From an uncultured Acidobacteriota bacterium (GTDB taxonomy: Bacteria; Acidobacteriota; Vicinamibacteria; Vicinamibacterales; UBA2999): a stretch of 64,000 nt of DNA. Below the pieces are notes generated by a model. That model saw only the letters and a program-made list of their open reading frames with translations. It ran no database searches and was not told the DNA's origin. The stretch's first letter is position 1. The number at the start of each line of letters is the position of its first letter. The DNA lies in assembly GCA_963707825.1 (NCBI GenBank), contig CAVPRP010000009.1, positions 154,602 to 218,601 on the forward strand. The letters are read 5' to 3'. This document shows positions 1-64,000 of this stretch, one piece after another. The position numbers were made by a program, and so were the translations under genes.

Positions 1-675
1 ATCGTGCTGCCCGATGTCGATCTCGAAGCGGTGACGGCCGGGGCCGTGACCAGCAAGTTCCGCAACGGCGGGCAGGTGTGCGTAGCGCCGCAGCGGTTCC
101 TGGTCCAGCGCAGCGTGGCCGAGGCGTTCGCGGAGCGCGTGGCCAGTCGCGCGTCCCGATTGCGGCTGGGCAGCGGGCTCGATCCCGAGGTGCAGGTCGG
201 GCCGCTGATCAACGCCCGCCAGCGCGACCGGGTCGCGGCACTCGTCACCGGCGCCGCGCGCGGCGGCGTCAACGTGATGGCCGGCGGTCAGGCGCCAGCG
301 AACCTGCCGCGCGGCTACTTCTTCGAACCGACCGTGCTCTCCGGTGTCACGCCGGAGATGCCGGTGTTCGAGGAAGAGATCTTCGGGCCGGTGATGCCGA
401 TCATCACGTTCGATGAACTGGACGAGGCGATCGCGCTCGCCAACCGCACGCCGTATGGGCTGGCCGCTTACGTGTGGACCAACAATCTTGCCGCGTCGGT
501 CAAGGCCAGCGAGGGGCTGGAATTCGGCATCGTCGGCGTCAACGAGTGGGCGCCCCACGCCACCGAGGGGCCGTTTGGCGGCTGGAAGCAGAGCGGCGTC
601 GGCCACGAGAGCGGCAGCGAGGGGTTGTCGGAGTATCTGGAAACGAAGCTGATCGGCGTCGGCGGGCTGACCTAG
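1..675 (+). CDS. NAD(P)-dependent aldehyde dehydrogenase, C-terminal part (5' end lies outside the window)
   Basis: Frame is open from base 1 and ends at TAG 673-675. ALDH blocks are present: EEIFGPVMPI, PYGLAAYVWT, GWKQSGVGHESG. Confidence 0.85.
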   Translation: MVLPDVDLEAVTAGAVTSKFRNGGQVCVAPQRFLVQRSVAEAFAERVASRASRLRLGSGLDPEVQVGPLINARQRDRVAALVTGAARGGVNVMAGGQAPANLPRGYFFEPTVLSGVTPEMPVFEEEIFGPVMPIITFDELDEAIALANRTPYGLAAYVWTNNLAASVKASEGLEFGIVGVNEWAPHATEGPFGGWKQSGVGHESGSEGLSEYLETKLIGVGGLT

Positions 676-738
676 CGCGTCGCCATCGCCAGTTCGGCTC
701 GGGTCTCTCGACGACTCACGGCAGCCAGTCATGCTGCC

Positions 739-1228
739 GAAGGCCTCGCCGCATTCCGGACCGGTCGGTCGGCCGGTCAACCATGCCGGCGGCATCACAA
801 GCACTCAGGCAAACTCGCCCTGCCTTCGATGGGGCTCAAACATGCCGCGTGGGGACCGCCGGCACGGTTGTCGGCATCGCGAACGGCCGACCTCCAACGG
901 TCCGGCCTGCACCGACGCCTTCGTCAGCTGCGTGACGCTGCCCGTCGCAACTTGCCGAAGAAAGCCGCTCGCCTGACGACCGGTCTGGTGGCAAGCGAGA
1001 CCGTCGACGCATCGCTCGGCCGCGCATCGGCAGCCCTCACATGAAGAAGGCGTCGGCGTACGACAGACCGTTGGAGGTTGGCCGACTCAAGATGCCGACA
1101 ACTGCGGCGACGGGGAGCACTCGGCATGTTTGAGCGGGGCGAAGGAACGCGAGTTTGCCCAGGCGCTTGATCGACCGTCGGCGCAGTTGACCGGCCAACC
1201 GACCGGTCTGGCGGACGCCGATGCCTTC
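739..1228. repeat. Imperfect inverted duplication of about 190 bp (arms ~739-925 and ~1043-1228) in a convergent intergenic region
   Basis: The reverse complement of 1043-1228 aligns by eye with 739-925 through shared blocks: GACCGGTCGGTYGGCCGGTCAAC, GGCAAACTCGC, GCTCAAACATGCCG, GTTGTCGGCATC, GGCCRACCTCCAACGGTC, CGACGCCTTC. Confidence 0.6.
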
Positions 1229-1275
1229 TTCAGCCTATGGGCTGCGCGTCGCCAGTCGGCGTGCGGCGTCTGGCT

Positions 1276-2607
1276 TTAGTCGATCGAACCCACCGCAGCG
1301 TCGATGGCGCCGTGCAGACGGTCGGCGATGATCTCCAGGTGCGACTCCTCGACGATGAACGGCGGCGCCAGCAGGATGTGGTCGCCGCTCCGGCCGTCGA
1401 TGGTGCCGCCCATCGGGTACGTCATCAACCCGCGCGCCATGCACTCGCGCTTCACCCTGGCGTGGAGCCGGGCGTCTGGGTCGAAGGGGGTCTTGCGGTC
1501 CCGGTCCTTCACCAGTTCAATCGCCCAGAACAGCCCGCGCCCGCGGATGTCGCCGACGTGCGGGTGATGTTCGAAGCGCTCCTGCATCATCCTCTTGAAC
1601 AGCCGGCCCTTCAGCCGCACGTTCATCAGCAGCCCGTCACGCTCGATCACCTGCTGCACGGCCAGCGCCGCGGCACACGCCACGGGGTGTCCGAGATAGG
1701 TGTGCCCGTGCTGGAAGAACCCGCTGCCGCGTGACAGCGCCGAGACCACGGCCTCGTGTGCCAGCACGGCGCCAATCGGCTGGAAGCCGCCGCCGAGGCC
1801 CTTGGCGATCGTCATCAGGTCCGGGATGATGCCCTCCTGCTCGGAGGCGTGCAAGGTGCCGGTCCGCCCCATGCCGCACATCACCTCGTCGAGAATCAGC
1901 AGCACGCCGTGGCGGTCGCAGATCTCACGCACCGCCCTGAAGTAGCCCGGCGGCGCGGTGGTCGCCCCCTGGGTTGCGCCACCGACGGTTTCGGCGACGA
2001 ACGCGATCACGCGCTTCGGTCCGCACGCCTCGATCGCCGTCTCCAGCTCGGTGGCCAGCCGCGCGCCGTAGGCCTCTGGCGTCTCGTCGGCGCGCTGGTC
2101 GCGATACGCGTAACACGGCGACACGTGCTGGACGTCGATCAGTAACGGCGCGTAGAGCCGGCGCCGCGGCTCGTTGCCCCCGACCGCCAGCGCGCCCAGC
2201 GTGTTGCCGTGATAGCTCTGCCGCCGCGCGATGAAGAGGCTGCGCTCCGGCTCCCCGATCTCGACGAAGTATTGCCGCGCCAGCTTCAGCGCCGCCTCGA
2301 TCGCCTCCGACCCGCCGCTCACGAAGTAGACGCGATTCACGCCGGGCGGCGCGGTCCGCGCCAGCTGTTCGGCCAGCGCCTCCGCCGGTTCAGACGTGAA
2401 GAAACTGGTGTGAGCATAGGCCACGCGATCGATCTGCGCGTGCATCGCCGCGCGCACGTCGGGATCGCCATGCCCGAGGCACGAGACCGCCGCCCCGCCG
2501 CAGGCGTCGATGTATTGCATCCCCGACGCGTCGGTGACGAAGACCCCGTCGGCACTGGCGGCAACCGGGGGCGTGACATGCAGATGGCGATGGATGATAT
2601 GGGGCAT
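1276..2607 (-). CDS. Class-III (omega) PLP-dependent aminotransferase
   Basis: Start trimmed to ATG at 2607 (MPHIIHRH...), because the ORF-track N-terminus is non-homologous. Motifs: SGGSEAIEAALKLAR, LILDEVMCGMGRTG, HGHTYLGHP. Confidence 0.85.
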   Translation of the reverse strand: MPHIIHRHLHVTPPVAASADGVFVTDASGMQYIDACGGAAVSCLGHGDPDVRAAMHAQIDRVAYAHTSFFTSEPAEALAEQLARTAPPGVNRVYFVSGGSEAIEAALKLARQYFVEIGEPERSLFIARRQSYHGNTLGALAVGGNEPRRRLYAPLLIDVQHVSPCYAYRDQRADETPEAYGARLATELETAIEACGPKRVIAFVAETVGGATQGATTAPPGYFRAVREICDRHGVLLILDEVMCGMGRTGTLHASEQEGIIPDLMTIAKGLGGGFQPIGAVLAHEAVVSALSRGSGFFQHGHTYLGHPVACAAALAVQQVIERDGLLMNVRLKGRLFKRMMQERFEHHPHVGDIRGRGLFWAIELVKDRDRKTPFDPDARLHARVKRECMARGLMTYPMGGTIDGRSGDHILLAPPFIVEESHLEIIADRLHGAIDAAVGSID

Positions 2608-2646
2608 CGAAACACGTTGATGATACGCCGTGCCGACGGGACTACA

Positions 2647-4558
2647 ATGCGCCACATCATGAGCAGCACGGATCGGCAGCTTGGCATGGGCGCCGCAATC
2701 ACGCGGCGCGACTTCCTGAACGGCGTGGCAGTCGGAGTGGGCGGCGCGATGGTTTCCAGCGGCCTGCCCGGAGATCTCGGCGCCCTGCTCGCCCAGGGGG
2801 CTCCCTATCCGCCGGCGCTCACCGGCCTGCGCGGGTCGCACCAGGGCTCGTTCGAGGTGCTGCACGCGCTGCGGGACAGCGCGTTCTGGACCAAGGCCGG
2901 TGCCGCCTCAGGACACGCGGGAAGAGTATGACCTCGTGGTCGTCGGCGCCGGCATCAGCGGCCTTGCCGCGGCGCACTATTTCAAGCAGGCGCGGCCCGA
3001 CGCGCGCATTCTGATCCTCGACAACCACGACGACTTCGGCGGCCACGCCAAGCGCAACGAGTTCTCGCACGAGGGCCGCACCTACATCGGCTACGGCGGC
3101 ACCCAGTCGATCGACAGCCCGCAGCCGTACAGCAAGGTGGCCAAGGACCTGATCACCGAGCTCGGCATCGACGTCGCCCGCTACGCCAAGGTGCTGGACT
3201 CGGGGCTCTACAAGTCGCTCGGCCTCCGCCCCTCGATGTTCTTCAACAAGGAAGCGTTCGGCACCGACCGCCTGGTAGTTGGCGACGTCCGCGACGAGGC
3301 ATTCATCAAGGCCGCGCCGCTCACTCCCGCGGTCGCGCGCGACCTGAAGCGGTTGCAGACCGAATCGTTCGATCCGATGCCCGGTCTGTCGTCGTCGGAG
3401 AAGAAGGCGCGCCTCGCGCGTATCAGCTACACCACCTTTGTCACGACGATGTGGAAGCTCGATCCCGGCGTGCTGTGGCCCTATCAGGCGCGAACGCATG
3501 GCCTGTTCGGCGTCGGCGTGGACGGTGTCCCGGCACAGGACGCGTTCGCGTTGGGCCTGCCTGGCTTCCAGGGCATGGGGCTCGACGACAAGCCGGGCCC
3601 GGGCCAGAACTTCGACTCGATGGGCACCGAGGAAGGGGAGAACTACTACTTCCACTTCCCCGACGGCAACGCCTCGGTCGCGCGGCTGCTGGTGCGTCGT
3701 CTGATCCCCGGCGCCATCCCCGGTTCCACCATGGACGATGTGGTGACGGCGAAGGCGGATTACGGCAAGCTGGACACTGCCGGCTCCGCGGTTCGCATCC
3801 GCCTGAGCGCGCCGGTGCTGCGCGTGCGCCATACCGGACCGGCCACTGGTGATCGTCGCGTGGAGATCGCCTACCAGCAGAACGGCGTGCTGAAGAGCGT
3901 GACCGCGCGCTCGACCGTGCTCGCCTGCTGGCACACGGTGATCCCGGCGCTCTGTCCGGAGCTGCCGGCCGCGCAGAAGACCGCGCTGGACTACGCCATC
4001 AAGGTGCCGCTCGTCTACACCAACGTCTTCATCCGGCAGTGGACGGCCTTCCAGAAGCTCGGCATCCAGCGGGTGTCGATGCCCGGCATGTTTCACACGT
4101 CAGCAAACCTCGACTTCCCGGTCAGCCTCGGCACCTACAAGCACCAGACCGACCCGACGCAGCCCATCGTGCTGCACCTGAGCAAGGCCGCGTGCAAACC
4201 AGGTCTTCCGACGCGCGCGCAGCATCGCGCCGGTCGCGCCGAGTTGTTGTCCACCTCGTTCGAGACCATCGAGCGCGGCATCCGCGACTCACTCGGCCGC
4301 GCGCTCGGCGGCGGCGGGTTCGACCCCGCGCGCGACATCCTCGGCATCACCGTCAACCGCTGGCCGCACGGCTACGCCTACCAGTACAACTCGCTCGAGG
4401 ACGAGTTCTGGGTGAACGGCGGCGAACAGCCCTGCGCCGTCGCCCGCAAGCCTTTCGGGCGCATCGCCATCGCCAATGCCGACGCCGCGGCCTATTCGTA
4501 TACGGATGCGGCGATCGATCACGGCCACCGGGCAGTGGAAGAACTGTTGAAGGCGTAA
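2647..4558 (+). pseudogene. Tat-signal FAD-dependent amine oxidoreductase, spermidine-dehydrogenase (SpdH)-like; one frame change near 2895-2915
   Basis: The N-terminus (ITRRDFLNGVAVG, ...SFEVLHALRD) is in frame 1. The rest (EEYDLVVVGAGISGLAAA, DNHDDFGGHAKRNEF) is in frame 2. Removing one C from GCCGCC joins ...WTKAGA to PQDTREEYD. Confidence 0.7.
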
Positions 4559-4561
4559 GGA

Positions 4562-4667
4562 CCGGCAGACCGGCAACCGGCAGACGGCAGACGGCAGGCC
4601 AGGCCAAGACTCAAGACCCAAGACCCAAGACCCAAGACTCAAGACCGCTAGAGGCAGAAGGGCAGAC
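4562..4667 (+). repeat. Heptanucleotide tandem-repeat mosaic, locus 1 (GGCAGAC-type x4, then [C/T]CAAGAC x6)
   Basis: Direct reading: ccggcagac cggcaac cggcagac ggcagac ... ccaagac tcaagac ccaagac ccaagac ccaagac tcaagac. Confidence 0.9.
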
Positions 4668-4671
4668 ACTG

Positions 4672-6010
4672 GTGGAACCCCCGGCCCGGATTCCCCGCAC
4701 GCTGGGGCTCACCGATCTCGTCCTCCTCGGCACGGTCGCCATCGTCAACGTCAACGTGGTCCCGCCGGTGGGCGGGTTCGGCCGCGCGACGCTTGGCGCT
4801 GTGGCTGCTCGCGTGGCTGGCCTTCTTCGTCCCCGAGGCGATTGCGGTGCTCGCCCTGTCGAAGCGCTATCCCGGCGAGGGCGGGGTCTACCTGTGGGCG
4901 CGCGAGCATTTCGGCGGGCTGCACGGGTTCATCTCCGGCTGGTGCTACTGGACCAACAGCCTGTTCTACGTGCCGGTGCTGCTGGTCTATCTCGCCGGCG
5001 TGCTGGCATTCGCCGGCGGCGATCGCACGGCCGGTCTGGTGGACAATCCCTGGTTCGTCGGCGGCGTCGCCTTCGGCTGGCTGGCACTCATCACCGCGGC
5101 CAACATCCGCGGCATGGGCGTCGGCAAGTGGATCAACAACATCGGCGGCGCGGGCGGCATGGCCACCGTGGTGCTGGTCGCCATCGCCGCCGCGGTCGCG
5201 CGCTGGACCGGCACCGCGACCTCGCCGGTACTGGTGCAGGGCACCGCCTTCGACATGGCCGGCGCGCTCGGCGTGATGTGCTTCGCGTTCATCGGCATCG
5301 AGCTCGCCTCGACGATGTCGGACGAGATCCGGCACCCGGCGCGGGACGTGCCGCGATCGATCGTGATCACCGGCGTGATCGCGCTGGTCGCGTACCTGCT
5401 GGTGGCCGACGCGCTGATCGCGCTGGTGCCTCCGGGCGAGCTCGGCGCCATTCAGGGCGTGATGCAGGCCGTGCAACAGGGCGCTGCTGCCGCCGGCGCC
5501 AGCTGGCTGGTGGCCCCGATTGCGATCGTGATGGCGCTGTCGGTCGGCGGTTCGGCGTCGGCCTGGTTTGCCGGGCCGTCGCGCATTCCGTTCGTCGCCG
5601 GCCTGGATCGCGCGCTGCCGGCCGCGCTGGGGCGGGTGCACCCTCGCTGGGGCTCACCTTACGTGGCGCTGCTGACCTGCGGCGTGATCTCGGCGGCGCT
5701 GACCGCGTTGTCGCTCGCGGGATCGACGGTGGCCGAGGCGTATCAGGTGCTGCTGCGGGCGGCCGTGGTGCTGAACCTGGTGCCGTTCGTCTACGTGTTC
5801 CTGGCCTTGATGACGCTGGATACGGCCCGTGGTTTCGAGCGCGTGGCCGGAGCCGTCGGCGCCGTGGTCACGGCAGCGGGGATCGTCGCGGTGTTCCTGC
5901 CAACCGGTGACGTCGGCAACGTGTGGATCTTCGAGATGAAGATGGCCCTTGGCGTGGGCGTGCCGATCGGCGTCGGGCTGTGGTTGTACTGGCGGGCGCG
6001 GCAGGGGTGA
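4672..6010 (+). pseudogene. APC-family amino acid/polyamine permease; one frame change near 4790
   Basis: The N-terminal segment RTLGLTDLVLLGTVAIVNVNVVPP is in frame 1. The body (ALWLLAWLAFFVPEA..GEGGVYLWAREHFG, multiple TM helices) is in frame 2. One extra G in CTTGG explains the shift. The GTG start at 4672 is tentative. Confidence 0.75.
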
Positions 6011-6089
6011 ACCTCGACGCCAGTTCAAGACACTCAACAGATCAACAGCTCAGTTCATCAGATCAAGACATCACGACTTCACCAGCTAT

Positions 6090-7661
6090 CTACTTCTTGC
6101 CCGGCGTGATCACTTGTCCCGGCCGGGCTCCTGTCGCCTGAGGCTCTTCCCACACGCGGATGCCGTTCACCCAGGTGCCGCGGATCCCCGACGACAGCTT
6201 GAACGGCTCGTCGAAGGTGCTGTTGTCGATCACGGTCGCGGGATCGAACAGGACCAGGTCGGCCCACATGCCCGGCTTGATGGCGCCGCGATCGGCGAGC
6301 TTGAGGCGGGCCGCCGGCATCGTCGTCATCTTGCGGACCGCGTCCTCGAGCGTCAGCCATTTCTTCTCGCGGACGAAGCGGCCGAGCACGCGCGGGAACG
6401 TGCCGGCTCCCCGTGGATGGCGGACGCCGATGCCGCCATCGCTCGCCACCATCGTGTACGGCCACTGATAGAAGGCGCGGATGTCCTCCTCGATCATCGC
6501 CGTGCACACGACCCCGGCGCCGCCGTCCTTGACGATCTGGATGAACTGTTCGACCGGCGTGACCCCGCGCGATGCCGCCACCGCCGCCAGCGTTTTGAAC
6601 TCGTACTCGGGGTGGGCGGCGTGCCGGGTGATCAGCACGTGCGCGGCGCCTCCCACGTCATCGAGCCCCCGGGCCACGTCCACCGGATCGTCGTAGCGCT
6701 TGCTGGGAATCAGCACCGTGATGGTGGACGACCAGGCGTCGTAGGGATAGGCGTCCGCGGTTACGTCCAGCCCCCGGGCGCGCGCCTCGTCAAACAGCTT
6801 CAGCGCCTCCGCGGCCTTGCCCCACACACCAGCAGTGCCCAGCTTCAGGTGCGTGTTCTGGACCGGCAGCTTTGCCTGCTCGGCGATGGTAATCACCTCG
6901 CGCATGGCGTCGAACGCCTTGTCGGCTTCGTCGCGCACGTGCGAGATGTAGAAGCCGCCCTGGCGCGCGGCCGCGCGGGCCATCGCCACCACTTCGTCCG
7001 TCGCGGAGTAGCTGCCGACCTCGTACTCGAGGCCGGACGACAACGCCACGGCGCCTTCCTGCATCCCCTGCCCCACGTACTCCGTCATCCGCGCCACTTC
7101 ATCGGGACGGGCGACGCGCTTGTAGTCCTTCCCCATCACCAGCTCGCGGATGGTGGCATGCCCCACGGCGGTCATCACATTGACGGCCGGCGGCTCGCGC
7201 CGCAGCTTGTCGAGATAGCCGGCAATAGGCCACGGCGAGCTGCCGTCCTGTCCGACGACGAGCGTGGTGATGCCCTGCGAGATTTGCGTGGCCGCGATCG
7301 GCTCGGTGAGCAATCCCTCCGTGGAGTGGTTGTGCGTGTCGATGAAGCCCGGCGCCAGTACCAGGCCCTGCGCGTCCACCACGCGATCGCCGCTCGACGG
7401 CGTGATCGCGCCTACCTCGGTGATGCGGCCGTCCACGACACGTACCGCGGCCCGGCGCGCCGGCGCACCGGTGCCGTCGACGACCTGCGCGTTGGTGATG
7501 ACGAACGAGGCGCGCTCCTGGGCGCGGGCGGCGCCGCCCGGTTGCAGCAACGCGATCGCGGCGCAGACCAGGGCGAGACAGCCGCTCCGTGCAATACGGA
7601 CGCGGTCAGCGGGCTTCGAGTGTGTCGGCAAGACGGGCAATCTCCTCGAGCGCGCGGCCAA
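6090..7661 (-). CDS. N-acyl-D-amino-acid deacylase (D-aminoacylase) family amidohydrolase, secreted
   Basis: Signal-like N-terminus, GFIDTHNHS metal-binding motif and the DAYPYDAWSS block. The only upstream canonical start is TTG 7661, which overlaps the end of the preceding gene, so the start is uncertain. Confidence 0.85.
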   Translation of the reverse strand: MAARSRRLPVLPTHSKPADRVRIARSGCLALVCAAIALLQPGGAARAQERASFVITNAQVVDGTGAPARRAAVRVVDGRITEVGAITPSSGDRVVDAQGLVLAPGFIDTHNHSTEGLLTEPIAATQISQGITTLVVGQDGSSPWPIAGYLDKLRREPPAVNVMTAVGHATIRELVMGKDYKRVARPDEVARMTEYVGQGMQEGAVALSSGLEYEVGSYSATDEVVAMARAAARQGGFYISHVRDEADKAFDAMREVITIAEQAKLPVQNTHLKLGTAGVWGKAAEALKLFDEARARGLDVTADAYPYDAWSSTITVLIPSKRYDDPVDVARGLDDVGGAAHVLITRHAAHPEYEFKTLAAVAASRGVTPVEQFIQIVKDGGAGVVCTAMIEEDIRAFYQWPYTMVASDGGIGVRHPRGAGTFPRVLGRFVREKKWLTLEDAVRKMTTMPAARLKLADRGAIKPGMWADLVLFDPATVIDNSTFDEPFKLSSGIRGTWVNGIRVWEEPQATGARPGQVITPGKK

Positions 7662-9705
7662 ATCGGTCGAGCGCCTGTTCCAGGCGTGTGACTTCTCGGG
7701 CGACCGCTGCCGCGTCGCCGAGGCGAATCGATTCGGCCAGGCCCGGCAGTGGCTGGCCTTCGTACAACGAGTAGATGTTCCACCCGTAAATCACGTGACG
7801 ATACCACCGCGTGGCGGGCGGCTCGGATTCATCGAGCAATTGCTGCTCGAGATGCATCAGCGCGTCGTTCAGCGGACGGAGGCGAGCGGGATCGCTCGCG
7901 GCACTCGATTCCGGGCGGGCGAGACGCGCTTCGATGGCGGCGGCCCGACGAGCCGCATCGCCGGCCATGGCGCGAGCTTTCGACAGGTCCAGCGCGACCC
8001 GCTGGCGGCCGTTGTCGTCCACCGCCCACGTGCTCGCGGTGTCGATGAACTCCTGCATCTTCTGCGCGTAGTAGGAATAGCGGAACGGCAGCACCTCGGT
8101 CGAGGCCAGCCGCATCACCGTCAGCCCGAGCACGCGGGCCAGTGTCTGGCCGACCTTGAATCCCGGATCGACGTGCTTCTCGACGTACTGCCGTGTGTCG
8201 TAGTTCGAATGATACGGCCCGTAACTGCCCTCGAAGTCGAACTCCATCTGCATGGTCGGCAGGCCGAGGAAGTCCTGGAACGCGACGAAGTCGGCGCCGC
8301 TGCCGAGCGCGGCCAGGTCCACCTCGAACCCGTCCTGCCCGCGCCGGCGGCGTTCGGCTGGCTGGCGCTGCCATTCGGTGGCGCGCCACTCGTCGTAGAC
8401 CGAGCCCTTGCCATCGTAGTGCGGCACGTCGCGCGTCACCTGCACGAGGAAGTCCCGCAGCGACGGCGTGCCGCCACCGTCGAACCGTCCGCGCATCGAC
8501 AGATCGGTGTTGATGTAGACGATGGCCTTCTCGCGCAGCTCTTTTTGCAGCGCCTCGGCGTACTCGGTCGAGCCGATCAGCCCGAACTCCTCCGCGTCCC
8601 AGAACGCGAAGACGATCGTGCGCTCCGGGGTCCACCCCGATCGGGCGAGCGCGGCCAGGCCGCGCGCCACCTCGAACGTCGGGCTGAGTCCGGTGCCCGG
8701 GTCCATGCCGCCGAAGCTCCACGCGTCGTGATGCGTGCCCAGGACAATCCAACGGTCGGGGTCGCGGCCGGTGATCTTGCCGATGATGTTGCGAATGGGG
8801 CGGCGCCCGGCGTCCATCTGCACGTCGAGCTTGACCGTGACCGGCCCGGGGCCCAGGTGATACGTGAACGGCAAGGCACCCTGGAAGCCGGAGCCCGAGG
8901 GAACCACGGGGCCGCCCAACTTCGACAGGATCTTTGCGGCCTCGCGCCACGGCAGTACGACGGCGGGAATCTTCGGCAGGGTCGGTGCCGTTGCTGGATC
9001 GAGCGCCGGCGCATCGGGCGTCGCGCCGACGCCGGGCGTGAGCGGATCGCCGTGCCAGAACCAGCTGTACTTGCCGTTGCCGCTCTGCGACTGGAAGTCG
9101 GCGCGCCACGGCCCGTCCGGCCACGTCGCTCCGCGCGCGAACCCGTCATCGGCAGGGTCGGAGTAGATGATGATGCCGGCCGCGCCGGCCTGCTCCGCGG
9201 TGTGGAGCTTCACCGCGCGATGACTGCGGGCGTAGCGTGCGATGACGACCTTCCCGCGCACGTCGATGCCGGCCGCGGCCAGCCGCGCGTAGTCCGGCGG
9301 AAGACCGTAGTTCGCGTAGACCACCGGGCCGGTCACGGTTCCGGACGCGGAATAGGCCACGAACGCCGGACCGAGTTCCGGGTCGGCGCTATCGGGATCC
9401 CGTGCCAGGACCGGCTCGCGCACGGTCAACGACGCAGGCTCGGGCGACACGATGTCCACCTTGATCGAACGTGGGGTCGAGAGCTGGACGAGGTACTCGC
9501 GCACTTCGGTCTGCAGGCCCGCCTGTTCAAGCGCTTTCCGCACGCGTTCCGCCACTTCCATCGACCGCGGCGAGCCGGCGATGTGCGGGTGCTCGGTCAC
9601 CTGCTTGTGAATGGCGCTGATCGACTCGGTCGACACGCCGTTCAGGAAACGCTCCTCCATCGCCTGCGCCGCCGGAGAGCGCGGGGGCGTGGCCGCGGCG
9701 AGCAT
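7606..9705 (-). CDS. M28-family metallopeptidase with PA domain and transferrin-receptor-like dimerisation domain (glutamate carboxypeptidase II-like)
   Basis: Motifs: VVYANYGLPPDY..GKVVIARY (PA), GTHHDAWSFGG and FWDAEEFGLIGS (M28 zinc site), and a helical C-terminal dimerisation region. The start is placed at the first in-frame ATG (9705). The frame stays open upstream into the CocE/NonD gene. Confidence 0.8.
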   Translation of the reverse strand: MLAAATPPRSPAAQAMEERFLNGVSTESISAIHKQVTEHPHIAGSPRSMEVAERVRKALEQAGLQTEVREYLVQLSTPRSIKVDIVSPEPASLTVREPVLARDPDSADPELGPAFVAYSASGTVTGPVVYANYGLPPDYARLAAAGIDVRGKVVIARYARSHRAVKLHTAEQAGAAGIIIYSDPADDGFARGATWPDGPWRADFQSQSGNGKYSWFWHGDPLTPGVGATPDAPALDPATAPTLPKIPAVVLPWREAAKILSKLGGPVVPSGSGFQGALPFTYHLGPGPVTVKLDVQMDAGRRPIRNIIGKITGRDPDRWIVLGTHHDAWSFGGMDPGTGLSPTFEVARGLAALARSGWTPERTIVFAFWDAEEFGLIGSTEYAEALQKELREKAIVYINTDLSMRGRFDGGGTPSLRDFLVQVTRDVPHYDGKGSVYDEWRATEWQRQPAERRRRGQDGFEVDLAALGSGADFVAFQDFLGLPTMQMEFDFEGSYGPYHSNYDTRQYVEKHVDPGFKVGQTLARVLGLTVMRLASTEVLPFRYSYYAQKMQEFIDTASTWAVDDNGRQRVALDLSKARAMAGDAARRAAAIEARLARPESSAASDPARLRPLNDALMHLEQQLLDESEPPATRWYRHVIYGWNIYSLYEGQPLPGLAESIRLGDAAAVAREVTRLEQALDRFGRALEEIARLADTLEAR

Positions 9706-11546
9706 GGGCGCAACCGGCGCGGAAGCCGCCGGCGTCGGCGGCGACTGGCGGGCGACGATCGGCAGCAGCAACCGCGAGGGATGCGCCGCGTCGTGCAGGA
9801 TCGTCTGGGTGGCCGGCACGCCCGCGGGATCCTCGCCGAACACGCCACCGGTATTCAGATTGCGATCGAAGCGCGGAAAGTTGCTGCTCGACACCTCCAG
9901 CCGGATGCGATGCCCGGCGCGGAACAGGTTCGAAGTCGCGCCCAGGTCGATCGTCACCTCGGTCGGCTCGCCCGGCGTCAGCAGCGACGGCGTGGTCTTG
10001 CCGTTGCGATAGCGGGCGCGGAGGATGCCGTCGGCCAGCGCGCGTGCCGTGCCGTCGGGGAACACGTCCACCAGCGTGCCGGTGAAGTCGGTGTCCCGAG
10101 CCGTGGACTGAATCCACAGCGTCAGCGCCAGGGGCCCGGTCACCTCCACGTCTTCCGTCAACGCCGGCGTCTGGTAGACCAGCACGTCCTTGCGCTGTTC
10201 CACCTCGCGCCGATCCATCGGCGTGCGCGAGTAGCCGCCACTGGCGCCGGTCGGCACCGGATCCTTCGGGTCGTAGACGAACTGGTCGGCGGGCTCGCCC
10301 GCCGGCGGCATCGGTTCCAGCCGGCCGTCGCCCGACACCGTCACCGCCCGTCCGGCGCTCCGCAGGTAGAACGGTGTGGTGCGGGCGCGAGCCAACGGCC
10401 ATTCCTGCTCGTCGCGCCACCGGTTCTCGCCCATCACGAACAGGCGGATGGGCGCTGTATCCACCGGCGGCGCGGTCGCCGCCCTTCAACCAGTGGTCGA
10501 ACCAGCCGATCATCGCTTCGTCGGACTCGAAGCCACCGTCGGCGCCGAAGTCGACCTCGCCGATCTTCGTGGACGCGCGGGTCGGGCGCGCGTGGGTCCA
10601 GGGGCCCACCACCAGCCGCTGGTAGCGCCGCGCGGTCTCGTTGGCGGCGTGCTCGCGCAGTCCCGTGAAGTTGCGCAGGGTGCCGGTCAGCAGCGTGTCG
10701 TACCAGCCGGTGAGGTGGAAGGCCGGCACCTCGAAGCGATCGTGCAGGCTCTCGATGTCGCCCGGCGCCCAGTACGCGTCGGCGTCGGGGTGCGACAGCA
10801 TCTGGCGGTAGCCTGGCGCAAAGCGTTCCAGGTCGAACTCGTTGAACGACTTCAGCGGCAGGTGCCACAGCCATGTGGACCGGAGTTGCGCCGACTGGGC
10901 CGGAGCTGAGGCCGATGGGGCCGTCGCGATCGACGGCGGGAGTCAGGACACGCCGGCGGACGTCCATGGCCTGCCCGAGGTTCCAGCCGAGCCCGTCGCT
11001 CAGGTAGAACGCACCGCCCTGGAACACCATGTCGTGACGCCGGCTATAGGACGAGGCGGGAAACAGCGCCACGAGCGCCGGCGGACGCCGGGTGGCGGCC
11101 TCCAACTGAGTGGTGGCGAGATAGCTGCCGCCGAACATCCCCACCTTCCCGTTCACTCCGGGCAGGGCCGCGGCCCACTGCACCGAGTCGTAGCCATCGT
11201 CGGCCTCGTCGTGCGGGACGGCGACCCCGTCGGAGGTATAGCGGCCGCGGGTGTCCTGAACCACGACCACATAGCCACGCGCGGCAATCGCGCTGAACCG
11301 GCGGGCCGCGTCGCGATCGTTCTTCGAATAGGGCGTGCGCTGCAGCAGGGCCGGCCACGAACGGTCCCCAGACGGGCGGTAGACGTCGGCCCGCAGCAGC
11401 ACGCCGTCACGCATGCGACCTGGCACGTTCTTCTCGAGGCGGACGCCGGTCGCCAGGGTCTCCTGACCCGCGCCCCCCGCCGCCAGCCAGCCGGCGGAGG
11501 CCAGCAGCAGGACGACTCCCAGGGAAAGGGTGGCAAACCAGGTCAT
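9706..11546 (-). pseudogene. CocE/NonD-family (X-Pro dipeptidyl-peptidase-like) serine hydrolase; two frame changes (~10895, ~10465) and no stop before the M28 gene
   Basis: Signal peptide MTWFATLSLGVVLLLASAG. Motifs: RTPYSKN, GMFGGSYLA (GxSxG-type nucleophile), HLTGWYD, and the C-terminal beta-sandwich FRAGHRIRLEVSSSNFPRFDRN. The pieces lie in three frames. Confidence 0.75.
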
Positions 11547-11823
11547 CTCTCGGCGGAAGGGATGGGGGGGCATGCGTTTCGGGACGGTAGCCCTCCCATC
11601 GCCCACTGTCAACGACCCACTGGTCCCGGGGATTCAACCCATCACTCCTCCCAATCGCCGACCAGGCGTTCGGAAATGCACGTTGACTCCTGCGACACCC
11701 CGGCCGGATAATTCGCCCATCCGGAAACGGGTCCGTCATACGTGCGTACTGCGTGTGACTGTCCTTGAACGGTGTCGTTGGCGCCAGCGGCTGGCGCTTA
11801 TGTCTTTTCTTGGAGGAAACCCA

Positions 11824-14567
11824 ATGCGGCGTTGCTTAGTTTTTCTATGCACGATCGTCGCGCTCGGAGCCATACCCTGGACCACCTCGGCCCAGCAGAC
11901 GACTGGTAGCATCCGCGGCGTCATCACCGATGAATCGGGCGCCGTCCTGCCCGGTGTCACCGTCACCCTGAAGGGACGCGCCGTCCCCGGCACTCCCACC
12001 ACCGTCAGCAACGAAACCGGCGTCTACCGGTTCCCGAACCTCACACCCGGCACCTACGACATCTCTGCGGAGTTGGCCGGCTTCACGACGACCGCGCAGA
12101 CCGGCATCCCGGTGGCGCTCGGCGGCACGGCCGAAGTCAACGTCCAGATGAAGCTGAGCACCCAGTCCGAGACCATCACGGTGACGGCGGAGTCGCCGGT
12201 GGTGGATGCGACCAGCACCGAAGTGTCCACGAACTACTCGCGTGAGTGGGTCGAGAACGCCCCGGTTCCCCGTTTCTCGTTCTTCGACCTGATCAACGCT
12301 GCACCAGGCGTCAGCGCCGCGACCTCGACGAGCTCGCGGTCGCAGTCGTTCGGGTCGGCGACCAACGAGAACCTCTACCTGATCGACGGCACGGACTTCA
12401 CCGCGCCGCTGAGCGGCGCGGCGTGGCCGTGGCCGAACACCGATGCGATCGAGGAAATCCAGGTGCTGTCGCTGGGCGCGCCCGCCGATTACGGCAACCT
12501 GGGAGGCGCGGTGTTCAACGTGGTGACCCGCCAGGGCAGCAACGCCTTCCATGGCGATGGCAACTTCTACTTCCAGGACCAGAACCTGACCGGTCGGAAC
12601 ACCGACGACGCCATGGACGGTGGCCTGCCCTACAACCGCGACGAGTACAAGGACACCACCTGGCAGCTCGGCGGGCCGGTCGTGCGCGACAAGTTCTGGT
12701 TCTTTGGTTCCTACCAGTACCAGCGCGACTACGCGTCGCAGCCCGGCACCGACCCGACCCAGCCGGCGAAGTTCACCGCGAAGCGCTACTTCTTCAAGTT
12801 GAACTACCAGATCAACCAGGACAACCGGCTGCAGTTCCAGCAGCACGACGACTTCTACCGCATTCCCGGCCGGGCGAGCGCGACCACGGCGCCCAGCACC
12901 ATTTCGGTGGAGAACGGCCACAACCCGTCGCCCGGGTTCCTCTGGTCGTCGGTCCTCAGCCCGACGACGGTGGTCGAGGCCCGTTACTCCGGCTTCTACG
13001 GCGTGGATCACGGCGATCCACTCGACGGTGGCCCACGCGTGGCGCGGCGCTACAACGACCTCGACACCGGCCAGATTACCGGCGGCATCTACTCGTGGTA
13101 CGACGGCAAGAGCCAGAAGACCAGCTTCTCCGGCCGGGTCACCAAGTATGCCGACTCGTTCATGGGCGGCAGCCACGACTTCAAGGTGGGCGTCCAGTAC
13201 AACAGCGGCCTGGGCGAGTACACCTACGGACTGAACGACTACATCTACACCTACGGCTCGACTCCGGCCTACGGCTACACCCAGGTGCCGTACACGCAGG
13301 GCGGCCGCATGAAGGCCATCGGCATCTATGCCGACGACACCTATCAGCTCGGGCGGGCGACCCTGAATCTGGGGCTGCGCTACGACGACAGCAAGGCCTA
13401 CTTCGCGGAGCAGGATATCCTCGATGCGAGCGGCAACCCCACCGGCCAGAAGTCGCGCGCCGTGGACGAGGTCTTCCGGTGGCAGGTGCTGTCGCCCCGC
13501 CTGGGTGTCACCTTCAAGCTGACCGACAGCGGCTCGTCAGCTGGTCAAGGCCCACTACGGCCGCTACTACCGGGGCATCGTGACCGGCGAGTTCGACAAC
13601 ACCACGCCGTCGATCAGCCCGAGGTACACGTTCGACGGCACCTTACAACTCCGCGGGCGTCCCGCAGGGCAAGGAGCTGTTCTCAGACACCTCGCAGCTG
13701 ACCGTGGATCCGGATCTGAAGAACCCCTACACCGACCAGTACATCCTGGCCTGGGAACAGCAGGCTGGCGCGGACGTCGGATTCTCAGTGAGCTACGTCC
13801 ACAAGGAGAGCGAGAGGCAGACCGCGTTCCCCGACATCGGCGGCACTTACCGGCTGGTGCCCTTCACCTCACCGGCGGGCGTCAACATCAGCGAGGTGTA
13901 TCAGCTGACGAGCGGCGCCTCATCGCGCCTGTTCCAGTTGCGGAACGACGACCGGATGCACTCGAAGTACAACGGCGTTGCGTTCGAAGTGAAGAAGCGG
14001 ATGTCACACCGCTGGCAGGCCAACTTCGGCCTCACGCTGTCGAAGTCGGAGGGCCGCCTCGGCTCGAGCTCGGCGCGCTCGACGCCGTTGACCACCCAGA
14101 CCAGCACCGCTGGCATCTTCGGTCAGAATCTGAACGACTTCATCAACAGCGACGGCCGGCTGCAAAGCGATCGCCCAGTCGTCCTGAAAACCCAGTTCGT
14201 CTACCAGATGGGCTGGGGATTGTTGGCCTCGTTCAACTTCCAGAGCCAGAGCGGCAAGCCGATCATCGAAGAGGCCCGCCTCTCGAGCGCCGTCACCGGC
14301 ATCCCCGGCACCAACCGCGCGGTCGCCAATTTCGTGGACGGCGAGCTGCGCACCGACACCTGGACGACCCTGGACGCGCGCCTCGAAAAGGCCTTCAACC
14401 TGGGCGGCTCGAGGGAACTGGCCGCCTTCGGTGACTTCCTGAACCTGTTCAACAGCGACGCCAACGAGAGTGTGCTCGACCGTCGTCCCGGCAACGTGAA
14501 CTACCTCGTGCCATCCCGCTTCATCGCCCCGCGGCGACTGATGCTGGGCGCGAAGATTCGGTTCTAG
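11824..14567 (+). pseudogene. TonB-dependent receptor with N-terminal carboxypeptidase-regulatory-like domain; two frame changes (~13540, ~13645)
   Basis: GGAGGA lies 7 nt before ATG 11824. Signal peptide, then QQTTGSIRGVITDESGAVLPGVTVTL. The C-terminus is ...RLMLGAKIRF (aromatic terminal residue). The frame-2 bridge reads LVKAHYGRYYRGIVTGEFDN. Confidence 0.8.
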
Positions 14568-14571
14568 GACG

Positions 14572-14872
14572 AGAAGGCAAAAGGCAAAAGGCAAAAGGCA
14601 AAAGAACGGCAGACGGCAACCGGCAGTCGGCAGACGTAGAGCCTGAAGCCTGAAGACAGAGACGCCCGGGGTTGCGACATACGCGGCCCCGGGCGATTCT
14701 CTGTACGGAAGGCAAAAAGGAAAAGGCAAAAGGCAGAAGGACCGGCAGCCGGCAGACGGAGGCAGAAGGCACAACGGCGGCCGACAGCTGGCCCTGGCCG
14801 CAAGCCCCAAGACTCAAGACCCAAGACCCAAGACCCAAGACCCAAGCTTCAGCGCAAGCCCCAAGACCTAAG
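14572..14872 (+). repeat. Heptanucleotide tandem-repeat mosaic, locus 2 (two sub-arrays split by a hairpin)
   Basis: AAGGCAA x4, GGCAGAC-type x4, GCCTGAA x2, then a hairpin. After it: AAGGCAA-type x4, CGGCAGC/GGCAGAC, [C/T]CAAGAC x6, and AAGCCCC-type units. Confidence 0.9.
14663..14695. terminator. GC hairpin between convergent genes (possible bidirectional terminator)
   Basis: CGCCCGGGG (14663-14671) pairs with CCCCGGGCG (14687-14695) around a 15-nt loop. It lies between stops at 14567 (+) and 14875 (-). There is no strong T-tract. Confidence 0.45.
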
Positions 14873-14874
14873 CC

Positions 14875-17145
14875 CTACTTGAGCGCCTCCAACTGCTGTC
14901 GTGCGGGCGCGAACTGTGGGTCGATCTCCAGCGCGCGGCGGAAGGCGGTCTCGGCTTCGGCGCGTTTGTTCTGTCGCGCCAGGGCCAGGCCGAGGTTGAA
15001 GGCATACTGCGCGTTCGTGCCGTCGCGCGTGTTGGCTTCACGAAACGCCTGCTCGCCGGCCGCGAGGTCGCCGTTCCCCGCGAGAATCATCCCCAGCGAG
15101 TTCCAGTACGACGCGGTGCCCGGATCGAGCTGCACCGCTTCGCGAAGCAGCCGCGCCGCGTCGGCCGCGCGGCCGAGGTCGCGGTACAGCTCGCCCAGCT
15201 TCACCCGCACCAGTGCATCCTTCGGGGCCAGCTGCGCCACGCGCTCGTAGGCGCGCACGGCGGCGACCGGGTCGTCCATCCGCCGCGCCACGTCGCCTTC
15301 GCGCTCGATCAGCCGCGGGTCATCGGGCGCCACCTTCAAGCCGCGCCGCACCGCCTCGAGCGCCAGGTTCGGCTTGCCATCCGCCAGATGCACTTCGGCC
15401 AGGCCGATGTAGGCGGCGGTGTAGGCCGGCAGCTTCTGCAACGCCCCTTCGTAGTGCGTCGCCGCCTCGCGCCAGCGCTTGAGGCCGACCAGCGCGCGCG
15501 CAGCGTAGTAGTGCGCCTCGAAGCTGTCGATGCCCCTCGCAAACAGCTGCTGGAACCCGGCGTAGCTGGCGGCGAACCGGCCTTCGCGCAGGTTGACCAG
15601 CCCCTCGCGCATCAGCGTGTTGACGATCTGGTACTCCTCGATCTTGTCCTTCGGATCGGCGCCGGACGCACGAGATGCCGCCGGTCCGGACGAACTGACG
15701 TAACCAAGCGCGCCCAGCTTCTCGAGCAGATCGGCGGGGACCGAGGCGGCGGCCGGCCCGGTGTCGCGCAGCAGGGCCTGCTCTTCACGGAGGCGCTGCT
15801 CGATGCCCGATCGATACGCGCGGGCGCGTTGCGGCTCCTTGTCGATCAGGTTCTGCCGCTCGTGGGGGTCCTGTCCCAGGTCGTACAACTCCGGACGCGG
15901 CGCGAGGATGTACTTCCATTGGCCGTCGCGGACCGCGCGCAGGTCGCTCCATCCGTAATGGACCAGCGGCACCAGCGACTCGGCAAACGTCGGCTCCTCG
16001 TCCTGCGGCGTGCCACGTAGCGCCCCGGCCAGCGATCGACCGGACACCTTCGGCGTCTTCGCCGCCAGCCCGAGCAGGTCGAGCACGGTCGGCATGACGT
16101 CAACGTTGCGCGTCACCGCCTTCAGCCTGGTGCCGGGCCTAATCCCGGGCCCGCGCATCAGCAGCGGCACGGCGAGCGTGGACTCGTAGACGAAGAAGCC
16201 GTGCACCGCTTCCTTGTGCTCGTCGAGGCCCTCGCCGTGATCGGACGTGACGATGAGGAGCGTGTCGTCGCGAAGCTTTGCCGACGCCAGGGCCGCGTCG
16301 AGCCGGCCCACCAGTTCGTCGGACCACGCCACTTCCCCGTCGTAGGGACGTCCGGCGTACTTCGTCGCGTATGGCTCCGGCGGTTCGTAGGGATCGTGCG
16401 GATCGTATAGATGGACCCACGCAAACCGCCGGTCCGCACCCGCGGCACCCAGCCACGCCGTCGCCTCCGCCACCGTGGCGTCGCCGCGCTTCTGAATCGT
16501 GTTGAGGAAGCGGGCATCGTCCTCGCCGATGTCGAACTTGTCCGAGTAGTCGGCGAACCCGCGCGCCAGCCCGGACTGCCGCGACAGGACGATCGACGAG
16601 ACGAACGCCGCGGTCTTGAACCCGTTCTGCTGGAGGATCTCCGCCAGCACCGGCACCTTGCCGCCGAGCGGCGGCGAGACGTTGTCACGAATGCCATGCT
16701 CGGCCGGATAGAGCCCGGTGAAGAGCGAAATGTGGGACGGCCGCGTCAGCGGCACGTGCACCGAAGCGTGTTCGGCCATCGCGCCTTCCGAGGCCAGGCG
16801 ATCCAGGTTCGGCGTCGCGACCGTCGTGTTGCCATAGACGCCGAGACGATCGGCCCGCAGCGTGTCGATGGTGACGATCACCACGTGCTTCGGCACGCGA
16901 GCCGCGGCGGGCGGGCCGGACGGCGCCGACGAGCCGCACGCGGCGACGCTCAGGAGGACAGCCACCACCGCGGCCGCAAGCAGGGGGACGCGGCTGGCGG
17001 CTCGGCTTGCGTCTTGAGTCTTGGGTCTTGGGTCTTGGGGCTGTGCCGGCTGCCGGCTGCCGGCTGCCGTTTTGCCTTCTGCCTTGTGCCTTTTGCCTTC
17101 TGTCTTCCGTCTGCCGTCTGCCGCCTGCCGTCTGCCGATACTCAC
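14875..17145 (-). CDS. Sulfatase-fold (alkaline-phosphatase superfamily) + TPR lipoprotein, paralog 1
   Basis: Motifs: IDTLRADRLGVYG, VPLTRPSHISLFTGLYPAEHGIRDN, SDHGEGLDEHKE, lipobox LLSVAAC, and a C-terminal TPR-like region. The only canonical start upstream of the lipobox is GTG 17145 (GTGA overlap with the upstream stop). That start would translate repeat locus 3. The alternative is CTG ~16983. Confidence 0.8.
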   Translation of the reverse strand: MSIGRRQAADGRRKTEGKRHKAEGKTAAGSRQPAQPQDPRPKTQDASRAASRVPLLAAAVVAVLLSVAACGSSAPSGPPAAARVPKHVVIVTIDTLRADRLGVYGNTTVATPNLDRLASEGAMAEHASVHVPLTRPSHISLFTGLYPAEHGIRDNVSPPLGGKVPVLAEILQQNGFKTAAFVSSIVLSRQSGLARGFADYSDKFDIGEDDARFLNTIQKRGDATVAEATAWLGAAGADRRFAWVHLYDPHDPYEPPEPYATKYAGRPYDGEVAWSDELVGRLDAALASAKLRDDTLLIVTSDHGEGLDEHKEAVHGFFVYESTLAVPLLMRGPGIRPGTRLKAVTRNVDVMPTVLDLLGLAAKTPKVSGRSLAGALRGTPQDEEPTFAESLVPLVHYGWSDLRAVRDGQWKYILAPRPELYDLGQDPHERQNLIDKEPQRARAYRSGIEQRLREEQALLRDTGPAAASVPADLLEKLGALGYVSSSGPAASRASGADPKDKIEEYQIVNTLMREGLVNLREGRFAASYAGFQQLFARGIDSFEAHYYAARALVGLKRWREAATHYEGALQKLPAYTAAYIGLAEVHLADGKPNLALEAVRRGLKVAPDDPRLIEREGDVARRMDDPVAAVRAYERVAQLAPKDALVRVKLGELYRDLGRAADAARLLREAVQLDPGTASYWNSLGMILAGNGDLAAGEQAFREANTRDGTNAQYAFNLGLALARQNKRAEAETAFRRALEIDPQFAPARQQLEALK
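17008..17138 (-). repeat. Heptanucleotide tandem-repeat mosaic, locus 3 (inverted relative to locus 2)
   Basis: Plus strand reads GTCTTG[A/G] x4, GGCTGCC x3, TTGCCTT-type x5 and GTCTGCC-type x4. These are the reverse complements of CCAAGAC, GGCAGCC, AAGGCAA and GGCAGAC. Confidence 0.9.
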
Positions 17146-19439
17146 TGCCTCCCCCCAGCCAGCCGTTCGGCGCGCTGCCCGGCCGCGACGTGACGCTGTG
17201 CCTCGGCCTCGCGCCCCAGCCGCGAGTAGACATCGGCCAGCACGTAATGGCCGAGCGGCGCCATCGCGGGGTCTGGCGCGGAGGCGAGTCCCTTCACGGC
17301 GGCCTGTTCGGCCTCTTTCAAATCACCGGCGTCGAGCGCTGCCTTGGCGAGGTACAGGTAACCGGTGCCGAAGTCCGGCTTCTTCTCGACGGCGGCGCGA
17401 TAGTGAGCCAGCGCCTCTCCCGCGCGTCCCGTCTTCGACAGCAGCTTCGCAAGGTTGAACTCCGGCTGGAACAGCTTCGGGCTGCGGGCGATCTCGGCTT
17501 CGTACGCGGCCATCGCGGCCGGCAGGTTTTCGCGGACCTCGTACACCAGGCCGAGATCGTAATGCGCCATGGCCTGGTCGCCCTTGGCCGCAATCGCCTC
17601 GGTCAGCGCCTTCTCCGCCGCATCGAACTGCTTGAGTTCGATGCGCGCTTCGCCCAGCTTCACGAGAAAGGCCGCGCGATCGGCGTCGAGCGTCAGTCCT
17701 TTCTCGAGGAGGGCCGCTGCCTCGGCGAACTGGCCCTTCTCCATCGACAACTCCGCCAGCTGATACAGCGGCTTGGCACCGCGGGGATTCAGCTGCATCA
17801 CCCGTTCGAACCCGGCCCGCGCCTCGTCGTCTTTGCCGGCGGTGCGATAGGCGAGCGCCAGGCTCCACGCCGCGCCCTCGTGCTCGGGATCGACGGCGAG
17901 CGCTCGCTGATAGGCCGCAATCGCGTCCGCCGGACGGCCGGCCTTGGTGTGCATGTTGCCGAGCATGGTGAACGCTTCGATCACTTCCGGATCGGCGGCG
18001 AGCACTTCGCGCACCTTCGCAATGCCGTCATCGAGCTTGCCATCGACGGAATCCTGGGCGGCGCGCTTCAGCAGGTTGTAGAGACCGATCTTGTCCTTGG
18101 GATCGCCGCGCGGCTTGTCGGCCATCGCCGCGCGCGTGACGCCGGAGGCGACGTAGCCAAGCGCGCGCAGTTGCTGCTCGACGGCCGGATCCACCGCGCG
18201 TGGCTGCTGCGGCACCGCCTGCGCCGCGGTCTTGCCGGCCATGTCGCGCAGGCCCCGTTCGAGCGCGTCGGCCATGCGCGGGTTCTCGGCGGAGAGGTCC
18301 TTCAACTCGCCGGGATCGGCCTGGATGTCGTAGAGCTCTCGACGTGGCGCGGCGATGAACTTGAAGCGGCCGTCGCGCACCGCGGTCAATTCGCTCCACC
18401 CGTAGTGATAACGCGGATACCAGGTCTCGCTGAACGCCAGCAGGTCCAGCGGCTCGCCGCGCCCCATCGGCACCAGGCTCGTCCCCTGCACGGCGGCCGG
18501 CACCTCCGCCCCTACGAGATCCAGGATCGTCGGCATCACATCCACGATGCGCACCTGCTCGCGCACCGCGCGCGCCGGGACGTCTGGACCGGCGACGATC
18601 AGCGGAATCCGAACCGCTGCGTCGTAGACGAAAAAGCCGTGCTGCTGCTCGCCGTGCTCGCCCAGCATCTCACCGTGATCGCCGACCACGACGACGATGG
18701 TGGAAGCCAGCCGTCCACTGGCCTCGAGGGACGCCAGCAGGCGGCCGACCTGCGCGTCGGTGGCCGCGACCTCGCCGTCGTAGGCTCCTTGCGCCGTCGC
18801 GGGAAATTGCGAGCGATAGGGTTCCGGCGGTTCGTACGGTCCGTGCGGATCGTAAAGGTGCACCCACGCGAAGAACGGTTGGGTGGTGTCCTTCTCGAGC
18901 CACGCCAGCGCGTGATCGACCACCTCGCGGCCCGGCCGCTGGGCCGCATCGAGGCCGCCGGCCATCTCGAATTTCGACAAGTCGAACTGGTCGAAGTACT
19001 CGCTGAACCCCTGCGCGATGCCCCAGCGCCGGTCCAATACGAACGCGCCGACGAATCCACCGGTCCGGTAGCCGCGCGGCTGCAGCACCTCGGCCAGCGT
19101 GGTCAGCGAGTCGTCCAGGTAGAACGCGCCGTTGTCGCGCACGCCGTGGAAGGCGGGGAACGTGCCCGTCATCAGCGAGCTGTGCGCGGGCAGGGTGAGC
19201 GGCACCACCGTCGCCGCCTGTTCGAAGCGCAGGCCGCGCGCCGCCAGCGCGTCGAGCACCGGCGTCGCCGCCGCCTTGTAGCCGTAGCTGCCGAGTCGAT
19301 CGGCTCGCAGAGTATCGATACTGATGAGGAGGACCGACTTGGCCCCCGAGGCGCGTCCCCCCACCCATCCACGCTGCGCGGCGTACCAGACCGCCGCAAG
19401 CGCCGCCACCATCACGGCGGCGGCAATCACCTTCCGCAT
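17142..19439 (-). CDS. Sulfatase-fold + TPR protein, paralog 2
   Basis: Intact 765-aa ORF. Motifs: ISIDTLRADRLGSYG, VPLTLPAHSSLMTGTFPAFHGVRDNG, GDHGEMLGEHGE, and a long C-terminal TPR region. Confidence 0.85.
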   Translation of the reverse strand: MRKVIAAAVMVAALAAVWYAAQRGWVGGRASGAKSVLLISIDTLRADRLGSYGYKAAATPVLDALAARGLRFEQAATVVPLTLPAHSSLMTGTFPAFHGVRDNGAFYLDDSLTTLAEVLQPRGYRTGGFVGAFVLDRRWGIAQGFSEYFDQFDLSKFEMAGGLDAAQRPGREVVDHALAWLEKDTTQPFFAWVHLYDPHGPYEPPEPYRSQFPATAQGAYDGEVAATDAQVGRLLASLEASGRLASTIVVVVGDHGEMLGEHGEQQHGFFVYDAAVRIPLIVAGPDVPARAVREQVRIVDVMPTILDLVGAEVPAAVQGTSLVPMGRGEPLDLLAFSETWYPRYHYGWSELTAVRDGRFKFIAAPRRELYDIQADPGELKDLSAENPRMADALERGLRDMAGKTAAQAVPQQPRAVDPAVEQQLRALGYVASGVTRAAMADKPRGDPKDKIGLYNLLKRAAQDSVDGKLDDGIAKVREVLAADPEVIEAFTMLGNMHTKAGRPADAIAAYQRALAVDPEHEGAAWSLALAYRTAGKDDEARAGFERVMQLNPRGAKPLYQLAELSMEKGQFAEAAALLEKGLTLDADRAAFLVKLGEARIELKQFDAAEKALTEAIAAKGDQAMAHYDLGLVYEVRENLPAAMAAYEAEIARSPKLFQPEFNLAKLLSKTGRAGEALAHYRAAVEKKPDFGTGYLYLAKAALDAGDLKEAEQAAVKGLASAPDPAMAPLGHYVLADVYSRLGREAEAQRHVAAGQRAERLAGGRQ

Positions 19440-19497
19440 GGCGTTATCGTATCAACCGGGTCGGGCGCTGTCGCGTTCGGGCACCGCATTTCGGGGC

Positions 19498-21081
19498 ATG
19501 ATGATCGGAAACGCCATGGCGACACGACGCGGGCCGTCCGTTTGGGGGCGACGATGCGCGGCAGCCGCGCTTGCTGCGATGGTGGCCTGGCCCCTGGGAG
19601 CCCAGGGACCGCTGCCCCCTGCCGTGGTTGCTGTCCGGGAACCCCTCGACGCCGCCCCCGACCGCGAGCGGCAGATGGACGGCGTGCTCGGAGATCTGTT
19701 CCCGGGCGTGACCATTCAGCCCCTGCCGGGAATCGGCCGACGCCCCGAAGGGCTCAACCTCTCGTTCGCCGAGGCCTTCGAGATCTACCGGGGGAACAGG
19801 GTAGCGTTGCAGACGCTCCGTGACCGCGAGTGCGCGGGCATCAGGGGTGCGACCTGTGGCGACAACCTGCCAGTACGCGCGCGGAAGGTGCTCGATTATC
19901 ACGACCAGCTCGCCAGCCAGACGCTCACCCAACTTGCCGAGGGTATCCGCCAGTCCGCCGCAGCCGGTCGGACAACGGTCGTGTTCGCCAGCAGCGGCCT
20001 TCCCTTCCGGGTCGCGCCCCTCCGTGGGCTCGACGCGGTTCGCAACGCCCTGCGCGAGTCCCGGGCAACGTTGATTGTCCTGGACGTGAACGCCGAAGGG
20101 CGGGCCCTCGAGGGGCTCAAGCGGCTGGTGGACGCGGTTCGCGCCGAGCGCTTCGTCACCACTCCTGACGATCGTTCGAAGTTGCGCGTCCGGCTGAACG
20201 ACCTGGTGGCGATCGAAGACAGCCGCCGGGCCCAGTCGGCCAGCGTTCCGTCGGCGCCTTCGGCCACCAAACCTGCGCCGGCCTTCATGAAGACCGCGAT
20301 TCAACATGCGATCGCGTTCGCCGCCCAGAGCGCATCGCTCGTGGCCGACGAGCACTACGTGCAGGAAGTGAAGGTGCGTCCCTCGATGAGCGCCCTCTCC
20401 CCCGGTTCGTCGGCCGGAATCACCATCGAACGGCGCGTCCTCGAGTCGGAAGTCGCGCTGATTCATGTCGTGGACGGGGAACTCTGGCTGCTCGCTCGCG
20501 ATGTCTTGCAGGTGGACGGGAAGCCCTTGCCCGACGCCGATCGCGTCCGGCTGCCTTCCGTGCACCCATCCTCGACCCCGGAAGCCCTGCGGCTGTTCGA
20601 GCGGATCGCGCAGCAAGGGTCGCGGTTCAATATCGGCGTCATCCCGCGCACGCTCAACACCCCGACCCTGGCGATGTGGCTGCTGACGCCCGCGATCAGC
20701 CCCCGGTTCGAATTCAAGCGCGCCGGCGCCGAGACGATCGACGGCAACCCGTGCGACGTGATCGAATTTCGCGAGCGAACCGCGCCCTATCTGTTCGTCG
20801 TGGCTGATCGGCCCACCCCGGTCGGCGGCCGCTTCTGGGTGGAGCGTCGCCGCGGAGCGGTCGTGAAGACCGAACTGTTGCTGCCGGCGCAATCGGTGGA
20901 GTGGAGCCCATCGCGGGCCAGGCTGATCGTGACCTACGTCCGGGACGCGGCGTTGTCGGCCTGGGTGCCGCGCACCATGACGGAACGCTACGACTCGCCG
21001 ACGTTGAAGCAGTTCGTCATCACCGAGTCCACCTACGCGAACTACCGCCAGTTCACCACCAGCGGCCGCATCGTCAAATAA
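19498..21081 (+). CDS. Hypothetical secreted protein
   Basis: Start trimmed to ATG 19498 (MMIGNAMATRRGPSVWGRRCAAAALAAMVAWPLGAQG, signal-like). I recognise no family. The antisense ORF 19444..21084 is Arg/Gly-rich and judged spurious. Confidence 0.55.
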   Translation: MMIGNAMATRRGPSVWGRRCAAAALAAMVAWPLGAQGPLPPAVVAVREPLDAAPDRERQMDGVLGDLFPGVTIQPLPGIGRRPEGLNLSFAEAFEIYRGNRVALQTLRDRECAGIRGATCGDNLPVRARKVLDYHDQLASQTLTQLAEGIRQSAAAGRTTVVFASSGLPFRVAPLRGLDAVRNALRESRATLIVLDVNAEGRALEGLKRLVDAVRAERFVTTPDDRSKLRVRLNDLVAIEDSRRAQSASVPSAPSATKPAPAFMKTAIQHAIAFAAQSASLVADEHYVQEVKVRPSMSALSPGSSAGITIERRVLESEVALIHVVDGELWLLARDVLQVDGKPLPDADRVRLPSVHPSSTPEALRLFERIAQQGSRFNIGVIPRTLNTPTLAMWLLTPAISPRFEFKRAGAETIDGNPCDVIEFRERTAPYLFVVADRPTPVGGRFWVERRRGAVVKTELLLPAQSVEWSPSRARLIVTYVRDAALSAWVPRTMTERYDSPTLKQFVITESTYANYRQFTTSGRIVK

Positions 21082-21090
21082 CACGTCCCA

Positions 21091-21884
21091 TCAGGTCGCC
21101 TGTCGCAGCATCAGCAGGCCGACGGCGAGCAGGACCATGCCCAGGCTGACGCGCAGCAGGGCCTGAGGCACGCGCGATCCGACGGCCGCGCCGGCAACGG
21201 CCGCGGGAACGGAACCGACGAGCAGATCGCGGAGCAGCCCGCCATCGACCTGGCTGATGGCCAGGTGCCCGATGCCAGCGCAGAGAGCCAACGGGATGGC
21301 GTGCGCGATGTCGGTCGCGACCAGCCGCGAGGGTGTGAGCCTGGTGGGATAGAGATGATAGAGGAAGACGGCGCCCAGCGCTCCGGCGCCGACCGAGGTG
21401 AGCGTGACCAGCGTCCCCAGGGCGATGCCGGCCGCGACGGTCAACATCCCTTCCCATCGCCAGGTCCCGTCCCGTACGCGACAGCGGCCGCGCCGCGAGT
21501 GGACGGCCGCGCAAGGGAGCGAGGCAGCACCAGGCTGAGCGCGGTGATGCAGACCGCGATCGCAATCGCGATCTTCACGAACGTCACGCTCGCCTCGTCC
21601 ATCGGGTGACGCGCCATCCACATCACGGTGAGGATCGACGCCGGCAGGCTCCCGGTCCATAAGCGCCTCACCACCAGCCAGTCGATCAGGCCCTGGCGCA
21701 CGTGCAAGCCCGACACCGCGATCTTGGTGATGGCGGCAAACCACAGATCCGTGCCCACGGCCGTGAGCGGAGCGGTGCCGAACACGAGCAGCAGGATCGG
21801 CGTCATCAGCGCGCCGCCACCCACTCCCGTCATACCGACGACGAAGCCCGTGAGGGCGCCGGCGGCCACGCGCATCGGGTCCAT
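21091..21884 (-). pseudogene. TauE/SafE-family sulfite/sulfonate exporter; one frame change near 21500
   Basis: The N-half ([19 protein letters not shown]) and C-half ([18 protein letters not shown] ... MLRQAT) lie in different frames. Both halves carry the family's repeated glycine-rich motif. Confidence 0.7.
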
Positions 21885-21887
21885 GGC

Positions 21888-23735
21888 TCAGGAAACGACG
21901 GCCAGGATCTGCTCGACGCACTCGTCCACGGTCCGGCCCGTGGTGCGGACGTGCAGCTCGGGATGCTCCGGCGGCTCGTAGGGGCTGTCGATGCCGGTGA
22001 AGTTCGGCAGCGCGCCCGCGCGCGCCTTCGCGTACAGCCCCTTGGGGTCGCGGCGCTCGCACTCGTCGAGCGGCGTGTCCACGAACACCTCGATGAACTC
22101 TCCCTCCGCGAACAGCGCCGCGCGCCAGCTCGCGCTCGGCGCGGAACGGCGAGATGAACGCCACCAGCACGATCAGGCCGGCATCCACCATCAGCCGCGC
22201 CACTTCGGCGACGCGACGGATGTTCTCGGCGCGATCGGCCTCGGTGAAGCCGAGGTCGCGATTCAAGCCGTGGCGGATGTTGTCGCCATCGAGCAGGTAG
22301 GTGTGCCGGCCGGCGGCGAACAGCCGCTGCTCGAGCCGGTTGGCGATCGACGACTTGCCCGGATCCCGACAGCCCGGTGAACCACACGCAGCGCGGCTGC
22401 TGCTGCTTCTGCAGCGCGCGCGCGGAGCGGTTGACCTCGAGCGCCTGCCAGTGCACGTTCGAGGCCCGGCGCAGCGCGAAGTCGATCATGCCCCGCGCCC
22501 ACCGTCTCGAAGGTGAGCGGGTCGATCAGGATGAAGCCGCCGAGCGTCCGGTTCACGGCGTAGGGCTCGAACGCGAGCGGCTGCGCAGTCGACAGATTGA
22601 CGACGCCGATCTCGTTCAGGGCCAGCGTCTTCGCCGCCAGGTGCGCGTCGCTCTCGATGTCGACGCGATGCTTGATCGCGGTCACCGAGGCGCGCACCTC
22701 CTTGGCGTGCGTCTTCAGCAGGTACGACGCGCCCGGGAATCAGGGCGTGCTCGCCCATCCACAGCAGCCGTGGCCTCGAACTGATCGGCCACCTGCGGCG
22801 GCTCCGCCGCGGCGGCGATGACATCGCCGCGGCTCGACGTCCACTTCGTCGGTCAGCGTCAGCGTGATCGAGTCGCCGGCCTCGGCGCGGCTGCGCGTCC
22901 CGTCCAGGGTGACGATGGCGTCGACCTGGGTTTCAACGCCGGACGGCAGCACCCGCACCCGATCGCCGGGGTGCACCGCGCCCGATGCAGACGCGTCCGG
23001 CAAGCGCCGCGGAAGTCCGGGCCCGGTCGGTTGACCACTGGATCGGCATCCGGAACGCGCCGGCCGACGGCGGGCCCGACACTTCGACGTTCTCGAGGTA
23101 GCTCATCACGGTCGGCCCGTCGTACCACGGCATGCGCGGGCTCGGCGCCCGTCAGATGATCGCCTTCGAGCGCCGAGATCGGGATCGGCCGCACGGCCGT
23201 CACCCCGCACTGAGCCGCGAACGCGGCGTACTCGTCGACGATGGCGTCGAAGACCTGCTGGCCGTAGTCCACCAGGTCCATCTTGTTCACGGCCAGCAGC
23301 ACGTGCCGGATCCCCATCATCGCGACGATGCGGGTGTGGCGGCGGGTCTGCGGCAGCACGCCCTTGCGCGCGTCGATCAGGATGATGGCGAGGTCCGCGG
23401 TCGACGCGCCGGTCGCCATGTTGCGCGTGTACTGCTCGTGACCGGGCGTGTCGGCGACGATGAACCGTCGCGGCGGCGGTGGCGAAGAAGCGATAGGCGA
23501 CGTCGATGGTGATGCCCTGCTCGCGCTCGGCCTGCAGGCCATCGACGAGCAGCGCGAAATCGAGGCGCGCGCCCTGCGTGCCGAACCGGCGCGAGTCGGC
23601 TTCGAGCGCGCGCAGCTGATCCTCGAAGACCGCGCCGCGACTCGTACAGCAGCCGTCCGATCAGCGTCGACTTGCCATCGTCCACGCTGCCGCAGGTGAT
23701 CAGGCGAAGCAGGGCCGCGCTCAGAAGTAGCCCTC
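21888..23735 (-). pseudogene. cysN: Bifunctional sulfate adenylyltransferase subunit 1 / adenylylsulfate kinase (CysN-CysC fusion); about 11 frame changes
   Basis: Motifs are spread over three frames. GTPase: [37 protein letters not shown] kinase: [10 protein letters not shown](K)[47 protein letters not shown]. The 5' end is uncertain. Confidence 0.8.
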
Positions 23736-24616
23736 CCGCTTCTTCTTCTCCATCGAGGACGGGCTGGTCGCTGTCGATCAGCCGCCCCTGACGCTCGGAG
23801 ACCGCGGCGGCCGCCGTCTCGGCGACGATCTCGGCGACGGTCGTGGCCGGGCTCTCGATGGCGCCGCTCAGCGGATAGCAGCCAAGGGTGCGGAACCGCA
23901 CGAGCCGGCGCTGCGGCTGCTCGCCCGCGAGCAGCGGGAACCGTTCGTCGTCGACCATGATCAACGTGCCGTCGCGGTCCACGACCGGGCGCTCCTCGGC
24001 AAAGTAGAGCGGAACGATCGGGATGGGCTCGCGTTCGATGTAGCGCCAGATGTCGAGCTCGGTCCAGTTCGAGAGCGGGAAGACGCGAATGCTCTCGCCG
24101 GGATGAATCCGCAGGTTGTAGATCGCCCACAGCTCGGGGCGCTGCGCCTTCGGATCCCAGCGGTGGCCCTGCGAGCGGAACGAGCAGATCCGCTCCTTGG
24201 CGCGCGAGGCTTCCTCGTCGCGGCGCGCGCCGCCGAAGATGACGTCGAAGCGATGCGCGTCGAGCGCCTGCCGCAGCGCCTCGGTCTTCATCACGTCGGT
24301 GTAGTAGCTGGAGCCGTGGGTGAAGGGCGTGACGCCCGCGGCCAGGCCCTCGGCGTTGGTGTGGACGATGAGACGCGCATGCCGGCTTCGCGGACCATGC
24401 GCTCGCGGTGCGCGTACATGTCCTTGAACTTCCAGGTGGTGTCGACGTGGAGCAGCGGAAACGGCAGCGGGCGCCGGGTGGAACGCCTTGCGCGCCAGGT
24501 GCAGCAGCACCGACGAGTCCTTGCCGATCGAGTACAGCAGCACCGGGCGCTCGCCCGCCGCCACGCGCCTCGCGCAGGATCTCGATGCTCTCCGATTCCA
24601 GGGCGTCCAGCGCCAT
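23721..24616 (-). pseudogene. cysD: Sulfate adenylyltransferase subunit 2 (CysD); about 4 frame changes
   Basis: Starts [17 protein letters not shown]. Motifs: [17 protein letters not shown] (PP-loop), [18 protein letters not shown] in another frame, [13 protein letters not shown], and the terminal [12 protein letters not shown] in another frame. Confidence 0.85.
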
Positions 24617-24680
24617 CAGCGTTTCATCATGGCACAGGCACGTTGAGCGCCGCGACCCGGCATATCATCGCTGTTGGCCC

Positions 24681-26749
24681 GTGACCATCATTCGTCGCTT
24701 CGTCCTCGCCGCTCTGGCGGCCGCGATCGCCTCGGGCGGTTGCCGGCCTGCGCCAACACCAGCCCCGGCACCGGCGCGCGCGAACATCCTGCTGGTCACG
24801 CTCGACACCTTTCGCGCGGATCGCGCTCGGCCGCGGGTTCACGCCGGCGCTCGACCGGCTGGCGGCGCAAGGCCTGCGCTTCACCGAGGCGCGCAGCGTG
24901 GTACCGCTCACCCTGCCCGCGCACGCCTCGATCATGACCGGCCAGTGGCCACCGGCGCATGGCCTGCGCCTGAACGGTTCGCCGCGACTGGACGGCGCCG
25001 CCACCCTGGCGACGCAGTTGAAGCAGGCCGGCTATCAGACGCGCGCGGTGGTCGGTGCCTTCGTGCTGGATCGGCGATTCGGTCTCGATGCCGGCTTCGA
25101 CCAGTACGACGATCGCATCGCGCGTGATCCGCGGGCCACCGATGTTCTGCAGGCGGAACGGCCGGCGTCGGCGGTCGCCGGCACCGCGCTAGCGCAGCTC
25201 GATCGGATCAGCGCCGATGCGCCGTGGCTGCTGTGGGTGCACTTCTACGACGCGCACGCGCCGTATACGCCACCGGACGATGCGCGGCAGCGCGCCGGCG
25301 GCGATGCCTACAACGGTGAGATCGCGTATGTGGACGCGCAGGTGGAGCGGCTGCTGGCCGCGATCGAGCGACGCGCGGATGCCGCCCGGACGGCGGTCGT
25401 CGTGGTTGGCGATCATGGTGAGAGCCTTGGCGCGCACGGCGAGCCGACGCACGGCATGCTGCTGTTCGAGCCGGCGCTGCGGGTGCCACTGATCGTGCGC
25501 GCCCCAGGGGTGGCCCCGGCCGAGCGGGCCGATGCCGCGAGCCTGGTGGATATCGCGCCGACGGTGATGGCGCTCGCTGGCGTGAGCGCCGCGGCGACGC
25601 CTGGCCGCAGCCTGCTTGCACTGCCCGTCGACCGACATCGAGACCTACGCGGAGAGCGAGTATCCGACGGTCGCCGCCTGGACGCCGGTGCGGGCGCTGA
25701 TTCGCGAGCGCTGGAAGCTGGTCGCATCGAGCACGCCGAAGCTGTTCGACCTCTCGACCGACCCGGGCGAGCTGTCCGACGTGTCGGCGACGAAAGCTCC
25801 CACGACCAGGGCGATGACTGCCCGCCTGGCCGAGATCAGGCGCCCCTCAACCGGCGCTCGCGCCGGAGGCGCCCCGGTTGTGTCGGCGGAAACAGCGGCG
25901 CGCTTGCAGTCCCTCGGCTACGTGGCGCCGAGCCCCGCAACGGTGCCCGACACCGGCGGCGTCGATGCCGCCACGGCAATGGATGCGTGGGCTTCGTTCG
26001 AAGCCGCGCTCGCCGAGGTCACTGCCGGCGACGCGGCCAGGGCGCTGCCGGCGCTGTCGAAGCTGACTGCGCGCTATCCGGGCTCGCCGATCTTCGCGTC
26101 CACCTACGCTCGGGCGCTGGCGTCAGCGGGACGTGGACGAGACGCGCTGGCCCGGTTGCGGGCTGCCGTCAAGCAGTGGCCTGGCGACTGGTCGCTCTAC
26201 CACGAGCTCGCGGTCGTCGCGCGCGATCTGGGCGAGGCCGACGAGGCACGGCGCGCGGAAGACGCCGCACTGGCGCTCCGTCCGGACGAACCGTCCGCCC
26301 TGAACGGACGCGGTCTGCTGCTGGCCGATGCCGGCCGGCACGATGACGCGGCACGCGCGTTCGACCACGCGGCCAGGCAGGACCCGACCAACGGCGTGTA
26401 TTTCGCCAACCTCGGTAATTCGCGGCGGGCCCTTGGTGACCTCGATGGCGCGGCGGTCGCTTACCAGACGGCACTCGACCGCGCCCCTGATCTCGGCGAT
26501 GCGCTCAACGGGCTCGGCGTGGTGCTGGTCCAGCAGCGGCGGGCAGCCGACGCCGTGCCGTGGCTCGAACGCGCGGCGCAGGACCCAGGGTTCGTCGAGG
26601 CGCAGCTGAACCTGGGCATCGCCCTGCAAGAGTCGGGAAACGTCCCGCGCGCGGTGACGCAGTATCGGAAGGTGTTGTCGACGCCAGGCCCCTTCGCGCG
26701 CGAGCGCGAAGCGGCGCGCACCCTGCTTGGCAACCTGGAGCGCCGATGA
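24681..26749 (+). pseudogene. Sulfatase-fold + TPR lipoprotein, paralog 3; two frame changes (~24825, ~25620)
   Basis: GTG 24681 with lipobox AIASGGC. Motifs: LVTLDTFRADR, VPLTLPAHASIMTGQWPPAHGLRLNG, GDHGESLGAHGE, then a TPR region ending ...LLGNLERR*. Confidence 0.8.
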
Positions 26750-28579
26750 CGCGCGCGCTTCTGGCTGATCGGCCTGGTGGCCGGTCTCTCCGCGTGCACG
26801 CCGGCACCGCCCCCCGAACCGGCGCAGAAGCGTGCTGCTCGTCACCATCGACACGCTGCGTGCCGATCACGTCGGCGCTTACGGCGCCACAACAGCGCGC
26901 ACGCCGGCGCTCGACACCCTGGCGCGCGAAGGCGCGCGGTTCGATCGCGCGTGGGCGCCGGCCCCGATTACCCTGCCGTCGCACGCCAGCCTGCTGTCGG
27001 GCCGATATCCGCCAGGTCACGGCGCCCGACACAACGGGATGGCGATGCAGGCCGTCCCGACGCTGGCCACCACGTTCAAGGCGGCCGGCTTCGCGACCGC
27101 GGCATTCGTGTCGGCCTTCCCTCTCGACAAGCGCTTCGGGCTCACCCGCGGCTTCGATCACTACGACGATGAACTGCCGCGCGGGACGGACGGCCGGCCG
27201 TTGAACGAACGGCCCGGCGCCGACACCGTGTCCCGGGCGCTCACGTGGCTGCAGGCCCACGGCGACGAGCGGTTCTTTCTCTGGGTTCACGTCTTCGAGC
27301 CCCACGCGCCGTACGGCACACCCGGCTCGGGCGCGCCGGTCGCAGGCGCGCTACGACGACGACATCGCCGTCGCGGATCGCGAGTTGGGAAGACTCCTCG
27401 CGGCGCTCGGCGGCCGGGCGGCCACTCACGCTCGTGATCGGCGCCAGCGATCACGGCGAGGCCTTCGGCGAGCACGGCGAAATCGGGCACAGCATCTTCG
27501 TCTACGACACGACACTGCGGGTACCGCTGGTCATGCGTGGCCCCGGCGTGCGCGCCGGGTACCGTCGTGCCGGGCGACGTGTCGCTGGTGGACCTGGCTC
27601 CGACGCTTCGCGCGCTCACGGGCACGCCGGCGATGGAAGGGGACGGGCTGTCGCTGACCCCGGCACTTGCGGGCGGCACCCTGCCTGCGCGGCAGCTCTA
27701 CGCCGAGTCGTACGCGCCGCTCCTCGACTTCGGATGGGCCGGCCTGCGGGCGGTGCGGGAAGGGCCGTGGAAGTACATCGCCGCCCCGCGGGCCGAGCTG
27801 TACGACATCTCGCGCGATCCCGGGGAGTCGGCCAACCGGATCGGCGAGAATCCCGAGCTCGAGGCCCGCCTGGACGGAGACGCCAGGCAGCGCAGCCCTG
27901 CCGAGCCGGGCGCTTCCCCGGCCATGGCGCCGGAGGCCGTCGCGCGGCTTCAGAGCCTGGGGTATCTCAGCGGCTCCGCACGTCCCGGGAGTGCGACAAC
28001 CCGGCCGGATCCCAAGGATCGGATTACGGTGGCGTCGCGCCTGGCCACGGTCACCTCGGGCGAGGTGCGCGGCGACGAGCTGATTGCCACCCTCGAGGCC
28101 GTGCTCCGCGACGACCCGCCCAATCCGCAGGCGCACCTCCGACTGGGCTTTGCGGAGATCGAGCGCGGGCGATGTGCGCAGGCCGAGCCGCACCTGCGGG
28201 CCGCGCTCGATGCCGGCATGCCGTCGGCCGATGCCGGCCTGGGGTTGGCCGCCTGTTTCGGGCAGGCCGGCAACCTGACGGCCGCCCGCGAGGCGCTGCT
28301 GGCGGCGCGCCGAGCCGAGCCCGGCAACCCGGTGGTTGCCGCCAACCTGGGGATCCTGGAACTCGCCCAGGGGCGCGTGGGGCCGGCCATCGCCGAACTG
28401 CGCACCGCCCTGGCCGCCGAGCCCGGGCTGCTGGAGGCGCGGTTCGCGCTGGCCCGCGCGCTGGCCCGGTCGGGCGACCGCGAGGGGCGGCGGCCGAAGC
28501 CAACACCCTGCTGGGCCAGTTGCCGCCGGGCGCGCCACAACGCGCAGAAGTGCGGCGTTTGCTCGACGCCCTCCGCTAG
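26746..28579 (+). pseudogene. Sulfatase-fold + TPR lipoprotein, paralog 4; about 6 frame changes
   Basis: ATG 26746 overlaps the paralog-3 stop (ATGA). Lipobox LVAGLSAC. Motifs: LLVTIDTLRADHVGAYG, APITLPSHASLLSGRYPPGHGARHNG, SDHGEAFGEHGE, and a TPR tail ending ...RRLLDALR*. Confidence 0.75.
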
Positions 28580-28728
28580 GCGCTGGCCCCGTCTGGGGCG
28601 ATTCATCTGGGACGAACGGTCAAAACTGCGCAATTTCTGCGCAACTTCTTTCGATTCATGGCCTTACGGGCAGGGACAGCGCCTTGACAGGAGGGGGTCT
28701 GTAGTGTTCAGCTTCTTAATTGTTGTTC

Positions 28729-28757
28729 TGTTGTTGATTGTTGTTACTTCCCAAGGA
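28729..28757 (+). promoter_or_regulatory. T/G-rich low-GC leader with three tandem 9-mers directly upstream of the TonB-receptor-2 RBS
   Basis: TTGTTGTTC TGTTGTTGA TTGTTGTTA is followed by cttcccAAGGAGAgcttctATG (28766). A TTGACA hexamer lies at 28685-28690. Confidence 0.3.
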
Positions 28758-28765
28758 GAGCTTCT

Positions 28766-31712
28766 ATGTCAACGATGCGGCGAGCCGTGTGGCTCCTGGC
28801 GTTGTTCCTACTCACCAGCGTCTCGGCATCGGCGCAGCAGACGACCGGCACCATTGTCGGTCGCGTGCTCGATGACCAGGGCGCGGCCATTCCCGGCGCC
28901 ACGGTCATCGCCTCGAGTGCCTCGACCGGCTTCACGCGCGAAGCGATCTCGCGATGCCGAAGGCGTCTACCGCCTGAACGCGCTGCCGGTCGGCCGCTAC
29001 GACCTGACGGTCGAGCTCGCCGGCTTCAGCCAGCGTCGAACGCAAGGACGTCGTCGTCAACGTCGGCCAGACGATCACGCTCGACTTCACGCTGCAAGCG
29101 TGGCGACCGTCGCGGAGACGATCACCGTCACCGCCGCAGGCGCCGCTGATCGAGTCGTCGGTGTCGTCGGTCGGCGGCGTCGTCGACATCGGCCGCATCG
29201 AGAGCATTCCGCTCAACGGCCGCCAGTTCGCGAACCTCGCCGCGACGCTGCCCGGCGTCGGCCTCGGCAACCACTCCGATCCGACCAAGAGCACGCAGTA
29301 CTCGCCGCAGATCAACGGCGGCAACGGCCGCAACGTGAACTACCAGATCGACGGCGGCGACAACAACGACGACACCGTCGGCGGCCTGCTGCAGCTGTTC
29401 CCGCTCGAGGCGATCCAGGAATTCAACTTCGTCACCTCGCGCGTCGAAGGCCGAGAACGGCCGCAGCAACGGCGGCGTGATGAACATCGTCACCAAGAGC
29501 GGCACCAACAACGCTCCGCGGCAGCTTCTTCACGCTGTTCCGCGACGATTCGATGAACGCGAAGACGACCACCGAGAAGAACAACAACAGCGACAAGCAG
29601 GACTACCGCCGCTACCAGTACGGCGGCAGCTTCGGCGGCCCGATCGTCAAGGACAAGGTCGCACTACTTCGGCGCGGTCGAGCGCACGCAGCAGGACACC
29701 TTCCAGGTCGGTGTCAACACGAGGGTCTGTTCCCGGCGCAAGACGGCACCTACGCCACGCCGTATCGCGAGACGCTGCTGAACGTGAAGGTGACCGCCAA
29801 CATCACCCCGAGCCAGTACCTGTCGGTTCGCTACGGCCGCAACCAGAACTCGCAGCCGTACGGCGCCGACGTCGAACCGCGCGCCGAGCAACTGGGGCGA
29901 CAGCACCAACGACGTTCAACTCGATCAACCTGAACCACAACTGGGTGCTCGGCGGCACCAAGCTGAACGAGTTCATCTTCCAGTACGCCGACTTCGCCGA
30001 ACGACATCACGGCGCGCAGCCACGATCCCTACCAGATCTTCCCGAACGGCGTGGCCGTCGGGCAGAGCCCGAACACGCCGCAGACCACGCGAGCAGAAGA
30101 AGTGGCAGTTCCGCGACGACTTCTCGTGGCACCTCACCGGCAAGGGCGGCGTCGGCCACGACTTCAAGACCGGCGTGAACTTCATCAACGAGCCGACGCC
30201 TGTACATCAGTTCAACACGCGGCAAGGGCGTCGTGCAGTACACCCACCTGACCGACAACGTCGAACGGACCGATTTCGACGGTCACCCTCAACGACGGCG
30301 ACGCGTCGGCCAACATCCCGCTGAAGCAGTACGCGTTCTTCGTCCAGGACGACTGGGCGGTGAACGACAAGCTGACGCTGAACGTCGGCCTGCGCTACGA
30401 CCTGATCGACGGCTACCAGTTCGACCAGTCGAAGAACCCGAACTTCGTCAAGATGCAGGACGCCGGCCGCGCCGGGCAGCTCACCGGCATCAAGGGCCTG
30501 GAGAACTTCGGCCAGGATCCCGAAGGACGACACCAACAACTGGCAGCCGCGCCTCGGGCTTCGCCTACGACGTGCGCGGCAACGGCAAGGACGTGATCCG
30601 CGGCGGCTGGGGCATCTACATGGACATGGCCTACACCAACTCGAACGCGCTGTTCGCGGCCAGCGACGCCACCGGCAAGGGCTTCGGCGCCGTGCTGTCG
30701 GTCGACAACCAGCCGGGCATTCGCAACCCGGACGGCACGCTTCTACCAGGCCGGCCAGCCGCTGTCGAACATCGCGAGCCAGAACCAGTCGAATCCGAAC
30801 GCGCTGCCGCTGTTCGGCCAGTTCACCGATCCGCGCCTGCAGATGCCGTACACGCGGCAGACCTCGCTCGGCTGGTCGCACGAGCTGTCGCCGAGCACCG
30901 TGTTCACGGCCGACTTCGTCCGCGCCGACGGCCGCGACCTCAACGTCCGGCCGCGCATCAACACGCGCATCATCCCGAACGGCGCCGCGCGTGCTGGCGT
31001 TCCTGAACCTCGCTGCCCAACGCGATCGGCACGCGGCCGGCGATCAGCCGCGGCGAGAGCGAAGTACACCGCGCTCATCACCGGCGTCAAGCGCCGCATG
31101 ACGAACAACATCGATTTCGCGGTCACCTACACGCTGGCCGAAGCGCGCAGCCAGATCGGCACGGCGTCCGACGAGCTGAACGCCAACCTGCTGCAGGACG
31201 CCGACGCTGCTGTACGACGACCCGCGCGTCTACGGCCCGACGTCGCGCACCGATGCGCGGCACTCGGGCTCGCTCGTCGATGGTCTGGCTGGTGAAGGGC
31301 TTCACCATCGCGCCGACCTACTTCTACCGTTCGCCGCTGCCGGTGCAGACCATCACGGGCGTCGACGCCAACCTCAACGGCGAGAACAACGACCTGCCGG
31401 AGCGCGCCTACCAGTTCACGGACGTCGGCCAGGCGCCGGAGGACATCGGCGCGTGCGAGACCTGGAACTGCAGCCGCGGCGCGTGGCGCACGCAGATGAA
31501 CCTGCGCGTCTCGCATGGCTTCGGCCTGGGCGGGCAGCGCGCGCATCGAGGCGATTGCCGAGGTGTTCAACCTGCTGAACGCCAAGAACCCGAACTTCAC
31601 CATCGTCAACAACCAGACGAGCGCGCTGTTCATGCAGCCCGACGCGTTCGCGGGTGACTTCCAGCAGCGCGAACAGCGCGTCGGCCAGATCGGCTTCCGC
31701 TTCTCGTTCTAG
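28766..31712 (+). pseudogene. TonB-dependent receptor with carboxypeptidase-regulatory-like domain (paralog 2); about 25 frame changes
   Basis: Starts MSTMRRAVWLLALFLLTSVSASAQQTTGTIVGRVLDDQGAAIPGATV. Recognisable receptor blocks hop between all three frames: IESIPLNGRQFANL, GVMNIVTKSGTNN, DKLTLNVGLRYD, GWGIYMDMAYT, VFNLLNAKNPNF. The gene ends ...QIGFRFSF*. Confidence 0.8.
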
Positions 31713-31742
31713 TCCGGATCGACGACTCGACCGAGTCTGACA

Positions 31743-31773
31743 GGGGCGCGGTGACCGACCGGTTACCGCGCCC
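31743..31773 (+). terminator. Hairpin terminator candidate after TonB receptor 2
   Basis: GGGCGCGGT (31744-31752) pairs with ACCGCGCCC (31765-31773) around a 12-nt loop, followed by TTCGTCTGT. Confidence 0.5.
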
Positions 31774-31784
31774 TTCGTCTGTAC

Positions 31785-31920
31785 GGCCGGCTTCTGGCGC
31801 GGTAGGGGTATGGCCGCGCTTTGGCGCGGGAGGCCGGCTTTCGCCGGTAGGATGCAAGGCCGCGCCGCAGGCGCGCCCTCCGAGGCTCGCCCCGTCTTAC
31901 CTACGCGCCGAAGGCGCGCC
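31785..31920. repeat. Cluster of 4-5 short GC hairpins (REP-like) upstream of coaA
   Basis: Stems: CCGCGC/GCGCGG (31814-31829), CCGGC/GCCGG (31834-31847), GCGCC/GGCGC (31862-31874), CGCGCC/GGCGCG (31904-31918). Each has a 3-4-nt loop, and several are followed by (T)AGG. Confidence 0.4.
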
Positions 31921-31981
31921 TCACGGGCTCCCCGGTTGACCGAGACAGGGTTCCGGAGGATGCTGGACCACGGTCCTGTTG

Positions 31982-32935
31982 ATGCCGCCCCCACCCGCCA
32001 CGGCGCCGCTGTCACGCTTCCTCACTTTCGATCGTGACGCCTGGGCCAAACTCCGAGACAGCACGCCGATGACGCTCTCCGAGGACGACCTGGACGCGCT
32101 GCGGGGCCTCAACGAGAAGCTGTCACTGCAGGAAGTCGCGGAGATCTACCTGCCGTTGTCGCGGCTGCTGAACCTGCACGTCCTGGCGGCGCAGTCGCTC
32201 TATCGCGCCTCGCAGACCTTCCTCGGCAACCAGGCGGAGAAGGTGCCGTTCATCATCGGCCTGGCCGGCAGCGTCGCCGTCGGCAAGAGCACGACCGCGC
32301 GCGTGCTGCAAGCACTGCTCTCGCGCTGGCCCAATCACCCGTCGGTGGCGCTGATCACGACGGACGGATTTCTCTTCCCCAACGCGGTGCTGGAAGCCCG
32401 TGGCCTGATGCACCGGAAAGGCTTTCCCGAGAGCTACGATCGGGCCGCCCTGGTCCGCTTCCTGGCGGATCTCAAGGCCGGCTATCCCGAAGTGCACGCC
32501 CCCGTCTATTCACACCAGCGCTACGACATCGTCCCTGGCGCGGCGCAGACGGTGCGGCACCCCGACGTCGTGATCGTCGAGGGCCTGAACGTGCTGCAGG
32601 CGCCGCCGGCCAGCTACACCGAGAACCAGCTGTTCGCGTCCGACTTCTTCGACTACTCGCTCTACGTCGACGCCCGCGAGCGCGACATCGAGTCGTGGTA
32701 CGTCGAGCGCTTCCTGCGGCTGCGCGATACGGTGTTCCAGGATCCCCTGTCGTATTTCCATCGCTACGCCGACGTCAGCGAAGACGAGGCGCGGACGATC
32801 GCCGCGGACATCTGGGCTCGCATCAACGGCGTGAACCTGCGCGAGAACATCCTGCCGACGCGGATGCGCGCGCACCTGATCCTGCAGAAGGGCGCCGACC
32901 ATCGCGTGGAACGCGTGCAGCTGCGCCGCGTCTGA
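31982..32935 (+). CDS. coaA: Type I pantothenate kinase
   Basis: Blocks are near-identical to E. coli CoaA as I recall it: [78 protein letters not shown]. Confidence 0.9.
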
Positions 32936-32968
32936 AACCGCGTCACCCGCAGGTAATCGAGGACGACC

Positions 32969-33274
32969 ATGGCGCTTTTGATTCCGGTGCTGAGGGCGGT
33001 GCTGCCGCACCTCGGCACGATCCTGTCGGCGGCGTCGCCGGCGTTCTCGTCGCGCACCGCCGATCCGGAGATCGCCGAACTGCGCGCGGCCGTGTCCCGG
33101 AACGCCGCCCACACCAAGGAGCTGGCAGAGCAGCTCGAGCGCACGGTGACCGCGCTCGACGAGACCGCGCGCGTTGCCGAAGCGCGCCTGCGCCTGGCCC
33201 TGTGGATGGCCGGCGGCGCCCTGGCGCTGGCCGCCGTGGCGCTGGTGCTGGCGATCGTCGCGTTCAGCCGCTAA
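32969..33274 (+). CDS. Small hypothetical protein with a C-terminal transmembrane helix
   Basis: 101-aa ORF starting at ATG. Coiled-coil-like middle section and a C-terminal hydrophobic stretch, LALWMAGGALALAAVALVLAIVAF. Confidence 0.45.
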   Translation: MALLIPVLRAVLPHLGTILSAASPAFSSRTADPEIAELRAAVSRNAAHTKELAEQLERTVTALDETARVAEARLRLALWMAGGALALAAVALVLAIVAFSR

Positions 33275-33357
33275 TCCGCCGATTTCAGTAGATGCCGGGG
33301 TCGGCGTCCGACGGCCATCGGTGTGGGGCCGAGGGTTCTCGGGCAGCTCGATGGCAG

Positions 33358-33918
33358 CTAGCGGAAGAGCCGGGCGAGCGGCAGGCTGAATCCCGGCAGC
33401 AATGGCGTCGTCAACAACCGATCGGCGCGCTCGTGCGCCACCTTGGGGAAATCGCCACCCGGCGCCCGGCGATAGACGGTCACGTCGCAGGCCTTCGGAT
33501 CGATCACCCAGTATTCCCTCACGCCGCCGCGATCGAAGAGGTCTCTCTTGATGCCCAGATCCCGCTTGCGGGTGCCGGGCGACAGGATCTCGACGACCAG
33601 CGCTGGTGCGCCCTGGATGTTCGGCTCCGTGAGAATTTCCAGCTGATCGCCCGCCACGAACACCAGGTCGGGTTCAACCACGTCCCAAGGGGAGAAGACG
33701 GTGTCGAGCGGTGAGAGCAACACCTGACCGACGTCGGACCGCTCTTCCAGAAAATTGGCGATCGCCAGATACAGCCGGCCCAATAGTTTCTGGTGCCGCA
33801 ACACGGGCGAAGGCGTCACGTAGTGCGCCCCATCAATGAGCTCGTGCCGCATCCCGTCGTCAGGGAATCGCACGAAGTCGTCGTAGGTGAGGCGCGTATC
33901 GCGGTGAGCGGTCGGCAT
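33358..33918 (-). CDS. Uma2-family (DUF820) endonuclease-fold protein
   Basis: Motifs: HELIDGAHYVTPSP, VEPDLVFV and VVEILSPGTRKRDLGIKRDLF..GVREYWVIDP, matching the PD-(D/E)xK pattern of the family. Confidence 0.75.
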   Translation of the reverse strand: MPTAHRDTRLTYDDFVRFPDDGMRHELIDGAHYVTPSPVLRHQKLLGRLYLAIANFLEERSDVGQVLLSPLDTVFSPWDVVEPDLVFVAGDQLEILTEPNIQGAPALVVEILSPGTRKRDLGIKRDLFDRGGVREYWVIDPKACDVTVYRRAPGGDFPKVAHERADRLLTTPLLPGFSLPLARLFR

Positions 33919-34114
33919 GGCGTTCTCCCCGTCCACGAGTCGATCTTACACCTCGTCACGGCGCAACTTAGAGCGAGAGGCATGCCACGCCGTGACGCGG
34001 TGATCGAGCGTGGACGAGCGGCGAACGCCGCAGAAAGTTTCGTTTTGAAGCCTGCGCTGATTGCAGTAATTGCGGACTGCTGCTGGCGGCCAAGCCTGGC
34101 GTTATAGTCGGACC

Positions 34115-34606
34115 ATGGCCGAGAACAACGCCGACGTGGATCGCCTCAACGCCGTGGGCGTGCTCACCCGCCGCGAAATCGAAGCTCGCATCCTTGCTCC
34201 CGTCGTGAACGCGCTCGGTCAGGAGTTCGGGCGCGAGCGTGTGATCGAGATCGTGCGCGACGTCATCGTCGGGCTGGCGCGGGAGCAGGGCCGGGCAATG
34301 GCCGAGGCGCGACAGGATGCGTCACTCTCGAGTTTTGCCGCCACGCTGGAACCCTGGACCCGCGACGGAGCGCTGGCGATGACGGTGCGAGCACAGTCGG
34401 ATGACGAGCTGGCGTTCGACGTCACCCGCTGCCGCTACGCCGAGATGTATCGTGCGCTCGGCATCCCTGAGCTGGGGGCGGTGCTGTCCTGTAATCGTGA
34501 TGCGGCGCTGATTGAAGGCTTCAATCCCGAGGTCCACTTCAGCCGGACGCAGACGATCATGGGCGGCGCCAGCCACTGTGATTTCCGTTACCGCAAATCG
34601 CGCTGA
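34115..34606 (+). CDS. L-2-amino-thiazoline-4-carboxylic acid hydrolase-like protein
   Basis: Start trimmed to ATG 34115. C-terminal CRYAEMY...VLSCNRDAAL...GGASHCDFRYRK resembles the ATC-hydrolase family from memory only. Confidence 0.55.
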   Translation: MAENNADVDRLNAVGVLTRREIEARILAPVVNALGQEFGRERVIEIVRDVIVGLAREQGRAMAEARQDASLSSFAATLEPWTRDGALAMTVRAQSDDELAFDVTRCRYAEMYRALGIPELGAVLSCNRDAALIEGFNPEVHFSRTQTIMGGASHCDFRYRKSR

Positions 34607-34662
34607 CCCGGTCGCGTTTGCGCTATCATCGGGCCGCCTGCCTGGGTCGCCGGAGGACTCAC

Positions 34663-35559
34663 ATGTTCCGCGCCAGGATCTTCCCGCTCGTCGGCGTTGC
34701 CGCAGCCGTGGCGCTCTCCGTGTTGCCCGCCGGTGCCGACCAGCGGGGCGGACACCGTGACGGCGGAAGCGGCCAGCCGCAGGCGACTCCCCCACCCGAT
34801 ACCGGACGCCACGCGGTGCCACGGCCCGTTGACGGTGGCCCGGCTGCCGGTGGCGCCGGTCGTGATGTCGTCGTGATGACGCCGGGCGTCGGCGCGCAGC
34901 ACTACCGACCTCCGTATGCCTACCCGGGTCCCGTCTACGGCCCGTACCGCCACCCCGTCTATAACTCGTTCCGCGGCCCGACCTACGGCCCGTACCCCGG
35001 TCCCGTCTACGGTTCGCCGTACCGCTACTCGCATCCGTACTACGCGTTCCGGCCGCACACGACGCTCGGCATCGGGTTCTACGCAGGGTTCGCGGTACCG
35101 TTCCCGAGTTTTGCCTACGGAGGCTTCTCTCCCTACTACGGCGGCGCGTACGGGTATCCCGCGCCCTACCCGGTGCCGTATCCGGTGCCCTATCCCTCGC
35201 CGTACCCGTCGACCGGCTATCCCGCCTACAACTCGTCCGGATATCCCCCGATTGGTAGTCCGGGGCAGGTTCCGCCGCCGGGCGGCATCACGATGGTGCC
35301 GGGGTCCACGGCTCCAGGGACGGTGGCCTACGGAGGCGTCAGCATCGAGGTGACGCCCAGGGACGCGGAGGTGTGGGTCGATGGCGGTTACGCCGGACGC
35401 GCGGACGACTTCGGTCCGCAGGACCGGCCGCTGACGCTGGCGACCGGCGTGCATCGCGTCGAACTGCGCGCGCCGGGCTATCAGCCGCTCGCGTTCGACG
35501 TCAACGTCGCGGCTGGGTATGTGGTGCCGTTCCAGGGAGTCCTGCAACCGCAGCCGTAA
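34663..35559 (+). CDS. Secreted Pro/Tyr-rich protein with a C-terminal PEGA domain
   Basis: Signal peptide MFRARIFPLVGVAAAVALSVLPAGA. Low-complexity P/Y/G region (YPAPYPVPYPVPYPSPYPS). PEGA-like VSIEVTPRDAEVWVDGGYAG...VELRAPGYQP. Confidence 0.7.
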   Translation: MFRARIFPLVGVAAAVALSVLPAGADQRGGHRDGGSGQPQATPPPDTGRHAVPRPVDGGPAAGGAGRDVVVMTPGVGAQHYRPPYAYPGPVYGPYRHPVYNSFRGPTYGPYPGPVYGSPYRYSHPYYAFRPHTTLGIGFYAGFAVPFPSFAYGGFSPYYGGAYGYPAPYPVPYPVPYPSPYPSTGYPAYNSSGYPPIGSPGQVPPPGGITMVPGSTAPGTVAYGGVSIEVTPRDAEVWVDGGYAGRADDFGPQDRPLTLATGVHRVELRAPGYQPLAFDVNVAAGYVVPFQGVLQPQP

Positions 35560-35669
35560 TCGCGCGCCGACGGATGCGCCCCGCGGCCGGGGACCATCCG
35601 GAACACGTATAATCCGGGCACGCCCGGGGTGGCATTCGACCCCTCCCGGCGCGTCCTGGAGGATTCGTG

Positions 35670-36314
35670 ATGACGAAGCATGTGAAGGGACGCCGGCAGC
35701 TGATGACCGGCCTGGGTGTGACTGCGACTGCCGTGGCACTGGGCGCGGCATCGATCGACGCGCAGTCGCCGGCCGGCACGTTCGCGCCCGCCCGCCACGA
35801 GCCCGACGAGTGGATGGGGAAGCTGCCCGGCAAGCACCGGGTCGTCCTCGACGTCACGTCGCCTGCCGGAATCCCCGATGCCATCCGCTTCACCGGCAAT
35901 CTCTTCACCGGCAACAAGACCGGCTACGGCGTGGACGAGGCGGACGTGGCCATCATCATGGTGCTGCGACACTCCGCCACGGCCTATGGCTACACCGACG
36001 CCATCTGGTCGAAGTACGGCAAGTCGATGGCCAGCGGTGGCGACCCCGCCGCGCCGCCGCCGACAACTAACAGTTTCAACACCGGCGATCGCATGCAGCT
36101 GGCGGATCTCGCCAAGCGGGGCGTGCGCTTCATGGTCTGCGGCACCGCCAGCCGCGGACTGTCGCGCCGCATCGCCGGCCAGACGGCCGATGCGGATGCG
36201 GTCTTGAAGGAAATGGAAGCCAACCTCATTCCGAGCGCGCGCCTCGTCGCGGCGGGCGTGGTGGGTGTGACCCACGCGCAGGAGTACGGCTTCAGCCTGT
36301 TGTTCGTCGGATAA
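35670..36314 (+). CDS. Tat-signal DsrE/DsrF-like family protein
   Basis: GGAGGA lies 7 nt before the ATG. Twin-arginine signal GRRQLMTGLGV. Motifs: KHRVVLDVTS, GVRFMVCGTA, and the C-terminal QEYGFSLLFVG. The pattern fits COG1416-type DsrE-like proteins from memory. Confidence 0.5.
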   Translation: MTKHVKGRRQLMTGLGVTATAVALGAASIDAQSPAGTFAPARHEPDEWMGKLPGKHRVVLDVTSPAGIPDAIRFTGNLFTGNKTGYGVDEADVAIIMVLRHSATAYGYTDAIWSKYGKSMASGGDPAAPPPTTNSFNTGDRMQLADLAKRGVRFMVCGTASRGLSRRIAGQTADADAVLKEMEANLIPSARLVAAGVVGVTHAQEYGFSLLFVG

Positions 36315-36410
36315 GGCGCCTCCTTCGCGGTCAGTGACGGGAGGGCGCCGCGCGCCAGCCGTCGTGTGATTTGTGCCTCATGTGAACCCGATGTCTCCGA
36401 GGAGTTGTCC

Positions 36411-37109
36411 ATGCATGACACCAGCACGCACCCCCGTCGCGGCTTCCTCGCCGGATTGTTCGGCGTGGCGGCAGCCGCCAGTCTGCCCTCCGTCGCGGCC
36501 GCACAAGTTGGTGGCGGCGACGCCTGGATCAAGGAAGTGCCGGGGAAATACCGGTGCTTCTTCGACTGCCCGCAGCACATGAACGGCTTCGGGCTGTTGC
36601 ACGTCCTCAACTATCTGTCGACCTACGCGGCCACCGGCGCCGCCGCCGGCCAGGCCGGCGCGGTGAGCTCGTTCTACAGCGTCGGCTCCGCCTCCAGCAT
36701 CGGCCTTGGATTCAACGACGCGATGTGGGCGAAGTACGGGCTCGGTGAATACCTGGGGCTGAAGGATGCGAGCGGGAAGCCGTACACGCGGAACGTGTTC
36801 GCCAGTCCGACCAAGGAAGATGGCCACCTGCTGACCCAGCGGATTCAGATGCCCCTGATCCCGATGGCTGGCGAGGCCATGACGGGCCTGGCGATTCCCA
36901 ACCTGCAGAAGATGGGCACCAAGTTCCTGCTGTGCGACAACGCGCTCGGCTTGTGGACGCTGGAACTCGAAGCCAAGGGCAAGGGCGCCGCGGCGGCGAT
37001 CGGCAAGGACCTGCGCGCCAACCTGCTGCCCGGTGTCACGATCGTGCCGGCGATGGTCATCGCGATCCAGCAGGCGCAGGCCGCGGGCATTTCGTACAAC
37101 AGGCAGTGA
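36411..37109 (+). CDS. Tat-signal protein, possibly a distant DsrE-like paralog of the preceding gene
   Basis: GAGGAG RBS and twin-arginine signal PRRGFLAGLFGVAAAAS. Motifs: GKYRCFFDC, GTKFLLCDNA, and the C-terminal QAAGISYNRQ. Architecture parallels the preceding gene. Confidence 0.4.
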   Translation: MHDTSTHPRRGFLAGLFGVAAAASLPSVAAAQVGGGDAWIKEVPGKYRCFFDCPQHMNGFGLLHVLNYLSTYAATGAAAGQAGAVSSFYSVGSASSIGLGFNDAMWAKYGLGEYLGLKDASGKPYTRNVFASPTKEDGHLLTQRIQMPLIPMAGEAMTGLAIPNLQKMGTKFLLCDNALGLWTLELEAKGKGAAAAIGKDLRANLLPGVTIVPAMVIAIQQAQAAGISYNRQ

Positions 37110-37149
37110 CGATTCGTTCGTCCGTGGTTTCGATGGTCAAGGAGGCAGC

Positions 37150-38241
37150 ATGAAGAAGTCGATCGGCGTACTCGCGGTCCTGGCGCTCGCCAGCCCGTGG
37201 ATGGCCGCCGCCCAAACACCCACCGCCGAGGCGCAGATCACCGAGGCCGTCTCGATCCTGCCCGACGATCTGCGCGCCGGGGCCACCGTGGTCACCTACG
37301 ACGCGACCACCGGCGAACGCAAGGTGCTCCGGCAGGGCACGAACTTCCTCGAGTGCCAGCCGAAGATGGCCGACGGATTCGAGCGCTGCTACCACAAGGC
37401 GTTCGGGCCGCGCCGCGATCTCGAGGCCAAGCTCACCGCGCAGAAGAAGTCCGAGAAGGAAGTCAGCGAGGCCGTCGCCGCCGCGCAGAAGGCCGGGACC
37501 CTTCCAGCGCCGCCGCCGGGGATGATGTCCTACCGCGGCTACGACAAGCGCGATCGCATCCAGAACCTCTGGGTCTGGTCGCAGCCCAACGCGACGCCGG
37601 AGCAGATTGGCGTCTCGACCACCAGCCAGCGCGACAACGCGCTCGAAGGGCACGGGCTGCCCTGGATGATGCTGCCCGGCACCCCGGGCTCGCACATCAT
37701 GATCCCGATCAACCCGACGCCCAAGACCTCGTCGATCACCGACGAAGCGGCAGATGAAATCACCCAGGCGACGCTGCCGTTGCCGGAGGACCTGCGCGCG
37801 GGCGCGGCGGTCTACAAGTACGATCCGAAGACCGGCGATCGCATCGCGCTGCGCCCGGGCACCAACGCCCTCGAGTGCATGCCACGCGGGGCGGACGGCT
37901 TCACCTGGTGCTACAACAAGGTCAGCGCGCCCCGCCGCGACATGTCAGCCAAGCTCAGGGCGCAGGGCGCGGACGACAAGGCGATCCAACTCGCGGTCGA
38001 GGAGGCCACCAAGGCCGGGACCCTCAAGCCGACGCCGTTCGGCACGATGTCGTACCGGCTCTATGGCAAGCGCGATCGCATCCAGTTGCTGTGGGTCCTG
38101 TCGGTGCCGGGCGCCACGCCGGACACGATCGGCGTGACGACGGCAAGCGCGCGTGAGGACGCGCTGGAACTGCGCGGGACGCCGTGGCTGATGCTGCCCG
38201 GAACACCCGGAGCGCACATCATGATCCCGATCAACAAGTAG
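37150..38241 (+). CDS. Secreted protein of unknown function built from two ~175-aa internal repeats
   Basis: AAGGAGG RBS and signal peptide MKKSIGVLAVLALASPWMAAAQ. Both halves share LP(D/E)DLRAGA, GTNxLEC..(10)..C, MSYR.Y.KRDRIQ.LWV, and PW(M/L)MLPGTPG(S/A)HIMIPIN. Confidence 0.6.
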   Translation: MKKSIGVLAVLALASPWMAAAQTPTAEAQITEAVSILPDDLRAGATVVTYDATTGERKVLRQGTNFLECQPKMADGFERCYHKAFGPRRDLEAKLTAQKKSEKEVSEAVAAAQKAGTLPAPPPGMMSYRGYDKRDRIQNLWVWSQPNATPEQIGVSTTSQRDNALEGHGLPWMMLPGTPGSHIMIPINPTPKTSSITDEAADEITQATLPLPEDLRAGAAVYKYDPKTGDRIALRPGTNALECMPRGADGFTWCYNKVSAPRRDMSAKLRAQGADDKAIQLAVEEATKAGTLKPTPFGTMSYRLYGKRDRIQLLWVLSVPGATPDTIGVTTASAREDALELRGTPWLMLPGTPGAHIMIPINK

Positions 38242-38275
38242 GCGGTCCGGTCTGGCATTACGCGCTTCTGCTCCA

Positions 38276-39676
38276 TTGGTCGAGACGCGGCTCGTGCACG
38301 CGCACGGTCTCGCGTCGCTCGTCACCCTGCTCGTCTCGGCCACCTTCGGGATCATCGTTTCGCTGCAATTGCTGATGCCCGATCTCGGGCAGGACGTGGC
38401 GTGGCTCGGCTGGGGCCGGCTGCGCTACGCCCATACGCAGGGCATCATGCTGGGTTGGCTGGGGAACGCGTTCCTCGCGTTCCTCTACCACGGCGTCCCG
38501 CTCCTCACCGGCCAACCCGTCACCAGCCGCCGCCTCGGCCTCTGGCTGTTCGGGCTGTGGAACTTCGCGGTGATGCTGCCCGGATGGATCCTGGTGCTCT
38601 CCGGCGTCAGCCAGCCGCTCGAGTGGGCCGAGTTCCCGCTCGTGGTGGACGTCTTCGTCATGGTGGGGATGGTGATGGCCGCGGTGCAGTTCCTGCCGTC
38701 GTTCTTCACCCGCGGGCTGGAATCGCTCTACGTCTCCAGCTGGTACATCCTCGGCGGCCTGGTGTTCACCATGCTCGCCTACCCGATGGGCAACATCGTG
38801 CCCGAGTTGATCCCCGGCGCCAGCGGCGCGGCCTTCAGCGGGCTCTGGATTCACGATGCGATCGGATTGTTCGTCACGCCGCTCGCGCTCGCGGTCATCT
38901 ACTTCGTCATCCCGGCGTCCACCGGCCGGCCGATCTACAGCCACTTCCTGTCGATGCTGGGGTTCTGGCTGCTGTTCTTCCTGTATCCGCTGAACGGCAC
39001 GCACCACTACGTGTTCTCCGTGATTCCGATGGCGGCGCAGATCGGCGCGATCACGGCCTCGACCCTGCTGGGCGTGGACGTGATCATCGTCATCACCAAC
39101 CTGTTCCTGTCGCTGCGCGGCGCCGGCTATGTCGCGCGCGATCCCGCGCTGCGATTCGTCGCCACCGGCACGCTGTTCTACTTCATCGTCAGCATGCAGG
39201 GCGCCGCGCAGGCGCAGATGGCCGTGAATCAGGCGGTGCACTTCACCGACTGGGTGATCGGCCACTCGCACCTGGCGATGCTCGGCTTCGCCACGTTCTC
39301 GGCGGCCGGCGGGCTGGTCCACGTGTGGCAACGCATCCCGTGGGCGCGCTACAACGCGCGCGCCATCGAGTGGTCCTACTGGCTGCTGGTCGTGGGCCTG
39401 GTGGTGATGGTGTCGGACCTGACCATTGCCGGCCTGGTCCAGGGACAGCTGTGGACCTCGGGCGCGCCGTGGATCGAGTCGGTGAAGGCGACGCGGCCGT
39501 ACTGGATCGTGCGCTCGCTGTCGGCGATTCCGCTGGCCGCCGGCTTCATCTCGCTGCTGGCAGGCCTCACCACCGGCCCTCGCGGCGCCGGCCTGCACGC
39601 CATCGATTCCCGCATCGGCGCGGAGCCCGTGCCGGCGATCGCGCCCGGCCTCGCCACTCCCGTGGAGGTCGCATGA
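38276..39676 (+). CDS. ccoN: C-family (cbb3-type) haem-copper oxidase catalytic subunit
   Basis: Motifs: RLRYAHTQG (haem b His), GLWIHDAIG (CuB His), LYPLNGTHHY (Tyr six residues before HH, the cbb3 cross-link position), and VIGHSHLAMLG (HxH). The TTG start at 38276 is uncertain. Confidence 0.8.
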   Translation: MVETRLVHAHGLASLVTLLVSATFGIIVSLQLLMPDLGQDVAWLGWGRLRYAHTQGIMLGWLGNAFLAFLYHGVPLLTGQPVTSRRLGLWLFGLWNFAVMLPGWILVLSGVSQPLEWAEFPLVVDVFVMVGMVMAAVQFLPSFFTRGLESLYVSSWYILGGLVFTMLAYPMGNIVPELIPGASGAAFSGLWIHDAIGLFVTPLALAVIYFVIPASTGRPIYSHFLSMLGFWLLFFLYPLNGTHHYVFSVIPMAAQIGAITASTLLGVDVIIVITNLFLSLRGAGYVARDPALRFVATGTLFYFIVSMQGAAQAQMAVNQAVHFTDWVIGHSHLAMLGFATFSAAGGLVHVWQRIPWARYNARAIEWSYWLLVVGLVVMVSDLTIAGLVQGQLWTSGAPWIESVKATRPYWIVRSLSAIPLAAGFISLLAGLTTGPRGAGLHAIDSRIGAEPVPAIAPGLATPVEVA

Positions 39677-40921
39677 GCGCCCAGCCACAGCGTGCGCTGC
39701 GCATGGCCTACGTAGTGGCGAGCGTCGCCGGCGTCGCGTTCTTCGTGATGTCGGTCGTGCTCCTGGGGGTGTGGCCCAAGCGCGTGCTCGACGAGCAGAC
39801 CCGGCTGATGTCGCCGGAGAAGCCGCTCGGGCTGAGTGCCAGCGCCCGGCGCGGGCGCGCCATCTACAGCCGCGAAGGCTGCGCCTACTGCCACACCCAG
39901 CAGATTCGCTACCTGCACTCCGACATGCAGCGGTTCGGCGCCCCGACGCTGGCCTGGGAGACGCGCCTCGACTACCCGCACCTGTGGGGCACGCGGCGCA
40001 TCGGGCCCGACCTGACGCGGGCCGGCGGTACGCGCGCCAGCGACTGGCAATACACGCACCTGTTCTCGCCGCGCGCCGTGGTCCCCGATTCGGTGATGCC
40101 GCCGTATCGCGCGTTGTTCGACGGCTCGCCCGATCGCCCCCGTCAGGAAGCCCTCGATCTCGTCACCTACCTCGACACGCTGGGGCGGGCGCGCGAACTG
40201 GCCGGCCCGGAGGGCGAGGCCCACGCGCGCGAGGCCTGCAACTGCCCCGATGACGAGATGGCGCAGATGGCGTTCGGAGCGCCGCTGAACGCGAGCGCCT
40301 CACGCACCCGCCGGACACACGAAGCGCCGGCGCTGCCGCCGGCCAACGACCTGGCGCGCGGGCAACAGCTTTACGCGCGCCACTGCGCGACGTGTCACGG
40401 CGCGAGTGGCGAAGGGAGACGGACCGGGCGGGACCGCCCTGCTGCCCGTCCCTACCAACCTGGCGGCCCACGACTACTCGCTGACCCGATTGTCCGACGT
40501 GCTCTGGAACGGCGTGGACGGCACCGCGATGCCCGCGTGGCGGGCCCACGCCGCGGAGGATCGGGCGGCGATTGCGCAGGCGGTGCGGGCGCTGCGGGCC
40601 CGCGACGTCGCCGAACCAGCGTTGCCCGAGCACCTGCTCGAAATCGGCCAGCGCGTCTACGCCGCCAACTGTCAGCAGTGCCACGGCGAGCGCGGCGACG
40701 GCAGCGGAACGGCTGCTCAGTCGCTGCCGGTGGCGCCGGTCAGCTTCAGGCGGCAACGGCCGACCTTGCCCGAGAGCCTGCGCGTGCTGCGGAACGGCAT
40801 CGAGGGCACGTCCATGGCGCCATGGACGTCGCGCCTGTCGGACGCGGAGCTCGTCGCGGTGGCACACTATGTACGGAGCTTCTATGCGGGCGAGGCCGCC
40901 CCGGGAGACACCGGCCGATGA
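39673..40921 (+). pseudogene. ccoO: Fused CcoO-like monohaem plus CcoP-like dihaem cytochrome c subunit (three CxxCH); one frame change near 40417
   Basis: ATGA overlap with the ccoN stop. Motifs: GRAIYSREGCAYCHTQQIR, PHLWGTRRIGPDLTRAG, then CATCHGASGEG / (frame change) DGPGGTALLPVPTNL..GVDGTAMPAW, and CQQCHGERGDG..GIEGTSMAPW. Confidence 0.75.
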
Positions 40922-41103
40922 TCACCGACCTCATCGTTCTGGCCTCCGTGCTGTTCACGGTGGCGTTCATCGCCGCGTGGGCCGTGTCACCGGCCCTGCG
41001 TGCCTGGATCGAGCGGCCGAAGCACCGCTTCCACGATCAGACGACCGGCTACGACCGGTCGCAGCAGCGTGACGCCGAGGCCCGGCAGGAGCAGGTGTCG
41101 TGA
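40918..41103 (+). CDS. Small single-pass membrane protein in the CcoQ-like position
   Basis: ATGA overlap with the upstream stop. 61 aa with the N-terminal helix MITDLIVLASVLFTVAFIAAWAV. Confidence 0.45.
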   Translation: MITDLIVLASVLFTVAFIAAWAVSPALRAWIERPKHRFHDQTTGYDRSQQRDAEARQEQVS

Positions 41104-42098
41104 CCGATCTCGAGCCTCGCCCGGACTCCGGGGGATTCACCGTCGTCATTGCGGTCTCGCTGGTCGTTGGCGCGCTGGTCGTCGGCGCCGCGCTCTACGG
41201 CGTGCCCGGAGCGTCGCCGTTGCGCCCGCGCACCGCGGAAGGTGATGCGCCCGCGCGCGTGGTGCCGGCCAACGCTACCGAGGAGTACGGCCGGCGGCTG
41301 ATTGCCCACACCGCCGAACTGCTCGGCCAGGATCATCTGGATCCGGAGCGACGCTACATCAACAGCCGGCTGAACTGCGGCTCGTGCCATCTGGCCACGG
41401 GCACCGAGCCCGGGACGCTCACGCTGCTCCAGACCGACGAGCACTACCCGCGCTTCTCGGGCCGCGCCGGCACCCAGACCGACATCGAGGATCGCATCAA
41501 CGAGTGCATGACGCGCAGCATGAACGGCAAGCCGCTGCCGATGGACAGCCCCGAGATGATGGCAATGGCCGCCTACCTCCGGTCGCTCGGCTCGCAGTAC
41601 GACGCGATGGGCGCGTCGCTCAAGAAAGCCGAGGAGCCGGCGCCGTTCAAGACCCCGGCGCGGGCCGCCGACCTAGCCAAGGGGCAGGAGGTCTACGGGA
41701 CGCGCTGCGCGCAGTGCCATGGCAACGACGGCCTGGGACTGCTGGCCACGACCAGCCGCAGCCAGGGGTACCTGTTCCCGCCGCTGTGGGGACCGGACAG
41801 CTTCAACACCGGCGCCGGCATGCACCGCGTTCTGACCGCCGCGCGCTTCATCAAGGCGCGCATGCCGCTTGGCCAGGCAACGCTCACGGACGAAGAGGCG
41901 TTCGACGTCTCGGCGTTCATCAACTCCCAGCCGCGGCCGGCGATGGCAAATCTCGAGCACGACTATCCGGACAAGGCCACCAAGCCGGTGGACAATCCCT
42001 ACGGGCCTTACGCCGACGACTTCAGCGAGGAGCAGCACCGGTTCGGGCCGTTCCAGCCGATCGAGGAACACTACAAGGCGCTGAAGAAGACGAAGTAG
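41100..42098 (+). CDS. Membrane-anchored dihaem cytochrome c, TsdA (thiosulfate dehydrogenase)-like
   Basis: GTGA overlap with the upstream stop. N-terminal helix FTVVIAVSLVVGALVVGAALYG. Motifs: CGSCH and CAQCH, RINECMTRSMNG, and YLFPPLWGPDSFNTGAGM, as in COG3258/TsdA-type cytochromes (from memory). Confidence 0.6.
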   Translation: MTDLEPRPDSGGFTVVIAVSLVVGALVVGAALYGVPGASPLRPRTAEGDAPARVVPANATEEYGRRLIAHTAELLGQDHLDPERRYINSRLNCGSCHLATGTEPGTLTLLQTDEHYPRFSGRAGTQTDIEDRINECMTRSMNGKPLPMDSPEMMAMAAYLRSLGSQYDAMGASLKKAEEPAPFKTPARAADLAKGQEVYGTRCAQCHGNDGLGLLATTSRSQGYLFPPLWGPDSFNTGAGMHRVLTAARFIKARMPLGQATLTDEEAFDVSAFINSQPRPAMANLEHDYPDKATKPVDNPYGPYADDFSEEQHRFGPFQPIEEHYKALKKTK

Positions 42099-42107
42099 CG
42101 ACGGTCG

Positions 42108-42713
42108 TCAGCGCTTCGCCGCGTGGCGGCGGGTGCCGCCCGCCGCAGCGGGCCGGCTTCTGCGGGCGGGCGATGAACGCGGTGGCGTGTCCCGGGCCGG
42201 TGCGCCCGTCGCGATCCACGCCTCCAGCACCGGCAGCATCCTGAACAATCCCTCGCGGACCGCGGCCACGTGCCGCGAGCCGATTCGTTCGGCGAGCGCT
42301 GCCTCGTAGAACGCCAGCACGTCGTGCCCGTGGGTATATGCCGCCGCGCCGGCCACGGTGAGGCGCACCAGCCGTGCCCGCCCATCCGCGGGATCGATCA
42401 CCAGCTCCACGAACTTCAGCCGCTCCAACTCGCGCAGCGCCTGCCCCACCGCCTGCTTACTGACATCGACCCGCCGGGCGAGCTCGGTCGGCCTGACGCC
42501 GTCGCGCGAGAGGTGCGGCAGCAGCCGCACCAGCGCCGGGGTCAGCAGCCGCCGGCCGGCTTCGCGGTTCACCTCGGCCTGGGCCACCTCGTCGAGCAGG
42601 CGGGCGCACTCGAACAGCAGCGGCCCGAGGCCGGAGGACGACGGCGGCTGGCTCGACGGCGAGGCGAGGCGGGGCACGCGCCGATCATTCCCGAGGCTCT
42701 GGTAATTAGTCAA
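42108..42713 (-). CDS. MarR-family transcriptional regulator
   Basis: Winged-helix segment VRPTELARRVDVSKQAVGQALRELERLKFVELV..DGRARLVRLT. The start is uncertain: TTG 42713, or an internal GTG near 42678. Confidence 0.8.
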   Translation of the reverse strand: MTNYQSLGNDRRVPRLASPSSQPPSSSGLGPLLFECARLLDEVAQAEVNREAGRRLLTPALVRLLPHLSRDGVRPTELARRVDVSKQAVGQALRELERLKFVELVIDPADGRARLVRLTVAGAAAYTHGHDVLAFYEAALAERIGSRHVAAVREGLFRMLPVLEAWIATGAPARDTPPRSSPARRSRPAAAGGTRRHAAKR

Positions 42714-42749
42714 GCCATATTGACCTATTCAATCAAGCATGATTGACTA
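42707..42749. promoter_or_regulatory. AT-rich divergent promoter region with inverted repeat TAGTCAA...TTGACTA (candidate MarR operator)
   Basis: TAGTCAA (42707-42713) and TTGACTA (42743-42749) are reverse complements. The inner sequences TTGACCTA and TCAATCAAG are related half-sites. The site lies between the MarR gene and the hydrolase ATG at 42756. Confidence 0.35.
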
Positions 42750-42755
42750 TCGGCC

Positions 42756-43637
42756 ATGAGCACGCCCGAGTGGCTGGACCGCGCCGGCTGGCCCTACCCG
42801 CCGCGTTTCGTCGCGCTTCCCGAGGGCCGTCTGCACTACGTGGACGAAGGGACGGGCGACACGGTGGTGCTGGTGCACGGCACCCCGACCTGGAGCTACG
42901 AGTGGCGTCACGTGATCGCCGCGCTGAAGGACACGCACCGGATGATCGCCGTCGATCATCTGGGCTTCGGCCTGTCGGATCGACCTACCGGCGCCGGCTA
43001 CTCGCCGGAGGACCACGCGCGGCGGTTCCGCGACGCGATGGCGCACCTCGCGCCAGCTGATCCGATCACGCTGGTGGTGCACGACTTCGGCGGTCCCATC
43101 GCGCTCGACTGGGCGCTCGATCATGCCGCCCGCCTGGCGCGCGTGGTGGTGGTCAATTCATGGATGTGGTCGTTCGACGACGACCCGTCGATGCGGCGAA
43201 AGGCGGCGATGATCGGCGGGGCGCTCGGCCGTTGGCTCTATCGCCGGCTGAACGTGTCGCAGCGGCTGATCATGCCATCCGCCTACGGTGATCGCCGCCG
43301 CCTCACGCCGGCCATCCACGAGCAGTATCTGCGGCTGTTCCCCGATCCCGATTCGCGCGAACGGGTGCTGTTCGCGCTGGCAAAGTCGCTGCTGGGCTCC
43401 AGCGTGTTCTTCGATCGGCTCTGGCAACGGCGAGACCGGCTGGCCGGCGTGCCGGTGCATCTCCTCTGGGGCATGCGCGACACCGCGTTTCCACCGTCCG
43501 TTCTCGAACGCTGGCAGCGGGTCCTGCCCCACGCACACACCACCCGCATCGACGCGGCCGGGCACTGGCCCCACGAGGAAGAGCCGGAGGCCTTCGTGCG
43601 GGCCCTGCGGCGTGTCTGGACAACCGACGGCGGATAG
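42756..43637 (+). CDS. Alpha/beta-fold hydrolase, haloalkane-dehalogenase-like
   Basis: Motifs: VVLVHGTPTWSYEWRH, DHLGFGLSDRP, VVHDFGGPIAL (Asp-nucleophile elbow) and AGHWPHEE. Confidence 0.8.
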   Translation: MSTPEWLDRAGWPYPPRFVALPEGRLHYVDEGTGDTVVLVHGTPTWSYEWRHVIAALKDTHRMIAVDHLGFGLSDRPTGAGYSPEDHARRFRDAMAHLAPADPITLVVHDFGGPIALDWALDHAARLARVVVVNSWMWSFDDDPSMRRKAAMIGGALGRWLYRRLNVSQRLIMPSAYGDRRRLTPAIHEQYLRLFPDPDSRERVLFALAKSLLGSSVFFDRLWQRRDRLAGVPVHLLWGMRDTAFPPSVLERWQRVLPHAHTTRIDAAGHWPHEEEPEAFVRALRRVWTTDGG

Positions 43638-43651
43638 GCGCACACTGTGAA

Positions 43652-45649
43652 TTGCCAAAGGCGCGCTTAACCCGCGCCACGGGGGACCCACCGGTGGGGC
43701 GCATCCAGGATTCACCTGGTAGAGGACTTCAAACCTCGAGCCCGTCAGCTAACCTCGTCGGCAGTTTTGGAGGCTTTCTGTCCAGCGCCGTTCCCCATCG
43801 CGCTCTCTTTCCCCTCACGCTCGCAGCCGTCGGCATCGTTTACGGAGACATCGGCACCAGTCCTCTGTATGCGATGCGCGAGTGCTTCTTCGGCTCGCAT
43901 TCCGTGCCGCCGACGCACGACAACGTGCTCGGTGTCCTCTCGCTGATCGTCTACGCACTGGTGATGGTCATCTCGATCAAGTACATCGCGCTCGTGATGC
44001 GCGCCGACAATCACGGGGAGGGCGGCATCCTCGCGCTTGCGGCGTTGCTGCCGGCGCGCCCCAACACCGGCGCGCCGCCGCCGATGCTGGTGCTGCTCGG
44101 GCTGTTCGGCGCCGCCCTGCTCTACGGGGACGGCATGATCACGCCCGCGATCACGGTGCTGAGCGCGGTGGAGGGCATGAAGGTCATCACGCCGCTCTTC
44201 GAGCCCTACATCGTGCCGGTCACCCTGGGCATCCTCGTCGGGGTCTTCGGCATCCAGCGGCACGGCACCGCCAGGGTGGGCCGGCTGTTCGGGCCGGTGA
44301 TGGTGGTCTGGTTCTTCACCATCGCGGCGCTTGGCTTCAGCGAGATGATGGCCGCCCCCGAAGTGCTCGGCGCCCTCGATCCACGCCATGCCGTGACCTT
44401 CTTCGCCGAGCACGGTCTGCACGGCGTGGCGGTGATGGGCGCGGTGTTCCTGGTGGTGACCGGAGGCGAAGCTCTCTATGCCGACATGGGTCACTTCGGC
44501 AAGAAGCCGATCCGCGTCGCGTGGTTCTCGCTGGTGTTGCCTGCCCTGCTGATCAACTACTTCGGGCAAGGCGCGCTGCTGCTGACGACACCGGGCGCCG
44601 CCGAGAACCCGTTCTTCCTGCTCGCGCCCGAATGGGCGGTGCTGCCGCTGGTGGCGCTCGCCACCGCCGCCGCGATCATCGCATCGCAGGCGCTGATCTC
44701 AGGCGTGTTCTCGCTCACGCGCCAGGCGATTCAGCTCGGCTACTGCCCGCGCCTCGACATCGACCACACCTCGTCCGCCGAGATCGGCCAGGTCTACGTG
44801 CCGCAGGCCAACTGGGCGCTGATGATCAGCACGATGGCCATCGTCATCGGCTTCGGCTCGTCGAGCGCGCTGGCTGCCGCCTACGGCATCGCGGTCACGC
44901 TGACGATGGTGATCACCGCGGTGTTGCTGCACGTGGTCGCCATCGAGCGGTGGGGCTGGCCCCGCCCGGTGGTGTTTGCGGTCACCGGCGTGTTCCTGAC
45001 CATCGACCTGGCGTTCTTCGGCGCCAACGCGCTGAAGATCACCCACGGCGGCTGGCTGCCGCTGGTGATTGGGGCCGCCCTGTTCACGATGATGACGACC
45101 TGGAAGACCGGCCGGCGCATTGTCGCCGAGCGCCTGACCTCGCGGGCCATCCCGATTTCGGCGTTCCTGGAGAGCGTCGAGCGGAAGCACCCGGCCCGGG
45201 TGTCGGGCACGGCGGTGTTCATGACCGCCCAGCCGCGCGGCACGCCGCCGGCGCTGGCGCACAACCTGCACCACAACAAGGTGCTGCACGAACGCGTGCT
45301 CACGCTGCTGGTGACGACCATGCCGGTGCCGTACGTGGAAGACGCCGATCGGCTGACGGTGCAACCACTGGGCCTCGGCGTGTTCGCGGTGACGATGCGA
45401 TACGGCTTCATGGAGGACGTGGACGTGCCCAACGATCTCCAGCGGTATGCTCCGGCCGGCCTGGTGCCGGAGGACGACACCACCTACTTCCTCGGCCGCG
45501 AGACGCTGCTCGTGACCGCGGCGCCCGGCATGGCCAAGTGGCGCGAGCAGCTCTTCGTGCTGATGGCGCGCAACGCCGGCCGGGCCGCCGGCTTCTTCCG
45601 GCTGCCGCCGGAGCGGGTCGTCGAACTCGGCGTCCAGGTCGAACTGTAG
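43652..45649 (+). CDS. kup: KUP/HAK/KT-family potassium transporter
   Basis: Motifs: LAAVGIVYGDIGTSPLYAMREC, GEGGILAL, and the long C-terminal cytoplasmic domain. The start is uncertain: only TTG 43652 is canonical, while GGAGG at 43768 is followed by a CTG. Confidence 0.85.
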   Translation: MPKARLTRATGDPPVGRIQDSPGRGLQTSSPSANLVGSFGGFLSSAVPHRALFPLTLAAVGIVYGDIGTSPLYAMRECFFGSHSVPPTHDNVLGVLSLIVYALVMVISIKYIALVMRADNHGEGGILALAALLPARPNTGAPPPMLVLLGLFGAALLYGDGMITPAITVLSAVEGMKVITPLFEPYIVPVTLGILVGVFGIQRHGTARVGRLFGPVMVVWFFTIAALGFSEMMAAPEVLGALDPRHAVTFFAEHGLHGVAVMGAVFLVVTGGEALYADMGHFGKKPIRVAWFSLVLPALLINYFGQGALLLTTPGAAENPFFLLAPEWAVLPLVALATAAAIIASQALISGVFSLTRQAIQLGYCPRLDIDHTSSAEIGQVYVPQANWALMISTMAIVIGFGSSSALAAAYGIAVTLTMVITAVLLHVVAIERWGWPRPVVFAVTGVFLTIDLAFFGANALKITHGGWLPLVIGAALFTMMTTWKTGRRIVAERLTSRAIPISAFLESVERKHPARVSGTAVFMTAQPRGTPPALAHNLHHNKVLHERVLTLLVTTMPVPYVEDADRLTVQPLGLGVFAVTMRYGFMEDVDVPNDLQRYAPAGLVPEDDTTYFLGRETLLVTAAPGMAKWREQLFVLMARNAGRAAGFFRLPPERVVELGVQVEL

Positions 45650-45668
45650 CCGCAGGTAGCATAGGCGC

Positions 45669-46925
45669 GTGCCGCTGAACCTCACTGACGGCGATTCAAG
45701 CCTGCTCCACGGCGAGGCGGGCGCCACGGCGGCGGCGGCGATGCAGGTGCTCGCGGCGTTCTCGCGTGCCGTCGGCGCCGAGCGGCTGCTGGACATCTCG
45801 CGGGCGCACATCGACGGCTGTCTCTATCACGGCCAGGCCAGCCTGGACTTCGCCGAGCGGCTGACCGCGGGAGGCGGCCGCGTCCGGGTGCCCACCACGC
45901 TGAACGTCGGCTCGATAGACCTGATCCATCCGGAGCTGATCCGCTTGTCGCCGGCGCAGGCGGCGCCCGGGAAGCGGCTGATGCAGGCGCACCTGGCGCT
46001 CGGGTGCGAGCCCTCGTTCACGTGCGCGCCCTATCAAACGCGCTTCCGTCCGGTCGTTCGGCGAACAGATCGCATGGGGCGAGTCGAACGCGATCGTGTT
46101 CGCGAATTCGGTGATCGGCGCGCGCACCAACCGCTACGGCGACTTCATCGATCTGTGCTGCGCGCTCACCGGCCGGGCGCCGGCATGGGGGCTGCACCTC
46201 GACGGGCCTCGCCGGGGACAACTGCTGTTCCGGCTGCAAGGCTTCGGCGACTCGCCCACGCCCACCGACGCGCTGTTCGTCGCGATCGGCCTGATCATCG
46301 GTTCGCGGAGCGGCGATCGCATTCCCGTGATCGAAGGGTTGCCGATGCCGCTCCACGAGGACCAGCTGAAAGGCATGGGCGCGGCCGCGGCCTCGTCCGG
46401 CTCGGTCGCCCTCTTTCATGCGGTCGGCATCACCCGGAGGCGCCGACGCTGGGCGACGCGCTCGGTGGCGGCACGCCCGACGACACGCAGGTCATCACCC
46501 CGGCGGATGTGGCACGCGCGCTGGAATCGCTCTCCACGGTCCCCGCCGGAACCGCGATCACGGCGGTCTGCCTCGGCACGCCGCACTTCTCGCTGGAGGA
46601 ATGGGATCGGCTGCTGCCGCTCTTGAGGGCCGAGGCGCCGTCACGCGGCATTCCCGTCTACGTCAACACCGGCCGGGCGACACTGCGGCAGCTGGAACTG
46701 GATGGGCGCATCGACGGCGCACGCGAGCTCGGTGTGATCCCGGTGGTGGACACCTGCACCTACCTCACGCCCATCCTCGAGCGGCTCGATGGCGCGGTGA
46801 TGACCAACTCCGGCAAGTGGGCGCACTACGCGCCCGGCAACATCGGCGTGCAGGTGGCGTTCGGCTCGCTCGAAGACTGTGTCCGGTCCGCCGCGGAAGG
46901 CCGCGTCACCCGGGTGGCGACATGA
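45669..46925 (+). pseudogene. Aconitase X catalytic (large, DUF521) subunit; two frame changes (~46050, ~46432)
   Basis: Motifs: ISRAHIDGCLYHG, CAPYQ, then [29 protein letters not shown] in the second frame, then back to the first. At 46432 ACCCGG has three Cs where four are needed to read GITPEAPTLG. Confidence 0.75.
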
Positions 46926-47341
46926 GGCGCGAGGCGCAGTCACTGGCCCGCGGCGAGGCCGAGGGCCCGGCGCTCGTGCTCTCGGAGCCGCTCAGTTTCT
47001 GGGGCGGCATCGACGTGGACACCGGCGCGATCATCGACCACTCGCACCCGCAGCGGGGACTGAATGTGGCCGGCCGCGTGCTGGTGATGCCCGGCGGGCG
47101 CGGGTCGTCGTCTTCGTCCGCGGTGCTGGCGGAGGTCATTCGGCTGGGCACCGGGCCCGTCGCGATCGTTCTGGCCACGCCGGATCCCATCCTGACGGTG
47201 GGCGCCATTGTTGCCGCGTTCCTGTACGGACTGAGTTGCCCGATCGCGGTGTGTGACATCGACGGCATCGCGTCAGGGGACCGGCTCCGCGTTCGCGCCG
47301 CTGACGTGGGACCCGCTGACGTGACCGTGCTGGAGGGATGA
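46922..47341 (+). CDS. Aconitase X swivel (small, DUF126) subunit
   Basis: ATGA overlap with the large-subunit stop. Motifs: LSFWGGID..GAIID, GRVLVMPGGRGSSSSSAVL, and PDPILTVGAIVA. Confidence 0.75.
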   Translation: MRREAQSLARGEAEGPALVLSEPLSFWGGIDVDTGAIIDHSHPQRGLNVAGRVLVMPGGRGSSSSSAVLAEVIRLGTGPVAIVLATPDPILTVGAIVAAFLYGLSCPIAVCDIDGIASGDRLRVRAADVGPADVTVLEG

Positions 47342-47390
47342 CGGCCGCGACCGGCCGAGCGCCGGTGGACCGAGGTCCCACTCGCGACCG

Positions 47391-48480
47391 TCAGTCCCCC
47401 GGAGGACGCCGGTCGAGCGGCTTCAGCGACACCGTGAAGCTGACCGGCACCCGCGCCGGGTTGAAGCACACCCGATCGTCGCAGGCCTGGTACTCCAACG
47501 CGCCGGTGATGGTCACCGACGACATCGCGGCCAGCTGCTTTTGCGCCTCGGGCGTGGCCAGCAGCGTGACCTCGCGGGTGAGGCGGAACGGCTTCGCATA
47601 GACCTCCACGCGCTCGTCCAGCGGCTTGAAGTGATAGATCTCCGACGACGGGTAGGCCGTCGCCTGCGCGCGCAGCCACGGCTGCGGATCGATGGTCAGC
47701 TGCACCACCTGGTAGTCGTGCTTCCCCGGCGCGTACAGATGCATCGTCGGGCGCGGCGTCACGTTGACGACGATCGCCATGCGCGAGCCTGGCGCGGCCA
47801 CGCTGTCGCTGATGGACGCGGTGAGCGACAGGTGCGGGGTGCTGGCCGTCATCGGCGCCGGCCGGAAGATCCACGCCCTGAGCGGCGAGGATGGTCGCCG
47901 GTGGTGAAGCGCTCCTGGTATGCCTGCTCGAAGAAGCGTGCGACGACCACGCCCTGGCGATCGACGATGAACGTGCCCGGGTGCGGCACGCCGTAGAACC
48001 GGGACTTCGGGTCCATGGTCTCGTTGAGCAGCCCGTAGCGCTTGATGATCGCGGACCCCGGGTCGGAGATCAGCGGGAACGTGATCCCGCGCGAGGCGGC
48101 GAAGGCCTTCAGCGTGTCGGGCGCGTCGTAGCTGATGGCGACGAGGGTCAGCCCCTGCTTCCGGATGTCGTCATACCGGCTTTGCAGCTCCACGAGCTGC
48201 GTCTTGCAGTACGGTCACCAGTCCGACGGAACGGAAGAAGACGAGCATGGCGCCTTTGGCGCCGAGCGACGACTGGAGGGTATGGGCGACGCCGAACTGG
48301 TCGGTGCCGGAGAACGGCAGGCACCGCGGCACCGACCTGCGGGCCGATCGTCGAGGTGTCTACCTGGGCCGGCTGCTGCCGTGCGCCGGGGACCGCAACG
48401 CACACCGAGACCGCGAGCGCCGCGGCGAGGACCAGAGGTCGCAACACGAGTGATGCCTTTCTCCACCGCGGACAGGGCAT
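47391..48480 (-). pseudogene. Secreted AhpC/TSA-redoxin-fold protein fused to a DsbC/DsbD-N-terminal-like domain; about 4 frame changes plus an in-frame TGA at the first position of the xPYC active-site motif
   Basis: Signal peptide MPCPRWRKASLVLRPLVLAAALAVSV. Redoxin block AMLVFFRS(x)DW-TGA-PYCKTQLVELQSRYDDIRKQGLTLVAISYD. C-terminal domain PHLSLTASISDS...ALEYQACDDRVCF. Confidence 0.65.
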
Positions 48481-48512
48481 CCGGCCGCGACTGTCGATGA
48501 GATGCCGGTAGA

Positions 48513-48541
48513 GCGCCGGCGGTGTCCGTCACCGCCGGCGC
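48513..48541 (-). terminator. Hairpin after LVIVD paralog A
   Basis: GCGCCGGCGGTG (48513-48524) pairs with CACCGCCGGCGC (48530-48541) around a 5-nt loop, 7 nt downstream of the stop at 48548. Confidence 0.5.
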
Positions 48542-48547
48542 CACGGT

Positions 48548-50425
48548 TCAGCGCAGCTGCGCGGCGCGCCCCTTGAGCGTCTCGGCCATCGCGCGCATGC
48601 GCGACTGATCGCGCCCGGTGGCAGTCGCCGCGTCGCGCTCGAGCTCACCGGCCAGGGTCACCAGTTCGGCCGCGGCCGGGGCCGCGCCGCGGTCGCTGCT
48701 GCGAATGCGATCGGCGCGGTCCAGCGTCGACGAAATGGCGCTCGCCCGGGCGTCCGGGATCGCCTTGCTGCGCTTCAGCTGATCGAGATAGGCGCGGGCC
48801 ACGACCACCGACGAAGGCCAGGTGACCTTCGGCTGCTGCTGCGAGTTGAACTCCTCCCACCGCACCAGCGCCGCGGCGTCGAGCTCGTTCTGCGACAGGT
48901 ACTGGCTCGGCAGCAGGCGGAAGATGTCGATGCCGCGGGCAATCTCGGCGCCGTAGAGGAAGCCGTTGTAGTAGTAGGTGGACCAGTAGCCGCCCGACAT
49001 CAGGTTGGCAGCGTCCACCGGTCCGCGATCGAAGATACGCGATCTCAACCGGGTTCGCCGAATCGGTGAAGTCGAAGATCGACACGCCGCCCTGGTACCA
49101 CGACTGCACCATGATGTCGCGCCCCGGCACCGGAATCAGCGAGCCGTTGTGCGCGACGCAGTTCTCCTGGTCGGTCTGCGGCGCCGGCATCTTGTAGTAG
49201 CCCTTGAACTGCAGCTTCTTGTCGACGATGTCGAAGATCGCGTCGGCGCCCCAGGTGATGGGATCGGTGGCGCGGCAGCGCGGCCGCGCGCCGCCGCCCC
49301 ACTCGTCGGTGAACACCACCTTGGTGCCGTCGTTGTTGAACGTCGCCGAGTGCCAGTACGCAGAAGCCCTTGTCGACGACGTGGTCGAGCCGCTTCGGGT
49401 TCATCGGGTCGGAGATGTCCATCAGCAGGCCGTTGCCCGAGCAGGCGCCGGCGGCAAGGCCGATGGTCGGGTAGACCGTGATGTCGTGGCACTGGTTGGT
49501 CATGCGCGAGGTCTGCGTGCCCTCGCCGTGGTTGCCGCCCTGCCACAGGCCCGCGAGGTTACCGGTCTTCTCGTCCATGAAGATGCGGGGACGGTTGACG
49601 ATCTTCGCGTTCTGGGGCGCGCCGAGCGGCACCTCGATCACGTCGATGCTGAAGAGCGCGGTGTTCGGATCCTCTTTCGGGTCGAGGCCCGAGCAGCCCT
49701 CGAGCTCCTCGCCCGGACGCACCGAGCTGGTGCCGGACCCATAGACGAACAGGTGCGACGGGTTCTTCGGATCGGGCACCAGCGTGTGGGTGTGCGAGCC
49801 GCGGCACGTCTGCACGGCCGCCACCTGGCGCGGCTTGCGGAGGTCGCTGATGTCGAAGATGCGGACGCCGCGGAAGCGATCCTTGCTGACCGTCTCGGTC
49901 ACGCCCTGCAGGCCGCAGTCGAGGCGCCCGCGCGTCTGTTCCACCGACATGAACAGCAGGTTGCCCCACACCGAGACGTCACCCTGCCCGCCGGGGCAGA
50001 CGATCGAGGTCATCAGGCGCGGTTTGCGGACGTTCTCGACGTCGTAGATGTTGAAGCCGTGATAGTTGCCGACCACCACGTGAGTGCCGAAGAAGGCGAG
50101 GTCGGAGTTCGTGAAGCCCGAGCCGCGCGGCGGCGGAGGGGGCGGCGTGCCTGGCTCCGGCGTGGGCTCGGGGGGCGCGCCCGGCGCGCGCTCGGGCGGC
50201 GTCGGCGACCCGGCCGGGGCTTCCGGATCGAAGAACCCCTCGGGCTTCGGCATGTTCGCCAGCAACTCCATGTTCATGCGCCGCAGTGCCCGCGTCGCGG
50301 AGCCCGGCCTTGAGGCCGATGCGGGGATCCTTGGGGTTCGGCGGCGCCTGCTGGGCGCTCGTCAATCCGACGACCGAGGCCACACCCACACTGATCGCAA
50401 AGATGGTGAAACGGTTGAGCTTCAT
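48548..50425 (-). pseudogene. LVIVD-repeat beta-propeller protein, paralog A; three frame changes (~50280, ~49362, ~49036)
   Basis: AGGAGA RBS and ATG 50425 (MKLNRFTIFAISVGVASVVGLTSAQQ). Collinear with the intact paralog at 57640-59583, for example GGQGDVSVWGNLLFMSVEQTRGR and FKGYYKMPAPQTDQENCVAHNGSLIP. Confidence 0.75.
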
Positions 50426-50467
50426 CGATCGGTCTCCTGAAACGAGTCGGGCGGATTGTACTCTGGT

Positions 50468-50674
50468 GGGCTTGAGGCTTGGGGCTTGGGGCTTGGGGCT
50501 TGGGGCTTGGGGCTTAGGACGTCTTGGGGCTTGGGGTCTTGGGTCTTGGGTCTTGGGTCTTGCGGTCTCCGGCTCCGGTCCCCGTCTGCCGTCTGCCGTG
50601 CTCTGCCTTTTGCCTTTTGCCTTTTGCCATCTGCCATCGGGTACCGGATCCCGGATACCGGATGCCGGATCCCG
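50468..50674 (-). repeat. Heptanucleotide tandem-repeat mosaic, locus 4 (about seven unit types)
   Basis: Plus strand reads GGCTTGG x7, GGTCTTG x4, CGGTCTC/CGGCTCC, GTCTGCC x2, CTTTTGC x3, CATCTGC x2 and CCGGAT[CAG] x4. Confidence 0.9.
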
Positions 50675-50675
50675 G

Positions 50676-51335
50676 TCAGTAGGTTTTTCCCCGCTGCCTT
50701 GCGATGTCGAACTTCGCGGTGTCGGCAATCGCCATCACCGCCATGACGCCGGCCTGCAGCGGGTCGGTGACGACCAGGTCTGCGGCTTCGCGCACGCTGC
50801 CGACCATGTTCAGCGAGATGACGAGCAGCCCCTGCCGCCGGATTTCGCGCACCGCCTCGGCGATCTCGCCGCCCATGATCGCGCCGGCCAGCACCAGGAT
50901 CTTCGCGCGCGGCAGGCGGGCCACCGCATGGACCGCCGCGGCCAGGGCCTGTTCGCCCACCAGCGGAATCGTGTCCACCGAGATCCGCTCGCCGCGGATG
51001 TTGTGCCGATCGGCTTCGCTGATCGCGCCCACCGCCACCTGCCCCACCTGCGCGCCACCGCCGATGATGATCACGCGCTTGCCGTAGATGGACAGCAGCG
51101 ACGGCTCGAGCGTCACCCGGTGCACCAGCGGCAGCGCGGTGAGGTCGCGCACCAGCGCCCCGAGATCGGCGCCGTCGCCGACCTCGATGGTCATCGTGGC
51201 GCGGCCGCCGGCAGCCGTCAGCGTCTGGATGCCCGAGATGTTCGCGTCGTGCGCGGCGAACACCGCCGCCACTCGCGACAGCACGCCGGGCACATCGTCG
51301 GCTTCGAGCAGCAGCGTGCGCGCCGGATCGGGCAT
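50676..51335 (-). CDS. ACT-domain protein with a C-terminal glycine-rich Rossmann-like domain, function unknown
   Basis: Start trimmed to ATG 51335 (MPDPARTLLLEADDVPGVLSRVAAVFAAHDANISG = ACT). C-terminal GKRVIIIGGGAQVGQVAVGA...LVLAGAIMGGEI. Confidence 0.6.
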   Translation of the reverse strand: MPDPARTLLLEADDVPGVLSRVAAVFAAHDANISGIQTLTAAGGRATMTIEVGDGADLGALVRDLTALPLVHRVTLEPSLLSIYGKRVIIIGGGAQVGQVAVGAISEADRHNIRGERISVDTIPLVGEQALAAAVHAVARLPRAKILVLAGAIMGGEIAEAVREIRRQGLLVISLNMVGSVREAADLVVTDPLQAGVMAVMAIADTAKFDIARQRGKTY

Positions 51336-51337
51336 GG

Positions 51338-51770
51338 TCACTCGGTGATGACGAAGGCGGAGAGGCCCGATTCGGCGATCGGCTTGCCGTCGCGCTGCGC
51401 GGTCACCGCCCAGAAGTAGGTGCCGAACGGCAGGTCCAGCCCCTCCGGCCATGCCAGCGTCGTGGCCGTGAGCCCCGACTGCTCGAACACCTTCACGTCG
51501 ACTTCGTTCCACACGTGCAGCGTGTAGCCTTCGACGTTCTTGACCGCGGTCCACGTGAAGCGGGCCGGCCGCGGGCCCACCGAATCGCGACGGGGCTCCA
51601 GGTGATCGATGTCCTGTGGCTTGGCTTGTGCCGCTGCTGGCCGCTCCGCTTTCCGCGACGGGGTTCGGCGCGGCGCCGCAGGCCACGGCCATCGAGACGC
51701 ACAGGATGGCGGCCCACCAGGAGCCGTGGCACTTCGCCGGAGACACCGAGAGTCCACGAGTGATCACCAA
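51338..51770 (-). pseudogene. Small lipoprotein with an FN3-like C-terminal domain; one frame change near 51620-51690
   Basis: Lipobox AILCVSMAVACG is in one frame. KPQDIDHLEP...FTWTAVKNVEGYTLHVWNE...GTYFWAVTA is in another. The stop lies 2 nt before the next gene's start. The start (GTG 51770 or TTG 51773) is tentative. Confidence 0.45.
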
Positions 51771-51811
51771 CAAAGCTTAGCACCTGCGGAGGCTCTGGTA
51801 GACTGCCGCGC

Positions 51812-52720
51812 ATGAGAACCGGCGTCCTTGCTCTGATCCTGCTGCTTGCCTCGCACGCTCCCGCTTTTGCCACGTGGTCGGTCATCGCGCTCGACGCCCG
51901 CACCGGCCAGGTGATCATCGCCTCGGCGACCTGCGTCCGCCAGAGCGGCTTTCCGGAACGAAAGCCGAATGGCGCGCGCGACCTGATGGACGTGCAGGCG
52001 GTGATCGTCCCCGGCGTCGGTGTGGCCGCCTGTCAGTCGGGGGTGGACAACACGCGTGACAATCAGATGCTCGTCTACAACGAATTGAAGAAGGGCACGC
52101 CGCCGCCGCAGATCCTCGAACTGCTGAAGGAGCAGGAGGCCGCGCGCAAGCCCGAGAACCAGATGGAACGGCGCCAGTTCGGCATCCTCGCCATGCCGAA
52201 CGGCGGCACCATCACCGCGCGCAACAACCGCGCCGGCTTCAACGGGACCGGCAACTCGCAGTCGTCGCTCTACTTCGGCGGCCAGGTCGGTCCGGACATC
52301 TTCTACCAGGTGCAGGGCAATACCCTGCTCGGCGATGCGGTGATGCACCAGGCCGCGTTGGCCTTCACCCGCGCCACCGGCACGCTGGCCGACCGCGTGA
52401 TGGCCGCGATGGAAGCCGCCGACGCCAATGGCGGCGACCATCGCTGCAACTGCGGAGCGAACCCGATGGAGTTCGTCCCCTGCGACAACAAGACCGCGCA
52501 CGTCGCCTACATCGCCATCGCCGAGAAGACCGATCAGCCCGGCGTGACGCACAACGATGGGAAGTACTACGCCTACATCAGCGTGACCGACGACAACATC
52601 AAGGCGGGCGAGAGCGGCAATCCGGTGAAGACGCTGCGGCTTCGTTACAACACCTGGGTGCGCTCGGGCTCGCCGCGCCTGCCAGAGCCAGGAGCAACGC
52701 TCTACCAGCCGAAGAGCTGA
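51812..52720 (+). CDS. Secreted DUF1028-family (Ntn-hydrolase-fold) protein
   Basis: Signal peptide ends ...APAFA, followed by TWSVIALDARTGQVIIASATC, which matches the DUF1028 N-terminal T(F/W)S(I/V)(V/I)A.D pattern. Confidence 0.7.
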   Translation: MRTGVLALILLLASHAPAFATWSVIALDARTGQVIIASATCVRQSGFPERKPNGARDLMDVQAVIVPGVGVAACQSGVDNTRDNQMLVYNELKKGTPPPQILELLKEQEAARKPENQMERRQFGILAMPNGGTITARNNRAGFNGTGNSQSSLYFGGQVGPDIFYQVQGNTLLGDAVMHQAALAFTRATGTLADRVMAAMEAADANGGDHRCNCGANPMEFVPCDNKTAHVAYIAIAEKTDQPGVTHNDGKYYAYISVTDDNIKAGESGNPVKTLRLRYNTWVRSGSPRLPEPGATLYQPKS

Positions 52721-52728
52721 GGAACCCA

Positions 52729-52965
52729 ATGACCACCACCTCATTCGCCGTCACCGGCATGACCTGCGGCAACTGTGAACGTCACGTGCGCCAGGCCGCC
52801 GAAAAGGTGACCGGAGTCGCCAGCGTGGTCGTCGATCGGCCGGGCAATCGCGCCACCGTGTCGTTCGACCCGGCGCAGACATCGCCGGAGGCCATCGCCG
52901 CCGCCATCACCGCCGCCGGGTACGACACCACCGTGTCGAGCGGCGGCGCCAGCGGCAGCTGGTGA
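52729..52965 (+). CDS. copZ: Heavy-metal-associated (HMA) domain metallochaperone
   Basis: GMTCGNCERHV metal-binding motif in a 78-aa ferredoxin-like-fold-sized ORF. Confidence 0.85.
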   Translation: MTTTSFAVTGMTCGNCERHVRQAAEKVTGVASVVVDRPGNRATVSFDPAQTSPEAIAAAITAAGYDTTVSSGGASGSW

Positions 52966-52975
52966 ACGGCTCGCG

Positions 52976-54221
52976 ATGCGACCGGTCGATCTCAGCCCGA
53001 TCAGCGCCGACGAGCAGATTCAGCGGCCGTTCGACCTCTTCCTCATCTTCGTTGGCGCGAACATCGTCGCCACCACGCTGCAGGTGGGCGCCAGCCTGCC
53101 GGCGACCTTCTCGCTGTCGGCCGCCGTGACGGTGATTGCCGTGGGCGCCGTCGGCGGGGCGCTCTTGACCGCCGCGCTGGCGCCGATCGGGACGCGGCTG
53201 CGCGTGCCGTCCATCGTCGCCGTCGAGGGCGGCGCTGGGGTTGTCGGGCGCGCAGACGCTGGCGCTGCTGCTGTTCGTCACGAACTTCGCGTGGATTGCG
53301 CTCAACAACGTGATTGCCGCCTCGATCACGGCACGGTTGACGAACCTCGGCACGCCTGCGGCGTGGGCCGTCGGGCTCGGCCTCGCGGCCACGCTGATCG
53401 TGCTCGGCGGCCCGCGGGCCGCGGCGCTCGTCGATCGCGTCGCCGTGCCGATCCTGCTGCTCTCGGGCGCGGTGTTCACCGTGGCCTGCTGGCGCGCACC
53501 CACGCCGTCGTGGCCGGACGGCCCGGTGCCACCGGCCGACATCGTGCGAGGCCTCGACATCGTGGCCGGGTATCAGGTGTCGTGGCTACTGATGTTCGCC
53601 GACTATCCCCGATACGTGCGTTCGGCCCGCGCCGCGGGCGTCGCGGTGTTCGCCGGGCTCGCGCTGACCGCCTTGTGGTTCATGCCGCTCGGGCTGATCG
53701 CCGCGGCGCTGGCGCACTCGGCAGATCCGGGCGACATGGTGTTTTCGCTGGGCCTCGGCTGGTGGGGCGCGACGCTGCTGGCGCTGGCGGCGCTCACCAC
53801 GAACTTCGTCAACATCTACATGTCCGCGCTGGCGCTGAAGAGCCTGCGGCCGGCGCTCGGCGACAGCGTGGTGATCTGGCTGATCGGCGGCATCGGTGCC
53901 GCGCTCGGGCTGATGTCCAGCGCCTGGCTCGAGCAGTTCGCGTCGTTCACCCTGGTCCTGGCCGGGTCGCTGGTGCCCATTGGCGGCATCCTGCTCGCCC
54001 ACTACTTCGTGCTGCGGCGCCCCGTGAACGTGGCGGACCTGTACGACAAGTCCGGCCCCTACGCCACGCATCGCGGCTGGTCCATCGCCGGCGTCTCGGC
54101 GTGGGTCGTGGGCGCGGGGGTGTTCTACGCCGCAGGGAGCATCGGGGCGACGCTGCCCAGCCTCGCCGCGTCGATCCTCGTGTACGCCGCGATCACCCGG
54201 CTGCTCGAACGCAGGCGCTAG
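52976..54221 (+). pseudogene. NCS1-family (purine-cytosine / CytX-like) permease; one frame change near 53225
   Basis: N-terminal FDLFLIFVGANIVATTLQVGA is in one frame. The remaining roughly 10 TM helices (NFAWIALNNVIAA, YPRYVRS, NFVNIYMSALAL) are in another. Confidence 0.6.
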
Positions 54222-55475
54222 CGCAGCAGGCGATCGAGCGCGTCGGCGGCGCTGGAGGCACCCCGCTCCGCCGCGACCACCGCCCCCACCTCGCGGGCGC
54301 GCGCGGCAAAGTGCTCGTCAACCAGCAGGGCGCCGAGCGCCCGCTCGACCGCCGGCACCGTGTAGCGCGTTGGATACACCGTGCGAGAGATGCCCAGCCG
54401 CTCCACCCGATGCGCGTTATCCGGCTGATCGTGCGCGTGCGGCACCACCAGCGTGGGCCGGCCCGCGCAGCAGGGCCTGGTGCAGCGTGCCGGCGCCGCC
54501 CTGGTGAACAATCGCCGCCGCCCGCGGGAACAGCGTCGCGTGCGGCGCATAGTCCACCGCCAGCACGTCCGGCCCGGTGGCGCGCGGGCGATTGCGGGCA
54601 TGGCGACCGACCAGCAGCACCGCCCTTCGCGAGAGGCGGCGGGCCGCTTCGGCGCTGACGTCGTAGAACGATCCCGCGGCCTCGACCGCCGACGTGCCCA
54701 GCGTGAACACGATTGGCGGGTCGCCTTCAGCGAGGAAACGTTCGAGTTCCGCTGAGGCCTCTGGTGTGGCGGCGCCGTTGAACAGAATCGCGCCCGCCAC
54801 CACGGTGTGCGCGGGCCAGTCGGGCTGCGGGTCGGCCAGCACGCGCGAGAACAGCGCCAGGACCAGCTGCGGCGAGTGCTGCCCTGCCAGCACCGGATTC
54901 GGACCTTCGGCCAGGCCCAGGGCGACGCGGAAACGCTGCACCGGCGCCACCCATCGCCGCGTGATGCGATCCGACAGCCAGCCAAAGGCGCGGCTTGCCG
55001 CCCGCGATCGCACCAGCAGCGGGTGCAGCCACGGCGCGGGCGGCGGCACCATCGGATCCGAGACCGAGAAGAAGGAAAGCGGCGCCAGGACCGAGGACGC
55101 CCACGGCAGCTGCCGCTTTTGCGCCAGGATTGGGCCCACCAGCGAGGCCGGGTGCGTCACGATCAGATCGGCGCCTTCCGCGGCCGCGGCGAGATCGTCG
55201 TAGCTCGCCTGCAGCTGCGGCACCAGCAACTCCGTGAAGAGCGTCTCCGGGCCGCGAGCCGAATCCATGATCCGCGCGGTCAGTGCCGCATCGTCGGGGT
55301 CGAGGTCGGGGCGGACGGCCGCGAACGCCAGGCCCTCGCGCTCGACGGACTCGCGGAAGATGCCAGGCATCGCGAGCACCGGATGATGGCCGCGCCGTTG
55401 CAGTTCCAGGCCAAGGCCGATGTAGGGATTGACGTCGCCGAACGATCCGAAAGTCGTGATGACGATGCGCGACAT
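54218..55475 (-). pseudogene. GT-B glycosyltransferase, family 1 MGT/UDP-glycosyltransferase-like; one frame change near 54460
   Basis: N-terminal MSRIVITTFGSFGDVNPYIGLGLELQRRGH. Motif VHQGGAGTLHQAL, then the frame shifts to GRPTLVVPHAHDQPDNA. Confidence 0.7.
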
Positions 55476-55543
55476 GAGGCCAGTACATTACACGGGCCGG
55501 GAGCGTGTGCCCCCGGCCCGGTGGTGCAAAGCGACGTCGCGCG

Positions 55544-56951
55544 TCAGAGCGCCGTGGACAGTGTCGCCGGCTTCAGCGCCGCCGCCACGTTGGTGAGCGC
55601 CTTCTCGAGCGTCTTGCGCGAGGTGCCGATGTTCATGCGCACGTGGTTCTCGCCGCCCTTGCCGTAGCCGGCGCCCTGGTTCATGTGCACCTTGGCGTAC
55701 TTCACCAGCCAGCGCTCGAGCATCTGCTCGGGCTTGAGCATCGGCTCGTTGGCGGGCTTCGACTGGTTGTAGCGCCTCGGCCAGCGCCTTGGTGTTGATC
55801 TTCTCGGCGAGGTCCGTCATGTTGAGCCACATCAAGTAGGTGCCCTGCGCCTTGCTGTAGGTCTTCACCATCGGGATGTTCTTCTTGATGAAGTCCAGCG
55901 CGAACTCGTGGTTGCCGTCCACGTAGTCGACGGCCTGCACCAGCCAGTCCTCGCCCGACGGCGTATACGCGCCCTGGTTGGCGACGATGCCCAGCGTGTT
56001 CAGCTCGGCGCGGTGGTTGACCTTGATGCGGGCAAGGTAGTCCGGGTTGGTCGTATAGAACCAGGCGATCTTGTGAGCGGCCAGGCCGAACGACTTGCTC
56101 GCCGCCTTGAACGTGATGCTGTTGTTCACCACGTCCTTGTTGGACAGGCTCGCAAACGGCGTGTACTTCTGCCCCTTGGTCACCCAGTCGCAGTGGATCT
56201 CGTCAGCCAGCACGACGACGCGGTGCTTCAGGCAGATTTCGCCGATGCGCAGCAGGTCTTCGGCGCTCCAGCAGTTGCCGGTCGGGTTCTGCGGGTTGCA
56301 CAGGATGAACGAGTTGGTGTCGACGCTGATCTGCTTCTCGAACGCCTCGAAGTCCATCTGGAAGGTGCCGTTGACGAGCTTGAGCGGCACTTCCTCGGCG
56401 AGCGTCTGGGTGGCGGTGAGGTCGCCGTAGAAGCCGTTGTACGTCGGCGTCTGCAGCAGCACCTTGGTGCCCTTGGGCGAGAACGTCTTGAGGGTGGCAA
56501 TCAGCCCCGGGTGGACGCCCATCGTGATCACCATCTGCGACGGCTCGAAGGTGACGCCGTAGTGGCGCTTGTTCCAGCTGACGATGTTCTCGGTGAACGA
56601 CGCGGGCAGGTCGAGATAGCCCCAGTTTTCGTGGAGCAGACGCTCCTGCAGAGCCTTGGTGATGGACGGCGCCGCCTTGAAGTCGATATCGGCGATGCCC
56701 ATGCCGACCTCGACGCTGTTGGGACCGTAGATGCGAATCTGCTGGTCGTACTTCACCGAGTTCGTGCCGAACCGGTTGTACGGAGTGTCGAAGTCGTACT
56801 TCCCACCCGCGCCCTGCGCGAGCGCGCCTGTGGACCCCGCGAACGGGGCAGCCGCGAGAGGGGCGCCAGCGCCAGCCGCACCCGCGGCCAGTGCCGTCAA
56901 ACCCGCGTTTCTCAGAAACGATCGTCGGTTCAGGCCTTCGTGCTGTGGCAT
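55544..56951 (-). pseudogene. Tat-signal MalY/PatB-type PLP-dependent C-S lyase (class I/II aminotransferase fold); one frame change near 55770
   Basis: Twin-arginine signal LNRRSFLRNAGLTALAAGAAG. Motifs: NRFGTNSVKYD, ILCNPQNPTGNCW, AASKSFGLA (PLP Lys). The tail MLKPEQMLERWLVKYAKVHMNQGAGYG is in the second frame. Confidence 0.75.
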
Positions 56952-57090
56952 ACGCTGGGGCTCCCTGATGTCTATGACACCCATCTGACGGGGACATACT
57001 ACACCTGCACGTCGCGCATGTAACGAATTGTTGTCAACGGCCGAGCCCGAGAGGCGGGGGGCCGGAGCGAGGGTGGGAAACCGTACAGCA

Positions 57091-57128
57091 CTCTCTCCTT
57101 CGCGCGGGGGGCGGGCGAAGAGAGAGAG
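57091..57128 (-). terminator. Imperfect hairpin downstream of the STAS gene
   Basis: CTCTCTCCTTCGC ... GCGAAGAGAGAGAG are imperfectly complementary. On the minus strand the hairpin is followed by a GTTTCCC stretch. Confidence 0.3.
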
Positions 57129-57168
57129 GCAGGCGCCCCGGAAGCCGGCGCGCCGACGGCCAGCCGCG

Positions 57169-57519
57169 TCAGGCCTGGGCGGGCGTACCGAAGCTGGCGA
57201 TGGCCTCGGCTTCCGTGTCGAAGTTCTCGAACACCGTCACCAGGCGAGTGATGGCCAGCAAGTCCTTGATGCGGTCGGTCGTCTGCGCCAGCTTCACCGT
57301 GCCGCCCGCCTTGCGGACCTTCGAGTAGCACGACACGACGTCGCCAAGGCCGCTGCTGTCCATGTAGTTCATGTGGCCAAGGTTGAGCACGAAGTTCATG
57401 TGGCCTTCGGTCAGCAGCCGCGCCACGCGCTCGGCCAGAATGCCGCCATCAGTCGACGTGAGCCGGCCTACCAGGTCCATCACGACGACGCCTTGCACTT
57501 CTCGGTGATTCAGTTCCAT
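57169..57519 (-). CDS. STAS-domain anti-sigma-factor antagonist (SpoIIAA-like)
   Basis: Start trimmed to ATG 57519 (MELNHREVQGVVVMDLVGRL). Motif MNYMDSSGLGDVV carries the conserved phosphorylatable-Ser context. Confidence 0.8.
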   Translation of the reverse strand: MELNHREVQGVVVMDLVGRLTSTDGGILAERVARLLTEGHMNFVLNLGHMNYMDSSGLGDVVSCYSKVRKAGGTVKLAQTTDRIKDLLAITRLVTVFENFDTEAEAIASFGTPAQA

Positions 57520-57597
57520 AAGGGGCTGACGATAGCAGAGTTTGAAGCGAGCGCTGTTCAAAAACGAACAACGGGCGAAATTCCGAGGAGATTTCCG

Positions 57598-57627
57598 CCC
57601 GTCGGCGCCCAAAGGGGCGCCGACGGG
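57598..57627 (-). terminator. Strong hairpin after LVIVD paralog B
   Basis: CCCGTCGGCGCCC (57598-57610) pairs with GGGCGCCGACGGG (57615-57627) around a 4-nt loop, 13 nt downstream of the stop at 57640. Confidence 0.5.
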
Positions 57628-57639
57628 AAGAGGGCTGAG

Positions 57640-59583
57640 CTAACGAAGCCGGGCGGCCCGGGCCTTGAGTGTGTCGGCGAGCGCCTTCAGACGCATCTGA
57701 TCGCGGCCCGACGCCGCAGCGGCGTCGGTCTCCAGCTGCGTCGCCAGGGTGCCGAGTTGATCGGCCGCGGCGCTGGCGCCGCGATCTTTCGGCGAGCGCA
57801 TCTGCTCGGCCCGGTCCATGGCCGTGACTACGGCCGCCGCCCGCTCCGGCAGGATACCCCTGGTGCGATTGAGCTGATCGACGTAGGCCTTGGCCACGAC
57901 CGCAGTCGCCGGCCAGGTCACCTTGGGCTGCTGCTGCGGATTGAACTCCTCGTGCCGCACGAGCATCGCGGCGTCGATCTCGTTCTGCGACAGGTAGTTG
58001 CTCGGCAGCAGGCGGAAGATGTCGATGCCGCGCGCGATTTCCGAGGCGTAGATGTTGCCGTTGTACCAGTAGGTGGACCAGTAACCGCCGGTGATGAGGT
58101 CCTTGGCGTCGAGCGGACCGCGGTCGAAGAACGCCACTTCGACCGGCGTGGCCGAGTCGGTGAAGTCGAACACCGACAGGCCGCCCTGATACCAGCCCTG
58201 CACCATGAGGTCGCGGCCCGGGATCGGAATCAGCGAGCCGTTGTGCGCCACGCAGTTCTCCTGGTCGGTCTGCGGCGCGGGCATCTTGTAGTAGCCCTTG
58301 AACTGCAGCTTCTTGTCGACGATGTCGAAGATCGCGTCAGCGCCCCAGTTCGGCAGGTCGGTCGCGCGGCAGCGCGGCCGCGTGCCACCGCCCCACTCGT
58401 CGGTGAAGATCACCTTGGTGCCATCGTTGTTGAACGTGGCCGAGTGCCAGTAGGCGAAGTTCTTGTCGTTCACCGCATCGAGCCGCTTGGGCTCCACCGG
58501 GTTCGAGATGTCCATCAGGATGCCGTTGCCCGAGCACGCGCCCGCGGCCAGCCCCACTTCGGGGAACACCGTGATGTCGTGGCACTGGTTGGTCCGGCTG
58601 GTGCTTTGCGTGCCGGGGCCGTGATCGCCGCCTTTCCAGAGTCCGGCGATGTTCCCGGTCTCGTCGGCGAAGATGCGCGGCCGGCTGATGATCTTCGCGG
58701 TCTGCGGCGCGGCGATCGGCACTTCGATCACGTCGATGCTGAAGAGGGCGGTGTTGCCGTCCTTCTCCGGCTCCTCGCCCGAGCAGCCGTCGAGCTCTTC
58801 ACCCGACCGCACCGAGCCGGTGCCCGAGCCGTAGATGTAGATCCGCGACTTGTCGTTCTTGTCCGGCACCAGCGTGTGGGTGTGCGAGCCGCGGCAGGTC
58901 TGGACCGCCGCCACCTGGCGGGGCTTGCGCATGTCGCTGATGTCGAAGATGCGGACGCCGCGGAAGCGTTCCTTGCTCACGGTGTCGCCGACGCCCTGCA
59001 CGCCGCAATCGATGCGGCCGCGGGTCTGCTCCACCGACATGAACAGCAGGTTGCCCCACACCGAGACGTCACCCTGCCCGCCGGGGCAGACCACCGAGGC
59101 AATCAGCTGCGGCTTCTTCGGGTTCTCGACGTCGTAGGTATTGAAGCCATGGAAGTTGCCGACCCACATGTGGGTGCCGGCAAACGCCATGTCGGAGTTC
59201 GCGAAGTCGAGACCGCCGGGCCCGCGAGGCGGCGCCGGCTTCGCGCCATCGGCCGAAGCGACGGGCGCGCCAGGCGCCGCGGTGGCAGCGGGAGCCGCCG
59301 GTGCGGCCGGTGCCGCGTCGGCGGCCGGCGGCGGCGTCCCCGGTGCCCGCTCGGGCGAGGACGGGTCGCCGGCGGGCTTCTTCGGATCGAAGAACCCATC
59401 GGGACGCGGCATCGTCGCCGTCAATTCCATGTTGCGCGCGGCCGTACCCGCATCTCGCAGCCCCGGCTTGAGGCCTATCCGCGGATCCTTGGGATCGGCC
59501 GGCGCCTGTTGCGCCGCTCCCACCAGCACCACACCGCCCAGCAGGGCGGCGACAGTCCACACGCGTGTCGTCACAGACTTCAT
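57640..59583 (-). CDS. LVIVD-repeat beta-propeller protein, paralog B (intact)
   Basis: ATG 59583 overlaps the DUF305 stop (ATGA). Signal peptide MKSVTTRVWTVAALLGGVVLVGAAQQ. Pro/Ala-rich linker, propeller blocks, and a helical C-terminal tail. Confidence 0.8.
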   Translation of the reverse strand: MKSVTTRVWTVAALLGGVVLVGAAQQAPADPKDPRIGLKPGLRDAGTAARNMELTATMPRPDGFFDPKKPAGDPSSPERAPGTPPPAADAAPAAPAAPAATAAPGAPVASADGAKPAPPRGPGGLDFANSDMAFAGTHMWVGNFHGFNTYDVENPKKPQLIASVVCPGGQGDVSVWGNLLFMSVEQTRGRIDCGVQGVGDTVSKERFRGVRIFDISDMRKPRQVAAVQTCRGSHTHTLVPDKNDKSRIYIYGSGTGSVRSGEELDGCSGEEPEKDGNTALFSIDVIEVPIAAPQTAKIISRPRIFADETGNIAGLWKGGDHGPGTQSTSRTNQCHDITVFPEVGLAAGACSGNGILMDISNPVEPKRLDAVNDKNFAYWHSATFNNDGTKVIFTDEWGGGTRPRCRATDLPNWGADAIFDIVDKKLQFKGYYKMPAPQTDQENCVAHNGSLIPIPGRDLMVQGWYQGGLSVFDFTDSATPVEVAFFDRGPLDAKDLITGGYWSTYWYNGNIYASEIARGIDIFRLLPSNYLSQNEIDAAMLVRHEEFNPQQQPKVTWPATAVVAKAYVDQLNRTRGILPERAAAVVTAMDRAEQMRSPKDRGASAAADQLGTLATQLETDAAAASGRDQMRLKALADTLKARAARLR

Positions 59584-60266
59584 TTCAGCTCCTTCAGCAA
59601 CGCACCCATCCGATCGATCTCCATCTGCTGATCGGCTTCGACGTCCGACGCGAACGCGAAGATATCGCTGTCCTGCCCCGCTCCGGGCGAGGCGAACAGA
59701 TCCCGCACCATCGTCAGCGCGCCGCCGTGGTGCCGGATCATGCCTTCCAGGAACAGCCGATCGAACTGCACGCCGTGAGCGGCGGTCAGCTGCTCCATCT
59801 GCTCCGGTGACAGCATCCCCGGCATCAGCACGGCGTCGTGCTGGTGATGCGCGTGGGGGTCCGGCAGCGTCTGGCCGCGCGACTTCAGCCACACCTGCAT
59901 CATCTGGATTTCATCGAGCTGCGAGACCTCGATGCGCTTGGCCAGCAACTTCATGTCGTCGCGGCTCGTGCGGGTCGGCAGCAGCGCGGCCATCTCGATG
60001 GCCTGCTGGTGGTGCCCGATCATGCCCTGCATGAACTTGACGTCGGCGGGCGTGAACTGGACCTTGGAGAGGTCGGTGGAGTCGGCCACGCTCATCGTGC
60101 GTCCGTCCTGCCCGGGCGCGCCCGGCTGAATCAGTCCGGGGCTGCCGGCGGCAGGGCTCGATGGCGTGGCGGGTGCCGCGCCGGCCACGGGGCTGGCGCT
60201 GCGACAGGCGGCGCCTGCGGCCACGAGCAGGCAAAGGGCCGTGATGCGAAGAATATGGGTCGGCAT
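59580..60266 (-). CDS. DUF305-family (ferritin-like, metal-resistance-associated) lipoprotein
   Basis: Lipobox LLVAAGAAC. Duplicated motif FMQGMIGHHQQAIEMA / FLEGMIRHHGGALTMV. Confidence 0.85.
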   Translation of the reverse strand: MPTHILRITALCLLVAAGAACRSASPVAGAAPATPSSPAAGSPGLIQPGAPGQDGRTMSVADSTDLSKVQFTPADVKFMQGMIGHHQQAIEMAALLPTRTSRDDMKLLAKRIEVSQLDEIQMMQVWLKSRGQTLPDPHAHHQHDAVLMPGMLSPEQMEQLTAAHGVQFDRLFLEGMIRHHGGALTMVRDLFASPGAGQDSDIFAFASDVEADQQMEIDRMGALLKELK

Positions 60267-60269
60267 CGG

Positions 60270-60292
60270 TACTCTACAGAGTATCGCGATAC
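60270..60292. promoter_or_regulatory. Two overlapping perfect palindromes 4 nt upstream of the DUF305 start codon
   Basis: TACTCTACAGAGTA (60270-60283) and GTATCGCGATAC (60281-60292). This is a locally AT-rich patch in a GC-rich context. Confidence 0.3.
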
Positions 60293-60380
60293 GGGCGGCC
60301 CTGGGCAGCCCCTTGCTCGGCCGGTCGCCGCGCGTCCACCGCCCTGGGGTGAGCGGTGGGACGCGCGCGATTCCGAGTGC

Positions 60381-61289
60381 CTAGAGGCCGGGGCCGGGAG
60401 GGGTGCGCCCGCCGCGCGGCTGCGGCGGGTTCTTGAGCAGGCGGTACTGGCTGATGCCCGCATTCACCTTGAATTCGATGCCCATGCGCCCAATCTCGGC
60501 GGTCGCCCTGGACGGATCGCCGGTGACGCCCGAGTCCTTGGCGCCGCCCCACGGCAGGATCTGCGCCTTGCGCACGCCGGCCGGGTAGACGTGAAGCATC
60601 TGCGAGGTGTCGCTGATCCCCGCATGGCTGCCGACGACGTCATCGTCGTATCCGAAGGCGGCCATCAGCCACGCCCGGTAGTTGTCGCGGCCGACGTTGT
60701 AGTAGTCGGTCAGGCCATAGACCCTGGTGCCGGCCTGGGCCCACTCCTCGTTCAGCTTGGCGGCCACTGCCGTCATCCCGGCCTGGTTGCCGCCGCTGTC
60801 GCCGATGAACAGGATCTCGGTGAAGCCGTGCGCCTTGAGGCTCCGCGCCGCGGCGTCGAGCAGCATGTCGTAGGCCGGCGACGGCAGGGTGATCGCGCCC
60901 TGGTTCTGGCGATCGGGATCACCCTCGGGCACGTACTGGATGACCGGCGCCACCAGCGCGTTTCCCAACCGGCGCGCCATCACGTTGGCGGCGTGAGTGA
61001 CGACGTAATTGTGCTTGCCGAGAACCATGTGGTACCCGTTCTTCTCGGTACCTCCGGTGGGGATGATGACCGTGGTCTTCCCCGCCTTCAGCGCGTCGCG
61101 CGTTTCTTCCCACGTCAGTTCGTCGATGAAGACGGTGTCAGGAGCGTGCGTCGGCGTCTTGCTCGCCGGAGCGGTCTCCACGGTGGGACGGCGTGGGCCT
61201 GCTGGCGGCGCTGGACGTGGGCCGCGGGCGCCACCGCCGGCCCCGGCGGGAGGGGCGGGCAACGGCCGGCACGGGCGGCTCGGCGCCAC
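60381..61289 (-). CDS. Creatininase-family amidohydrolase, paralog 1
   Basis: Motifs: ELTWEETRDALKAGKTTVIIPTGGTEKNGYHM, ILFIGDSGGNQ, and GSHAGISDTSQML. The start is uncertain (GTG 61289 or GTG ~61186). No signal peptide is visible. Confidence 0.75.
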   Translation of the reverse strand: MAPSRPCRPLPAPPAGAGGGARGPRPAPPAGPRRPTVETAPASKTPTHAPDTVFIDELTWEETRDALKAGKTTVIIPTGGTEKNGYHMVLGKHNYVVTHAANVMARRLGNALVAPVIQYVPEGDPDRQNQGAITLPSPAYDMLLDAAARSLKAHGFTEILFIGDSGGNQAGMTAVAAKLNEEWAQAGTRVYGLTDYYNVGRDNYRAWLMAAFGYDDDVVGSHAGISDTSQMLHVYPAGVRKAQILPWGGAKDSGVTGDPSRATAEIGRMGIEFKVNAGISQYRLLKNPPQPRGGRTPPGPGL

Positions 61290-62125
61290 TCAGCATCCGC
61301 TTGTACTGCGCCAGCGCCAGGTCCATCTTGATCTGCAGGAGCTGGCGGCCGATCTCGGGCGAAGACTTCGCCTGGTTGTTGCCGCTGACGCCGTTGTTCT
61401 CGTAGTCGTTGCCGACGAGTCGATCGCGGCGGATGTGCTGCGGCGCCACGAACAGCAACTCGGAGGTGTCGAGGATGTTGGCGTGGTTGCCCACCTGGGC
61501 CTCGGGCACGCCGAGGAACCTTCGCCGCCATCACTTCCTGATCGTGATGCGCCTTGGTGTAGTAGTCGTCCACCCAGTAGGCGGTGGCGCTGCCCTTCCA
61601 CAGGGTGTTCAGCTGCTCGGCCGCGGTGCGCATGCCGGTGCGGTTGCCGCCCGATTCACCCAGGAACACGACCTTGGTGAAGCCGCCGGCCTTGAGGCTG
61701 CGCCCGGCGTTGACCAGCAGATCGACAAAGCGTTCTTCGGGGAGTGTGATCGTGCCGGGCTTCCCCATGTGGCCGCCCACCGTCTCCCAGCTGCCCTCCG
61801 GCACATAGGTGACGACCGGCGCGACCAGCGTGCGGCCCATGCCGCGGGCAATCTTGTCGGCGGTGTAGGTCATGACGAACTTGTGCTCGCCATCGACCAT
61901 GTGCGGTCCCTTCTGTTCGGTGCCCGCGGTGCCGATGATGACAGTGGTCCACCCGTCCTTGATCAGGTCGCGGGTCTCGGCCCAGGTGAGCTCTTCGAGC
62001 ATCACGGTGTCGGGCGGTTTGCCGGAGGGCGCGGTGGCGGGCGCATCGGCGGGACGCTGCGCGGCCACGGTCATCGTGGTCAACAGGCAGGCGCCGAGAA
62101 AAGCTGACGGGACGCGGTAATTCAT
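61138..62125 (-). pseudogene. Creatininase-family amidohydrolase, paralog 2 (secreted); one frame change near 61524
   Basis: GGAGA RBS and ATG 62125. Signal peptide MNYRVPSAFLGACLLTTMTVAAQ. Motifs: ELTWAETRDLIKDGWTTVIIGTAGTEQKGPHM, VVFLGESGGNR, and after the shift FLGVPEAQVGNHANILDTSELLF. The 3' end is ambiguous. Confidence 0.7.
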
Positions 62126-62173
62126 GGGCAAGTCTCCGGATTTGACCCGACAAGAGTACACGAAGGGAGGGGA

Positions 62174-62274
62174 ACCGGCAGACGGCAACCGGCAGACGGC
62201 AGACGGCAGACGGCAGACGGGAGACGGGAGACGGGAGTCGGGAGTCGGGAGTCGGGAGTCGGGAGTCGGGAGAC
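62174..62274 (+). repeat. Heptanucleotide tandem-repeat mosaic, locus 5 (GGCAGAC x5, GGGAGAC x2-3, GGGAGTC x5)
   Basis: Direct reading: ccggcagac ggcaacc ggcagac x4, gggagac x2, gggagtc x5, gggagac. Confidence 0.9.
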
Positions 62275-62303
62275 CTTTTATCGGCAGCGCGGTCGTCTGG
62301 TTG

Positions 62304-62718
62304 CTAGGACGAGGGCGTGACGAGCACGATCTCGTCAACGACGATGGACCAGAGCAGGCCCGAGGAGCTCACCATCAAGTTGTACTGACGCGGGATCGTC
62401 CTCGAAGTTGAACGTGCCTTCGCCGACGCCGCGTTGGTCAACGACTTCCTGCAACGGGCGGCCGCTGACCGCGCTGTGCACGGTGAGATGGAACACGCCG
62501 TCGGGCCGACCCGGCTCGGGACGCGTTGCCCAGCGGATGCGGAACTTGCCGGAGTTGCTGACGAATCCAATGGTGTGATCGCCGCTGCCTTCCCACGCGC
62601 CGACCTGCTGCGGAATGCCGATCGGCGCGCGTGGCGGCGTCGTGGATCGACGACAGTCAACCCCGAGGGCGACTAAAGTCGCGACCGAGACGTACCACCA
62701 CAACTTTCGACGCGTCAT
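62304..62718 (-). pseudogene. Small hypothetical lipoprotein; one frame change near 62400
   Basis: ATG 62718 (MTRRKLWWYVSVATLVALGVDC, lipobox). The body reads ...GVFHLTVHSAVSG...GEGTFNFEDDP. The tail RQYNLMVSSSGLLWSIVVDEIVLVTPSS* is in a second frame. Confidence 0.45.
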
Positions 62719-62798
62719 CAGCACAGAAATCAACGATAGCCTATCGGCGCATGAGGTGGAGCACTGTATAGTTCTCATCCAGGAGGCGCCTCCCCCCT

Positions 62799-63824
62799 TT
62801 GAGCGCACCACTTCCGGTTCGAGGTCCGTACTGCGTCGCCGTCGTGCAGGCGGCGCCAGTCGCGTTCGATGTCGAGCGCACGCTGCAGAAACTTGGTGAC
62901 CTGACCGCCGATGCCGGACGGCGCGGCGCGCATCTCGCGCTGTTCCCCGAGGCGTTCGTCGCCGGCTATCCACGCGGCCTCGATTTCGGCGCGGTCGTCG
63001 GCTCGCGCACCGCGGAGGGCCGCGAGCAGTTCCGCCGTCACTGGGAGAGCGCCATCGACGTGCCCGGCCCGCACGTCGATCGGATGGCCGGACTCGCCCG
63101 CGCCAATCGCGCGCACCTGGTCGTCGGCGTCGTCGAGCGCAGCGGCGGCACGCTGTACTGCACCGTGGTCTTCCTCGGCTCGGATGGGCGTTATCTCGGC
63201 AAGCATCGCAAGCTGATGCCGACCGCGTCCGAGCGCCTGGTCTGGGGCTTTGGCGACGGCTCGACGCTCACCGTCGCGGACACCGACATCGGCCGCATCG
63301 GCGCGGTGATCTGCTGGGAGAACTACATGCCGCTGCTCCGCGCGGCGATGTACGCCAAGGGTGTGGAGATTTACTGCGCGCCTACCGCCGACGCGCGAGC
63401 CACCTGGCTGCCGAGCATGCGGCACATCGCGCAGGAAGGCCGCTGCTTCGTGCTCTCGGCCAACCAGTTCGCCCGCCGCAAGGACTATCCCAGCGACTAC
63501 CCGACCGAGTTCGGCGACGATCCGCAGACGGTGATCTCGCGCGGCGGCAGCTGCATCATCGGCCCGCTCGGCGAGGTGCTGGCCGGGCCCGACTTCAGCG
63601 GCGAGACCATCCTGACCGCGGAAATCGATCTGCACGACATCGCCCGCGCGCGGATGGATTTCGACGCCGTCGGCCATTACGCACGGCCGGACGTCTTTCA
63701 GCTGATCGTCGACGAGTCGAGCCGCACACCGGTCACGTTCCACAGCGGACAGCGGCCACCCGGGGCGATGCCGAACCCGCGCGACGTGGATCGCCGTGCC
63801 GGCTCGCGGCCGCCGGGCCGCTAG
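62799..63824 (+). CDS. Nitrilase / cyanide-hydratase-family carbon-nitrogen hydrolase
   Basis: The Glu-Lys-Cys triad contexts are [22 protein letters not shown] and [18 protein letters not shown] lies 12 nt before the TTG start at 62799. Confidence 0.85.
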
Positions 63825-64000
63825 CCGCGCTGCTTGCGGTAGGAGTTCTTCAAGGCGATCTTCCCGCCCTGCAGCGTGAAGACGTCGCAGCCGTTCACCT
63901 CGATTCTGGTGCCGTCCTTCGTCGTGCCGGTGAACGTCCATTCCGAGACCGCGCGATCACCGGCGACGAAGTGCGCCGGGTGGTTCCACCGGGCGTCGGC
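63821..64000 (-). CDS. SnoaL/NTF2-like small protein, C-terminal part (5' end lies outside the window)
   Basis: Minus-strand translation reads ...[50 protein letters not shown]. Its stop overlaps the nitrilase stop (CTAG). This ORF is not in the supplied track. Confidence 0.4.

Follow-up and report, generated by a model that had tools for sequence, protein, structure and literature searches.

Intergenic heptanucleotide repeat mosaics in an uncultured Vicinamibacterales bacterium: a known repeat class in a new lineage of the Acidobacteriota

The 64-kb stretch of DNA analysed here (64,000 nt, hereafter the window) belongs to an uncultured bacterium of the Vicinamibacterales (Acidobacteriota) and has a GC content of about 69%. 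Tandem Repeats Finder places period-7 arrays at five sites of the window, 4560–4646, 14574–14877, 17006–17137, 50468–50675 and 62173–62274 (L1 to L5, respectively), which are the same five heptanucleotide loci that a first-pass annotation of the sequence had listed. In a scan of periods 3–12, using a run threshold of at least 23 self-matches out of 28, this threshold was reached by period 7 only (227 windows) and at these five loci only. The best period-7 score observed was 28/28, versus a maximum of 21/28 among 100 sequences simulated from the window with a first-order Markov model; the five period-7 arrays are far beyond chance.

L1 (4560–4667, with the + strand as the T-poor strand) lies between an FAD-oxidoreductase gene, whose stop codon is at 4556–4558, and an amino-acid permease gene starting with GTG at 4672, both assigned by Pfam hits, and is made of five CCGGCAG/ACGGCAG units, six (C/T)CAAGAC units and the pair GGCAGAA GGGCAGA. 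The same GTG start is found downstream of the L1 site in a relative, L002. L2, the main locus, fills a spacer between convergent genes. Its left part, L2a (14574–14655, + strand), begins 6 nt past the stop codon (14565–14567) of a TonB-dependent-receptor-like outer-membrane gene and holds four AAGGCAA, four ACGGCAG-type and two AGCCTGA units. It is followed by a G+C-rich hairpin of non-repeat sequence (14663–14695, strand unassigned), which had been described earlier as unique, a description that stands, and as having a 9-bp stem, which falls short: the hairpin is scored as 14 pairs (12 of them G–C) with a 5-nt loop and the tail ATTCTCTGTA. As modelled, this hairpin resembles an intrinsic terminator, and it appears in the minimum-energy folds of the 3′ UTRs of both flanking genes. 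The right part, L2b, has a first half (14709–14772, + strand) of four AAGGCAA-type units followed by CGGCAGC/GGCAGAC and GGCAGAA-type units, and a second half (14801–14877, + strand) of five CCAAGAC units mixed with CCAAGCC-type units; on the − strand this second half reads as GGGTCTT/GGGGCTT, running from the stop codon (14875–14877) of a sulfatase-TPR gene, D. Counted as repeat copies, L2 contains AAGGCAA x4.4, ACGGCAG-type x4.4 and AGCCTGA x2.3 before the hairpin, and AAGGCAA-type x4.6, CGGCAGC/GGCAGAC, CAAGACC x6.6 and AAGCCCC-type units after it, in agreement with the unit types and counts first described for this locus.

L3 (17006–17138, T-poor strand −) lies between the stop codon of a second sulfatase-TPR gene, E (17142–17144), and the start region of its paralogue D, and contains ACGGCAG x4, AAGGCAx x4, CGGCAGC x3, CCAAGAC x4 and a single CAAGCC. 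L4 (50468–50675, T-poor strand −), between the stop codon of an ACT/DUF5612 gene (50676–50678) and the ATG of the next gene (50425), is built from CCGGxAT x5, GGCAAAA-type x5, CGGCAGA x2, CCGGAGx x2, CCAAGAC x4 and CCAAGCC x7. L5 (62173–62274, G-rich strand +) carries six GACGGCA-type, three GACGGGA and five GTCGGGA units, and separates two − strand genes, a creatininase-family gene with its ATG at 62125 and the gene upstream of it, whose stop codon is at 62304.

In-phase heptamers account for 66% (L1), 98% (L3), 75% (L4) and 48% (L5) of the respective spacers, and for 1.8% of the rest of the window outside the array spacers. At L2 the share is 67% of a 307-bp spacer (14568–14874), so that the first-pass statement that nearly all 300 bp are repeat was too high; likewise, not every unit is exactly 7 nt as had been stated, several register shifts of ±1 to 2 nt being needed in the parse, and three arrays show 8–9% indels in Tandem Repeats Finder. 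Array copy numbers are approximate, since the assembly seems to carry indel errors; several genes of the window look frameshifted. The claim of a strongly T-poor strand is borne out by the T counts at all five loci (L1 5/116, L2 22/316, L3 4/156, L4 15/231, L5 10/126), and so is that of a shared block order, which on the T-poor strand runs AAGGCAA, CGGCAGx, CCAAGAC and CCAAGCC wherever these blocks co-occur. All five loci have unit types, block order and a T-poor strand in common, and they make up a single family of intergenic heptanucleotide arrays. The block order reduces to a simple polarity, G>C and then C>G, which reads the same on both strands. In the in-register parse, neighbouring units differ by 0 or 1 base in 62 of 107 pairs, and the transitions between blocks are stepwise, proceeding by in-register single-base steps.

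Four of the five array spacers separate genes of the same direction, one (L2) is convergent and none is divergent, albeit in a small sample of five loci. The arrays set in 1–6 nt after the upstream stop codon at L1–L4 and about 30 nt after it at L5, and they end at the Shine–Dalgarno region of the next gene; clear starts with Shine–Dalgarno sequences are found downstream of the arrays at L1, L4 and L5. Most of the flanking genes have metabolic roles (an FAD oxidoreductase, a permease, an ACT-domain protein and a creatininase-family member), with D, E and the TonB-like receptor representing envelope proteins. The arrays are non-coding, and the conclusion that they are not translated is supported. 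The T-poor arrays lack stop codons in all frames, and open frames across them therefore carry no information. The start of gene D is ambiguous, as its frame in the window runs through L3 from a GTG at 17145 that overlaps the E stop codon; the L3-crossing frame is also open in relative L001 (from a TTG), continuing into the signal peptide of D. In L002, the stop codon of E shares the frame of D, so that no upstream start of D is possible there, and past the array D has an ATG where the window has its GTG. Translation of L3 as an N-terminal part of D was considered and judged unlikely, as the in-frame reading is not conserved in L002.

Relatives were collected through the sulfatase-TPR gene, giving 22 Acidobacteriota/Vicinamibacterales MAGs assigned by title or synteny, two of which are titled "Bifidobacteriaceae"; a 23rd match is weak (36% identity) and labelled Gammaproteobacteria. 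Alleles of L1, L2, L3 and L4 compared across assemblies confirmed that copy number varies between close relatives, and the arrays are hypervariable, occupying the same sites in relatives with different length and sequence. The clearest series is that of L4, for which four alleles (the window and three others) all adjoin a 100% identical ACT/DUF5612 protein on contigs that share 94–97% nucleotide identity with each other; the block order is common to these alleles, the CGGCAGx block has 2, 8 or 4 copies, and a new CCTAGAA block is found. Two JGI contigs that are 98.6% identical to each other differ at L4 mainly in the last block. At the L1 site of L002 (88% nucleotide identity), the spacer is only 41 nt long and contains single AAGGCAC and CAAGTC proto-units; this unexpanded site, holding proto-units in the same order, argues for growth of L1 in place. 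At L2, L001 and L002 retain the hairpin sequence but differ in the arrays to either side of it: the orthologous L2a blocks have different copy numbers in the two relatives, and the AAGGCAA block is missing in L002. The L3 ortholog in L001 has the same order and a different length. Exact-protein look-ups with the CN-hydrolase (62799–63824) and the FAD oxidoreductase (2900–4558), made for alleles of L5 and L1, returned no record.

Beyond the orthologous sites, period 7 (22 arrays) and period 14 (12 arrays) dominate the periods that are not multiples of 3 in 512 kb of sequence from relatives. A scan by a single heptamer found CCAAGAC x3 in at least 120 taxonomically unlabelled metagenome contigs with a GC content of 36–74%, and in the 120 contigs listed the lengths of perfect CCAAGAC runs fall off roughly geometrically (68, 31, 10, 1, 3...), as expected for slippage dynamics. 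In 703 kb of unit-carrying metagenome contigs, 46 period-7 runs were counted, versus 3–9 for periods 5, 6, 8 and 9.

The orientation of the arrays relative to the flanking genes follows a rule. At all five loci, the strand with the G-tracts is sense where the array directly follows a stop codon and antisense where it directly precedes a start codon, with the exception of the stop side of L5, which is C-rich in the sense direction 30 nt past the stop codon; the same rule was seen at about 10 independent loci in relatives. Array gene context was assigned by distances to ORF boundaries, fixed 240-nt flank frames having left too many flanks unresolved. Within the 60 nt after stop codons, G exceeds C in 12 cases and C exceeds G in 4 where an array is present, versus 130 and 136 where it is absent; metagenome CCAAGAC arrays no more than 15 nt from a stop codon are G-rich in the sense direction in 19 cases and C-rich in 5, and the nearer gene lies on the 5′ side of the G-strand in 23 cases versus 9, all of these being counts from small samples with crude GC3-based gene calls and partly orthologous, non-independent loci. 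Two simpler accounts of the polarity were rejected: a tie to the replication strand, as L2 (+) and L3 (−) have opposite polarity only 2 kb apart, and a T-poor strand that is always sense, as L5 and the relatives' arrays downstream of D are antisense.

The orientation of the arrays leaves the mRNA ahead of start codons C/A-rich and, by prediction, weakly folded. The folding energy ahead of starts in mRNA sense is −0.22 to −0.29 kcal/mol/nt, compared with −0.41 ± 0.07 for the window background and −0.29 to −0.46 kcal/mol/nt for the opposite strand, whereas the G/U-rich strand is predicted to fold into G–U hairpins. However, low structure follows automatically from a T-poor, C/A-rich composition, so that weak folding may have come about as a side effect and not through selection. 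A long hairpin pairing the G-rich half with the C-rich half was discarded, as the two halves lack complementarity and the predicted folding is weak.

Taken as a whole, the arrays are probably hypervariable, microsatellite-like heptanucleotide mosaics that originate by slippage and that may persist depending on their orientation and act at the level of the transcript. The pattern strongly supports amplification and loss of a 7-nt unit through strand slippage, with point mutations yielding variant units which are in turn amplified, leaving blocks joined by single-base steps. Series of this kind can be read in the window, e.g., ACGGCAG > ACGGAAG > ACAGAAG > GCAAAAG, GACGGCA > GACGGGA > GTCGGGA and CCAAGAC > CCAAGCC, and the differences of mostly 0–1 base between neighbours fit slippage combined with point mutation in place. 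Single-base, in-register steps link one block to the next, and no dispersed composite element is required to account for the common order. The arrays that persist would be those oriented to suit the flanking genes. A mosaic that is G>C first and C>G second on either strand makes the RNA just after a stop codon G-rich, and this GGGUCUU/GGGGCUU RNA could fold via G–U pairs or G-tracts; immediately before a start codon, the RNA would be C/A-rich, almost free of start and stop codons and weakly folded. The arrays may act as length-variable, structure-poor leaders or intercistronic spacers together with foldable 3′ tails, with no on/off switch, and their effect is most likely on the transcript.

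A stronger version, which we consider quite unlikely, would make the mosaics a functional and evolvable punctuation of gene boundaries in Vicinamibacterales, with a G-rich half at the end of the upstream gene and a C/A-rich half at the start of the downstream one; the halves would set 3′-end structure or termination and the access of ribosomes or Rho, and slippage-tuned length would act as a rheostat of expression ratios within populations. The same few units (GGGGCTT, GGGAGTC) are reused at unlinked loci and in distant relatives, a reuse that purely local slippage does not explain; if the punctuation reading were true, this recurrence would reflect selection for the sequences rather than a shared mutation bias. 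A role as G-quadruplexes (G4s), in which the GGGNNNN blocks (GGGTCTT, GGGGCTT, GGGAGTC/GGGAGAC) would form DNA or RNA G4s that modulate transcription, termination or translation, is unlikely as well. It can draw on a motif scan in which four of the six canonical G4 motifs of the 64-kb window fall inside arrays, one in L2b (14820–14843, − strand), two in L4 (50481–50512 and 50526–50557, + strand) and one in L5 (62219–62270, + strand, antisense to both genes), on an array placement that matches the rule published for G4 heptamers (antisense up to about 50 nt upstream of an ORF, or sense after a stop codon), and on ViennaRNA, which with G-quadruplexes switched on places a G4 on the G-rich (+) strand of L4 (−61.5 vs. 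−50.5 kcal/mol). However, L1 and L3 have three consecutive G3 tracts only and no G4 motif, about half of the repeat content (AAGGCAA, CGGCAGA and CCGGATC blocks) has no G3 tracts, and L5 and the 3′ UTR of D fold as ordinary hairpins even with G4 allowed. Moreover, no preference for four units is seen, the run lengths decaying geometrically with no peak at four and the G-tract counts ranging from 3 to 11; the G-rich strand is the template rather than the mRNA at four of the five loci; and Rehm et al. themselves were unable to pin down a regulatory role (PMC4692102). That the units load an RNA-binding factor is decidedly improbable: CCAAGAC/CCAAGCC would serve as Rho-utilisation (rut) sites, or the heptads would bind S1, a cold-shock or a CsrA-like protein, with array length tuning downstream polarity or translation. 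Such loading agrees with the 40–105 nt of C>G, weakly folded RNA that lie in mRNA sense directly before the next start at L1, L3, L4 and L5, and similar ideas have been published for heptamers just upstream of starts (PMC4679880) and, as translational coupling or transcript stability, for the short tandemly repeated repetitive (STRR) sequences of cyanobacteria (PMC2670836). Its basis, however, is purely compositional, with no covariation or conserved motif beyond the unit itself, these units are also found after stop codons in reverse orientation, and the fast turnover of unit sequences among relatives is hard to reconcile with a specific recognition site.

Contingency loci, in which copy number toggles a flanking gene through a frameshift (e.g., L3 extending lipoprotein D) or through promoter spacing, had been among the first-pass candidates as slipped-strand loci; they fit poorly with arrays that lie after stops and before Shine–Dalgarno sequences, out of reading frames and beside mostly metabolic genes, and this reading is very improbable. 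The copy-number differences between close relatives, the frame-shifting length of a 7-nt unit, the frame open from GTG 17145 through L3 to the D signal peptide (also in L001), and the envelope location of D, E and the TonB-like receptor all speak for it. However, such open frames are uninformative in T-poor arrays without stops in any frame, in L002 the E stop lies in the frame of D and the ATG of D after the array, and at L1, L4 and L5 starts with Shine–Dalgarno sequences lie downstream of the arrays; no array occupies a divergent, promoter-bearing spacer, the T-poor strand contains no −10-like sequence, and no promoter-like sites were found in 14300–17400. It is extremely improbable that the arrays arose as an artefact of assembly or are five copies of a dispersed mobile or composite element of MITE/REP-like type, even though the assembly seems to hold indel errors and the five loci have unit types and order in common. 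Assemblies made independently in different projects and with different assemblers, short JGI and SPAdes NODE contigs among them, carry arrays of the same unit family at orthologous positions, which argues that the arrays are not artefacts. Against an element, there are no terminal inverted repeats, conserved non-repeat flanks or target duplications, the array ends lie just after the stop codon (at 1–6 nt, or about 30 nt at L5) and at the Shine–Dalgarno region, and the unexpanded L1 site of L002 already has proto-units in the same order. A search of Rfam at gathering thresholds gave nothing at the arrays, and a megablast search of a plasmid database with 13000–17500 as the query gave no match. 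The arrays are direct and head-to-tail, without inverted ends or unique spacers, and REP, MITE and CRISPR-type repeats were set aside accordingly; the conclusion that the arrays are not mobile elements is supported. Slippage in place with orientation-dependent persistence is the reading retained here.

The belief voiced in the first-pass annotation that such arrays are undescribed in GC-rich non-cyanobacterial genomes was wrong, as GC-rich Xanthomonas has them (PMC4692102). Over-represented intergenic heptameric repeats have been reported with the unit GGGAATC in Xanthomonas and GGGGA(C/T)T in Nostoc PCC 7120, with G4 formation proposed for both (Rehm et al. 2015, PMC4692102), and an excess of heptamer simple-sequence repeats in many bacteria was described by Mrazek, Guo and Shah in 2007, as cited in that paper. 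All four characters of the intergenic heptameric simple-sequence-repeat class (Mrazek 2007; Rehm 2015) are found in the window arrays. Like the Xanthomonas and Nostoc heptamers, they are head-to-tail repeats of 7 nt with this period over-represented (in the window and in the 512 kb of relatives), are strongly intergenic, with most of them separating same-direction or convergent ORFs and few in divergent spacers, have the G-rich strand in sense right after a stop codon and in antisense up to about 50 nt before a start, are kept at their sites between relatives while length and sequence vary extensively, and are flanked by genes from all functional classes; Xanthomonas is likewise GC-rich. They differ in belonging to the Acidobacteriota (Vicinamibacterales), in their unit sequences, in combining several unit types in polar mosaics of which about half has no G3 tracts, and in showing no four-unit preference, with a G4 motif in some blocks only. 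The window units (GGGTCTT, GGGGCTT, GGGAGTC/GGGAGAC, and AAGGCAA, CGGCAGA and CCGGATC without G-tracts) do not fit the GGGAATC or GGGGA(C/T)T consensus, the nearest being GGGATCC in L4.

The STRR units of cyanobacteria are CCCCAGT, TTGGTCA and CAACAGT; the window units differ from this consensus, and the host is an acidobacterium, not a low-GC organism. STRR are usually described as runs of a single unit, whereas the window arrays are ordered mosaics. Like the window arrays, the STRR of filamentous, heterocystous cyanobacteria consist of 7-bp units in tandem that lie between genes, also within operons, and transcript stability or translational coupling has been suggested for them (PMC2670836). 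Calothrix heptanucleotides are also on record as cyanobacterial repeats. TAACTGA direct repeats are known from marine Beggiatoaceae, some Cyanobacteria and some Bacteroidetes (MacGregor 2015, PMC4679880); they resemble the window arrays in being heptamers, mostly intergenic and a few nt before starts, and a post-transcriptional role has been proposed for them (PMC4679880), with binding by an RNA-binding protein among the suggestions. However, TAACTGA is a single AT-rich unit, usually in 2–6 copies, with related heptamers rarely repeated (PMC4679880), whereas the window arrays have many GC-rich unit variants, are longer and also follow stop codons. The contingency loci of Haemophilus, Neisseria and similar host-adapted bacteria are short tandem repeats too, changing copy number by slippage, but they switch the expression of surface or restriction-modification genes from positions within the ORF or between promoter elements, in contrast to arrays between a stop codon and the next Shine–Dalgarno sequence, outside reading frames and near metabolic genes. 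A 2025 survey of short tandem repeats across the tree of life does not mention heptamers or Acidobacteria, and a literature search gave no paper pairing Vicinamibacter with tandem repeats.

The arrays are a known repeat class in a new lineage, a real but fairly ordinary feature. In practical terms, array sites are places where assemblies of close strains will disagree, and they might be used to track strains at high resolution in soil metagenomes; as the arrays have no stop codons on either strand, mechanical ORFs and gene callers may cross them and misplace starts in these MAGs. For the biology of the group, the finding extends the intergenic heptamer repeat class known from Xanthomonas, Nostoc and the STRR to abundant uncultured soil Acidobacteriota, and the recurrence of the published placement rule in an unrelated phylum with unrelated units points to a constraint of a general kind and not to a peculiarity of one lineage.

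Tandem Repeats Finder places period-7 arrays in five gene spacers of the window, at 4560-4646 (L1), 14574-14877 (L2), 17006-17137 (L3), 50468-50675 (L4) and 62173-62274 (L5). A scan of periods 3-12 in 28-nt windows (threshold of at least 23 self-matches) gave runs above threshold for period 7 only, in 227 windows, all inside these same five loci, which are those of the first-pass annotation. The best period-7 score is 28/28, whereas 100 sequences simulated from the window with a first-order Markov model reached 21/28 at most. Arrays of the same family, built of GGGGCTT, GGGACTT, GGGTCTT, GGGAGTC, CGGCAGx and AAGGCAx units, occur at orthologous sites in independently assembled genomes and metagenomes, which rules out an assembly artefact. 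The repeat family is genuine and statistically unambiguous. The unit types and counts at the main locus, L2, were recovered as described earlier, and so were its hairpin site (14663-14695), the T-poor character of one strand and the order of the blocks. However, the hairpin has 14 pairs rather than 9, part of the units show a displacement of 1-2 nt, and in-phase heptamers make up 67% of the 307-bp convergent spacer rather than nearly all of it. The corresponding coverage at L1, L3, L4 and L5 is 66%, 98%, 75% and 48%, against 1.8% in the rest of the window.

Gene context was called from Pfam hits and GC3 phase. L1 lies between the stop of a FAD-oxidoreductase (4558) and the GTG of an amino-acid permease (4672), both on the + strand, and L2 between the convergent stops of a TonB-like outer-membrane gene (14567) and the sulfatase-TPR gene D (14875). 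The other three lie between − strand genes of the same direction, i.e., L3 between the start region of D and the stop of the sulfatase-TPR gene E (17142), L4 between the ATG of the next gene (50425) and the stop of an ACT/DUF5612 gene (50676), and L5 between a creatininase-family ATG (62125) and the stop of a − strand gene (62304). None of the five arrays separates a divergent gene pair. The arrays begin 1-6 nt past the upstream stop codon at L1-L4 and ~30 nt past it at L5, and their ends reach the Shine-Dalgarno region of the following gene. Among the five loci, a terminator-like hairpin is present at L2 only, and an Rfam search gave no match at any of the arrays.

D (14875-17145) and E (17142-19439) are two tandem paralogous sulfatase + TPR genes on the − strand. 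The signal sequence of D (…LLSVAAC) is lipoprotein-like, and the gene has no convincing start codon, the options being GTG GTG at ~16947 (with a signal peptide of only 10 residues), CTG, or the upstream GTG at 17145. Segments 48552-50126 and 57852-59216 are paralogous (~81-83% identical, from secondary BLAST matches through the related contig L144), so the uncharacterized protein encoded downstream of L4 has a second copy ~9 kb away; TRF finds the mini-repeat TGTCGAAGA at both 49220 and 58314. Elsewhere, a full-length c-di-AMP riboswitch (RF00379, 43643-43778, + strand, 76 bits where the gathering score is 38) immediately precedes an ORF; the L144 ortholog of this ORF (15744-17519) has K_trans/Kup potassium-transporter domains, the expected kind of target for such a riboswitch. 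Region 34930-35208 has repeats with periods of 24 and 12 nt (consensus CCCGTCTACGGCCCGTACCGCGGC and TATCCGGTGCCC), which may encode a repetitive protein segment, since both periods are multiples of three.

The array strand that carries G-runs such as GGGTCTT and GGGGCTT is oriented with its 5′ end towards the nearest gene, in the window and in relatives. This G-tract strand is sense immediately past the stop codon, at 0-62 nt, in L2b (one of the two L2 parts flanking the hairpin) and in most arrays of relatives, and antisense just upstream of the start codon at L1, L3, L4 and L5; L5 departs from this rule on its stop-codon side. In the 60 nt past stop codons, G exceeds C in 12 cases and C exceeds G in 4 where an array is present, compared with 130 and 136 where it is absent. 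Among the matches listed, the metagenome CCAAGAC arrays that have a stop codon no more than 15 nt away are G-rich sense in 19 cases vs. C-rich sense in 5, and the nearer gene lies on the 5′ side of the G-strand in 23 and opposite in 9. The shared block order noted in the first-pass annotation restates this rule; an order of AAGGCAA/CGGCAGA (G>C) before CCAAGAC/CCAAGCC (C>G) is G-rich then C-rich whichever strand is read. Two simpler rules were rejected, namely that the T-poor strand is always sense (it is antisense at L5 and at arrays downstream of D in relatives) and that replication direction sets polarity (L2 and L3 are opposite yet 2 kb apart).

The sulfatase-TPR gene (14875-16986, − strand) led to 23 loci, 22 of which belong to close relatives (best 96% amino-acid identity), mostly labelled Acidobacteriota or Vicinamibacterales MAGs and in two cases 'Bifidobacteriaceae'; the 23rd match is weak (36% identity, labelled Gammaproteobacteria). 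At the nucleotide level, the window is ~93-94.6% identical to contig_7961 (MAG MFD03066.bin.2.161) and 88% to a second MAG (L002). In L002, the L1 site is an unexpanded 41-nt spacer in which the proto-units AAGGCAC and CAAGTC each stand once, ordered as in the array, which indicates that the arrays grew in place. A mobile element was rejected on this unexpanded site and on the lack of inverted ends and conserved non-repeat flanks at the arrays. In the distant relatives L003, L009, L011 and L017, 9-10-nt GCAGAT-type tandem repeats replace L3 upstream of the sulfatase-TPR gene. Downstream of it, direct CACGAAG and inverted CTTCGTG copies, which might base-pair to form a long, imperfect hairpin, flank a GGGACTT/GGGGCTT array; in L018, both sets are there and the array is absent.

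Turnover is most visible at L4, where the adjacent ACT/DUF5612 protein is 100% identical on contig_7961 and two JGI contigs. The four L4 alleles share a block order (CCGGxAT, GGCAAAA, CGGCAGx, a variable block, CCAAGxC) and vary in copy number (e.g., 2, 8 or 4 copies of CGGCAGx); a CCTAGAA block is present in three of the four, the window allele lacking it. The JGI contigs are 97% identical to contig_7961 and 98.6% to each other, with differences mostly in the last L4 block. At L2, the hairpin is kept in the window, L001 and L002, whereas the arrays on both flanks differ: L002 has no AAGGCAA block, and L001 has GGGAGTC-complement units in place of AAGGCAA/CGGCAGA on one side. An in-register parse finds neighbouring units 0 or 1 base apart in 62 of 107 cases and blocks linked stepwise (ACGGCAG > ACGGAAG > ACAGAAG > GCAAAAG; GACGGCA > GACGGGA > GTCGGGA; CGGGATC > ... 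> CGATGGC > AGATGGC > AAAAGGC). The pattern is a signature of slippage combined with point mutation, from which we infer that the 7-nt arrays would arise by these two processes; this mechanism of origin is well supported.

Three tandem copies of CCAAGAC were found in at least 120 metagenome contigs (36-74% GC). Most arrays among the matches listed are single-unit, so the multi-unit mosaic looks lineage-specific, while the CCAAGAC unit itself does not. Perfect CCAAGAC run lengths among the matches listed (68, 31, 10, 1, 3...) decay roughly geometrically. Further perfect tandem runs of at least 3 copies on the listed contigs number 46 for period 7 vs. 3-9 for periods 5, 6, 8 and 9, and periods 7 and 14 dominate among non-multiples of 3 in 512 kb of Vicinamibacterales sequence.

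Several genes appear frameshifted, so the assembly looks indel-prone and array copy numbers are approximate. The TonB-like receptor (11530-14567) is broken into two pieces (11530-13701 and 13704-14567), the permease starting at GTG 4672 carries on in a different frame (~4672-4800), the reading frame of the gene from ATG 50425 shifts near 50280, the Pfam match of the creatininase gene (61115-62125) is truncated at 133/238, and GC3 phase switches near 62430 (region 62304-62973). Taken together, the frameshifts suggest that a long-read MAG carries indel errors here, and not pseudogenes. Mechanical ORFs, 96-377 aa long, cross the arrays at 14004-14810 (−), 14672-15250 (+), 49979-50728 (−), 50286-51419 (+) and 50456-50746 (+), because the T-poor/A-poor repeats have no stop codons in any of the six frames. 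T-poor arrays also lack start codons. In annotations of these genomes, stop-free arrays are thus likely to give rise to false genes or to gene starts placed too far upstream.

The first-pass annotation knew of no heptamer arrays in GC-rich non-cyanobacterial genomes; however, intergenic heptameric repeats are known from GC-rich Xanthomonas as well as Nostoc (Rehm et al. 2015, PMC4692102), with the same ORF-context bias, placement rule and between-species variability, and were assigned no function there. As cited in that paper, Mrazek et al. 2007 reported that heptamers are over-abundant in many bacteria and put forward polymerase slippage as a hypothesis. Cyanobacterial STRR and TAACTGA repeats are further relatives. 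The present arrays differ in host phylum, in unit sequences and in having several unit types in ordered mosaics, and no description from Acidobacteria or Vicinamibacterales was found in the literature. They are a lineage-level newcomer to a known class.

Regulation through G-quadruplexes (G4) formed by G-tract units has partial support, in that four of the six G4 motifs of the window lie inside arrays and array placement fits the published rule (PMC4692102); against it, L1 and L3 contain no such motif, G3 tracts are missing from about half of the units, and the arrays show no preference for four units. Phase variation at contingency loci, a candidate of the first-pass annotation, is unlikely, as the arrays lie outside ORFs, most of their neighbours are metabolic genes, and L002 does not keep the in-frame reading of L3, its D gene starting at an ATG past the array. 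The array composition is compatible with loading of Rho or another protein, although nothing supports it specifically.

A role at the transcript level is plausible from predicted folding. Arrays that precede a start codon have folding energies of −0.22 to −0.29 kcal/mol/nt in the mRNA sense, compared with −0.41 ± 0.07 for the window background and −0.29 to −0.46 for the complementary strand of the arrays. The G/U-rich strand is predicted to form G-U-paired hairpins, to which L4 adds a predicted four-stranded G4. The arrays may thus persist as leaders and intercistronic spacers that vary in length and have little structure, and as 3′ tails able to fold.

What the first reader, a model, noticed from the sequence alone, without database searches (positions are those of the whole stretch)
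14875..28579. Four 'sulfatase'+TPR paralogs carry Thr/His instead of the formylglycine motif and flank the PAPS-synthesis genes
Two tandem pairs of about 750-aa proteins join a sulfatase-fold domain to a long TPR tail. One pair is on the minus strand and intact. The other is on the plus strand and frame-disrupted.
- Missing sulfatase signature: where true sulfatases have C/S-x-P-x-R (the formylglycine site, established), all four have T-[LR]-P-[SA]-H.
- Observed motifs: VPLTLPAHSSLMTG..HGVRDNG, VPLTRPSHISLFTG..HGIRDN, VPLTLPAHASIMTG..HGLRLNG and APITLPSHASLLSG..HGARHNG.
- Closest resemblance: this matches the Thr-nucleophile segment of nucleotide pyrophosphatase/phosphodiesterases ([22 protein letters not shown]) and of phosphoethanolamine transferases.
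- Implication: these proteins are probably phospho- (or sulfo-) transfer or diesterase enzymes rather than FGly sulfatases.
- Genomic context: the pairs sit either side of TauE-cysC/N-cysD. That placement may be coincidental or may hint at a sulfur-linked role.
Basis: partly seen in the sequence, partly recalled or inferred. Interest (0 to 1): 0.55.

Follow-up and report, generated by a model that had tools for sequence, protein, structure and literature searches.

The report
Threonine-type sulfatase-like lipoproteins with TPR tails
Four divergent genes for sulfatase-shaped enzymes carry a threonine and extra histidines where true sulfatases have their formylglycine site, so they most likely cut or transfer phosphate groups outside the cell; they belong to a very large, unstudied family of soil Acidobacteria, and the "broken" pair is most likely a sequencing artefact.

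Summary
T-x-P-x-H-x3-[LMIVF]-[TS]-G occurs exactly four times in the six-frame translation, once in each paralog (A, B, C, D). Independent alignments place the Thr on the formylglycine Cys/Ser of true sulfatases.

The fold and overall sequence are S1-sulfatase-like. Six of the ten sulfatase catalytic residues are replaced (FGly→Thr, Arg→His, Asp→Thr, Lys/His→Ala/Val, Lys→His). The resulting Thr/Asp/Asp-His/His/His set matches phosphoethanolamine transferases such as EptA and MCR-1, and it is invariant in 147 diverse family members.

Best reading: extracytoplasmic, mostly lipoprotein, metal-dependent Thr-nucleophile phosphoryl-transfer enzymes with TPR tails. Substrate unknown.

- The closest relatives overall are S1 sulfatases, not NPPs.
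- The frame disruption is not specific to C and D. About 25 single-base insertions riddle 21.2–31.9 kb, including cysD, cysNC, tauE and a TonB receptor. This looks like long-read assembly error.
- The cysDNC-tauE linkage is operon-tight in one Vicinamibacterales sub-clade and absent in 95 of 96 more distant loci (116 of 126 overall).

The family is already catalogued as "sulfatase-like hydrolase/transferase" but is uncharacterised.

The parts
14875..16968 (-). Paralog A: Thr-type sulfatase-like domain plus TPR tail, predicted lipoprotein (lipobox SVAAC), 697 aa, intact
   Evidence: ORF and translation. Source's own call P0271 is 697 aa. PF00884 at 152.9 bits, PF01663 N-terminal hit and TPR families. 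Motif VPLTRPSHISLFTG at 16714-16746.
17006..17137 (.). Heptanucleotide tandem arrays, (CTTGGGT)x4.9 and (TGCCGTC)x13.7, in the spacer between the B stop and the real A start. They are read through by the 756-aa ORF of A
   Evidence: TRF. Copy number differs from L022. P0271 starts downstream of the arrays.
17142..19439 (-). Paralog B: Thr-type sulfatase-like domain (residues ~35-406), linker helix (LRALGY) and about 8 TPRs (447-763). N-terminal signal anchor. 765 aa, intact
   Evidence: Translation. Pfam. PDB phmmer. Exact match to P0001. AF2 model with pLDDT 86.6, Thr82 at the N-terminus of helix 82-91. Foldseek.
19516..21081 (+). Secreted hypothetical protein (521 aa) with no Pfam family; C-terminal half is LolA/LprG-like. 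A neighbour only, not a consistent partner
   Evidence: Homologues in distant relatives are not next to sulfatase-TPR genes.
21091..21884 (-). tauE (TSUP/TauE-SafE family anion permease), frameshifted in this assembly
   Evidence: tblastn with the L002 TauE protein, two frames. PF01925 on the L002 orthologue.
21888..23724 (-). cysNC (sulfate adenylyltransferase large subunit fused to APS kinase), at least 6 frame changes in this assembly
   Evidence: tblastn pieces in three frames. L002 orthologue carries PF00009 and PF01583. About 14 window-specific single-base insertions across cysD-cysNC-tauE, seen against both L002 and L022.
23725..24615 (-). cysD (sulfate adenylyltransferase small subunit), with compensating frameshifts
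   Evidence: PF01507 on the L002 orthologue.
24681..26749 (+). Paralog C: Thr-type sulfatase-like domain plus TPR, lipobox ASGGC, about 689 aa. Two single-base insertions at about 24826 and about 25620-25627
   Evidence: tblastn frames. Insertion positions. 80-84% identical to the intact L001 orthologue. Start and lipobox. Motif at 24910-24942.
26746..28579 (+). Paralog D: Thr-type sulfatase-like domain plus shorter TPR tail, lipobox GLSAC, about 610 aa. Its ATG overlaps the C stop codon (ATGA). At least 5 single-base indels
   Evidence: Intact 608-aa orthologue in L001. Motif at 26970-27002.
28766..31712 (+). TonB-dependent receptor (CarboxypepD_reg plus OMP beta-barrel), heavily frameshifted. 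Marks the far end of the error-dense stretch
   Evidence: tblastn with the L001 976-aa protein. Pfam on the L001 gene. GC3 frame plot.

Best explanation
[quoted passage not shown] They are built on an S1-sulfatase scaffold but have an active site of the phosphoryl-transfer type.

Proposed mechanism (inferred from motifs, not demonstrated):
- Thr82 (B numbering) sits at the N-terminus of a helix and is activated by a divalent metal, most likely Zn2+, held by Asp42, Asp254 and His255.
- Thr82 attacks a phosphate ester or diester and forms a phospho-Thr intermediate.
- His199 and His267, plus His194, His86 and His262, bind the phosphoryl oxygens or a second metal.
- Water or an acceptor then resolves the intermediate.

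The C-terminal TPR superhelix probably recruits a macromolecular substrate or partner. The substrate is unknown.

The proteins are not formylglycine sulfatases. The frameshifts in C and D are most likely consensus errors of a long-read assembly, so all four genes are probably functional.
For: - Thr at the FGly position.
- Family-wide invariance in 143 representatives that are less than 50% identical to each other, plus the 4 paralogs: D42, T43, R45, D47, T82, H86, H194, D197, H199, D254, H255, E257, H262, E264 and H267. This argues for active enzymes.
- Loss of sulfatase residues: second Asp to Thr43, Arg to His86, Lys/His of 'GKWH' to Ala132/Val134, Lys to His267. The reference residue set comes from EfAS, PMC12421950.
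- hhalign against E. coli EptA, probability 95.8. Aligned segments are 'ISIDTLRAD' with 'IVGETSRAE', 'HLYDPHGP' with 'HTIGSHGP', and 'DHGEMLGEHGEQQHG' with 'DHGESLGENGIYLHG', with the same Asp+13 spacing to the His.
- In MCR-1 the equivalent residues are the Zn1 ligands Glu246/Asp465/His466, the nucleophile Thr285, and His395/His478. The last two ligate a second Zn in LptA (PMC5031297).
- The N-terminal segment scores 62-67 bits on PF01663.
- AF2 places Thr82 at a helix N-terminus.
- Lipoboxes and signal sequences.
- Assembly error rather than decay:
  - About 15 window-specific insertions lie in cysD-cysNC-tauE alone, seen against two comparators.
  - C is 80-84% identical to its intact L001 orthologue, like A at 83%. 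The conserved pieces of D are 87-95% identical, and D is 72% over an alignment that spans its frameshifted stretch.
  - Split genes occur in 6 of 15 MFD Nanopore MAG loci and in 1 of 64 others (PMC12313526).
Against: - No biochemical data exist for any member.
- Overall sequence and fold are nearest to true sulfatases and phosphonate monoester hydrolases, including the 'ELYDL..DP.E' C-terminal hallmark. A sulfate or phosphonate substrate therefore cannot be excluded.
- hhalign does not put the EptA nucleophile Thr in register with Thr82; it is 3 residues off.
- Metal identity and stoichiometry are inferred, since no model coordinates were available.
- In one sub-clade the genes sit in an apparent operon with sulfate-activation genes, not phosphate genes.
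- The origin of the window as a Nanopore MAG is inferred from relatives, not shown.
Confidence: 0.65

Rival explanations
1. They are formylglycine-independent sulfatases. Thr82 with a His-rich metal site hydrolyses organosulfate esters outside the cell, the TauE-family permease imports the released sulfate, and CysD/CysNC activate it.
For: - In L002/L005, L007, L008, L009, L010 and L013, cysD-cysNC-tauE-B-A lie on one strand. Gaps are 3-5 bp in L002 and under about 100 bp in the others.
- L014, L022, L028 and the window keep the genes within a few kb.
- One unrelated Pseudomonadota MAG (L074) has a Thr-type sulfatase-TPR gene directly upstream of cysD-cysNC, with cysE nearby.
- The scaffold and closest solved structures are sulfatases.
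Against: - Every residue that binds or polarises the sulfate in S1 sulfatases (Arg, Lys, His, Lys) is replaced.
- Known Thr/Ser bimetallo members of the superfamily have only trace sulfatase activity (my own knowledge of AP and NPP promiscuity studies).
- The linkage is missing from the closest short-read relative L001, from L011, L012 and L016-L021, and from 49 of 50 distant genome loci. It is also missing from all 47 metagenome relatives of the L074 protein.
Confidence: 0.08
2. They are catalytically dead sulfatase relics that now serve as TPR-linked binding or scaffold lipoproteins (pseudoenzymes).
For: - The FGly motif and the sulfate-binding residues are lost.
- TPR domains are protein-interaction modules.
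Against: - Fifteen polar, potentially metal- or phosphate-binding residues, including Thr82, six His and the DHGE motif, are 96-100% invariant across 147 sequences that are otherwise less than 50% identical.
- This pattern is that of a working active site and matches that of EptA/MCR-1.
Confidence: 0.05
3. C and D, together with cysD, cysNC and tauE, are genuine pseudogenes in this organism. A decaying 11-kb region leaves only A and B functional.
For: The frame changes are really in the sequence as given.
Against: - The changes are almost all single-base insertions in non-homopolymer GC-rich context. There is no matching excess of substitutions: amino-acid identity to intact orthologues equals that of the intact genes.
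- Essential-looking sulfate-activation genes are hit equally.
- Close relatives from Nanopore MAGs carry similar indels at other positions, even in B, whereas short-read assemblies are intact.
Confidence: 0.1
4. They are ordinary FGly sulfatases and the Thr is an alignment artefact.
For: JGI automatic names such as 'arylsulfatase A-like enzyme' or 'choline-sulfatase'.
Against: - Three independent alignment methods put Thr on the Cys/Ser.
- No Cys or Ser is available in register, and 147 of 147 members have Thr.
- Scores are far below the NCBIfam arylsulfatase and choline-sulfatase cut-offs: 170 against 481 bits and 156 against 433.
Confidence: 0.01

Closest known systems
S1 formylglycine-dependent sulfatases and phosphonate monoester hydrolases (e.g. 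choline sulfatase BetC 6g5z/6fny, PsS1_NC 6pt4, PyuS 7stt, EfAS 9koq, ArPMH 4uph, E. coli AslA)
   Same: - Same two-subdomain fold: all top 50 Foldseek hits, TM 0.56-0.71 on the target.
- Best sequence relatives: phmmer E=2e-35, hhalign E=4e-19.
- PF00884 at about 155 bits.
- The first metal Asp, the 'H..PH.PY' His, the Asp-His of 'DHG' and the C-terminal 'ELYDL..DP.E' motif are conserved.
   Different: - FGly Cys/Ser is replaced by Thr, and Arg of CxPxR by His.
- The second Asp becomes Thr, the Lys/His pair becomes Ala/Val, and the catalytic Lys becomes His.
- No FGE or anSME signature nearby.
- A 200-330-aa TPR tail is added, together with lipoprotein anchoring.
Phosphoethanolamine transferases EptA/LptA/EptC/MCR-1 (catalytic domain)
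   Same: - Thr nucleophile.
- Acidic residue plus Asp-His metal site.
- The two conserved His in 'HxxxxHGP' and 'DHGExLGExGxxxHG', with identical spacing (PMC5031297).
   Different: - Only remote homology: hhalign E=7e-9; NCBIfam CptA 20 bits against a cut-off of 900.
- No N-terminal multi-helix membrane domain, so no obvious way to take a lipid donor.
- Asp instead of Glu at the first ligand.
- The nucleophile loop differs (T-x-P-x-H).
- A sulfatase-type C-terminal subdomain and a TPR tail are present.
Nucleotide pyrophosphatase/phosphodiesterases and relatives (PF01663; PafA, PhnA)
   Same: The beta1-to-nucleophile-helix segment, 'IDTLRAD ... T-x-P-x-H ... TG..P..HG', scores 62-67 bits on PF01663. 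It also gives N-terminal hits to the PafA and PhnA models.
   Different: - Only model positions 1-68 of 342 are matched.
- The rest of the domain is sulfatase-like.
- The NPP second-site ligands could not be mapped.

Membership tests
S1 formylglycine-dependent sulfatases (SulfAtlas S1) | C/S-x-P/A-x-R signature with the Cys/Ser that becomes formylglycine | tested here: not met
   T-[LR]-P-[SA]-H in all four paralogs. Thr aligns to the Cys of 6pt4 and to Ser136 of AslA. 147 of 147 family members have Thr and 145 of 147 have His.
S1 formylglycine-dependent sulfatases (SulfAtlas S1) | Sulfate-binding Lys/His pair ('GKWH') and catalytic Lys about 13 residues after the metal Asp | tested here: not met
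   Ala132/Val134 align to AslA Lys188/His190. His267 aligns to the Lys of 6pt4 'LYDKG'.
S1 formylglycine-dependent sulfatases (SulfAtlas S1) | Sulfatase fold and Pfam PF00884 match | tested here: met
   PF00884 at 152.9 and 156 bits. All top 50 Foldseek PDB hits are S1 sulfatases or PMHs.
S1 formylglycine-dependent sulfatases (SulfAtlas S1) | Curated equivalog scores (NCBIfam arylsulfatase, choline sulfatase, PehA) | tested here: not met
   170 against 481 bits, 156 against 433, and 127 against 900.
S1 formylglycine-dependent sulfatases (SulfAtlas S1) | A formylglycine-generating enzyme (FGE or anSME) in the genome | not testable with these tools
   No FGE 'GNxWEW' motif in the window or in the 79 related genome loci. 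anSME was not specifically searched, and the rest of the genome is not available.
Phosphoethanolamine transferases (EptA/MCR-1/LptA) | Thr nucleophile plus Zn1 ligands (Glu/Asp, Asp, His) plus the two conserved His | tested here: met
   hhalign to E. coli EptA pairs D42 with E244, H194/H199 with H380/H385, D254-H255 with D455-H456, and H267 with H468. The nucleophile loops are aligned 3 residues out of register. Residue roles are taken from PMC5031297.
Phosphoethanolamine transferases (EptA/MCR-1/LptA) | N-terminal polytopic membrane domain | tested here: not met
   Only a lipobox signal peptide (A, C, D) or a single N-terminal helix (B, residues 2-22) precedes the catalytic domain.
Phosphoethanolamine transferases (EptA/MCR-1/LptA) | Family HMM membership | tested here: not met
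   NCBIfam CptA 20 bits against 900; LtaS 23 against 970; YejM 47 against 825.
NPP / type I phosphodiesterase (PF01663) | Full-length match to the family model, including second-metal ligands | tested here: not met
   The best stretch covers model positions 1-66 or 1-68 of 342 only.
NPP / type I phosphodiesterase (PF01663) | T-x-P-x-H nucleophile segment followed by TG..P..HG | tested here: met
   The whole-protein PF01663 score of 62-67 bits exceeds the 23-bit cut-off, driven by residues 36-106.
TPR-repeat proteins | Multiple TPR Pfam matches forming an alpha-solenoid | tested here: met
   TPR_1, 2, 8, 11, 14, 16, 17 and 19 hits. AF2 shows 17 helices from 447 to 763 at pLDDT about 90-97. 114 of 150 family representatives have a related tail.

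The most novel reading that the evidence does not exclude
This abundant Acidobacteriota family is a formylglycine-independent class of sulfatase that uses a Thr nucleophile and a His-rich metal site. In some lineages it is co-transcribed with a TauE-family sulfate permease and CysD/CysNC as a self-contained 'liberate, import, activate' organosulfate-scavenging operon.
Probability: 0.08. Interest if true: 0.8.

Novelty: new variant of a known kind. Interest (0 to 1): 0.36.

Why it matters
Thousands of soil and sediment genomes annotate these genes as 'arylsulfatase' or 'choline-sulfatase'. If they are phosphoryl-transfer enzymes, sulfur-cycling inferences drawn from such annotations in Acidobacteriota are wrong, and phosphorus-related functions are under-counted.

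For enzymologists the family is a natural experiment. A sulfatase scaffold has exchanged the FGly/Arg/Lys site for a Thr/His site, and the family is very large (over 7,000 close homologues; 29,822 50%-identity clusters at E<=1e-30, a count that includes true sulfatases). It could show how the alkaline-phosphatase superfamily switches between sulfate and phosphate chemistry.

The TPR fusion and lipoprotein anchoring point to a macromolecular or envelope-associated substrate that nobody has identified.

Tried and rejected
- Family-wide link to PAPS genes. I scanned 79 genome loci and 47 metagenome loci for cysD, cysNC and tauE. Only one Vicinamibacterales sub-clade and a single isolated Pseudomonadota MAG carry them. 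Rejected as a family trait.
- Other conserved neighbours. All-against-all clustering of flank ORFs found nothing shared across lineages except paralogous copies and, in close relatives, a TonB-dependent receptor.
- The hypothetical gene between the pairs as a partner. It is a 36-member family with a LolA-like C-terminal half. It is not adjacent to sulfatase-TPR genes in three more distant genomes. Rejected.
- Membership in NPP/PF01663. Only the N-terminal fifth of the model matches.
- The Mn-dependent arylsulfatase EfAS as a possible FGly-free precedent. The paper shows it uses Cys61/FGly. Not a precedent.
- Literature searches for a characterised sulfatase-TPR fusion or for Vicinamibacteria sulfatases found nothing relevant.
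- Looking up the window's own contig by exact protein failed.
- Active-site geometry of the AF2 model could not be inspected, because no coordinates are exposed.

Full report
**What is in the sequence**

The window is 69% G+C. Its closest relatives are Vicinamibacterales (Acidobacteriota) MAGs.

Between 14.9 and 28.6 kb lie four genes for a sulfatase-like domain followed by TPR repeats:
- A: 14875-16968, minus strand.
- B: 17142-19439, minus strand.
- C: 24681-26749, plus strand.
- D: 26746-28579, plus strand.

Between the two pairs sit a hypothetical gene (19516-21081, plus strand) and tauE-cysNC-cysD on the minus strand (21091-24615).

A six-frame scan finds T-x-P-x-H-x3-[LMIVF]-[TS]-G exactly four times, once per paralog. 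It finds no C/S-x-P/A-x-R signature and no FGE motif.

The paralogs are only 32-45% identical to each other, so the duplications are old.

A is 697 aa in the source's own call. The 756-aa ORF reads through a heptamer tandem array in the B-A spacer. A, C and D have lipoboxes. B has an N-terminal signal anchor.

**The frame disruption**

A GC3 frame plot shows the coding frame switching every 200-700 nt across 21.2-31.9 kb. Elsewhere it holds for whole genes.

I aligned this stretch to two relatives, L002 (short-read MAG) and L022 (93% nucleotide identity). The window carries about 15 private insertions in cysD-cysNC-tauE alone, nearly all single bases, plus more in C, D and the downstream TonB-dependent receptor. 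B and A show only locally compensating alignment gaps.

C is 80-84% identical to its intact orthologue in L001, the same as A at 83%. D's conserved pieces are 87-95% identical, and D is 72% over an alignment that crosses its frameshifted stretch. There is therefore no sign of relaxed selection.

Split genes of this kind appear in 6 of 15 loci from Microflora Danica MAGs and in 1 of 64 other loci. The Microflora Danica MAGs are Nanopore assemblies (PMC12313526).

I conclude, by inference, that the frameshifts are consensus errors in a poorly supported stretch of a long-read contig. They are not pseudogenisation of the second pair.

**What the proteins are**

Pfam gives PF00884 at about 155 bits, plus a PF01663 (NPP) match that is above threshold but confined to model positions 1-68, plus many TPR families. 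No NCBIfam equivalog cut-off is approached.

The best solved relatives by sequence are S1 sulfatases. An AF2 model of B has mean pLDDT 86.6. All of its top 50 Foldseek hits in the PDB are S1 sulfatases or phosphonate monoester hydrolases.

Three alignment methods place Thr82 on the formylglycine Cys/Ser. The ten catalytic residues of S1 enzymes (set taken from EfAS, PMC12421950) compare with B as follows:
- Conserved: Asp42, His199, Asp254, His255.
- Replaced: second Asp by Thr43, FGly by Thr82, Arg by His86, Lys/His by Ala132/Val134, Lys by His267.

A profile comparison with E. coli EptA gives probability 95.8 and E=7e-9. It aligns D42, H194/H199, D254-H255-G-E257 and H267 with the EptA residues in 'GETSRAE', 'HTIGSHGP' and 'DHGESLGENGIYLHG'. 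In MCR-1 these are the Zn1 ligands and the two conserved histidines around the phospho-Thr285 (PMC5031297).

**Family**

The family is very large. More than 7,000 close homologues were scored in each of two searches. There are 29,822 50%-identity representatives at E<=1e-30, and the top 150 are all below about 1e-100.

I aligned 143 of those representatives with the four paralogs. Thr82, His194, His199, Asp42, Asp254 and His267 are 100% conserved. His86, His255, Glu257, His262 and Glu264 are 99% conserved. This is the signature of a working active site.

114 of the 150 representatives have a related TPR tail. Members occur in Vicinamibacterales, Aminicenantes, Thermoanaerobaculia, Planctomycetota, Lentisphaeria and some Proteobacteria.

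NCBI names them 'sulfatase-like hydrolase/transferase'. JGI names them 'arylsulfatase A-like' or 'choline-sulfatase'. SulfAtlas already warned that PF00884 contains Thr-type non-sulfatases (PMC5066984). I found no paper on this TPR-fused family.

**Genomic context**

In L002/L005, L007, L008, L009, L010 and L013, cysD-cysNC-tauE-B-A lie on one strand with very short gaps, 3-5 bp in L002. L014 has a 4.8-kb insertion between tauE and B. L022, L028 and the window share a variant in which the hypothetical gene lies inverted between tauE and B, and C-D diverge from cysD.

L001 is the closest short-read relative by B identity (91%). It has D<-C<-hyp | B->A with no cys genes.

None of the other close loci carries cys genes, and only 1 of 50 distant genome loci does. 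That one is L074, a Pseudomonadota MAG with sulfatase-TPR -> cysD -> cysNC and cysE nearby. None of the 47 metagenome relatives of the L074 protein carries them.

No other neighbour is conserved across lineages. Tandem pairs or triples of paralogs are common, and C/D overlap by ATGA.

So the PAPS-gene linkage is real and operon-like in one sub-clade, but it is not a property of the family.

**Mechanism and rivals**

The best-supported reading is a metal-dependent, Thr-nucleophile phosphoryl-transfer enzyme (phosphodiesterase, phosphomonoesterase or phospho-group transferase). It would act in the periplasm or on the cell surface, with the TPR solenoid recruiting a macromolecular substrate or partner.

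What is shown is the residue pattern, its conservation, the fold and the export signals. The metal identity, the covalent phospho-Thr intermediate and the substrate class are inferred.

The rivals are listed below, with my rough probabilities:
- A novel Thr-based sulfatase feeding TauE-CysDNC: about 0.08.
- A pseudoenzyme: about 0.05, contradicted by the invariance.
- Genuine pseudogenisation of C and D: about 0.1.
- A mis-aligned true sulfatase: refuted.

**Verdict**

This is an uncharacterised but already catalogued variant of a known kind of enzyme. It is of moderate interest, mainly because of its abundance, its systematic mis-annotation as sulfatase, and its value for understanding sulfate/phosphate switching in the alkaline-phosphatase superfamily.

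Noticed in passing
window 4560-4646, 14574-14877, 17006-17137, 50468-50675, 62176-62274: Intergenic arrays of tandem heptanucleotides. The units are CAAGACC/CAAGCCC, AAGGCAA, GACGGCA/CGGCAGA, CGGGAGA and CCGGATC, with 4-14 copies each. The same unit families recur on both strands, and copy number differs from the relative L022. They resemble cyanobacterial STRR repeats. One array is read through by the over-long ORF of paralog A.
   Followed up: partly
window 21200-31900: An error-dense stretch holds roughly 25 single-base insertions, mostly outside homopolymers. They break tauE, cysNC, cysD, C, D and a TonB-dependent receptor. The stretch begins where this lineage differs structurally from L001, which lacks the cys genes here. 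That would fit strain heterogeneity and low read support in a long-read assembly.
   Followed up: yes
window 19516-21081 (+): A secreted 521-aa protein with no Pfam family, from a 36-member family seen only in Vicinamibacterales-like assemblies. In the AF2 model (pLDDT 74.7) the C-terminal half resembles LolA/LolB/LprG/DUF1329 lipid- or lipoprotein-binding half-barrels (Foldseek E=1e-7). It is not linked to sulfatase-TPR genes in more distant genomes.
   Followed up: yes
window 7606-10464 (-): A 952-aa ORF joins a Peptidase_S15/PepX_C-like N-terminal part to what reads like a PA-domain/M28-type peptidase (judged from the translation by eye, not run against Pfam). Relative to L001, where S15 is fused to an amidohydrolase, the window has about 2.2 kb extra here.
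   Followed up: no
window 11839-14564 (+): The CarboxypepD_reg/OMP beta-barrel gene next to A has two frame changes near 13530-13660. Indel errors therefore also occur outside the main error-dense stretch, though rarely.
   Followed up: no
L074 544-8496: A Pseudomonadota MAG has a Thr-type sulfatase-TPR lipoprotein (754 aa, 'APITLPSHASMMTG') directly upstream of cysD and cysNC on the same strand, with a cysE-like gene about 2 kb further on. The arrangement is not found in 47 metagenome relatives of that protein.
   Followed up: yes
B residues 424-449 (window ~18093-18170) and family-wide: A conserved linker between the catalytic domain and the TPRs: 'L..LGY' is 95-98% conserved in 147 sequences, and it is followed by 'DPKD' in close relatives. 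Its role is unknown.
   Followed up: no

Follow-up and report, generated by a model that had tools for sequence, protein, structure and literature searches.

The window, by which we mean the whole stretch of 64,000 nucleotides analyzed here, contains a block of six genes whose reading frames are repeatedly broken. On the minus strand, the gene for a TauE/SafE-family sulfite exporter (21,091–21,884) carries +1 insertions at 21,471 and 21,497. The cysNC fusion (21,888–23,760, minus strand, start approximate), which encodes sulfate adenylyltransferase subunit 1 and APS kinase, has eleven +1 sites (22,118, 22,357, 22,489, 22,729, 22,771, 22,831, 22,984, 23,005, 23,147, 23,472, and 23,634) and one -1 deletion at ~23,037, and cysD, which encodes sulfate adenylyltransferase subunit 2 (23,721–24,616, minus strand), is shifted by +1 at 23,761, 24,473, and 24,567 and by +2 at 24,379. 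On the plus strand, the gene for sulfatase-TPR protein 1 (24,681–26,749) has +1 insertions at 24,826 and 25,627, and that for sulfatase-TPR protein 2 (26,746–28,579) has +1 changes at ~26,751, 26,825, 27,342, 27,426, and 27,554 and a -1 change at ~28,485. The sixth gene, TBDR2 (28,766–31,712, plus strand), encodes a TonB-dependent receptor with an N-terminal carboxypeptidase-regulatory-like domain and contains about 23 frame changes, nearly all of them +1.

When the frames were corrected, the encoded proteins matched their Pfam profiles end to end. The corrected TauE protein spans positions 2–237 of the 237 of PF01925, the corrected CysNC matches GTP_EFTU and GTP-eEF1A_C together with APS_kinase at full length, and the corrected CysD covers positions 2–174 of the 175 of PAPS_reduct. 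The corrected TBDR2 protein has 973 amino acids and aligns over its full length with homologues of 973–976 amino acids. Neither in-frame stops nor truncations were found in any of the six genes (alignment coverage, 0.96–1.00), in agreement with a sequence-only reading of this DNA, which had seen no nonsense codons or large deletions in the encoded blocks. The nearest match to the corrected TBDR2 protein was 86% identical in amino acids, and the comparison yielded no reference from the same species for the zone; closer matches to TBDR2 are lacking probably because the closest genomes hold this gene in fragments.

The frame changes were counted by frameshift-aware protein-to-DNA alignment, for which we used our own dynamic-programming script with intact homologues from short-read contigs as queries. 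About 49 frame changes were found in a hot zone at 21,471–31,532 (no strand assigned; the bounds are the first and last window-unique frame-changing indels), comprising about 46 insertions of +1 or +2 and three -1 deletions. By gene, the counts were two for TauE (two +1 events, 1 net frame change), 12–13 for cysNC, four for cysD, two and six for the sulfatase-TPR genes, and 23 for TBDR2, close to the 1, about 11, about 4, 2, about 6, and about 25 estimated manually in the sequence-only reading. The rest of the window contained about 23. Events thus number 4.75 per kb in the zone against 0.43 per kb in the remainder of the window, an 11-fold difference (binomial P ~1e-22); the left flank is devoid of events over 6.6 kb, for which P is ~2e-14 at the hot-zone rate. 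An ab initio codon-usage Viterbi model with frameshift states gave 6, 35–41, and 16–20 events for 0–21.4, 21.4–31.7, and 31.7–64 kb, respectively. The sequence-only reading had put these at 6, about 49, and about 16 and had proposed a ten-fold local concentration, which these counts bear out; the density is not uniform. GC composition was rejected as the cause, since the GC content of the zone (0.66–0.73) overlaps that of the flanks.

The borders of the zone were also seen in a three-way DNA alignment of positions 14,862–36,356 of the window with its closest relatives, L007 (92% nucleotide identity) and L001 (87%). The 42 cleanly resolved, window-unique insertions of 1–2 bp all fell within 21,471–31,532, and all 42 were missing from both L007 and L001. 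To the left, at 14,862–21,470, this alignment showed no window-unique insertion of 1–2 bp, and to the right the coding sequence was likewise free of them between 31,533 and ~35,000. A complex site at 35,012–35,013 lies outside the cleanly resolved set.

Some of the frame changes elsewhere in the window were confirmed as well. The CocE/NonD-M28 peptidase gene (7,609–11,486, minus strand) is split by two +1 changes at ~10,465 and 10,904 according to protein alignment, and frame switches at ~13,537 and ~13,643 appear in the tblastn HSPs of a short-read homologue. The sites at 4,792, 47,892/48,212, 53,234, and 55,772 each lie inside a spanning Pfam domain. Two further groups of ab initio events, at ~40.9–41.1 kb and 61.2 kb, were set aside as probable gene junctions. 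A second, milder cluster of such errors, with about 10–13 window-unique 1-bp indels, occupies 46,056–50,277 (no strand assigned). In this cluster, the AcnX gene has a compensated pair, +1 and -1, at 46,056 and 46,433, as shown by DNA alignment with a 97%-identical MEGAHIT short-read contig. Neither L161 nor L162 nor the short-read contig L163 has this pair, and the AcnX open reading frame stays at 418 amino acids although ~125 codons between the two indels are out of frame.

Several adjacent genes with frame-disrupting lesions would be the appearance of pseudogene decay, as in host-restricted or relaxed bacterial lineages. One alternative is that the indels are real and that a very recent burst of +1 changes inactivated the PAPS pathway, both sulfatases, and the receptor. 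The changes are present in the deposited sequence, the affected block is functionally coherent in being sulfur-related, and the position of the cys block varies among the relatives, so that it may be dispensable. However, decaying genes accumulate nonsense codons, truncations, and large deletions, unlike those in the window, and 49 neutral indels should have brought hundreds of substitutions and several nonsense codons, none of which were seen. Between 21.4 and 29.4 kb, window-specific substitutions are as frequent as in the flanks; an excess of window-unique substitutions occurs within TBDR2 only, and we attribute it to foreign alleles in a hybrid consensus. In addition, window-unique substitutions still favor the third codon position (51% in the zone and 57% in the flanks), in a test that is noisy because the frame was taken from local GC3; this pattern shows neither relaxation nor neutrality, in keeping with genes that are otherwise intact and under purifying selection.

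The spectrum of the insertions also differs from that of natural events. Indels in bacteria are naturally deletion-biased and concentrated in homopolymers. In the zone, by contrast, ~46 insertions stand against three deletions (P = 7e-11), and only seven of 40 insertions extended a homopolymer, whereas 23.1 ± 3.2 were expected. A new CpG was created by 26 of the 40 (12.3 ± 3.0 expected), and 35 of 42 inserted bases were unlike both of their neighbors. The codon slots of the insertions were nearly uniform (14:10:8), which lends no support to an origin at wobble sites. On the plus strand, the inserted base was G in 24 cases and C in 10, and this richness in G was independent of gene orientation, which suggests that the underlying process follows the assembled strand.

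The same spectrum bears on programmed or phase-variable frameshifting, in which the shifts would be recoding sites or contingency loci. Beyond the existence of the frameshifts, nothing favors this idea; up to 23 shifts occur within one gene, the sites lack homopolymer or short-repeat tracts, the inserted bases mostly differ from both neighbors, no slippery motif is common to the sites, and the events affect both strands and six unrelated genes. We regard it as vanishingly improbable.

Comparison with other assemblies of the same genes links the lesions to the assembly technology. The nearest relatives of the window are MFD Nanopore MAGs, which were assembled from Nanopore reads only, with Flye and one round of Medaka and without short-read polishing (PMC12313526, MFD-LR catalogue). 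Among Nanopore MAGs, with the window presumed to be one of them, the TBDR2 orthologues carry 23 (the window), 16, 13, 7, 7, 1, 1, 0, and 0 frameshifts, and those in four contigs whose short-read platform was judged from the contig names carry 0, 0, 0, and 2, this one pair of shifts amounting together to an in-frame change. The L007 genome has a hot zone of its own, seen in L162, with ~12 unique +1 insertions in ccoN/ccoO, whereas the gene table of a JGI contig that is 98% related lists an intact ccoN of 466 amino acids (for two JGI contigs, the comparison drew on gene tables only). Clustered +1 insertions thus recur at different positions in related Nanopore-only MAGs, and the lesions of the window itself are absent from all relatives, unlike what is expected of decay.

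The identity of the inserted bases provides a further clue. For TBDR2, the inserted base equaled the allele of any orthologue in the adjacent column in 12 of 14 cases (null, 6.5; P = 0.004). The allele of L164 alone was matched in 10 of 15 (null, 1.4; a score not equaled in any of 2,000 shuffles) and that of L003 in nine of 15, whereas close syntenic relatives were matched in only one or two of 15. When the Nanopore TBDR2 sequences were pooled, 35 of 41 inserted bases matched (19.2 expected). In line with these values, the identity of the TBDR2 gene of the window is a mosaic, some segments being nearer to L164 than to L007. The cys genes (L007 allele in four of 14; null, 0.6) and sulfatase 2 (L004 allele in four of five) gave a weaker signal in the same direction; beyond TBDR2, both the events and the sequences available for comparison are few. 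The three-way allele test gave 0 of 19 for L001 and one of 13 for L162, which counts against blending. Taken together, the agreement between the base inserted in TBDR2 and the adjacent allele of another homologue suggests a consensus that blended two haplotypes and retained the allele of each. A paralogue within the window was rejected as the second haplotype, as self-comparison gave only sulfatase-domain matches of 65–72%; the second haplotype would have to come from another part of the genome or from a different organism.

Four observations make recent inactivation by real indels very unlikely: insertions outnumber deletions 46:3, they avoid homopolymers, they carry the two-allele signature, and the defect is seen again in further assemblies from long reads, though in none from short reads. 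A variant in which the insertions are physically present, a local burst without slippage, such as an error-prone repair or recombination tract copying a diverged homologue, having disabled the 10-kb block in one lineage, is scarcely credible. The frame changes are very probably errors of the deposited consensus rather than mutations of the organism, and the view that a local drop in consensus quality, not pseudogene decay, produced them is well supported.

The cause of the drop was considered in turn. Plain low coverage would leave a thin or unpolished patch near single-read quality, with random read noise and no second haplotype. The sharp borders of the zone, its 10-kb length, which resembles a long read, and the excess of G over C, expected if a few reads of one strand dominate, are compatible with this; Nanopore bins of low coverage are known to retain indels, and R10.4 bins below 40-fold coverage still require short-read polishing (PMC9262707). 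However, random Nanopore noise should also produce mismatches and deletions, as well as errors in homopolymers. Neither deletions (three of 49) nor homopolymer errors are elevated in the zone, where homopolymer extension is in fact depleted. The rise of window-unique substitutions is missing from 21.4–29.4 kb, and the inserted bases agree with alleles of other homologues much more often than expected by chance. Low coverage in its simple form, as the sequence-only reading had entertained it, is thus doubtful. Its other suggestion, that the zone was excluded from short-read polishing because paralogs exist elsewhere, fared unevenly: the alleles found in the insertions are indeed those of a second homologous haplotype, but exclusion from polishing does not fit the relatives, which have the same defect although their pipeline was Nanopore-only.

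A hybrid-consensus artefact from reads of two related sequences is, as a whole explanation, highly likely; given an artefact, the blending of haplotypes is the probable mechanism. The contig piece, of a Vicinamibacterales-like Acidobacteriota, was almost certainly assembled from a soil or sediment metagenome sequenced in long reads and presumably passed through a Nanopore-only pipeline of the Flye/Medaka type. At the block from TauE through cysNC, cysD, and the two sulfatases to TBDR2, the consensus or polishing step, presumably that of Flye or Medaka, would have met reads of two related, differing sequences. The second of these may have come from a relative in the same community, from a strain collapsed into the contig, or from a paralogue. 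At many of the positions where the two differ by a substitution, the consensus would have retained both alleles in tandem, and each such site would yield a one-base insertion and hence a frameshift.

This proposal can be compared with two described classes of assembly error. Errors of Nanopore-only assemblies and MAGs (PMC9262707, PMC12313526) likewise fragment otherwise conserved genes by single-base indels, are found in long-read-only MAGs and are missing in short-read contigs of the same genes, and are clustered and assembly-specific. The textbook error, however, is a homopolymer deletion or length miscall, whereas nearly all errors in the zone are insertions, which avoid homopolymers and tend to create CpGs; the insertion of a second homologue's allele suggests a consensus of mixed reads rather than homopolymer base-calling. 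As for collapsed strains, those that are related end up as one consensus sequence in Flye (PMC8302730), and the window resembles such contigs in what would be one consensus from the reads of two related genomes over a shared segment, in sharp segment borders, and in a mosaic identity to relatives along a gene. In contrast, that literature describes collapsed contigs rich in SNVs, and the insertion of both alleles in tandem, the outcome proposed here, was not found described there.

These results have consequences for the reading of this genome. Read literally, the record would lead a metabolic reconstruction to score assimilatory sulfate activation (CysD, CysNC), the sulfite exporter, two sulfatases, and the TonB-dependent receptor as pseudogenes or as missing. 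The artefact can be recognized from the sequence by clustered +1 changes that avoid homopolymers, new CpGs in a GC-rich genome, and alleles of a second homologue. Intact open reading frames may conceal such errors, as shown by AcnX, so that checks of gene length alone underestimate the problem. In biological terms there is nothing unusual in the finding, and annotation should count the genes of the PAPS pathway, the sulfite exporter, the two sulfatases, and the receptor as intact.

After repair of the reading frames, the flagged stretch of the window (GC 69%), 21.4-31.7 kb, encodes a TauE/SafE exporter (21,091-21,884), a cysNC fusion (21,888 to ~23,760) and cysD (23,721-24,616) on the minus strand, followed on the plus strand by two sulfatase-TPR proteins (24,681-26,749 and 26,746-28,579) and a 973-aa TonB-dependent receptor, TBDR2 (28,766-31,712). 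The corrected proteins matched their Pfam profiles end to end, and the gaps between corrected TBDR2 and its homologues of 973-976 aa reflected natural length variation only. A scan with one genome per species assigned the window to a Vicinamibacterales-like position in the Acidobacteriota, and the closest loci were L007 (MFD03066.bin.2.161) and L001 (MFD09730.bin.2.47), both from Microflora Danica MAGs, which are collinear with the window over 14.9-36.3 kb at 92% and 87% nucleotide identity, respectively. No same-species reference for the affected region was found among the homologues of corrected TBDR2.

Frame changes were counted with a frameshift-aware protein-to-DNA aligner written for the analysis, with intact homologues on short-read contigs as guides. 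The aligner placed 1 net frame change (two +1, i.e. two single extra bases) in TauE, 12-13 in cysNC, 4 in cysD, 2 and 6 in the sulfatases and 23 in TBDR2, about 49 over the six genes, and detected no in-frame stops in any of them. The manual counts of the sequence-only reading were thus accurate gene by gene, as was its remark that nonsense codons are missing. An ab initio codon-usage Viterbi model with frameshift states gave 6, 35-41 and 16-20 events in 0-21.4, 21.4-31.7 and 31.7-64 kb, respectively, and same-phase runs in a GC3 phase plot were 100-600 nt long in 21.2-31.9 kb, compared to 1-2.7 kb elsewhere. A three-way alignment of the window, L007 and L001 revealed 42 short insertions (1-2 bp) private to the window; all fell within 21,471-31,532 (hereafter the zone), with none in 14,862-21,470 and none in the coding sequence after the zone. 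The density of frame changes was 4.75/kb in the zone and 0.43/kb outside (binomial P ~1e-22), a highly significant local concentration.

These comparisons of sequences strongly suggest that the frame changes are artefacts, produced by a hybrid consensus when the metagenome was assembled from long reads; the platform of the window is judged from that of its relatives. About 46 of the 49 frame changes in the zone were extra bases and 3 were missing bases. The inserted base was unlike both neighbours in 35 of 42 cases and extended a homopolymer in 7 of 40, where random slots would give 23, and 26 of 40 insertions created a new CpG (12 expected). In plus-strand notation, G was inserted 24 times and C 10 times, a bias present in minus-strand as well as plus-strand genes, and all three codon slots were occupied (14:10:8). 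The earlier proposal of lost consensus quality rather than decay therefore proved right, given the excess of extra bases, the absence of stops and the full-length corrected proteins, whereas the scarcity of deletions and the low homopolymer extension point away from low coverage, which it had suggested as a cause.

A real, recent inactivation of the block by indels would account for the same broken frames. Natural bacterial indels, however, are biased to deletions and concentrated in homopolymers, unlike those in the zone on both counts. In addition, 49 neutral indels should bring several nonsense codons, none of which was seen in the six genes, and an excess of hundreds of substitutions with no preference for any codon position, which was not seen either; window-specific substitutions did not exceed those of the flanks in 21.4-29.4 kb and were two- to three-fold above them in TBDR2. 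We consider such inactivation highly improbable.

For the TBDR2 orthologues in Nanopore-derived MAGs, the frameshift counts were 23 (the window, whose platform we infer from its relatives), 16, 13, 7, 7, 1, 1, 0 and 0, nearly all +1 and none accompanied by stops. In four contigs whose names indicate MEGAHIT, SPAdes or JGI, the counts were 0, 0, 0 and 2, the pair netting an in-frame change. Widening the comparison via the Kup gene added the loci L161, L162 (from the genome of L007) and L163 (a MEGAHIT contig), at 95.2%, 94.4% and 97% nucleotide identity to the window, respectively. The MEGAHIT assembly ERZ27267964 includes a contig of this species with 97% identity. L162 has a hot zone of its own in ccoN/ccoO, which encode a cbb3 oxidase, where ~12 +1 insertions are private to it (L162 ~4,700-6,750, corresponding to 38.5-40.6 kb of the window), and a 98%-related JGI contig carries an intact ccoN of 466 aa and a FixO-cytochrome c gene of 415 aa. 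A private +1 cluster was likewise observed in ccoN/ccoO of L161, and the ccoN/ccoO genes called in related Nanopore MAG contigs are fragments of 92-177 aa; ccoN of the window (38,276-39,676) is intact. According to the group behind the MFD-LR MAGs, short-read polishing is still needed for R10.4 bins below 40-fold coverage (PMC9262707). For these MAGs, Nanopore reads were the sole input to Flye (meta mode), followed by a single Medaka 1.8.0 round and no short-read polishing (PMC12313526); since the relatives share the defect, the evidence points away from the other suggested cause, exclusion of this region from such polishing.

In an alignment of 16 TBDR2 orthologue sequences, the base inserted in the window equalled an adjacent-column allele of other orthologues at 12 of 14 sites (6.5 +/- 1.8 expected, P = 0.004). 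The same was seen in two other Nanopore MAGs, L001 (8/9) and L020 (6/6), and the pooled Nanopore count was 35/41, compared to 19.2 expected. The inserted base matched the neighbouring allele of L164, a P0003-type receptor with 86% nucleotide identity in another genomic context, at 10 of 15 sites (1.4 expected) and that of L003, another homologous locus, at 9 of 15 (2.0 expected); for the close syntenic relatives L007, L001 and L081, the matches were just 1-2 of 15. At one of these sites, for example, the window reads TCAGCCA, L007 TCA-CCA and L164 TCG-CCA, both alleles standing in tandem in the window. TBDR2 is also a mosaic in identity, L164 rather than L007 being the closer sequence at 30,316-30,434 and 30,910-31,021. 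For the cys genes (4/14 against L007, 0.6 expected; 6/14 against L003) and sulfatase 2 (3/5 against L001, 4/5 against the homologous locus L004), the signals pointed the same way but were weaker.

A self-comparison detected no close paralogue of the zone within the window. The TBDR2 orthologue is duplicated in tandem in three relatives (L004, L005 and L015), and equally similar 973-aa homologues (~85% aa) occur in very different neighbourhoods (L164 and the contig encoding P0001). These communities thus harbour several members of this receptor family of almost equal length, a situation that could promote cross-mapping of reads.

A synteny breakpoint coincides with the left edge of the zone. 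The TauE-cysNC-cysD block (21,091-24,616) is missing here in the short-read relative L081, where a sulfatase gene directly follows the gene equivalent to 19,288-21,078, and is located downstream of the receptor in L003; the location of the block thus varies among members of the group. The right edge coincides with a highly divergent spacer (31.7-31.9 kb), and both edges fit a shared segment between unshared flanks. Reads of a second, related copy of the block probably accumulated on the contig at the consensus or polishing step; this copy could stem from a relative in the same community, a collapsed strain or a paralogue. At differing sites, the consensus would then retain both alleles in tandem, yielding a one-base insertion. 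In this genome, with a GC3 of ~90%, C/G differences at wobble sites dominate, so that a tandem-allele error would avoid homopolymers and often create CpG or GpC. Collapse of related strains into one consensus by Flye is documented (PMC8302730).

Outside the zone, several frame changes were confirmed through homology or domain continuity. A ~1,300-aa CocE/NonD-M28 peptidase fusion (7,609-11,486, minus strand) is broken by two +1 at ~10,465 and ~10,904, and a second TonB-dependent receptor (11,665-14,564, plus strand) by two +1 at ~13,537 and ~13,643. These two split genes show that the whole window has a background of ~0.4 such errors/kb. Arrays of 7-nt tandem repeats, with units such as CCAAGAC, CTTGGGT, TGCCGTC, GGGCTTG and CGGGAGA, were observed in at least six intergenic spacers (4560-4646, 14574-14604, 14801-14886, 17006-17137, 50468-50675 and 62176-62274); their copy number varies between the window and its relatives, and two of the spacers (17.0-17.1 and 50.5-50.7 kb) are alike (72%).

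For AcnX (45,669-46,925, plus strand), a private +1 at 46,056 and a private -1 at 46,433 are both missing from L161, L162 and the short-read contig L163. The AcnX reading frame is uninterrupted and of normal length (418 aa), yet ~125 internal codons are out of frame, an error invisible to gene-length checks. In the zone, TauE, cysNC, cysD, both sulfatases and TBDR2 are to be regarded as intact genes.

Follow-up and report, generated by a model that had tools for sequence, protein, structure and literature searches.

The locus described here raises the question of whether an oxygen reductase of the cbb3 type can be encoded together with its own sulfur-compound dehydrogenase. It lies in a 64,000-nt stretch of DNA (contig CAVPRP010000009.1; hereafter, the window) from an uncultured soil acidobacterium. 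An earlier note on this DNA had described seven same-strand genes with short gaps or overlaps, and the open reading frames of the window place these genes on the + strand at 35667/35670-42098. The first four genes are spaced by 96, 40 and 34 nt, and g1, g2 and g3, the first three, are each preceded by a Shine-Dalgarno-like site. The junctions of ccoN/ccoOP (ATGA), ccoOP/small subunit (ATGA) and small subunit/tsdA (GTGA) overlap, suggesting translational coupling. No other sulfur-oxidation genes were found in the window, and the rest of its gene content is heterotrophic. We consider it rather probable (approximately 0.6) that these genes specify a self-contained thiosulfate:oxygen oxidoreductase module facing the periplasm. 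The previously proposed route from a sulfur compound to O2 is supported in this sense, its function being deduced from gene context and conserved residues.

The catalytic subunit CcoN (38276..39676, + strand; 466 aa from an uncertain TTG start) belongs to a divergent C-family (cbb3) haem-copper oxidase. It matches PF00115 in Pfam (E=1.5e-59) and aligns with P. stutzeri CcoN (3MK7_A, E=1.3e-42). Equivalents of His60, His207, Tyr251, His257, His258, His345 and His347 are all present in this alignment, with the Tyr located 6 residues upstream of HH, which bears out the claim that all haem and CuB histidines and the cbb3-specific Tyr are retained. The following gene, ccoOP (39673..40921, + strand), encodes a fusion of CcoO with a dihaem CcoP-like domain and contains three CxxCH motifs. 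FixO (PF02433) matched 39673-40420 (E=1.9e-37), and Cytochrome_CBB3 (E=6.2e-17) and TIGR00782 ccoP (E=3.9e-11) matched 40406-40921. The fusion reported by the earlier note holds for its domains and for every other locus, where it is intact at about 400-415 aa (413 aa in L002; 439 aa in L003) and where a single tblastn match spans both domains in most loci, the gene of L005 being split by gene calling; in the window, however, it is distributed over two frames. From these residues and domains, CcoN, CcoO and CcoP appear to carry the functional cbb3 signature. The third component, in the CcoQ position, is a 61-aa single-helix membrane protein (40918..41103, + strand) for which Pfam and NCBIfam profile searches gave no family match, FixQ/CcoQ included. 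It was found in 62 of 67 loci, and the motif after its helix, P..LR.WIE.PKH.F.D....YD, is at least 95% conserved at E32, P34, K35 and F38.

Canonical CcoNOQP (P. stutzeri 3MK7; Rhodobacter) has the same CcoN ligands, cross-link Tyr, monohaem CcoO and dihaem CcoP domain, and its operon likewise includes a small subunit with one helix. The present operon differs in that CcoO and CcoP form one polypeptide, leaving CcoP without its own helix, in that the small subunit lacks FixQ/CcoQ similarity and CcoN scores 177 bits against TIGR00780, under the equivalog cut-off of 583, and in the presence of a fifth gene for a putatively catalytic cytochrome.

This fifth gene (41100..42098, + strand) encodes a 332-aa dihaem cytochrome c of the TsdA type, consisting of an N-terminal helix, a variable linker, the TsdA core and a conserved C-terminal extension of about 50 aa. 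All the TsdA-type motifs listed previously (CGSCH, CAQCH, INECMTRSMNG and FPPLWGPDSFNTGAGM) are found in the protein. In comparison with the PDB, it matched TsdA 4WQ7 with E=5.6e-41 and TsdBA 5LO9 with E=1.3e-28 (the TsdA part of 5LO9 aligns over residues 66-306), versus E=1.9e-6 for SoxA and E=0.0096 for cytochrome c4. It also matched PF21342, a SoxA/TsdA domain (E=9.6e-13), and its second domain matched PF13442 (E=1.6e-13) with weak CcoP similarity. The choice between TsdA and a generic cytochrome c4/c5 had been named beforehand as decisive for the assignment, and the TsdA match was by far the strongest; a c4/c5 identity is ruled out by these values and by the retained catalytic set. Aligned equivalents of A. 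vinosum TsdA (AvTsdA) Cys96, Arg82, Arg92, Ser100, His53, His164 and Met209 were found, and all were invariant in 14 and subsequently in 83 homologues. Invariant among the 83 are C93/C96/H97, R122, R132, C136, S140, C203/C206/H207, R243 and M255, and the C-terminal extension (D288-Y325) is conserved. The TsdA-specific Ser (Ser100/Ser127), lacking in SoxA, stabilises the attack of the second thiosulfate, and Arg119, corresponding to Arg92 in the numbering used here, is invariant in the family (PMC4423706). The match to the solved enzyme and these residues mark the protein as a true TsdA relative. Its N-terminus has a 19-mer with a Kyte-Doolittle hydropathy of 2.64 behind an acidic n-region, untypical of a signal peptide and in agreement with the claim of a membrane anchor instead of a cleavable signal. 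A hydrophobic N-terminus is present in 80 of the 83 TsdA-like homologues, with a linker of 10-62 aa.

Like AvTsdA (4WQ7/4V2K), to which about 200 residues align, the protein is a two-domain dihaem cytochrome c with a His/Cys catalytic haem, an Arg82/Arg92/Ser100 pocket for thiosulfate, and a haem 2 with Met209. Unlike AvTsdA, which is soluble, periplasmic and has HiPIP as its partner (PMC6879331), it is predicted to be membrane-anchored, has the linker and the C-terminal extension, and is encoded within a cbb3 operon. The clade also differs in having Arg at the position of AvTsdA Lys208, preceding the Met ligand. TsdA enzymes are bidirectional, the direction being set by the haem 2 environment, and C. 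jejuni CjTsdA is biased toward reduction (PMC5146829); the Arg at this position counts against the module reading. The Marichromatium purpuratum TsdB-TsdA fusion (5LO9) and tsdB-tsdA pairs are similar in that TsdA is hard-wired to a dedicated c-type acceptor. In those systems the acceptor is a soluble dihaem TsdB, fused or adjacent, whereas here it is presumably the CcoP-like domain of the oxidase, and the link is made by the operon and a membrane tether.

The same cluster was found in more than 80 species of two phyla, Acidobacteriota and Gammaproteobacteria. Among the 82 loci, 67 had enough flank to determine gene order, and ccoN, ccoOP, the small subunit and tsdA were adjacent in 65 of these, so that conservation of the linkage extends well past close relatives. 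The carriers belong to Vicinamibacterales, Bryobacteraceae/Terriglobia, Woeseiaceae, Pseudohongiella and SAR86, the GC content of the locus varies between 41 and 73%, and the genes on either side differ. Pairwise identities of TsdA and CcoOP correlated (r=0.87) as well as those of CcoN and CcoOP (r=0.86), suggesting that the TsdA-like protein and CcoOP co-evolve. Of the 55 well-flanked loci used for neighbour counts, 52 had a member of the g1 family, a DsrE of PF02635 or a periplasmic rhodanese nearby. TauE was present in 4 of the 55 (6 of the 82 overall), and a SorAB-like pair in L005. Neither a tetrathionate-consuming enzyme nor a SoxB-like hydrolase was found within 10 kb. Two genomes (L029 and L043) have lost most oxidase genes and kept the tsdA-like gene, suggesting that the cytochrome may also work independently of the oxidase.

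A donor-oxidising enzyme or cytochrome encoded or assembled with its own oxidase is known from the rus operon of A. ferrooxidans (cyc2-cyc1-coxBACD-rus), the sulfide oxidase-oxygen reductase supercomplex of Aquifex aeolicus and Acidianus DoxDA with an aa3 oxidase. The donors in these cases include Fe2+ and sulfide, the oxidases are of the A or B type, and the donor-side proteins are unrelated; to our knowledge, TsdA is paired with a C-family oxidase in none of them. As the earlier note supposed, no description of a TsdA-cbb3-DsrE arrangement was found in the searchable literature, and the cluster is a so far undescribed variant built from component kinds already known.

The first two genes, g1 (35667..36314, + strand; 215 aa, from GTG 35667 or ATG 35670) and g2 (36411..37109, + strand; 232 aa), are paralogues of about 25% identity, and both have the RR motif of the Tat signals attributed to them, that of g2 being PRRGFLAGL. 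Their description as DsrE-like failed in Pfam, where no DsrE match was obtained even with E up to 10, and stood by fold and profile. Foldseek with the AF2 model of g1 (pLDDT 81) retrieved 2PD2 (E=8e-6) and 1L1S (E=1e-4) at TM 0.78, and hhalign of the g1 family with a PF02635-type family gave a probability of 89% (E=2.3e-6) with the Cys aligned. A DsrE-like fold is thereby predicted for the family. Its near-invariant Cys lies at a strand-helix junction and aligns with the DsrE Cys; in g1 it is Cys158, kept in 96% of 77 members, and g2, which aligns within the family, has the invariant Cys in FLLCDNA. The g1 family occurs in 45 of the 55 well-flanked loci, and g2 is limited to a subset of Vicinamibacterales loci.

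In A. ferrooxidans, the Tat-signal protein TSD (AFE_0042) is a tetrathionate-forming thiosulfate dehydrogenase of a doxDA cluster (PMC6335251; PMC2754497). The TSD model NF052225 matched g1 (E=6e-4) and g2 (E=1.2e-8, 34.6 bits) far under its cut-off of 300, and was matched by 26 of 30 family members, with distant ones reaching E=5e-14. These matches point to a distant homologue of the Acidithiobacillus TSD, like it haem-free and periplasmic with a Tat signal, and similarly encoded (TSD in a tsd-doxDA-rhd cluster) beside a membrane-bound thiosulfate-oxidising system, putative in our case. The family differs from TSD in scoring 19-52 bits against the equivalog cut-off, in its neighbour, which is TsdA-cbb3 instead of the quinone reductase DoxDA, and in its hosts, which are neutrophilic heterotrophs and not acidophiles.

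The third gene, g3 (37150..38241, + strand), encodes two homologous domains of about 170 aa behind a Sec signal, consistent with the duplicated-domain secreted protein noted before. It had no sequence match in Pfam, NCBIfam or PDB, its AF2 model (pLDDT 85) had no fold match in the PDB by Foldseek (best E=0.12), and all homologues are annotated 'hypothetical protein'. Invariant features are a pair of Cys residues and W172-x-M174...H182-x-M184, the latter recurring as W346/M348/H356/M358. It adjoins the module in 23 of the 55 well-flanked loci, with both phyla represented, and some Gammaproteobacteria carry a single-domain form.

In the module that we propose, the tethered TsdA-type cytochrome would oxidise two thiosulfate to tetrathionate at the His/Cys haem 1 by way of a cysteine S-thiosulfonate, the intermediate of A. 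vinosum TsdA. Two electrons would exit via the His/Met haem 2 to the two haems of the CcoP-like domain in the fusion, and pass from the CcoO haem c to CcoN haem b and to haem b3-CuB for O2 reduction. From the gene order, the N-terminal helix, the flexible linker and the 61-aa subunit may tether the dehydrogenase to the oxidase. With the one Cys that each conserves, g1 and g2 would handle thiosulfate, tetrathionate or sulfane sulfur, perhaps serving as carriers or forming a second thiosulfate dehydrogenase, free of haem, and g3 would be an accessory periplasmic protein, possibly a Cu(I) chaperone for CuB.

One point against this reading is that the ccoOP frame moves +1 at approximately 40412-40414, past CATCHGASGEG, a feature absent from the earlier account. 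The window reads GGCGAAGGGAGACGG, with a 1-nt insertion in the G-run of GAAGGGAGAC (40411..40414, + strand). The relatives L001 (GGCGAAGGAGACGG, with the G-run as GAAGGAGAC) and L086 (GGCGAGGGGAACGG, an independent short-read contig) are each 1 nt shorter and in frame, and deletion of one base gives back a 415-aa product. If the mutation were real, the operon would be a decaying pseudogene cluster, dead in its host, and L029 and L043, which independently lost oxidase genes, would fit such decay. Against this, the other six genes of the cluster are intact, the extra base falls in a short G-run, and other single-base indels hit housekeeping-type genes (AcnX at 46056 and 46434), together with a fragmented outer-membrane receptor. 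Moreover, the L001 contig, 94% identical, differs from the window by 94 gaps across 20 kb, a signature of long-read assembly noise. Because of its absence from two close relatives and the other indels, the frameshift is probably an assembly error, and a dead locus is distinctly improbable.

The remaining alternatives concern what the TsdA-like protein does. Electrons would still reach the cbb3 oxidase if it attached thiosulfate, or passed a Cys-thiosulfonate, to the conserved Cys of the DsrE/TSD-like proteins in a Sox-like carrier pathway, or acted on polysulfide, polythionate or sulfite instead of simply producing free tetrathionate. TsdA and SoxA have a mechanism in common, and SoxAX couples thiosulfate to the Cys of a carrier (PMC4423706). 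The near-invariant Cys of the g1 family, the g1, DsrE or rhodanese neighbours and the TauE and SorAB-like genes of some loci agree with such a route; nevertheless, the Ser that SoxA lacks is invariant here, about 10 of the 55 loci have no g1 family and no SoxB-like hydrolase was found within 10 kb, making it unlikely. Alternatively, the protein might be an extra electron-entry or relay subunit of a general oxidase, comparable to membrane-anchored cytochrome cy, without sulfur catalysis and with the DsrE-like genes as unrelated passengers. As second domain it has an ordinary cytochrome c of class I, anchor and linker form the architecture of a tethered carrier, and the window contains no other sulfur-oxidation genes, but the full catalytic set (Cys ligand, two Arg and Ser) is invariant over two phyla, which is unexpected without selection for catalysis, and 52 of 55 loci have sulfur-handling neighbours. 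His/Cys haems lie several hundred mV under the thiosulfate/tetrathionate couple (PMC9562282). They are also poor relays to an oxidase, and we regard a mere relay as quite unlikely. Highly improbable is a module that runs backwards or acts as a buffer, the TsdA-like protein reducing tetrathionate, like the Campylobacter jejuni enzyme, with electrons from the cytochrome c pool; its place beside the oxidase would then reflect that common pool and not donation to O2. The bidirectionality of TsdA, the bias of CjTsdA and the non-Lys residue before the Met ligand would allow it, but such tight coupling in one operon, and co-evolution with an oxygen reductase, would hardly be expected of an anaerobic electron acceptor. 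The host taxa are, moreover, mainly aerobic soil and marine heterotrophs.

The thiosulfate-to-O2 module would also be in accordance with energetics. The thiosulfate/tetrathionate couple has an Em of +198 mV (PMC9562282). At this potential, electrons could enter the chain only at the cytochrome c level, and a dedicated oxidase would therefore be the sole energy-conserving outlet.

Seven genes lie on the + strand between 35667 and 42098 of the window. They are g1 (35667-36314, 215 aa) and g2 (36411-37109, 232 aa), which encode Tat-exported proteins of the DsrE fold, g3 (37150-38241, 363 aa), which encodes a secreted protein with a duplicated domain, ccoN (38276-39676, 466 aa), the CcoO-CcoP fusion gene ccoOP (39673-40921), the gene of a 61-aa membrane protein (40918-41103) and that of a TsdA-like dihaem cytochrome (41100-42098, 332 aa). 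The first four are separated by gaps of 96, 40 and 34 nt, with Shine-Dalgarno-like sites upstream of g1, g2 and g3, and the last four are joined by stop/start overlaps (ATGA, ATGA and GTGA); the junction sequences bear out the overlaps given in an earlier note on this DNA. By the names that its homologues carry, the organism belongs to Vicinamibacterales (Acidobacteriota). A scan for promoters and terminators, which is uninformative at 68% GC in an acidobacterium, detected neither a sigma-70-like promoter nor a convincing terminator around the operon. Downstream, a gene of the MarR family of regulators (42108-42713, - strand) is convergent with the tsdA-like gene at a gap of 9 nt; the closest relatives (L001 and L087) have it too, more distant loci do not, and it may be a lineage-specific regulator. 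Elsewhere in the window (14875-19439, - strand), a sulfatase domain (E about 1e-45) is combined with a long TPR region in each of two tandem genes, an unusual architecture with no relation to the operon.

The dihaem cytochrome aligned best with TsdA of Allochromatium vinosum (4WQ7, E=5.6e-41) and with the TsdBA fusion of Marichromatium purpuratum (5LO9, E=1.3e-28), compared with 1.9e-6 for SoxA (1H31) and 0.0096 for cytochrome c4, and it scored 48.4 bits with PF21342, above the gathering score of 27. The haem-binding sites are C93xxC96H97 and C203xxC206H207, and A. vinosum His53, Arg82, Arg92, Cys96, Ser100, His164 and Met209 correspond to H97, R122, R132, C136, S140, H207 and M255, respectively. 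In TsdA the sixth ligand of the catalytic haem 1 is a Cys (Cys96 in A. vinosum, Cys138 in Campylobacter jejuni), with which C136 aligns. Mutagenesis and structures have identified the cysteine that forms the S-thiosulfonate and have assigned Arg82(109), Arg92(119) and Ser100(127) to the thiosulfate pocket, the Ser being invariant in TsdA and missing from SoxA (PMC4423706). The Met of haem 2 (A. vinosum Met209, C. jejuni Met255) is strictly conserved in TsdAs, while the position before it varies (PMC5146829); in the present clade this position is Arg, as against Lys in A. vinosum and Asn in C. jejuni. Both CxxCH sites (C93/C96/H97 and C203/C206/H207), R122, R132, C136, S140 and M255 do not vary among 83 homologues from two phyla, and judged from this alignment the TsdA-type active site is shown to be under strong purifying selection. 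The cytochrome thus belongs to the TsdA family by every sequence criterion testable, and its assignment to TsdA over a generic cytochrome c4/c5 holds. Relative to the A. vinosum enzyme, the clade has an N-terminal hydrophobic helix (80 of the 83 sequences), a variable linker of 10-62 aa and a strongly conserved C-terminal extension of ~50 aa. The TsdAs characterised so far, with HiPIP, TsdB or a monohaem cytochrome as partner, differ from it in architecture and genomic setting; this clade brings its own oxygen reductase, a membrane tether and sulfur-handling proteins.

The oxidase has a complete set of cbb3 ligands. CcoN matches PF00115 (E=1.5e-59) and Pseudomonas stutzeri CcoN (3MK7_A, E=1.3e-42), and in alignment with the latter the equivalents of His60, His207, Tyr251, His257, His258, His345 and His347 were all found, which provide the ligands for haem b, haem b3 and CuB together with the helix-VII Tyr. 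The ccoOP product contains a FixO domain (PF02433, E=1.9e-37), corresponding to a monohaem CcoO, followed by two further CxxCH cytochrome c domains that are CcoP-like (TIGR00782, E=3.9e-11). All three subunits missed the NCBIfam equivalog cut-offs (TIGR00780, ccoN, 177 against 583; TIGR00781, ccoO, 115 against 201; TIGR00782, ccoP, 43 against 180). Because the scores are well under these cut-offs, the oxidase is, as far as its sequence tells, a divergent C-family subfamily and not the canonical proteobacterial type, from which it also differs in its fused CcoOP and its unrelated small subunit. The latter, the 61-aa protein, occurs in 62 of 67 loci and matches no Pfam or NCBIfam model, FixQ included, at E up to 10; it resembles CcoQ only in operon position and single-helix architecture. 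After the helix it carries a highly conserved cytoplasmic motif, P-x-x-L-R-x-W-I-E-x-P-K-H-x-F-x-D...Y-D, which matches no known family and may define this oxidase subfamily.

The fusion of CcoO and CcoP had been described without mention of a break in its reading frame. In the window, the frame moves to +1 past CATCHGASGEG, so that the fusion is not one open frame. The window reads GGCGAAGGGAGACGG at this site; the forms of 40408-40417 without the extra base would be GAAGGAGAC or GAAGGGGAC. Two close relatives, L001 (a 1-Mb contig, 94% identical), with GGCGAAGGAGACGG, and L086 (an independent short-read contig, TsdA 95% identical), with GGCGAGGGGAACGG, are each one base shorter than the window and in frame. 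With one base removed the product is 415 aa; the fusion is unbroken in L002 (413 aa) and L003 (439 aa), gene calling splits the version in L005, and in most loci one tblastn match spans both domains. The fusion itself is upheld by the relatives and by the repaired gene, and it is the intact frame in the window that fails.

We read the frameshift as long-read assembly noise, because 94 gaps separate the window from L001 across 20 kb, the aconitase X gene has two frameshifts and a receptor gene is split over frames; a real recent mutation is much less likely. The aconitase X gene (AcnX, 45669-46925) appears as one 418-aa ORF whose middle third is out of frame. Compared with L001 it has one extra base and then one missing base (at about 46056 and 46434), the true sequence being found in ORF 46096-46626, and the window therefore carries single-base indel errors. 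Similarly, a TonB-dependent-receptor-like outer-membrane gene (about 29477-31712), whose product has the typical C-terminus ...GQIGFRFSF, is broken up into five or more overlapping ORFs in different + frames, apparently by indel damage again. L001 is itself noisier than the window, with about 15 single-base insertions within ccoN and ccoOP (7000-9700 of ena:ERZ25039510 contig_7961), where gene calls are fragments, so neither sequence alone is trustworthy for reading frames. Programmed frameshifting in ccoOP was rejected, since L001, L086 and other loci are in frame without it.

Conservation of the gene linkage was surveyed with one genome per species. The survey yielded 470 relatives of the TsdA-like protein, of which the 80 best loci were used, together with five obtained by exact-protein look-up, and adjacency was counted in the 67 non-redundant loci whose upstream flank was at least 3 kb long. 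The ccoOP gene is directly upstream of the tsdA-like gene in 65/67 and ccoN is present in 65/67; the conservation of the linkage is striking and extends over two phyla. Four loci depart from this pattern, by apparent deletions (L029 and L043), an insertion (L047) and a divergent ccoN (L066). In L029 (8257-9577), the first half of g1 abuts ccoOP residue 83 and ccoN is lost, and in L043 (8933-9969), only short remnants of ccoN and ccoOP lie between g1 and the small subunit; these apparent deletions are independent, and the tsdA-like gene is intact in both. These loci belong to Vicinamibacterales, Bryobacteraceae/Solibacteraceae/Terriglobia and Gammaproteobacteria (Woeseiaceae, Pseudohongiella, SAR86 and Steroidobacteraceae), range from 41 to 73% GC and have unrelated flanking genes. 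Pairwise identities of the TsdA-like protein and CcoOP are correlated (r=0.87) to the same degree as those of CcoN and CcoOP (r=0.86). The clade is represented in no fewer than 470 species-level genomes, among them those of Vicinamibacterales, Bryobacteraceae, Woeseiaceae, SAR86 and Pseudohongiella, and the module is widespread in environmentally abundant bacteria.

All-against-all clustering of the ORFs around the module in 55 well-flanked loci found the g1/g2 family in 45, g3 in 23, DsrE proteins matching PF02635 in six, TauE in four and a periplasmic two-domain rhodanese in seven, mainly Bryobacteraceae without g1; at least one of g1, DsrE and rhodanese is present in 52/55. Since g1 and g3 recur on both strands, on both sides of the module and in two phyla, a chance neighbourhood was rejected for them. 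Nine Bryobacteraceae/Terriglobia loci (L037, L038, L039, L041, L045, L046, L048, L079 and L085) have the module without g1 and g3, and there a two-domain rhodanese with a signal peptide (PF00581, E=1.4e-33) adjoins the cluster, as if one sulfur-handling protein had been swapped for another. A third DsrE-family protein, with a Sec signal (179 aa, PF02635 E=7.9e-12; L002 11064-11603), is encoded immediately behind the tsdA-like gene in L002, L007, L008, L009 and L011; in L032, L060, L078 and L081 its gene lies at another place in the locus. TauE sulfite-exporter genes were seen in six loci, and L005 has a SorAB-like pair (molybdopterin oxidoreductase and cytochrome c) upstream on the other strand.

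The g1 and g2 proteins have twin-arginine signals, with the RR invariant in the family, and no CxxCH motif. Their description as DsrE-like found no echo in Pfam, as neither matched PF02635 at E up to 10 and the Pfam field was empty for 120/120 homologues, but it was sustained by fold and profile comparisons. With Foldseek, the AlphaFold model of g1 (pLDDT 81) matched only ST0148 (2PD2, E=8e-6) and MTH1491 (1L1S, E=1e-4), at a target TM of 0.78, both of which we take to be DsrE-like structures of the COG1416 type. In hhalign, the g1 family aligned with the PF02635-positive periplasmic DsrE family of some related loci (probability 89%, E=2.3e-6), with the Cys of the VCG motif aligned; this post-strand Cys, C158 in g1, is conserved in 96% of 77 sequences. 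Another relation is indicated by NF052225, the NCBIfam model of TSD, the haem-free thiosulfate dehydrogenase of Acidithiobacillus ferrooxidans (AFE_0042). This model was matched by 26/30 members of the g1/g2 family, with 19.2 bits for g1, 34.6 for g2 and up to 52 for distant members (which reach E=5e-14), against an equivalog cut-off of 300. TSD is a Tat-signal protein of ~25 kDa that forms tetrathionate and is encoded in a doxDA thiosulfate cluster (PMC6335251; PMC2754497). Like TSD, g1 and g2 have Tat signals, are periplasmic and haem-free, and are encoded beside a membrane thiosulfate-oxidising system, in their case a putative one. By the NCBIfam model only, they are DsrE-fold proteins homologous, and not orthologous, to TSD. 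In a profile search of 1.8 billion proteins, the true Acidithiobacillus TSD was absent from the 150 matches listed, all of which were closer family members; at 50% identity the g1/g2 family falls into about 1,470 clusters.

Apart from the weak NF052225 matches, none of g1, g2, g3 and the 61-aa protein gave a usable Pfam or NCBIfam family at E up to 10. The g3 protein consists of two homologous domains (single-domain in some Gammaproteobacteria), and no annotated relative was found: its AlphaFold model (pLDDT 85) gave nothing against the PDB with Foldseek, nor did its profile against PDB sequences. Its repeats (residues 172-184 and 346-358) each end in an invariant PW(M/L)MLPGTPGxHIMIPIN, a predicted beta-hairpin that carries W-x-M...H-x-M, and a Cys-x10-Cys pair is conserved too. 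A likeness of this potential ligand set to periplasmic Cu(I) sites of the CusF type is only an idea.

We infer, with a probability of about 0.6, that the module oxidises thiosulfate to tetrathionate and delivers the electrons to its own cbb3 oxidase and hence to O2. Thiosulfate would be converted at haem 1 of the TsdA-like protein, and the electrons would pass from haem 2 through the CcoP-like domain, CcoO and CcoN to O2, while the tether, linker, C-terminal extension and 61-aa subunit would hold the dehydrogenase on the oxidase and g1 and g2 would use their conserved Cys to handle thiosulfate, tetrathionate or sulfane sulfur. This scheme is consistent with the full set of cbb3 ligands, with the translational coupling of the genes and with their co-inheritance with sulfur-handling proteins across phyla. 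The thiosulfate/tetrathionate couple is given as +198 mV (PMC9562282), and at this potential it feeds the chain only at the level of cytochrome c, so a dedicated oxidase makes sense. The interpretation offered in the earlier note is supported, as is its observation, with the exception of the missed ccoOP frameshift.

We regard it as unlikely that the module works by a carrier mechanism like that of Sox or on a different sulfur substrate, since the TsdA-specific Ser is invariant. A role of the TsdA-like protein as a purely electron-carrying cytochrome subunit is quite unlikely in view of an invariant catalytic set and of sulfur-related neighbours that recur. The broken ccoOP frame might mean that the locus is dead in this genome, which we judge very unlikely given the assembly indels in the window, and a tetrathionate-reducing role is highly improbable beside an oxygen reductase. 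Compared with these, thiosulfate oxidation coupled to the oxidase remains our preferred reading. It could be extended to a scheme that, with all its parts taken jointly, we consider doubtful. Here a distinct cbb3 subfamily would contain the TsdA-like protein as a stoichiometric catalytic subunit tethered to the membrane, so that one complex would act as a 'thiosulfate oxidase', and the other genes of the cluster would make up a new periplasmic pathway independent of Sox. In it, g1 and g2, as Tat-exported proteins of the DsrE/TSD type, would act as cysteine carriers, taking thiosulfonate or sulfane sulfur from TsdA or tetrathionate for onward processing; g3, a new fold, would be a Cu(I) chaperone for the oxidase through its W-x-M...H-x-M site; and horizontal transfer would have carried the module between Acidobacteriota abundant in soil and marine Gammaproteobacteria (Woeseiaceae, SAR86 and Pseudohongiella).

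A donor-oxidising enzyme is paired with its own oxidase in the rus operon, the Aquifex sulfide oxidase supercomplex and Acidianus DoxDA. The present module follows the same design principle in a different combination, and to our knowledge TsdA with cbb3 is not among these systems. No description of a tsdA-cbb3 operon was found in the full-text literature searched. In metagenome surveys, tsdA is counted in thousands of genomes and taken to encode a soluble thiosulfate dehydrogenase, the electron outlet being left unstated, and the surveys examined do not mention its genomic context (e.g. PMC12345210). If our reading is true, the module would link the poorly understood TSD/DsrE-like family of Acidithiobacillus with a second thiosulfate system, draw attention to g3 as an uncharacterised periplasmic family without a Foldseek match, and offer for structural work a natural cbb3 oxidase with an added substrate-oxidising subunit. 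It would also give organisms seen as plain heterotrophs a concrete energy-conserving route from thiosulfate to tetrathionate, with relevance to cryptic sulfur cycling in soils and sediments.
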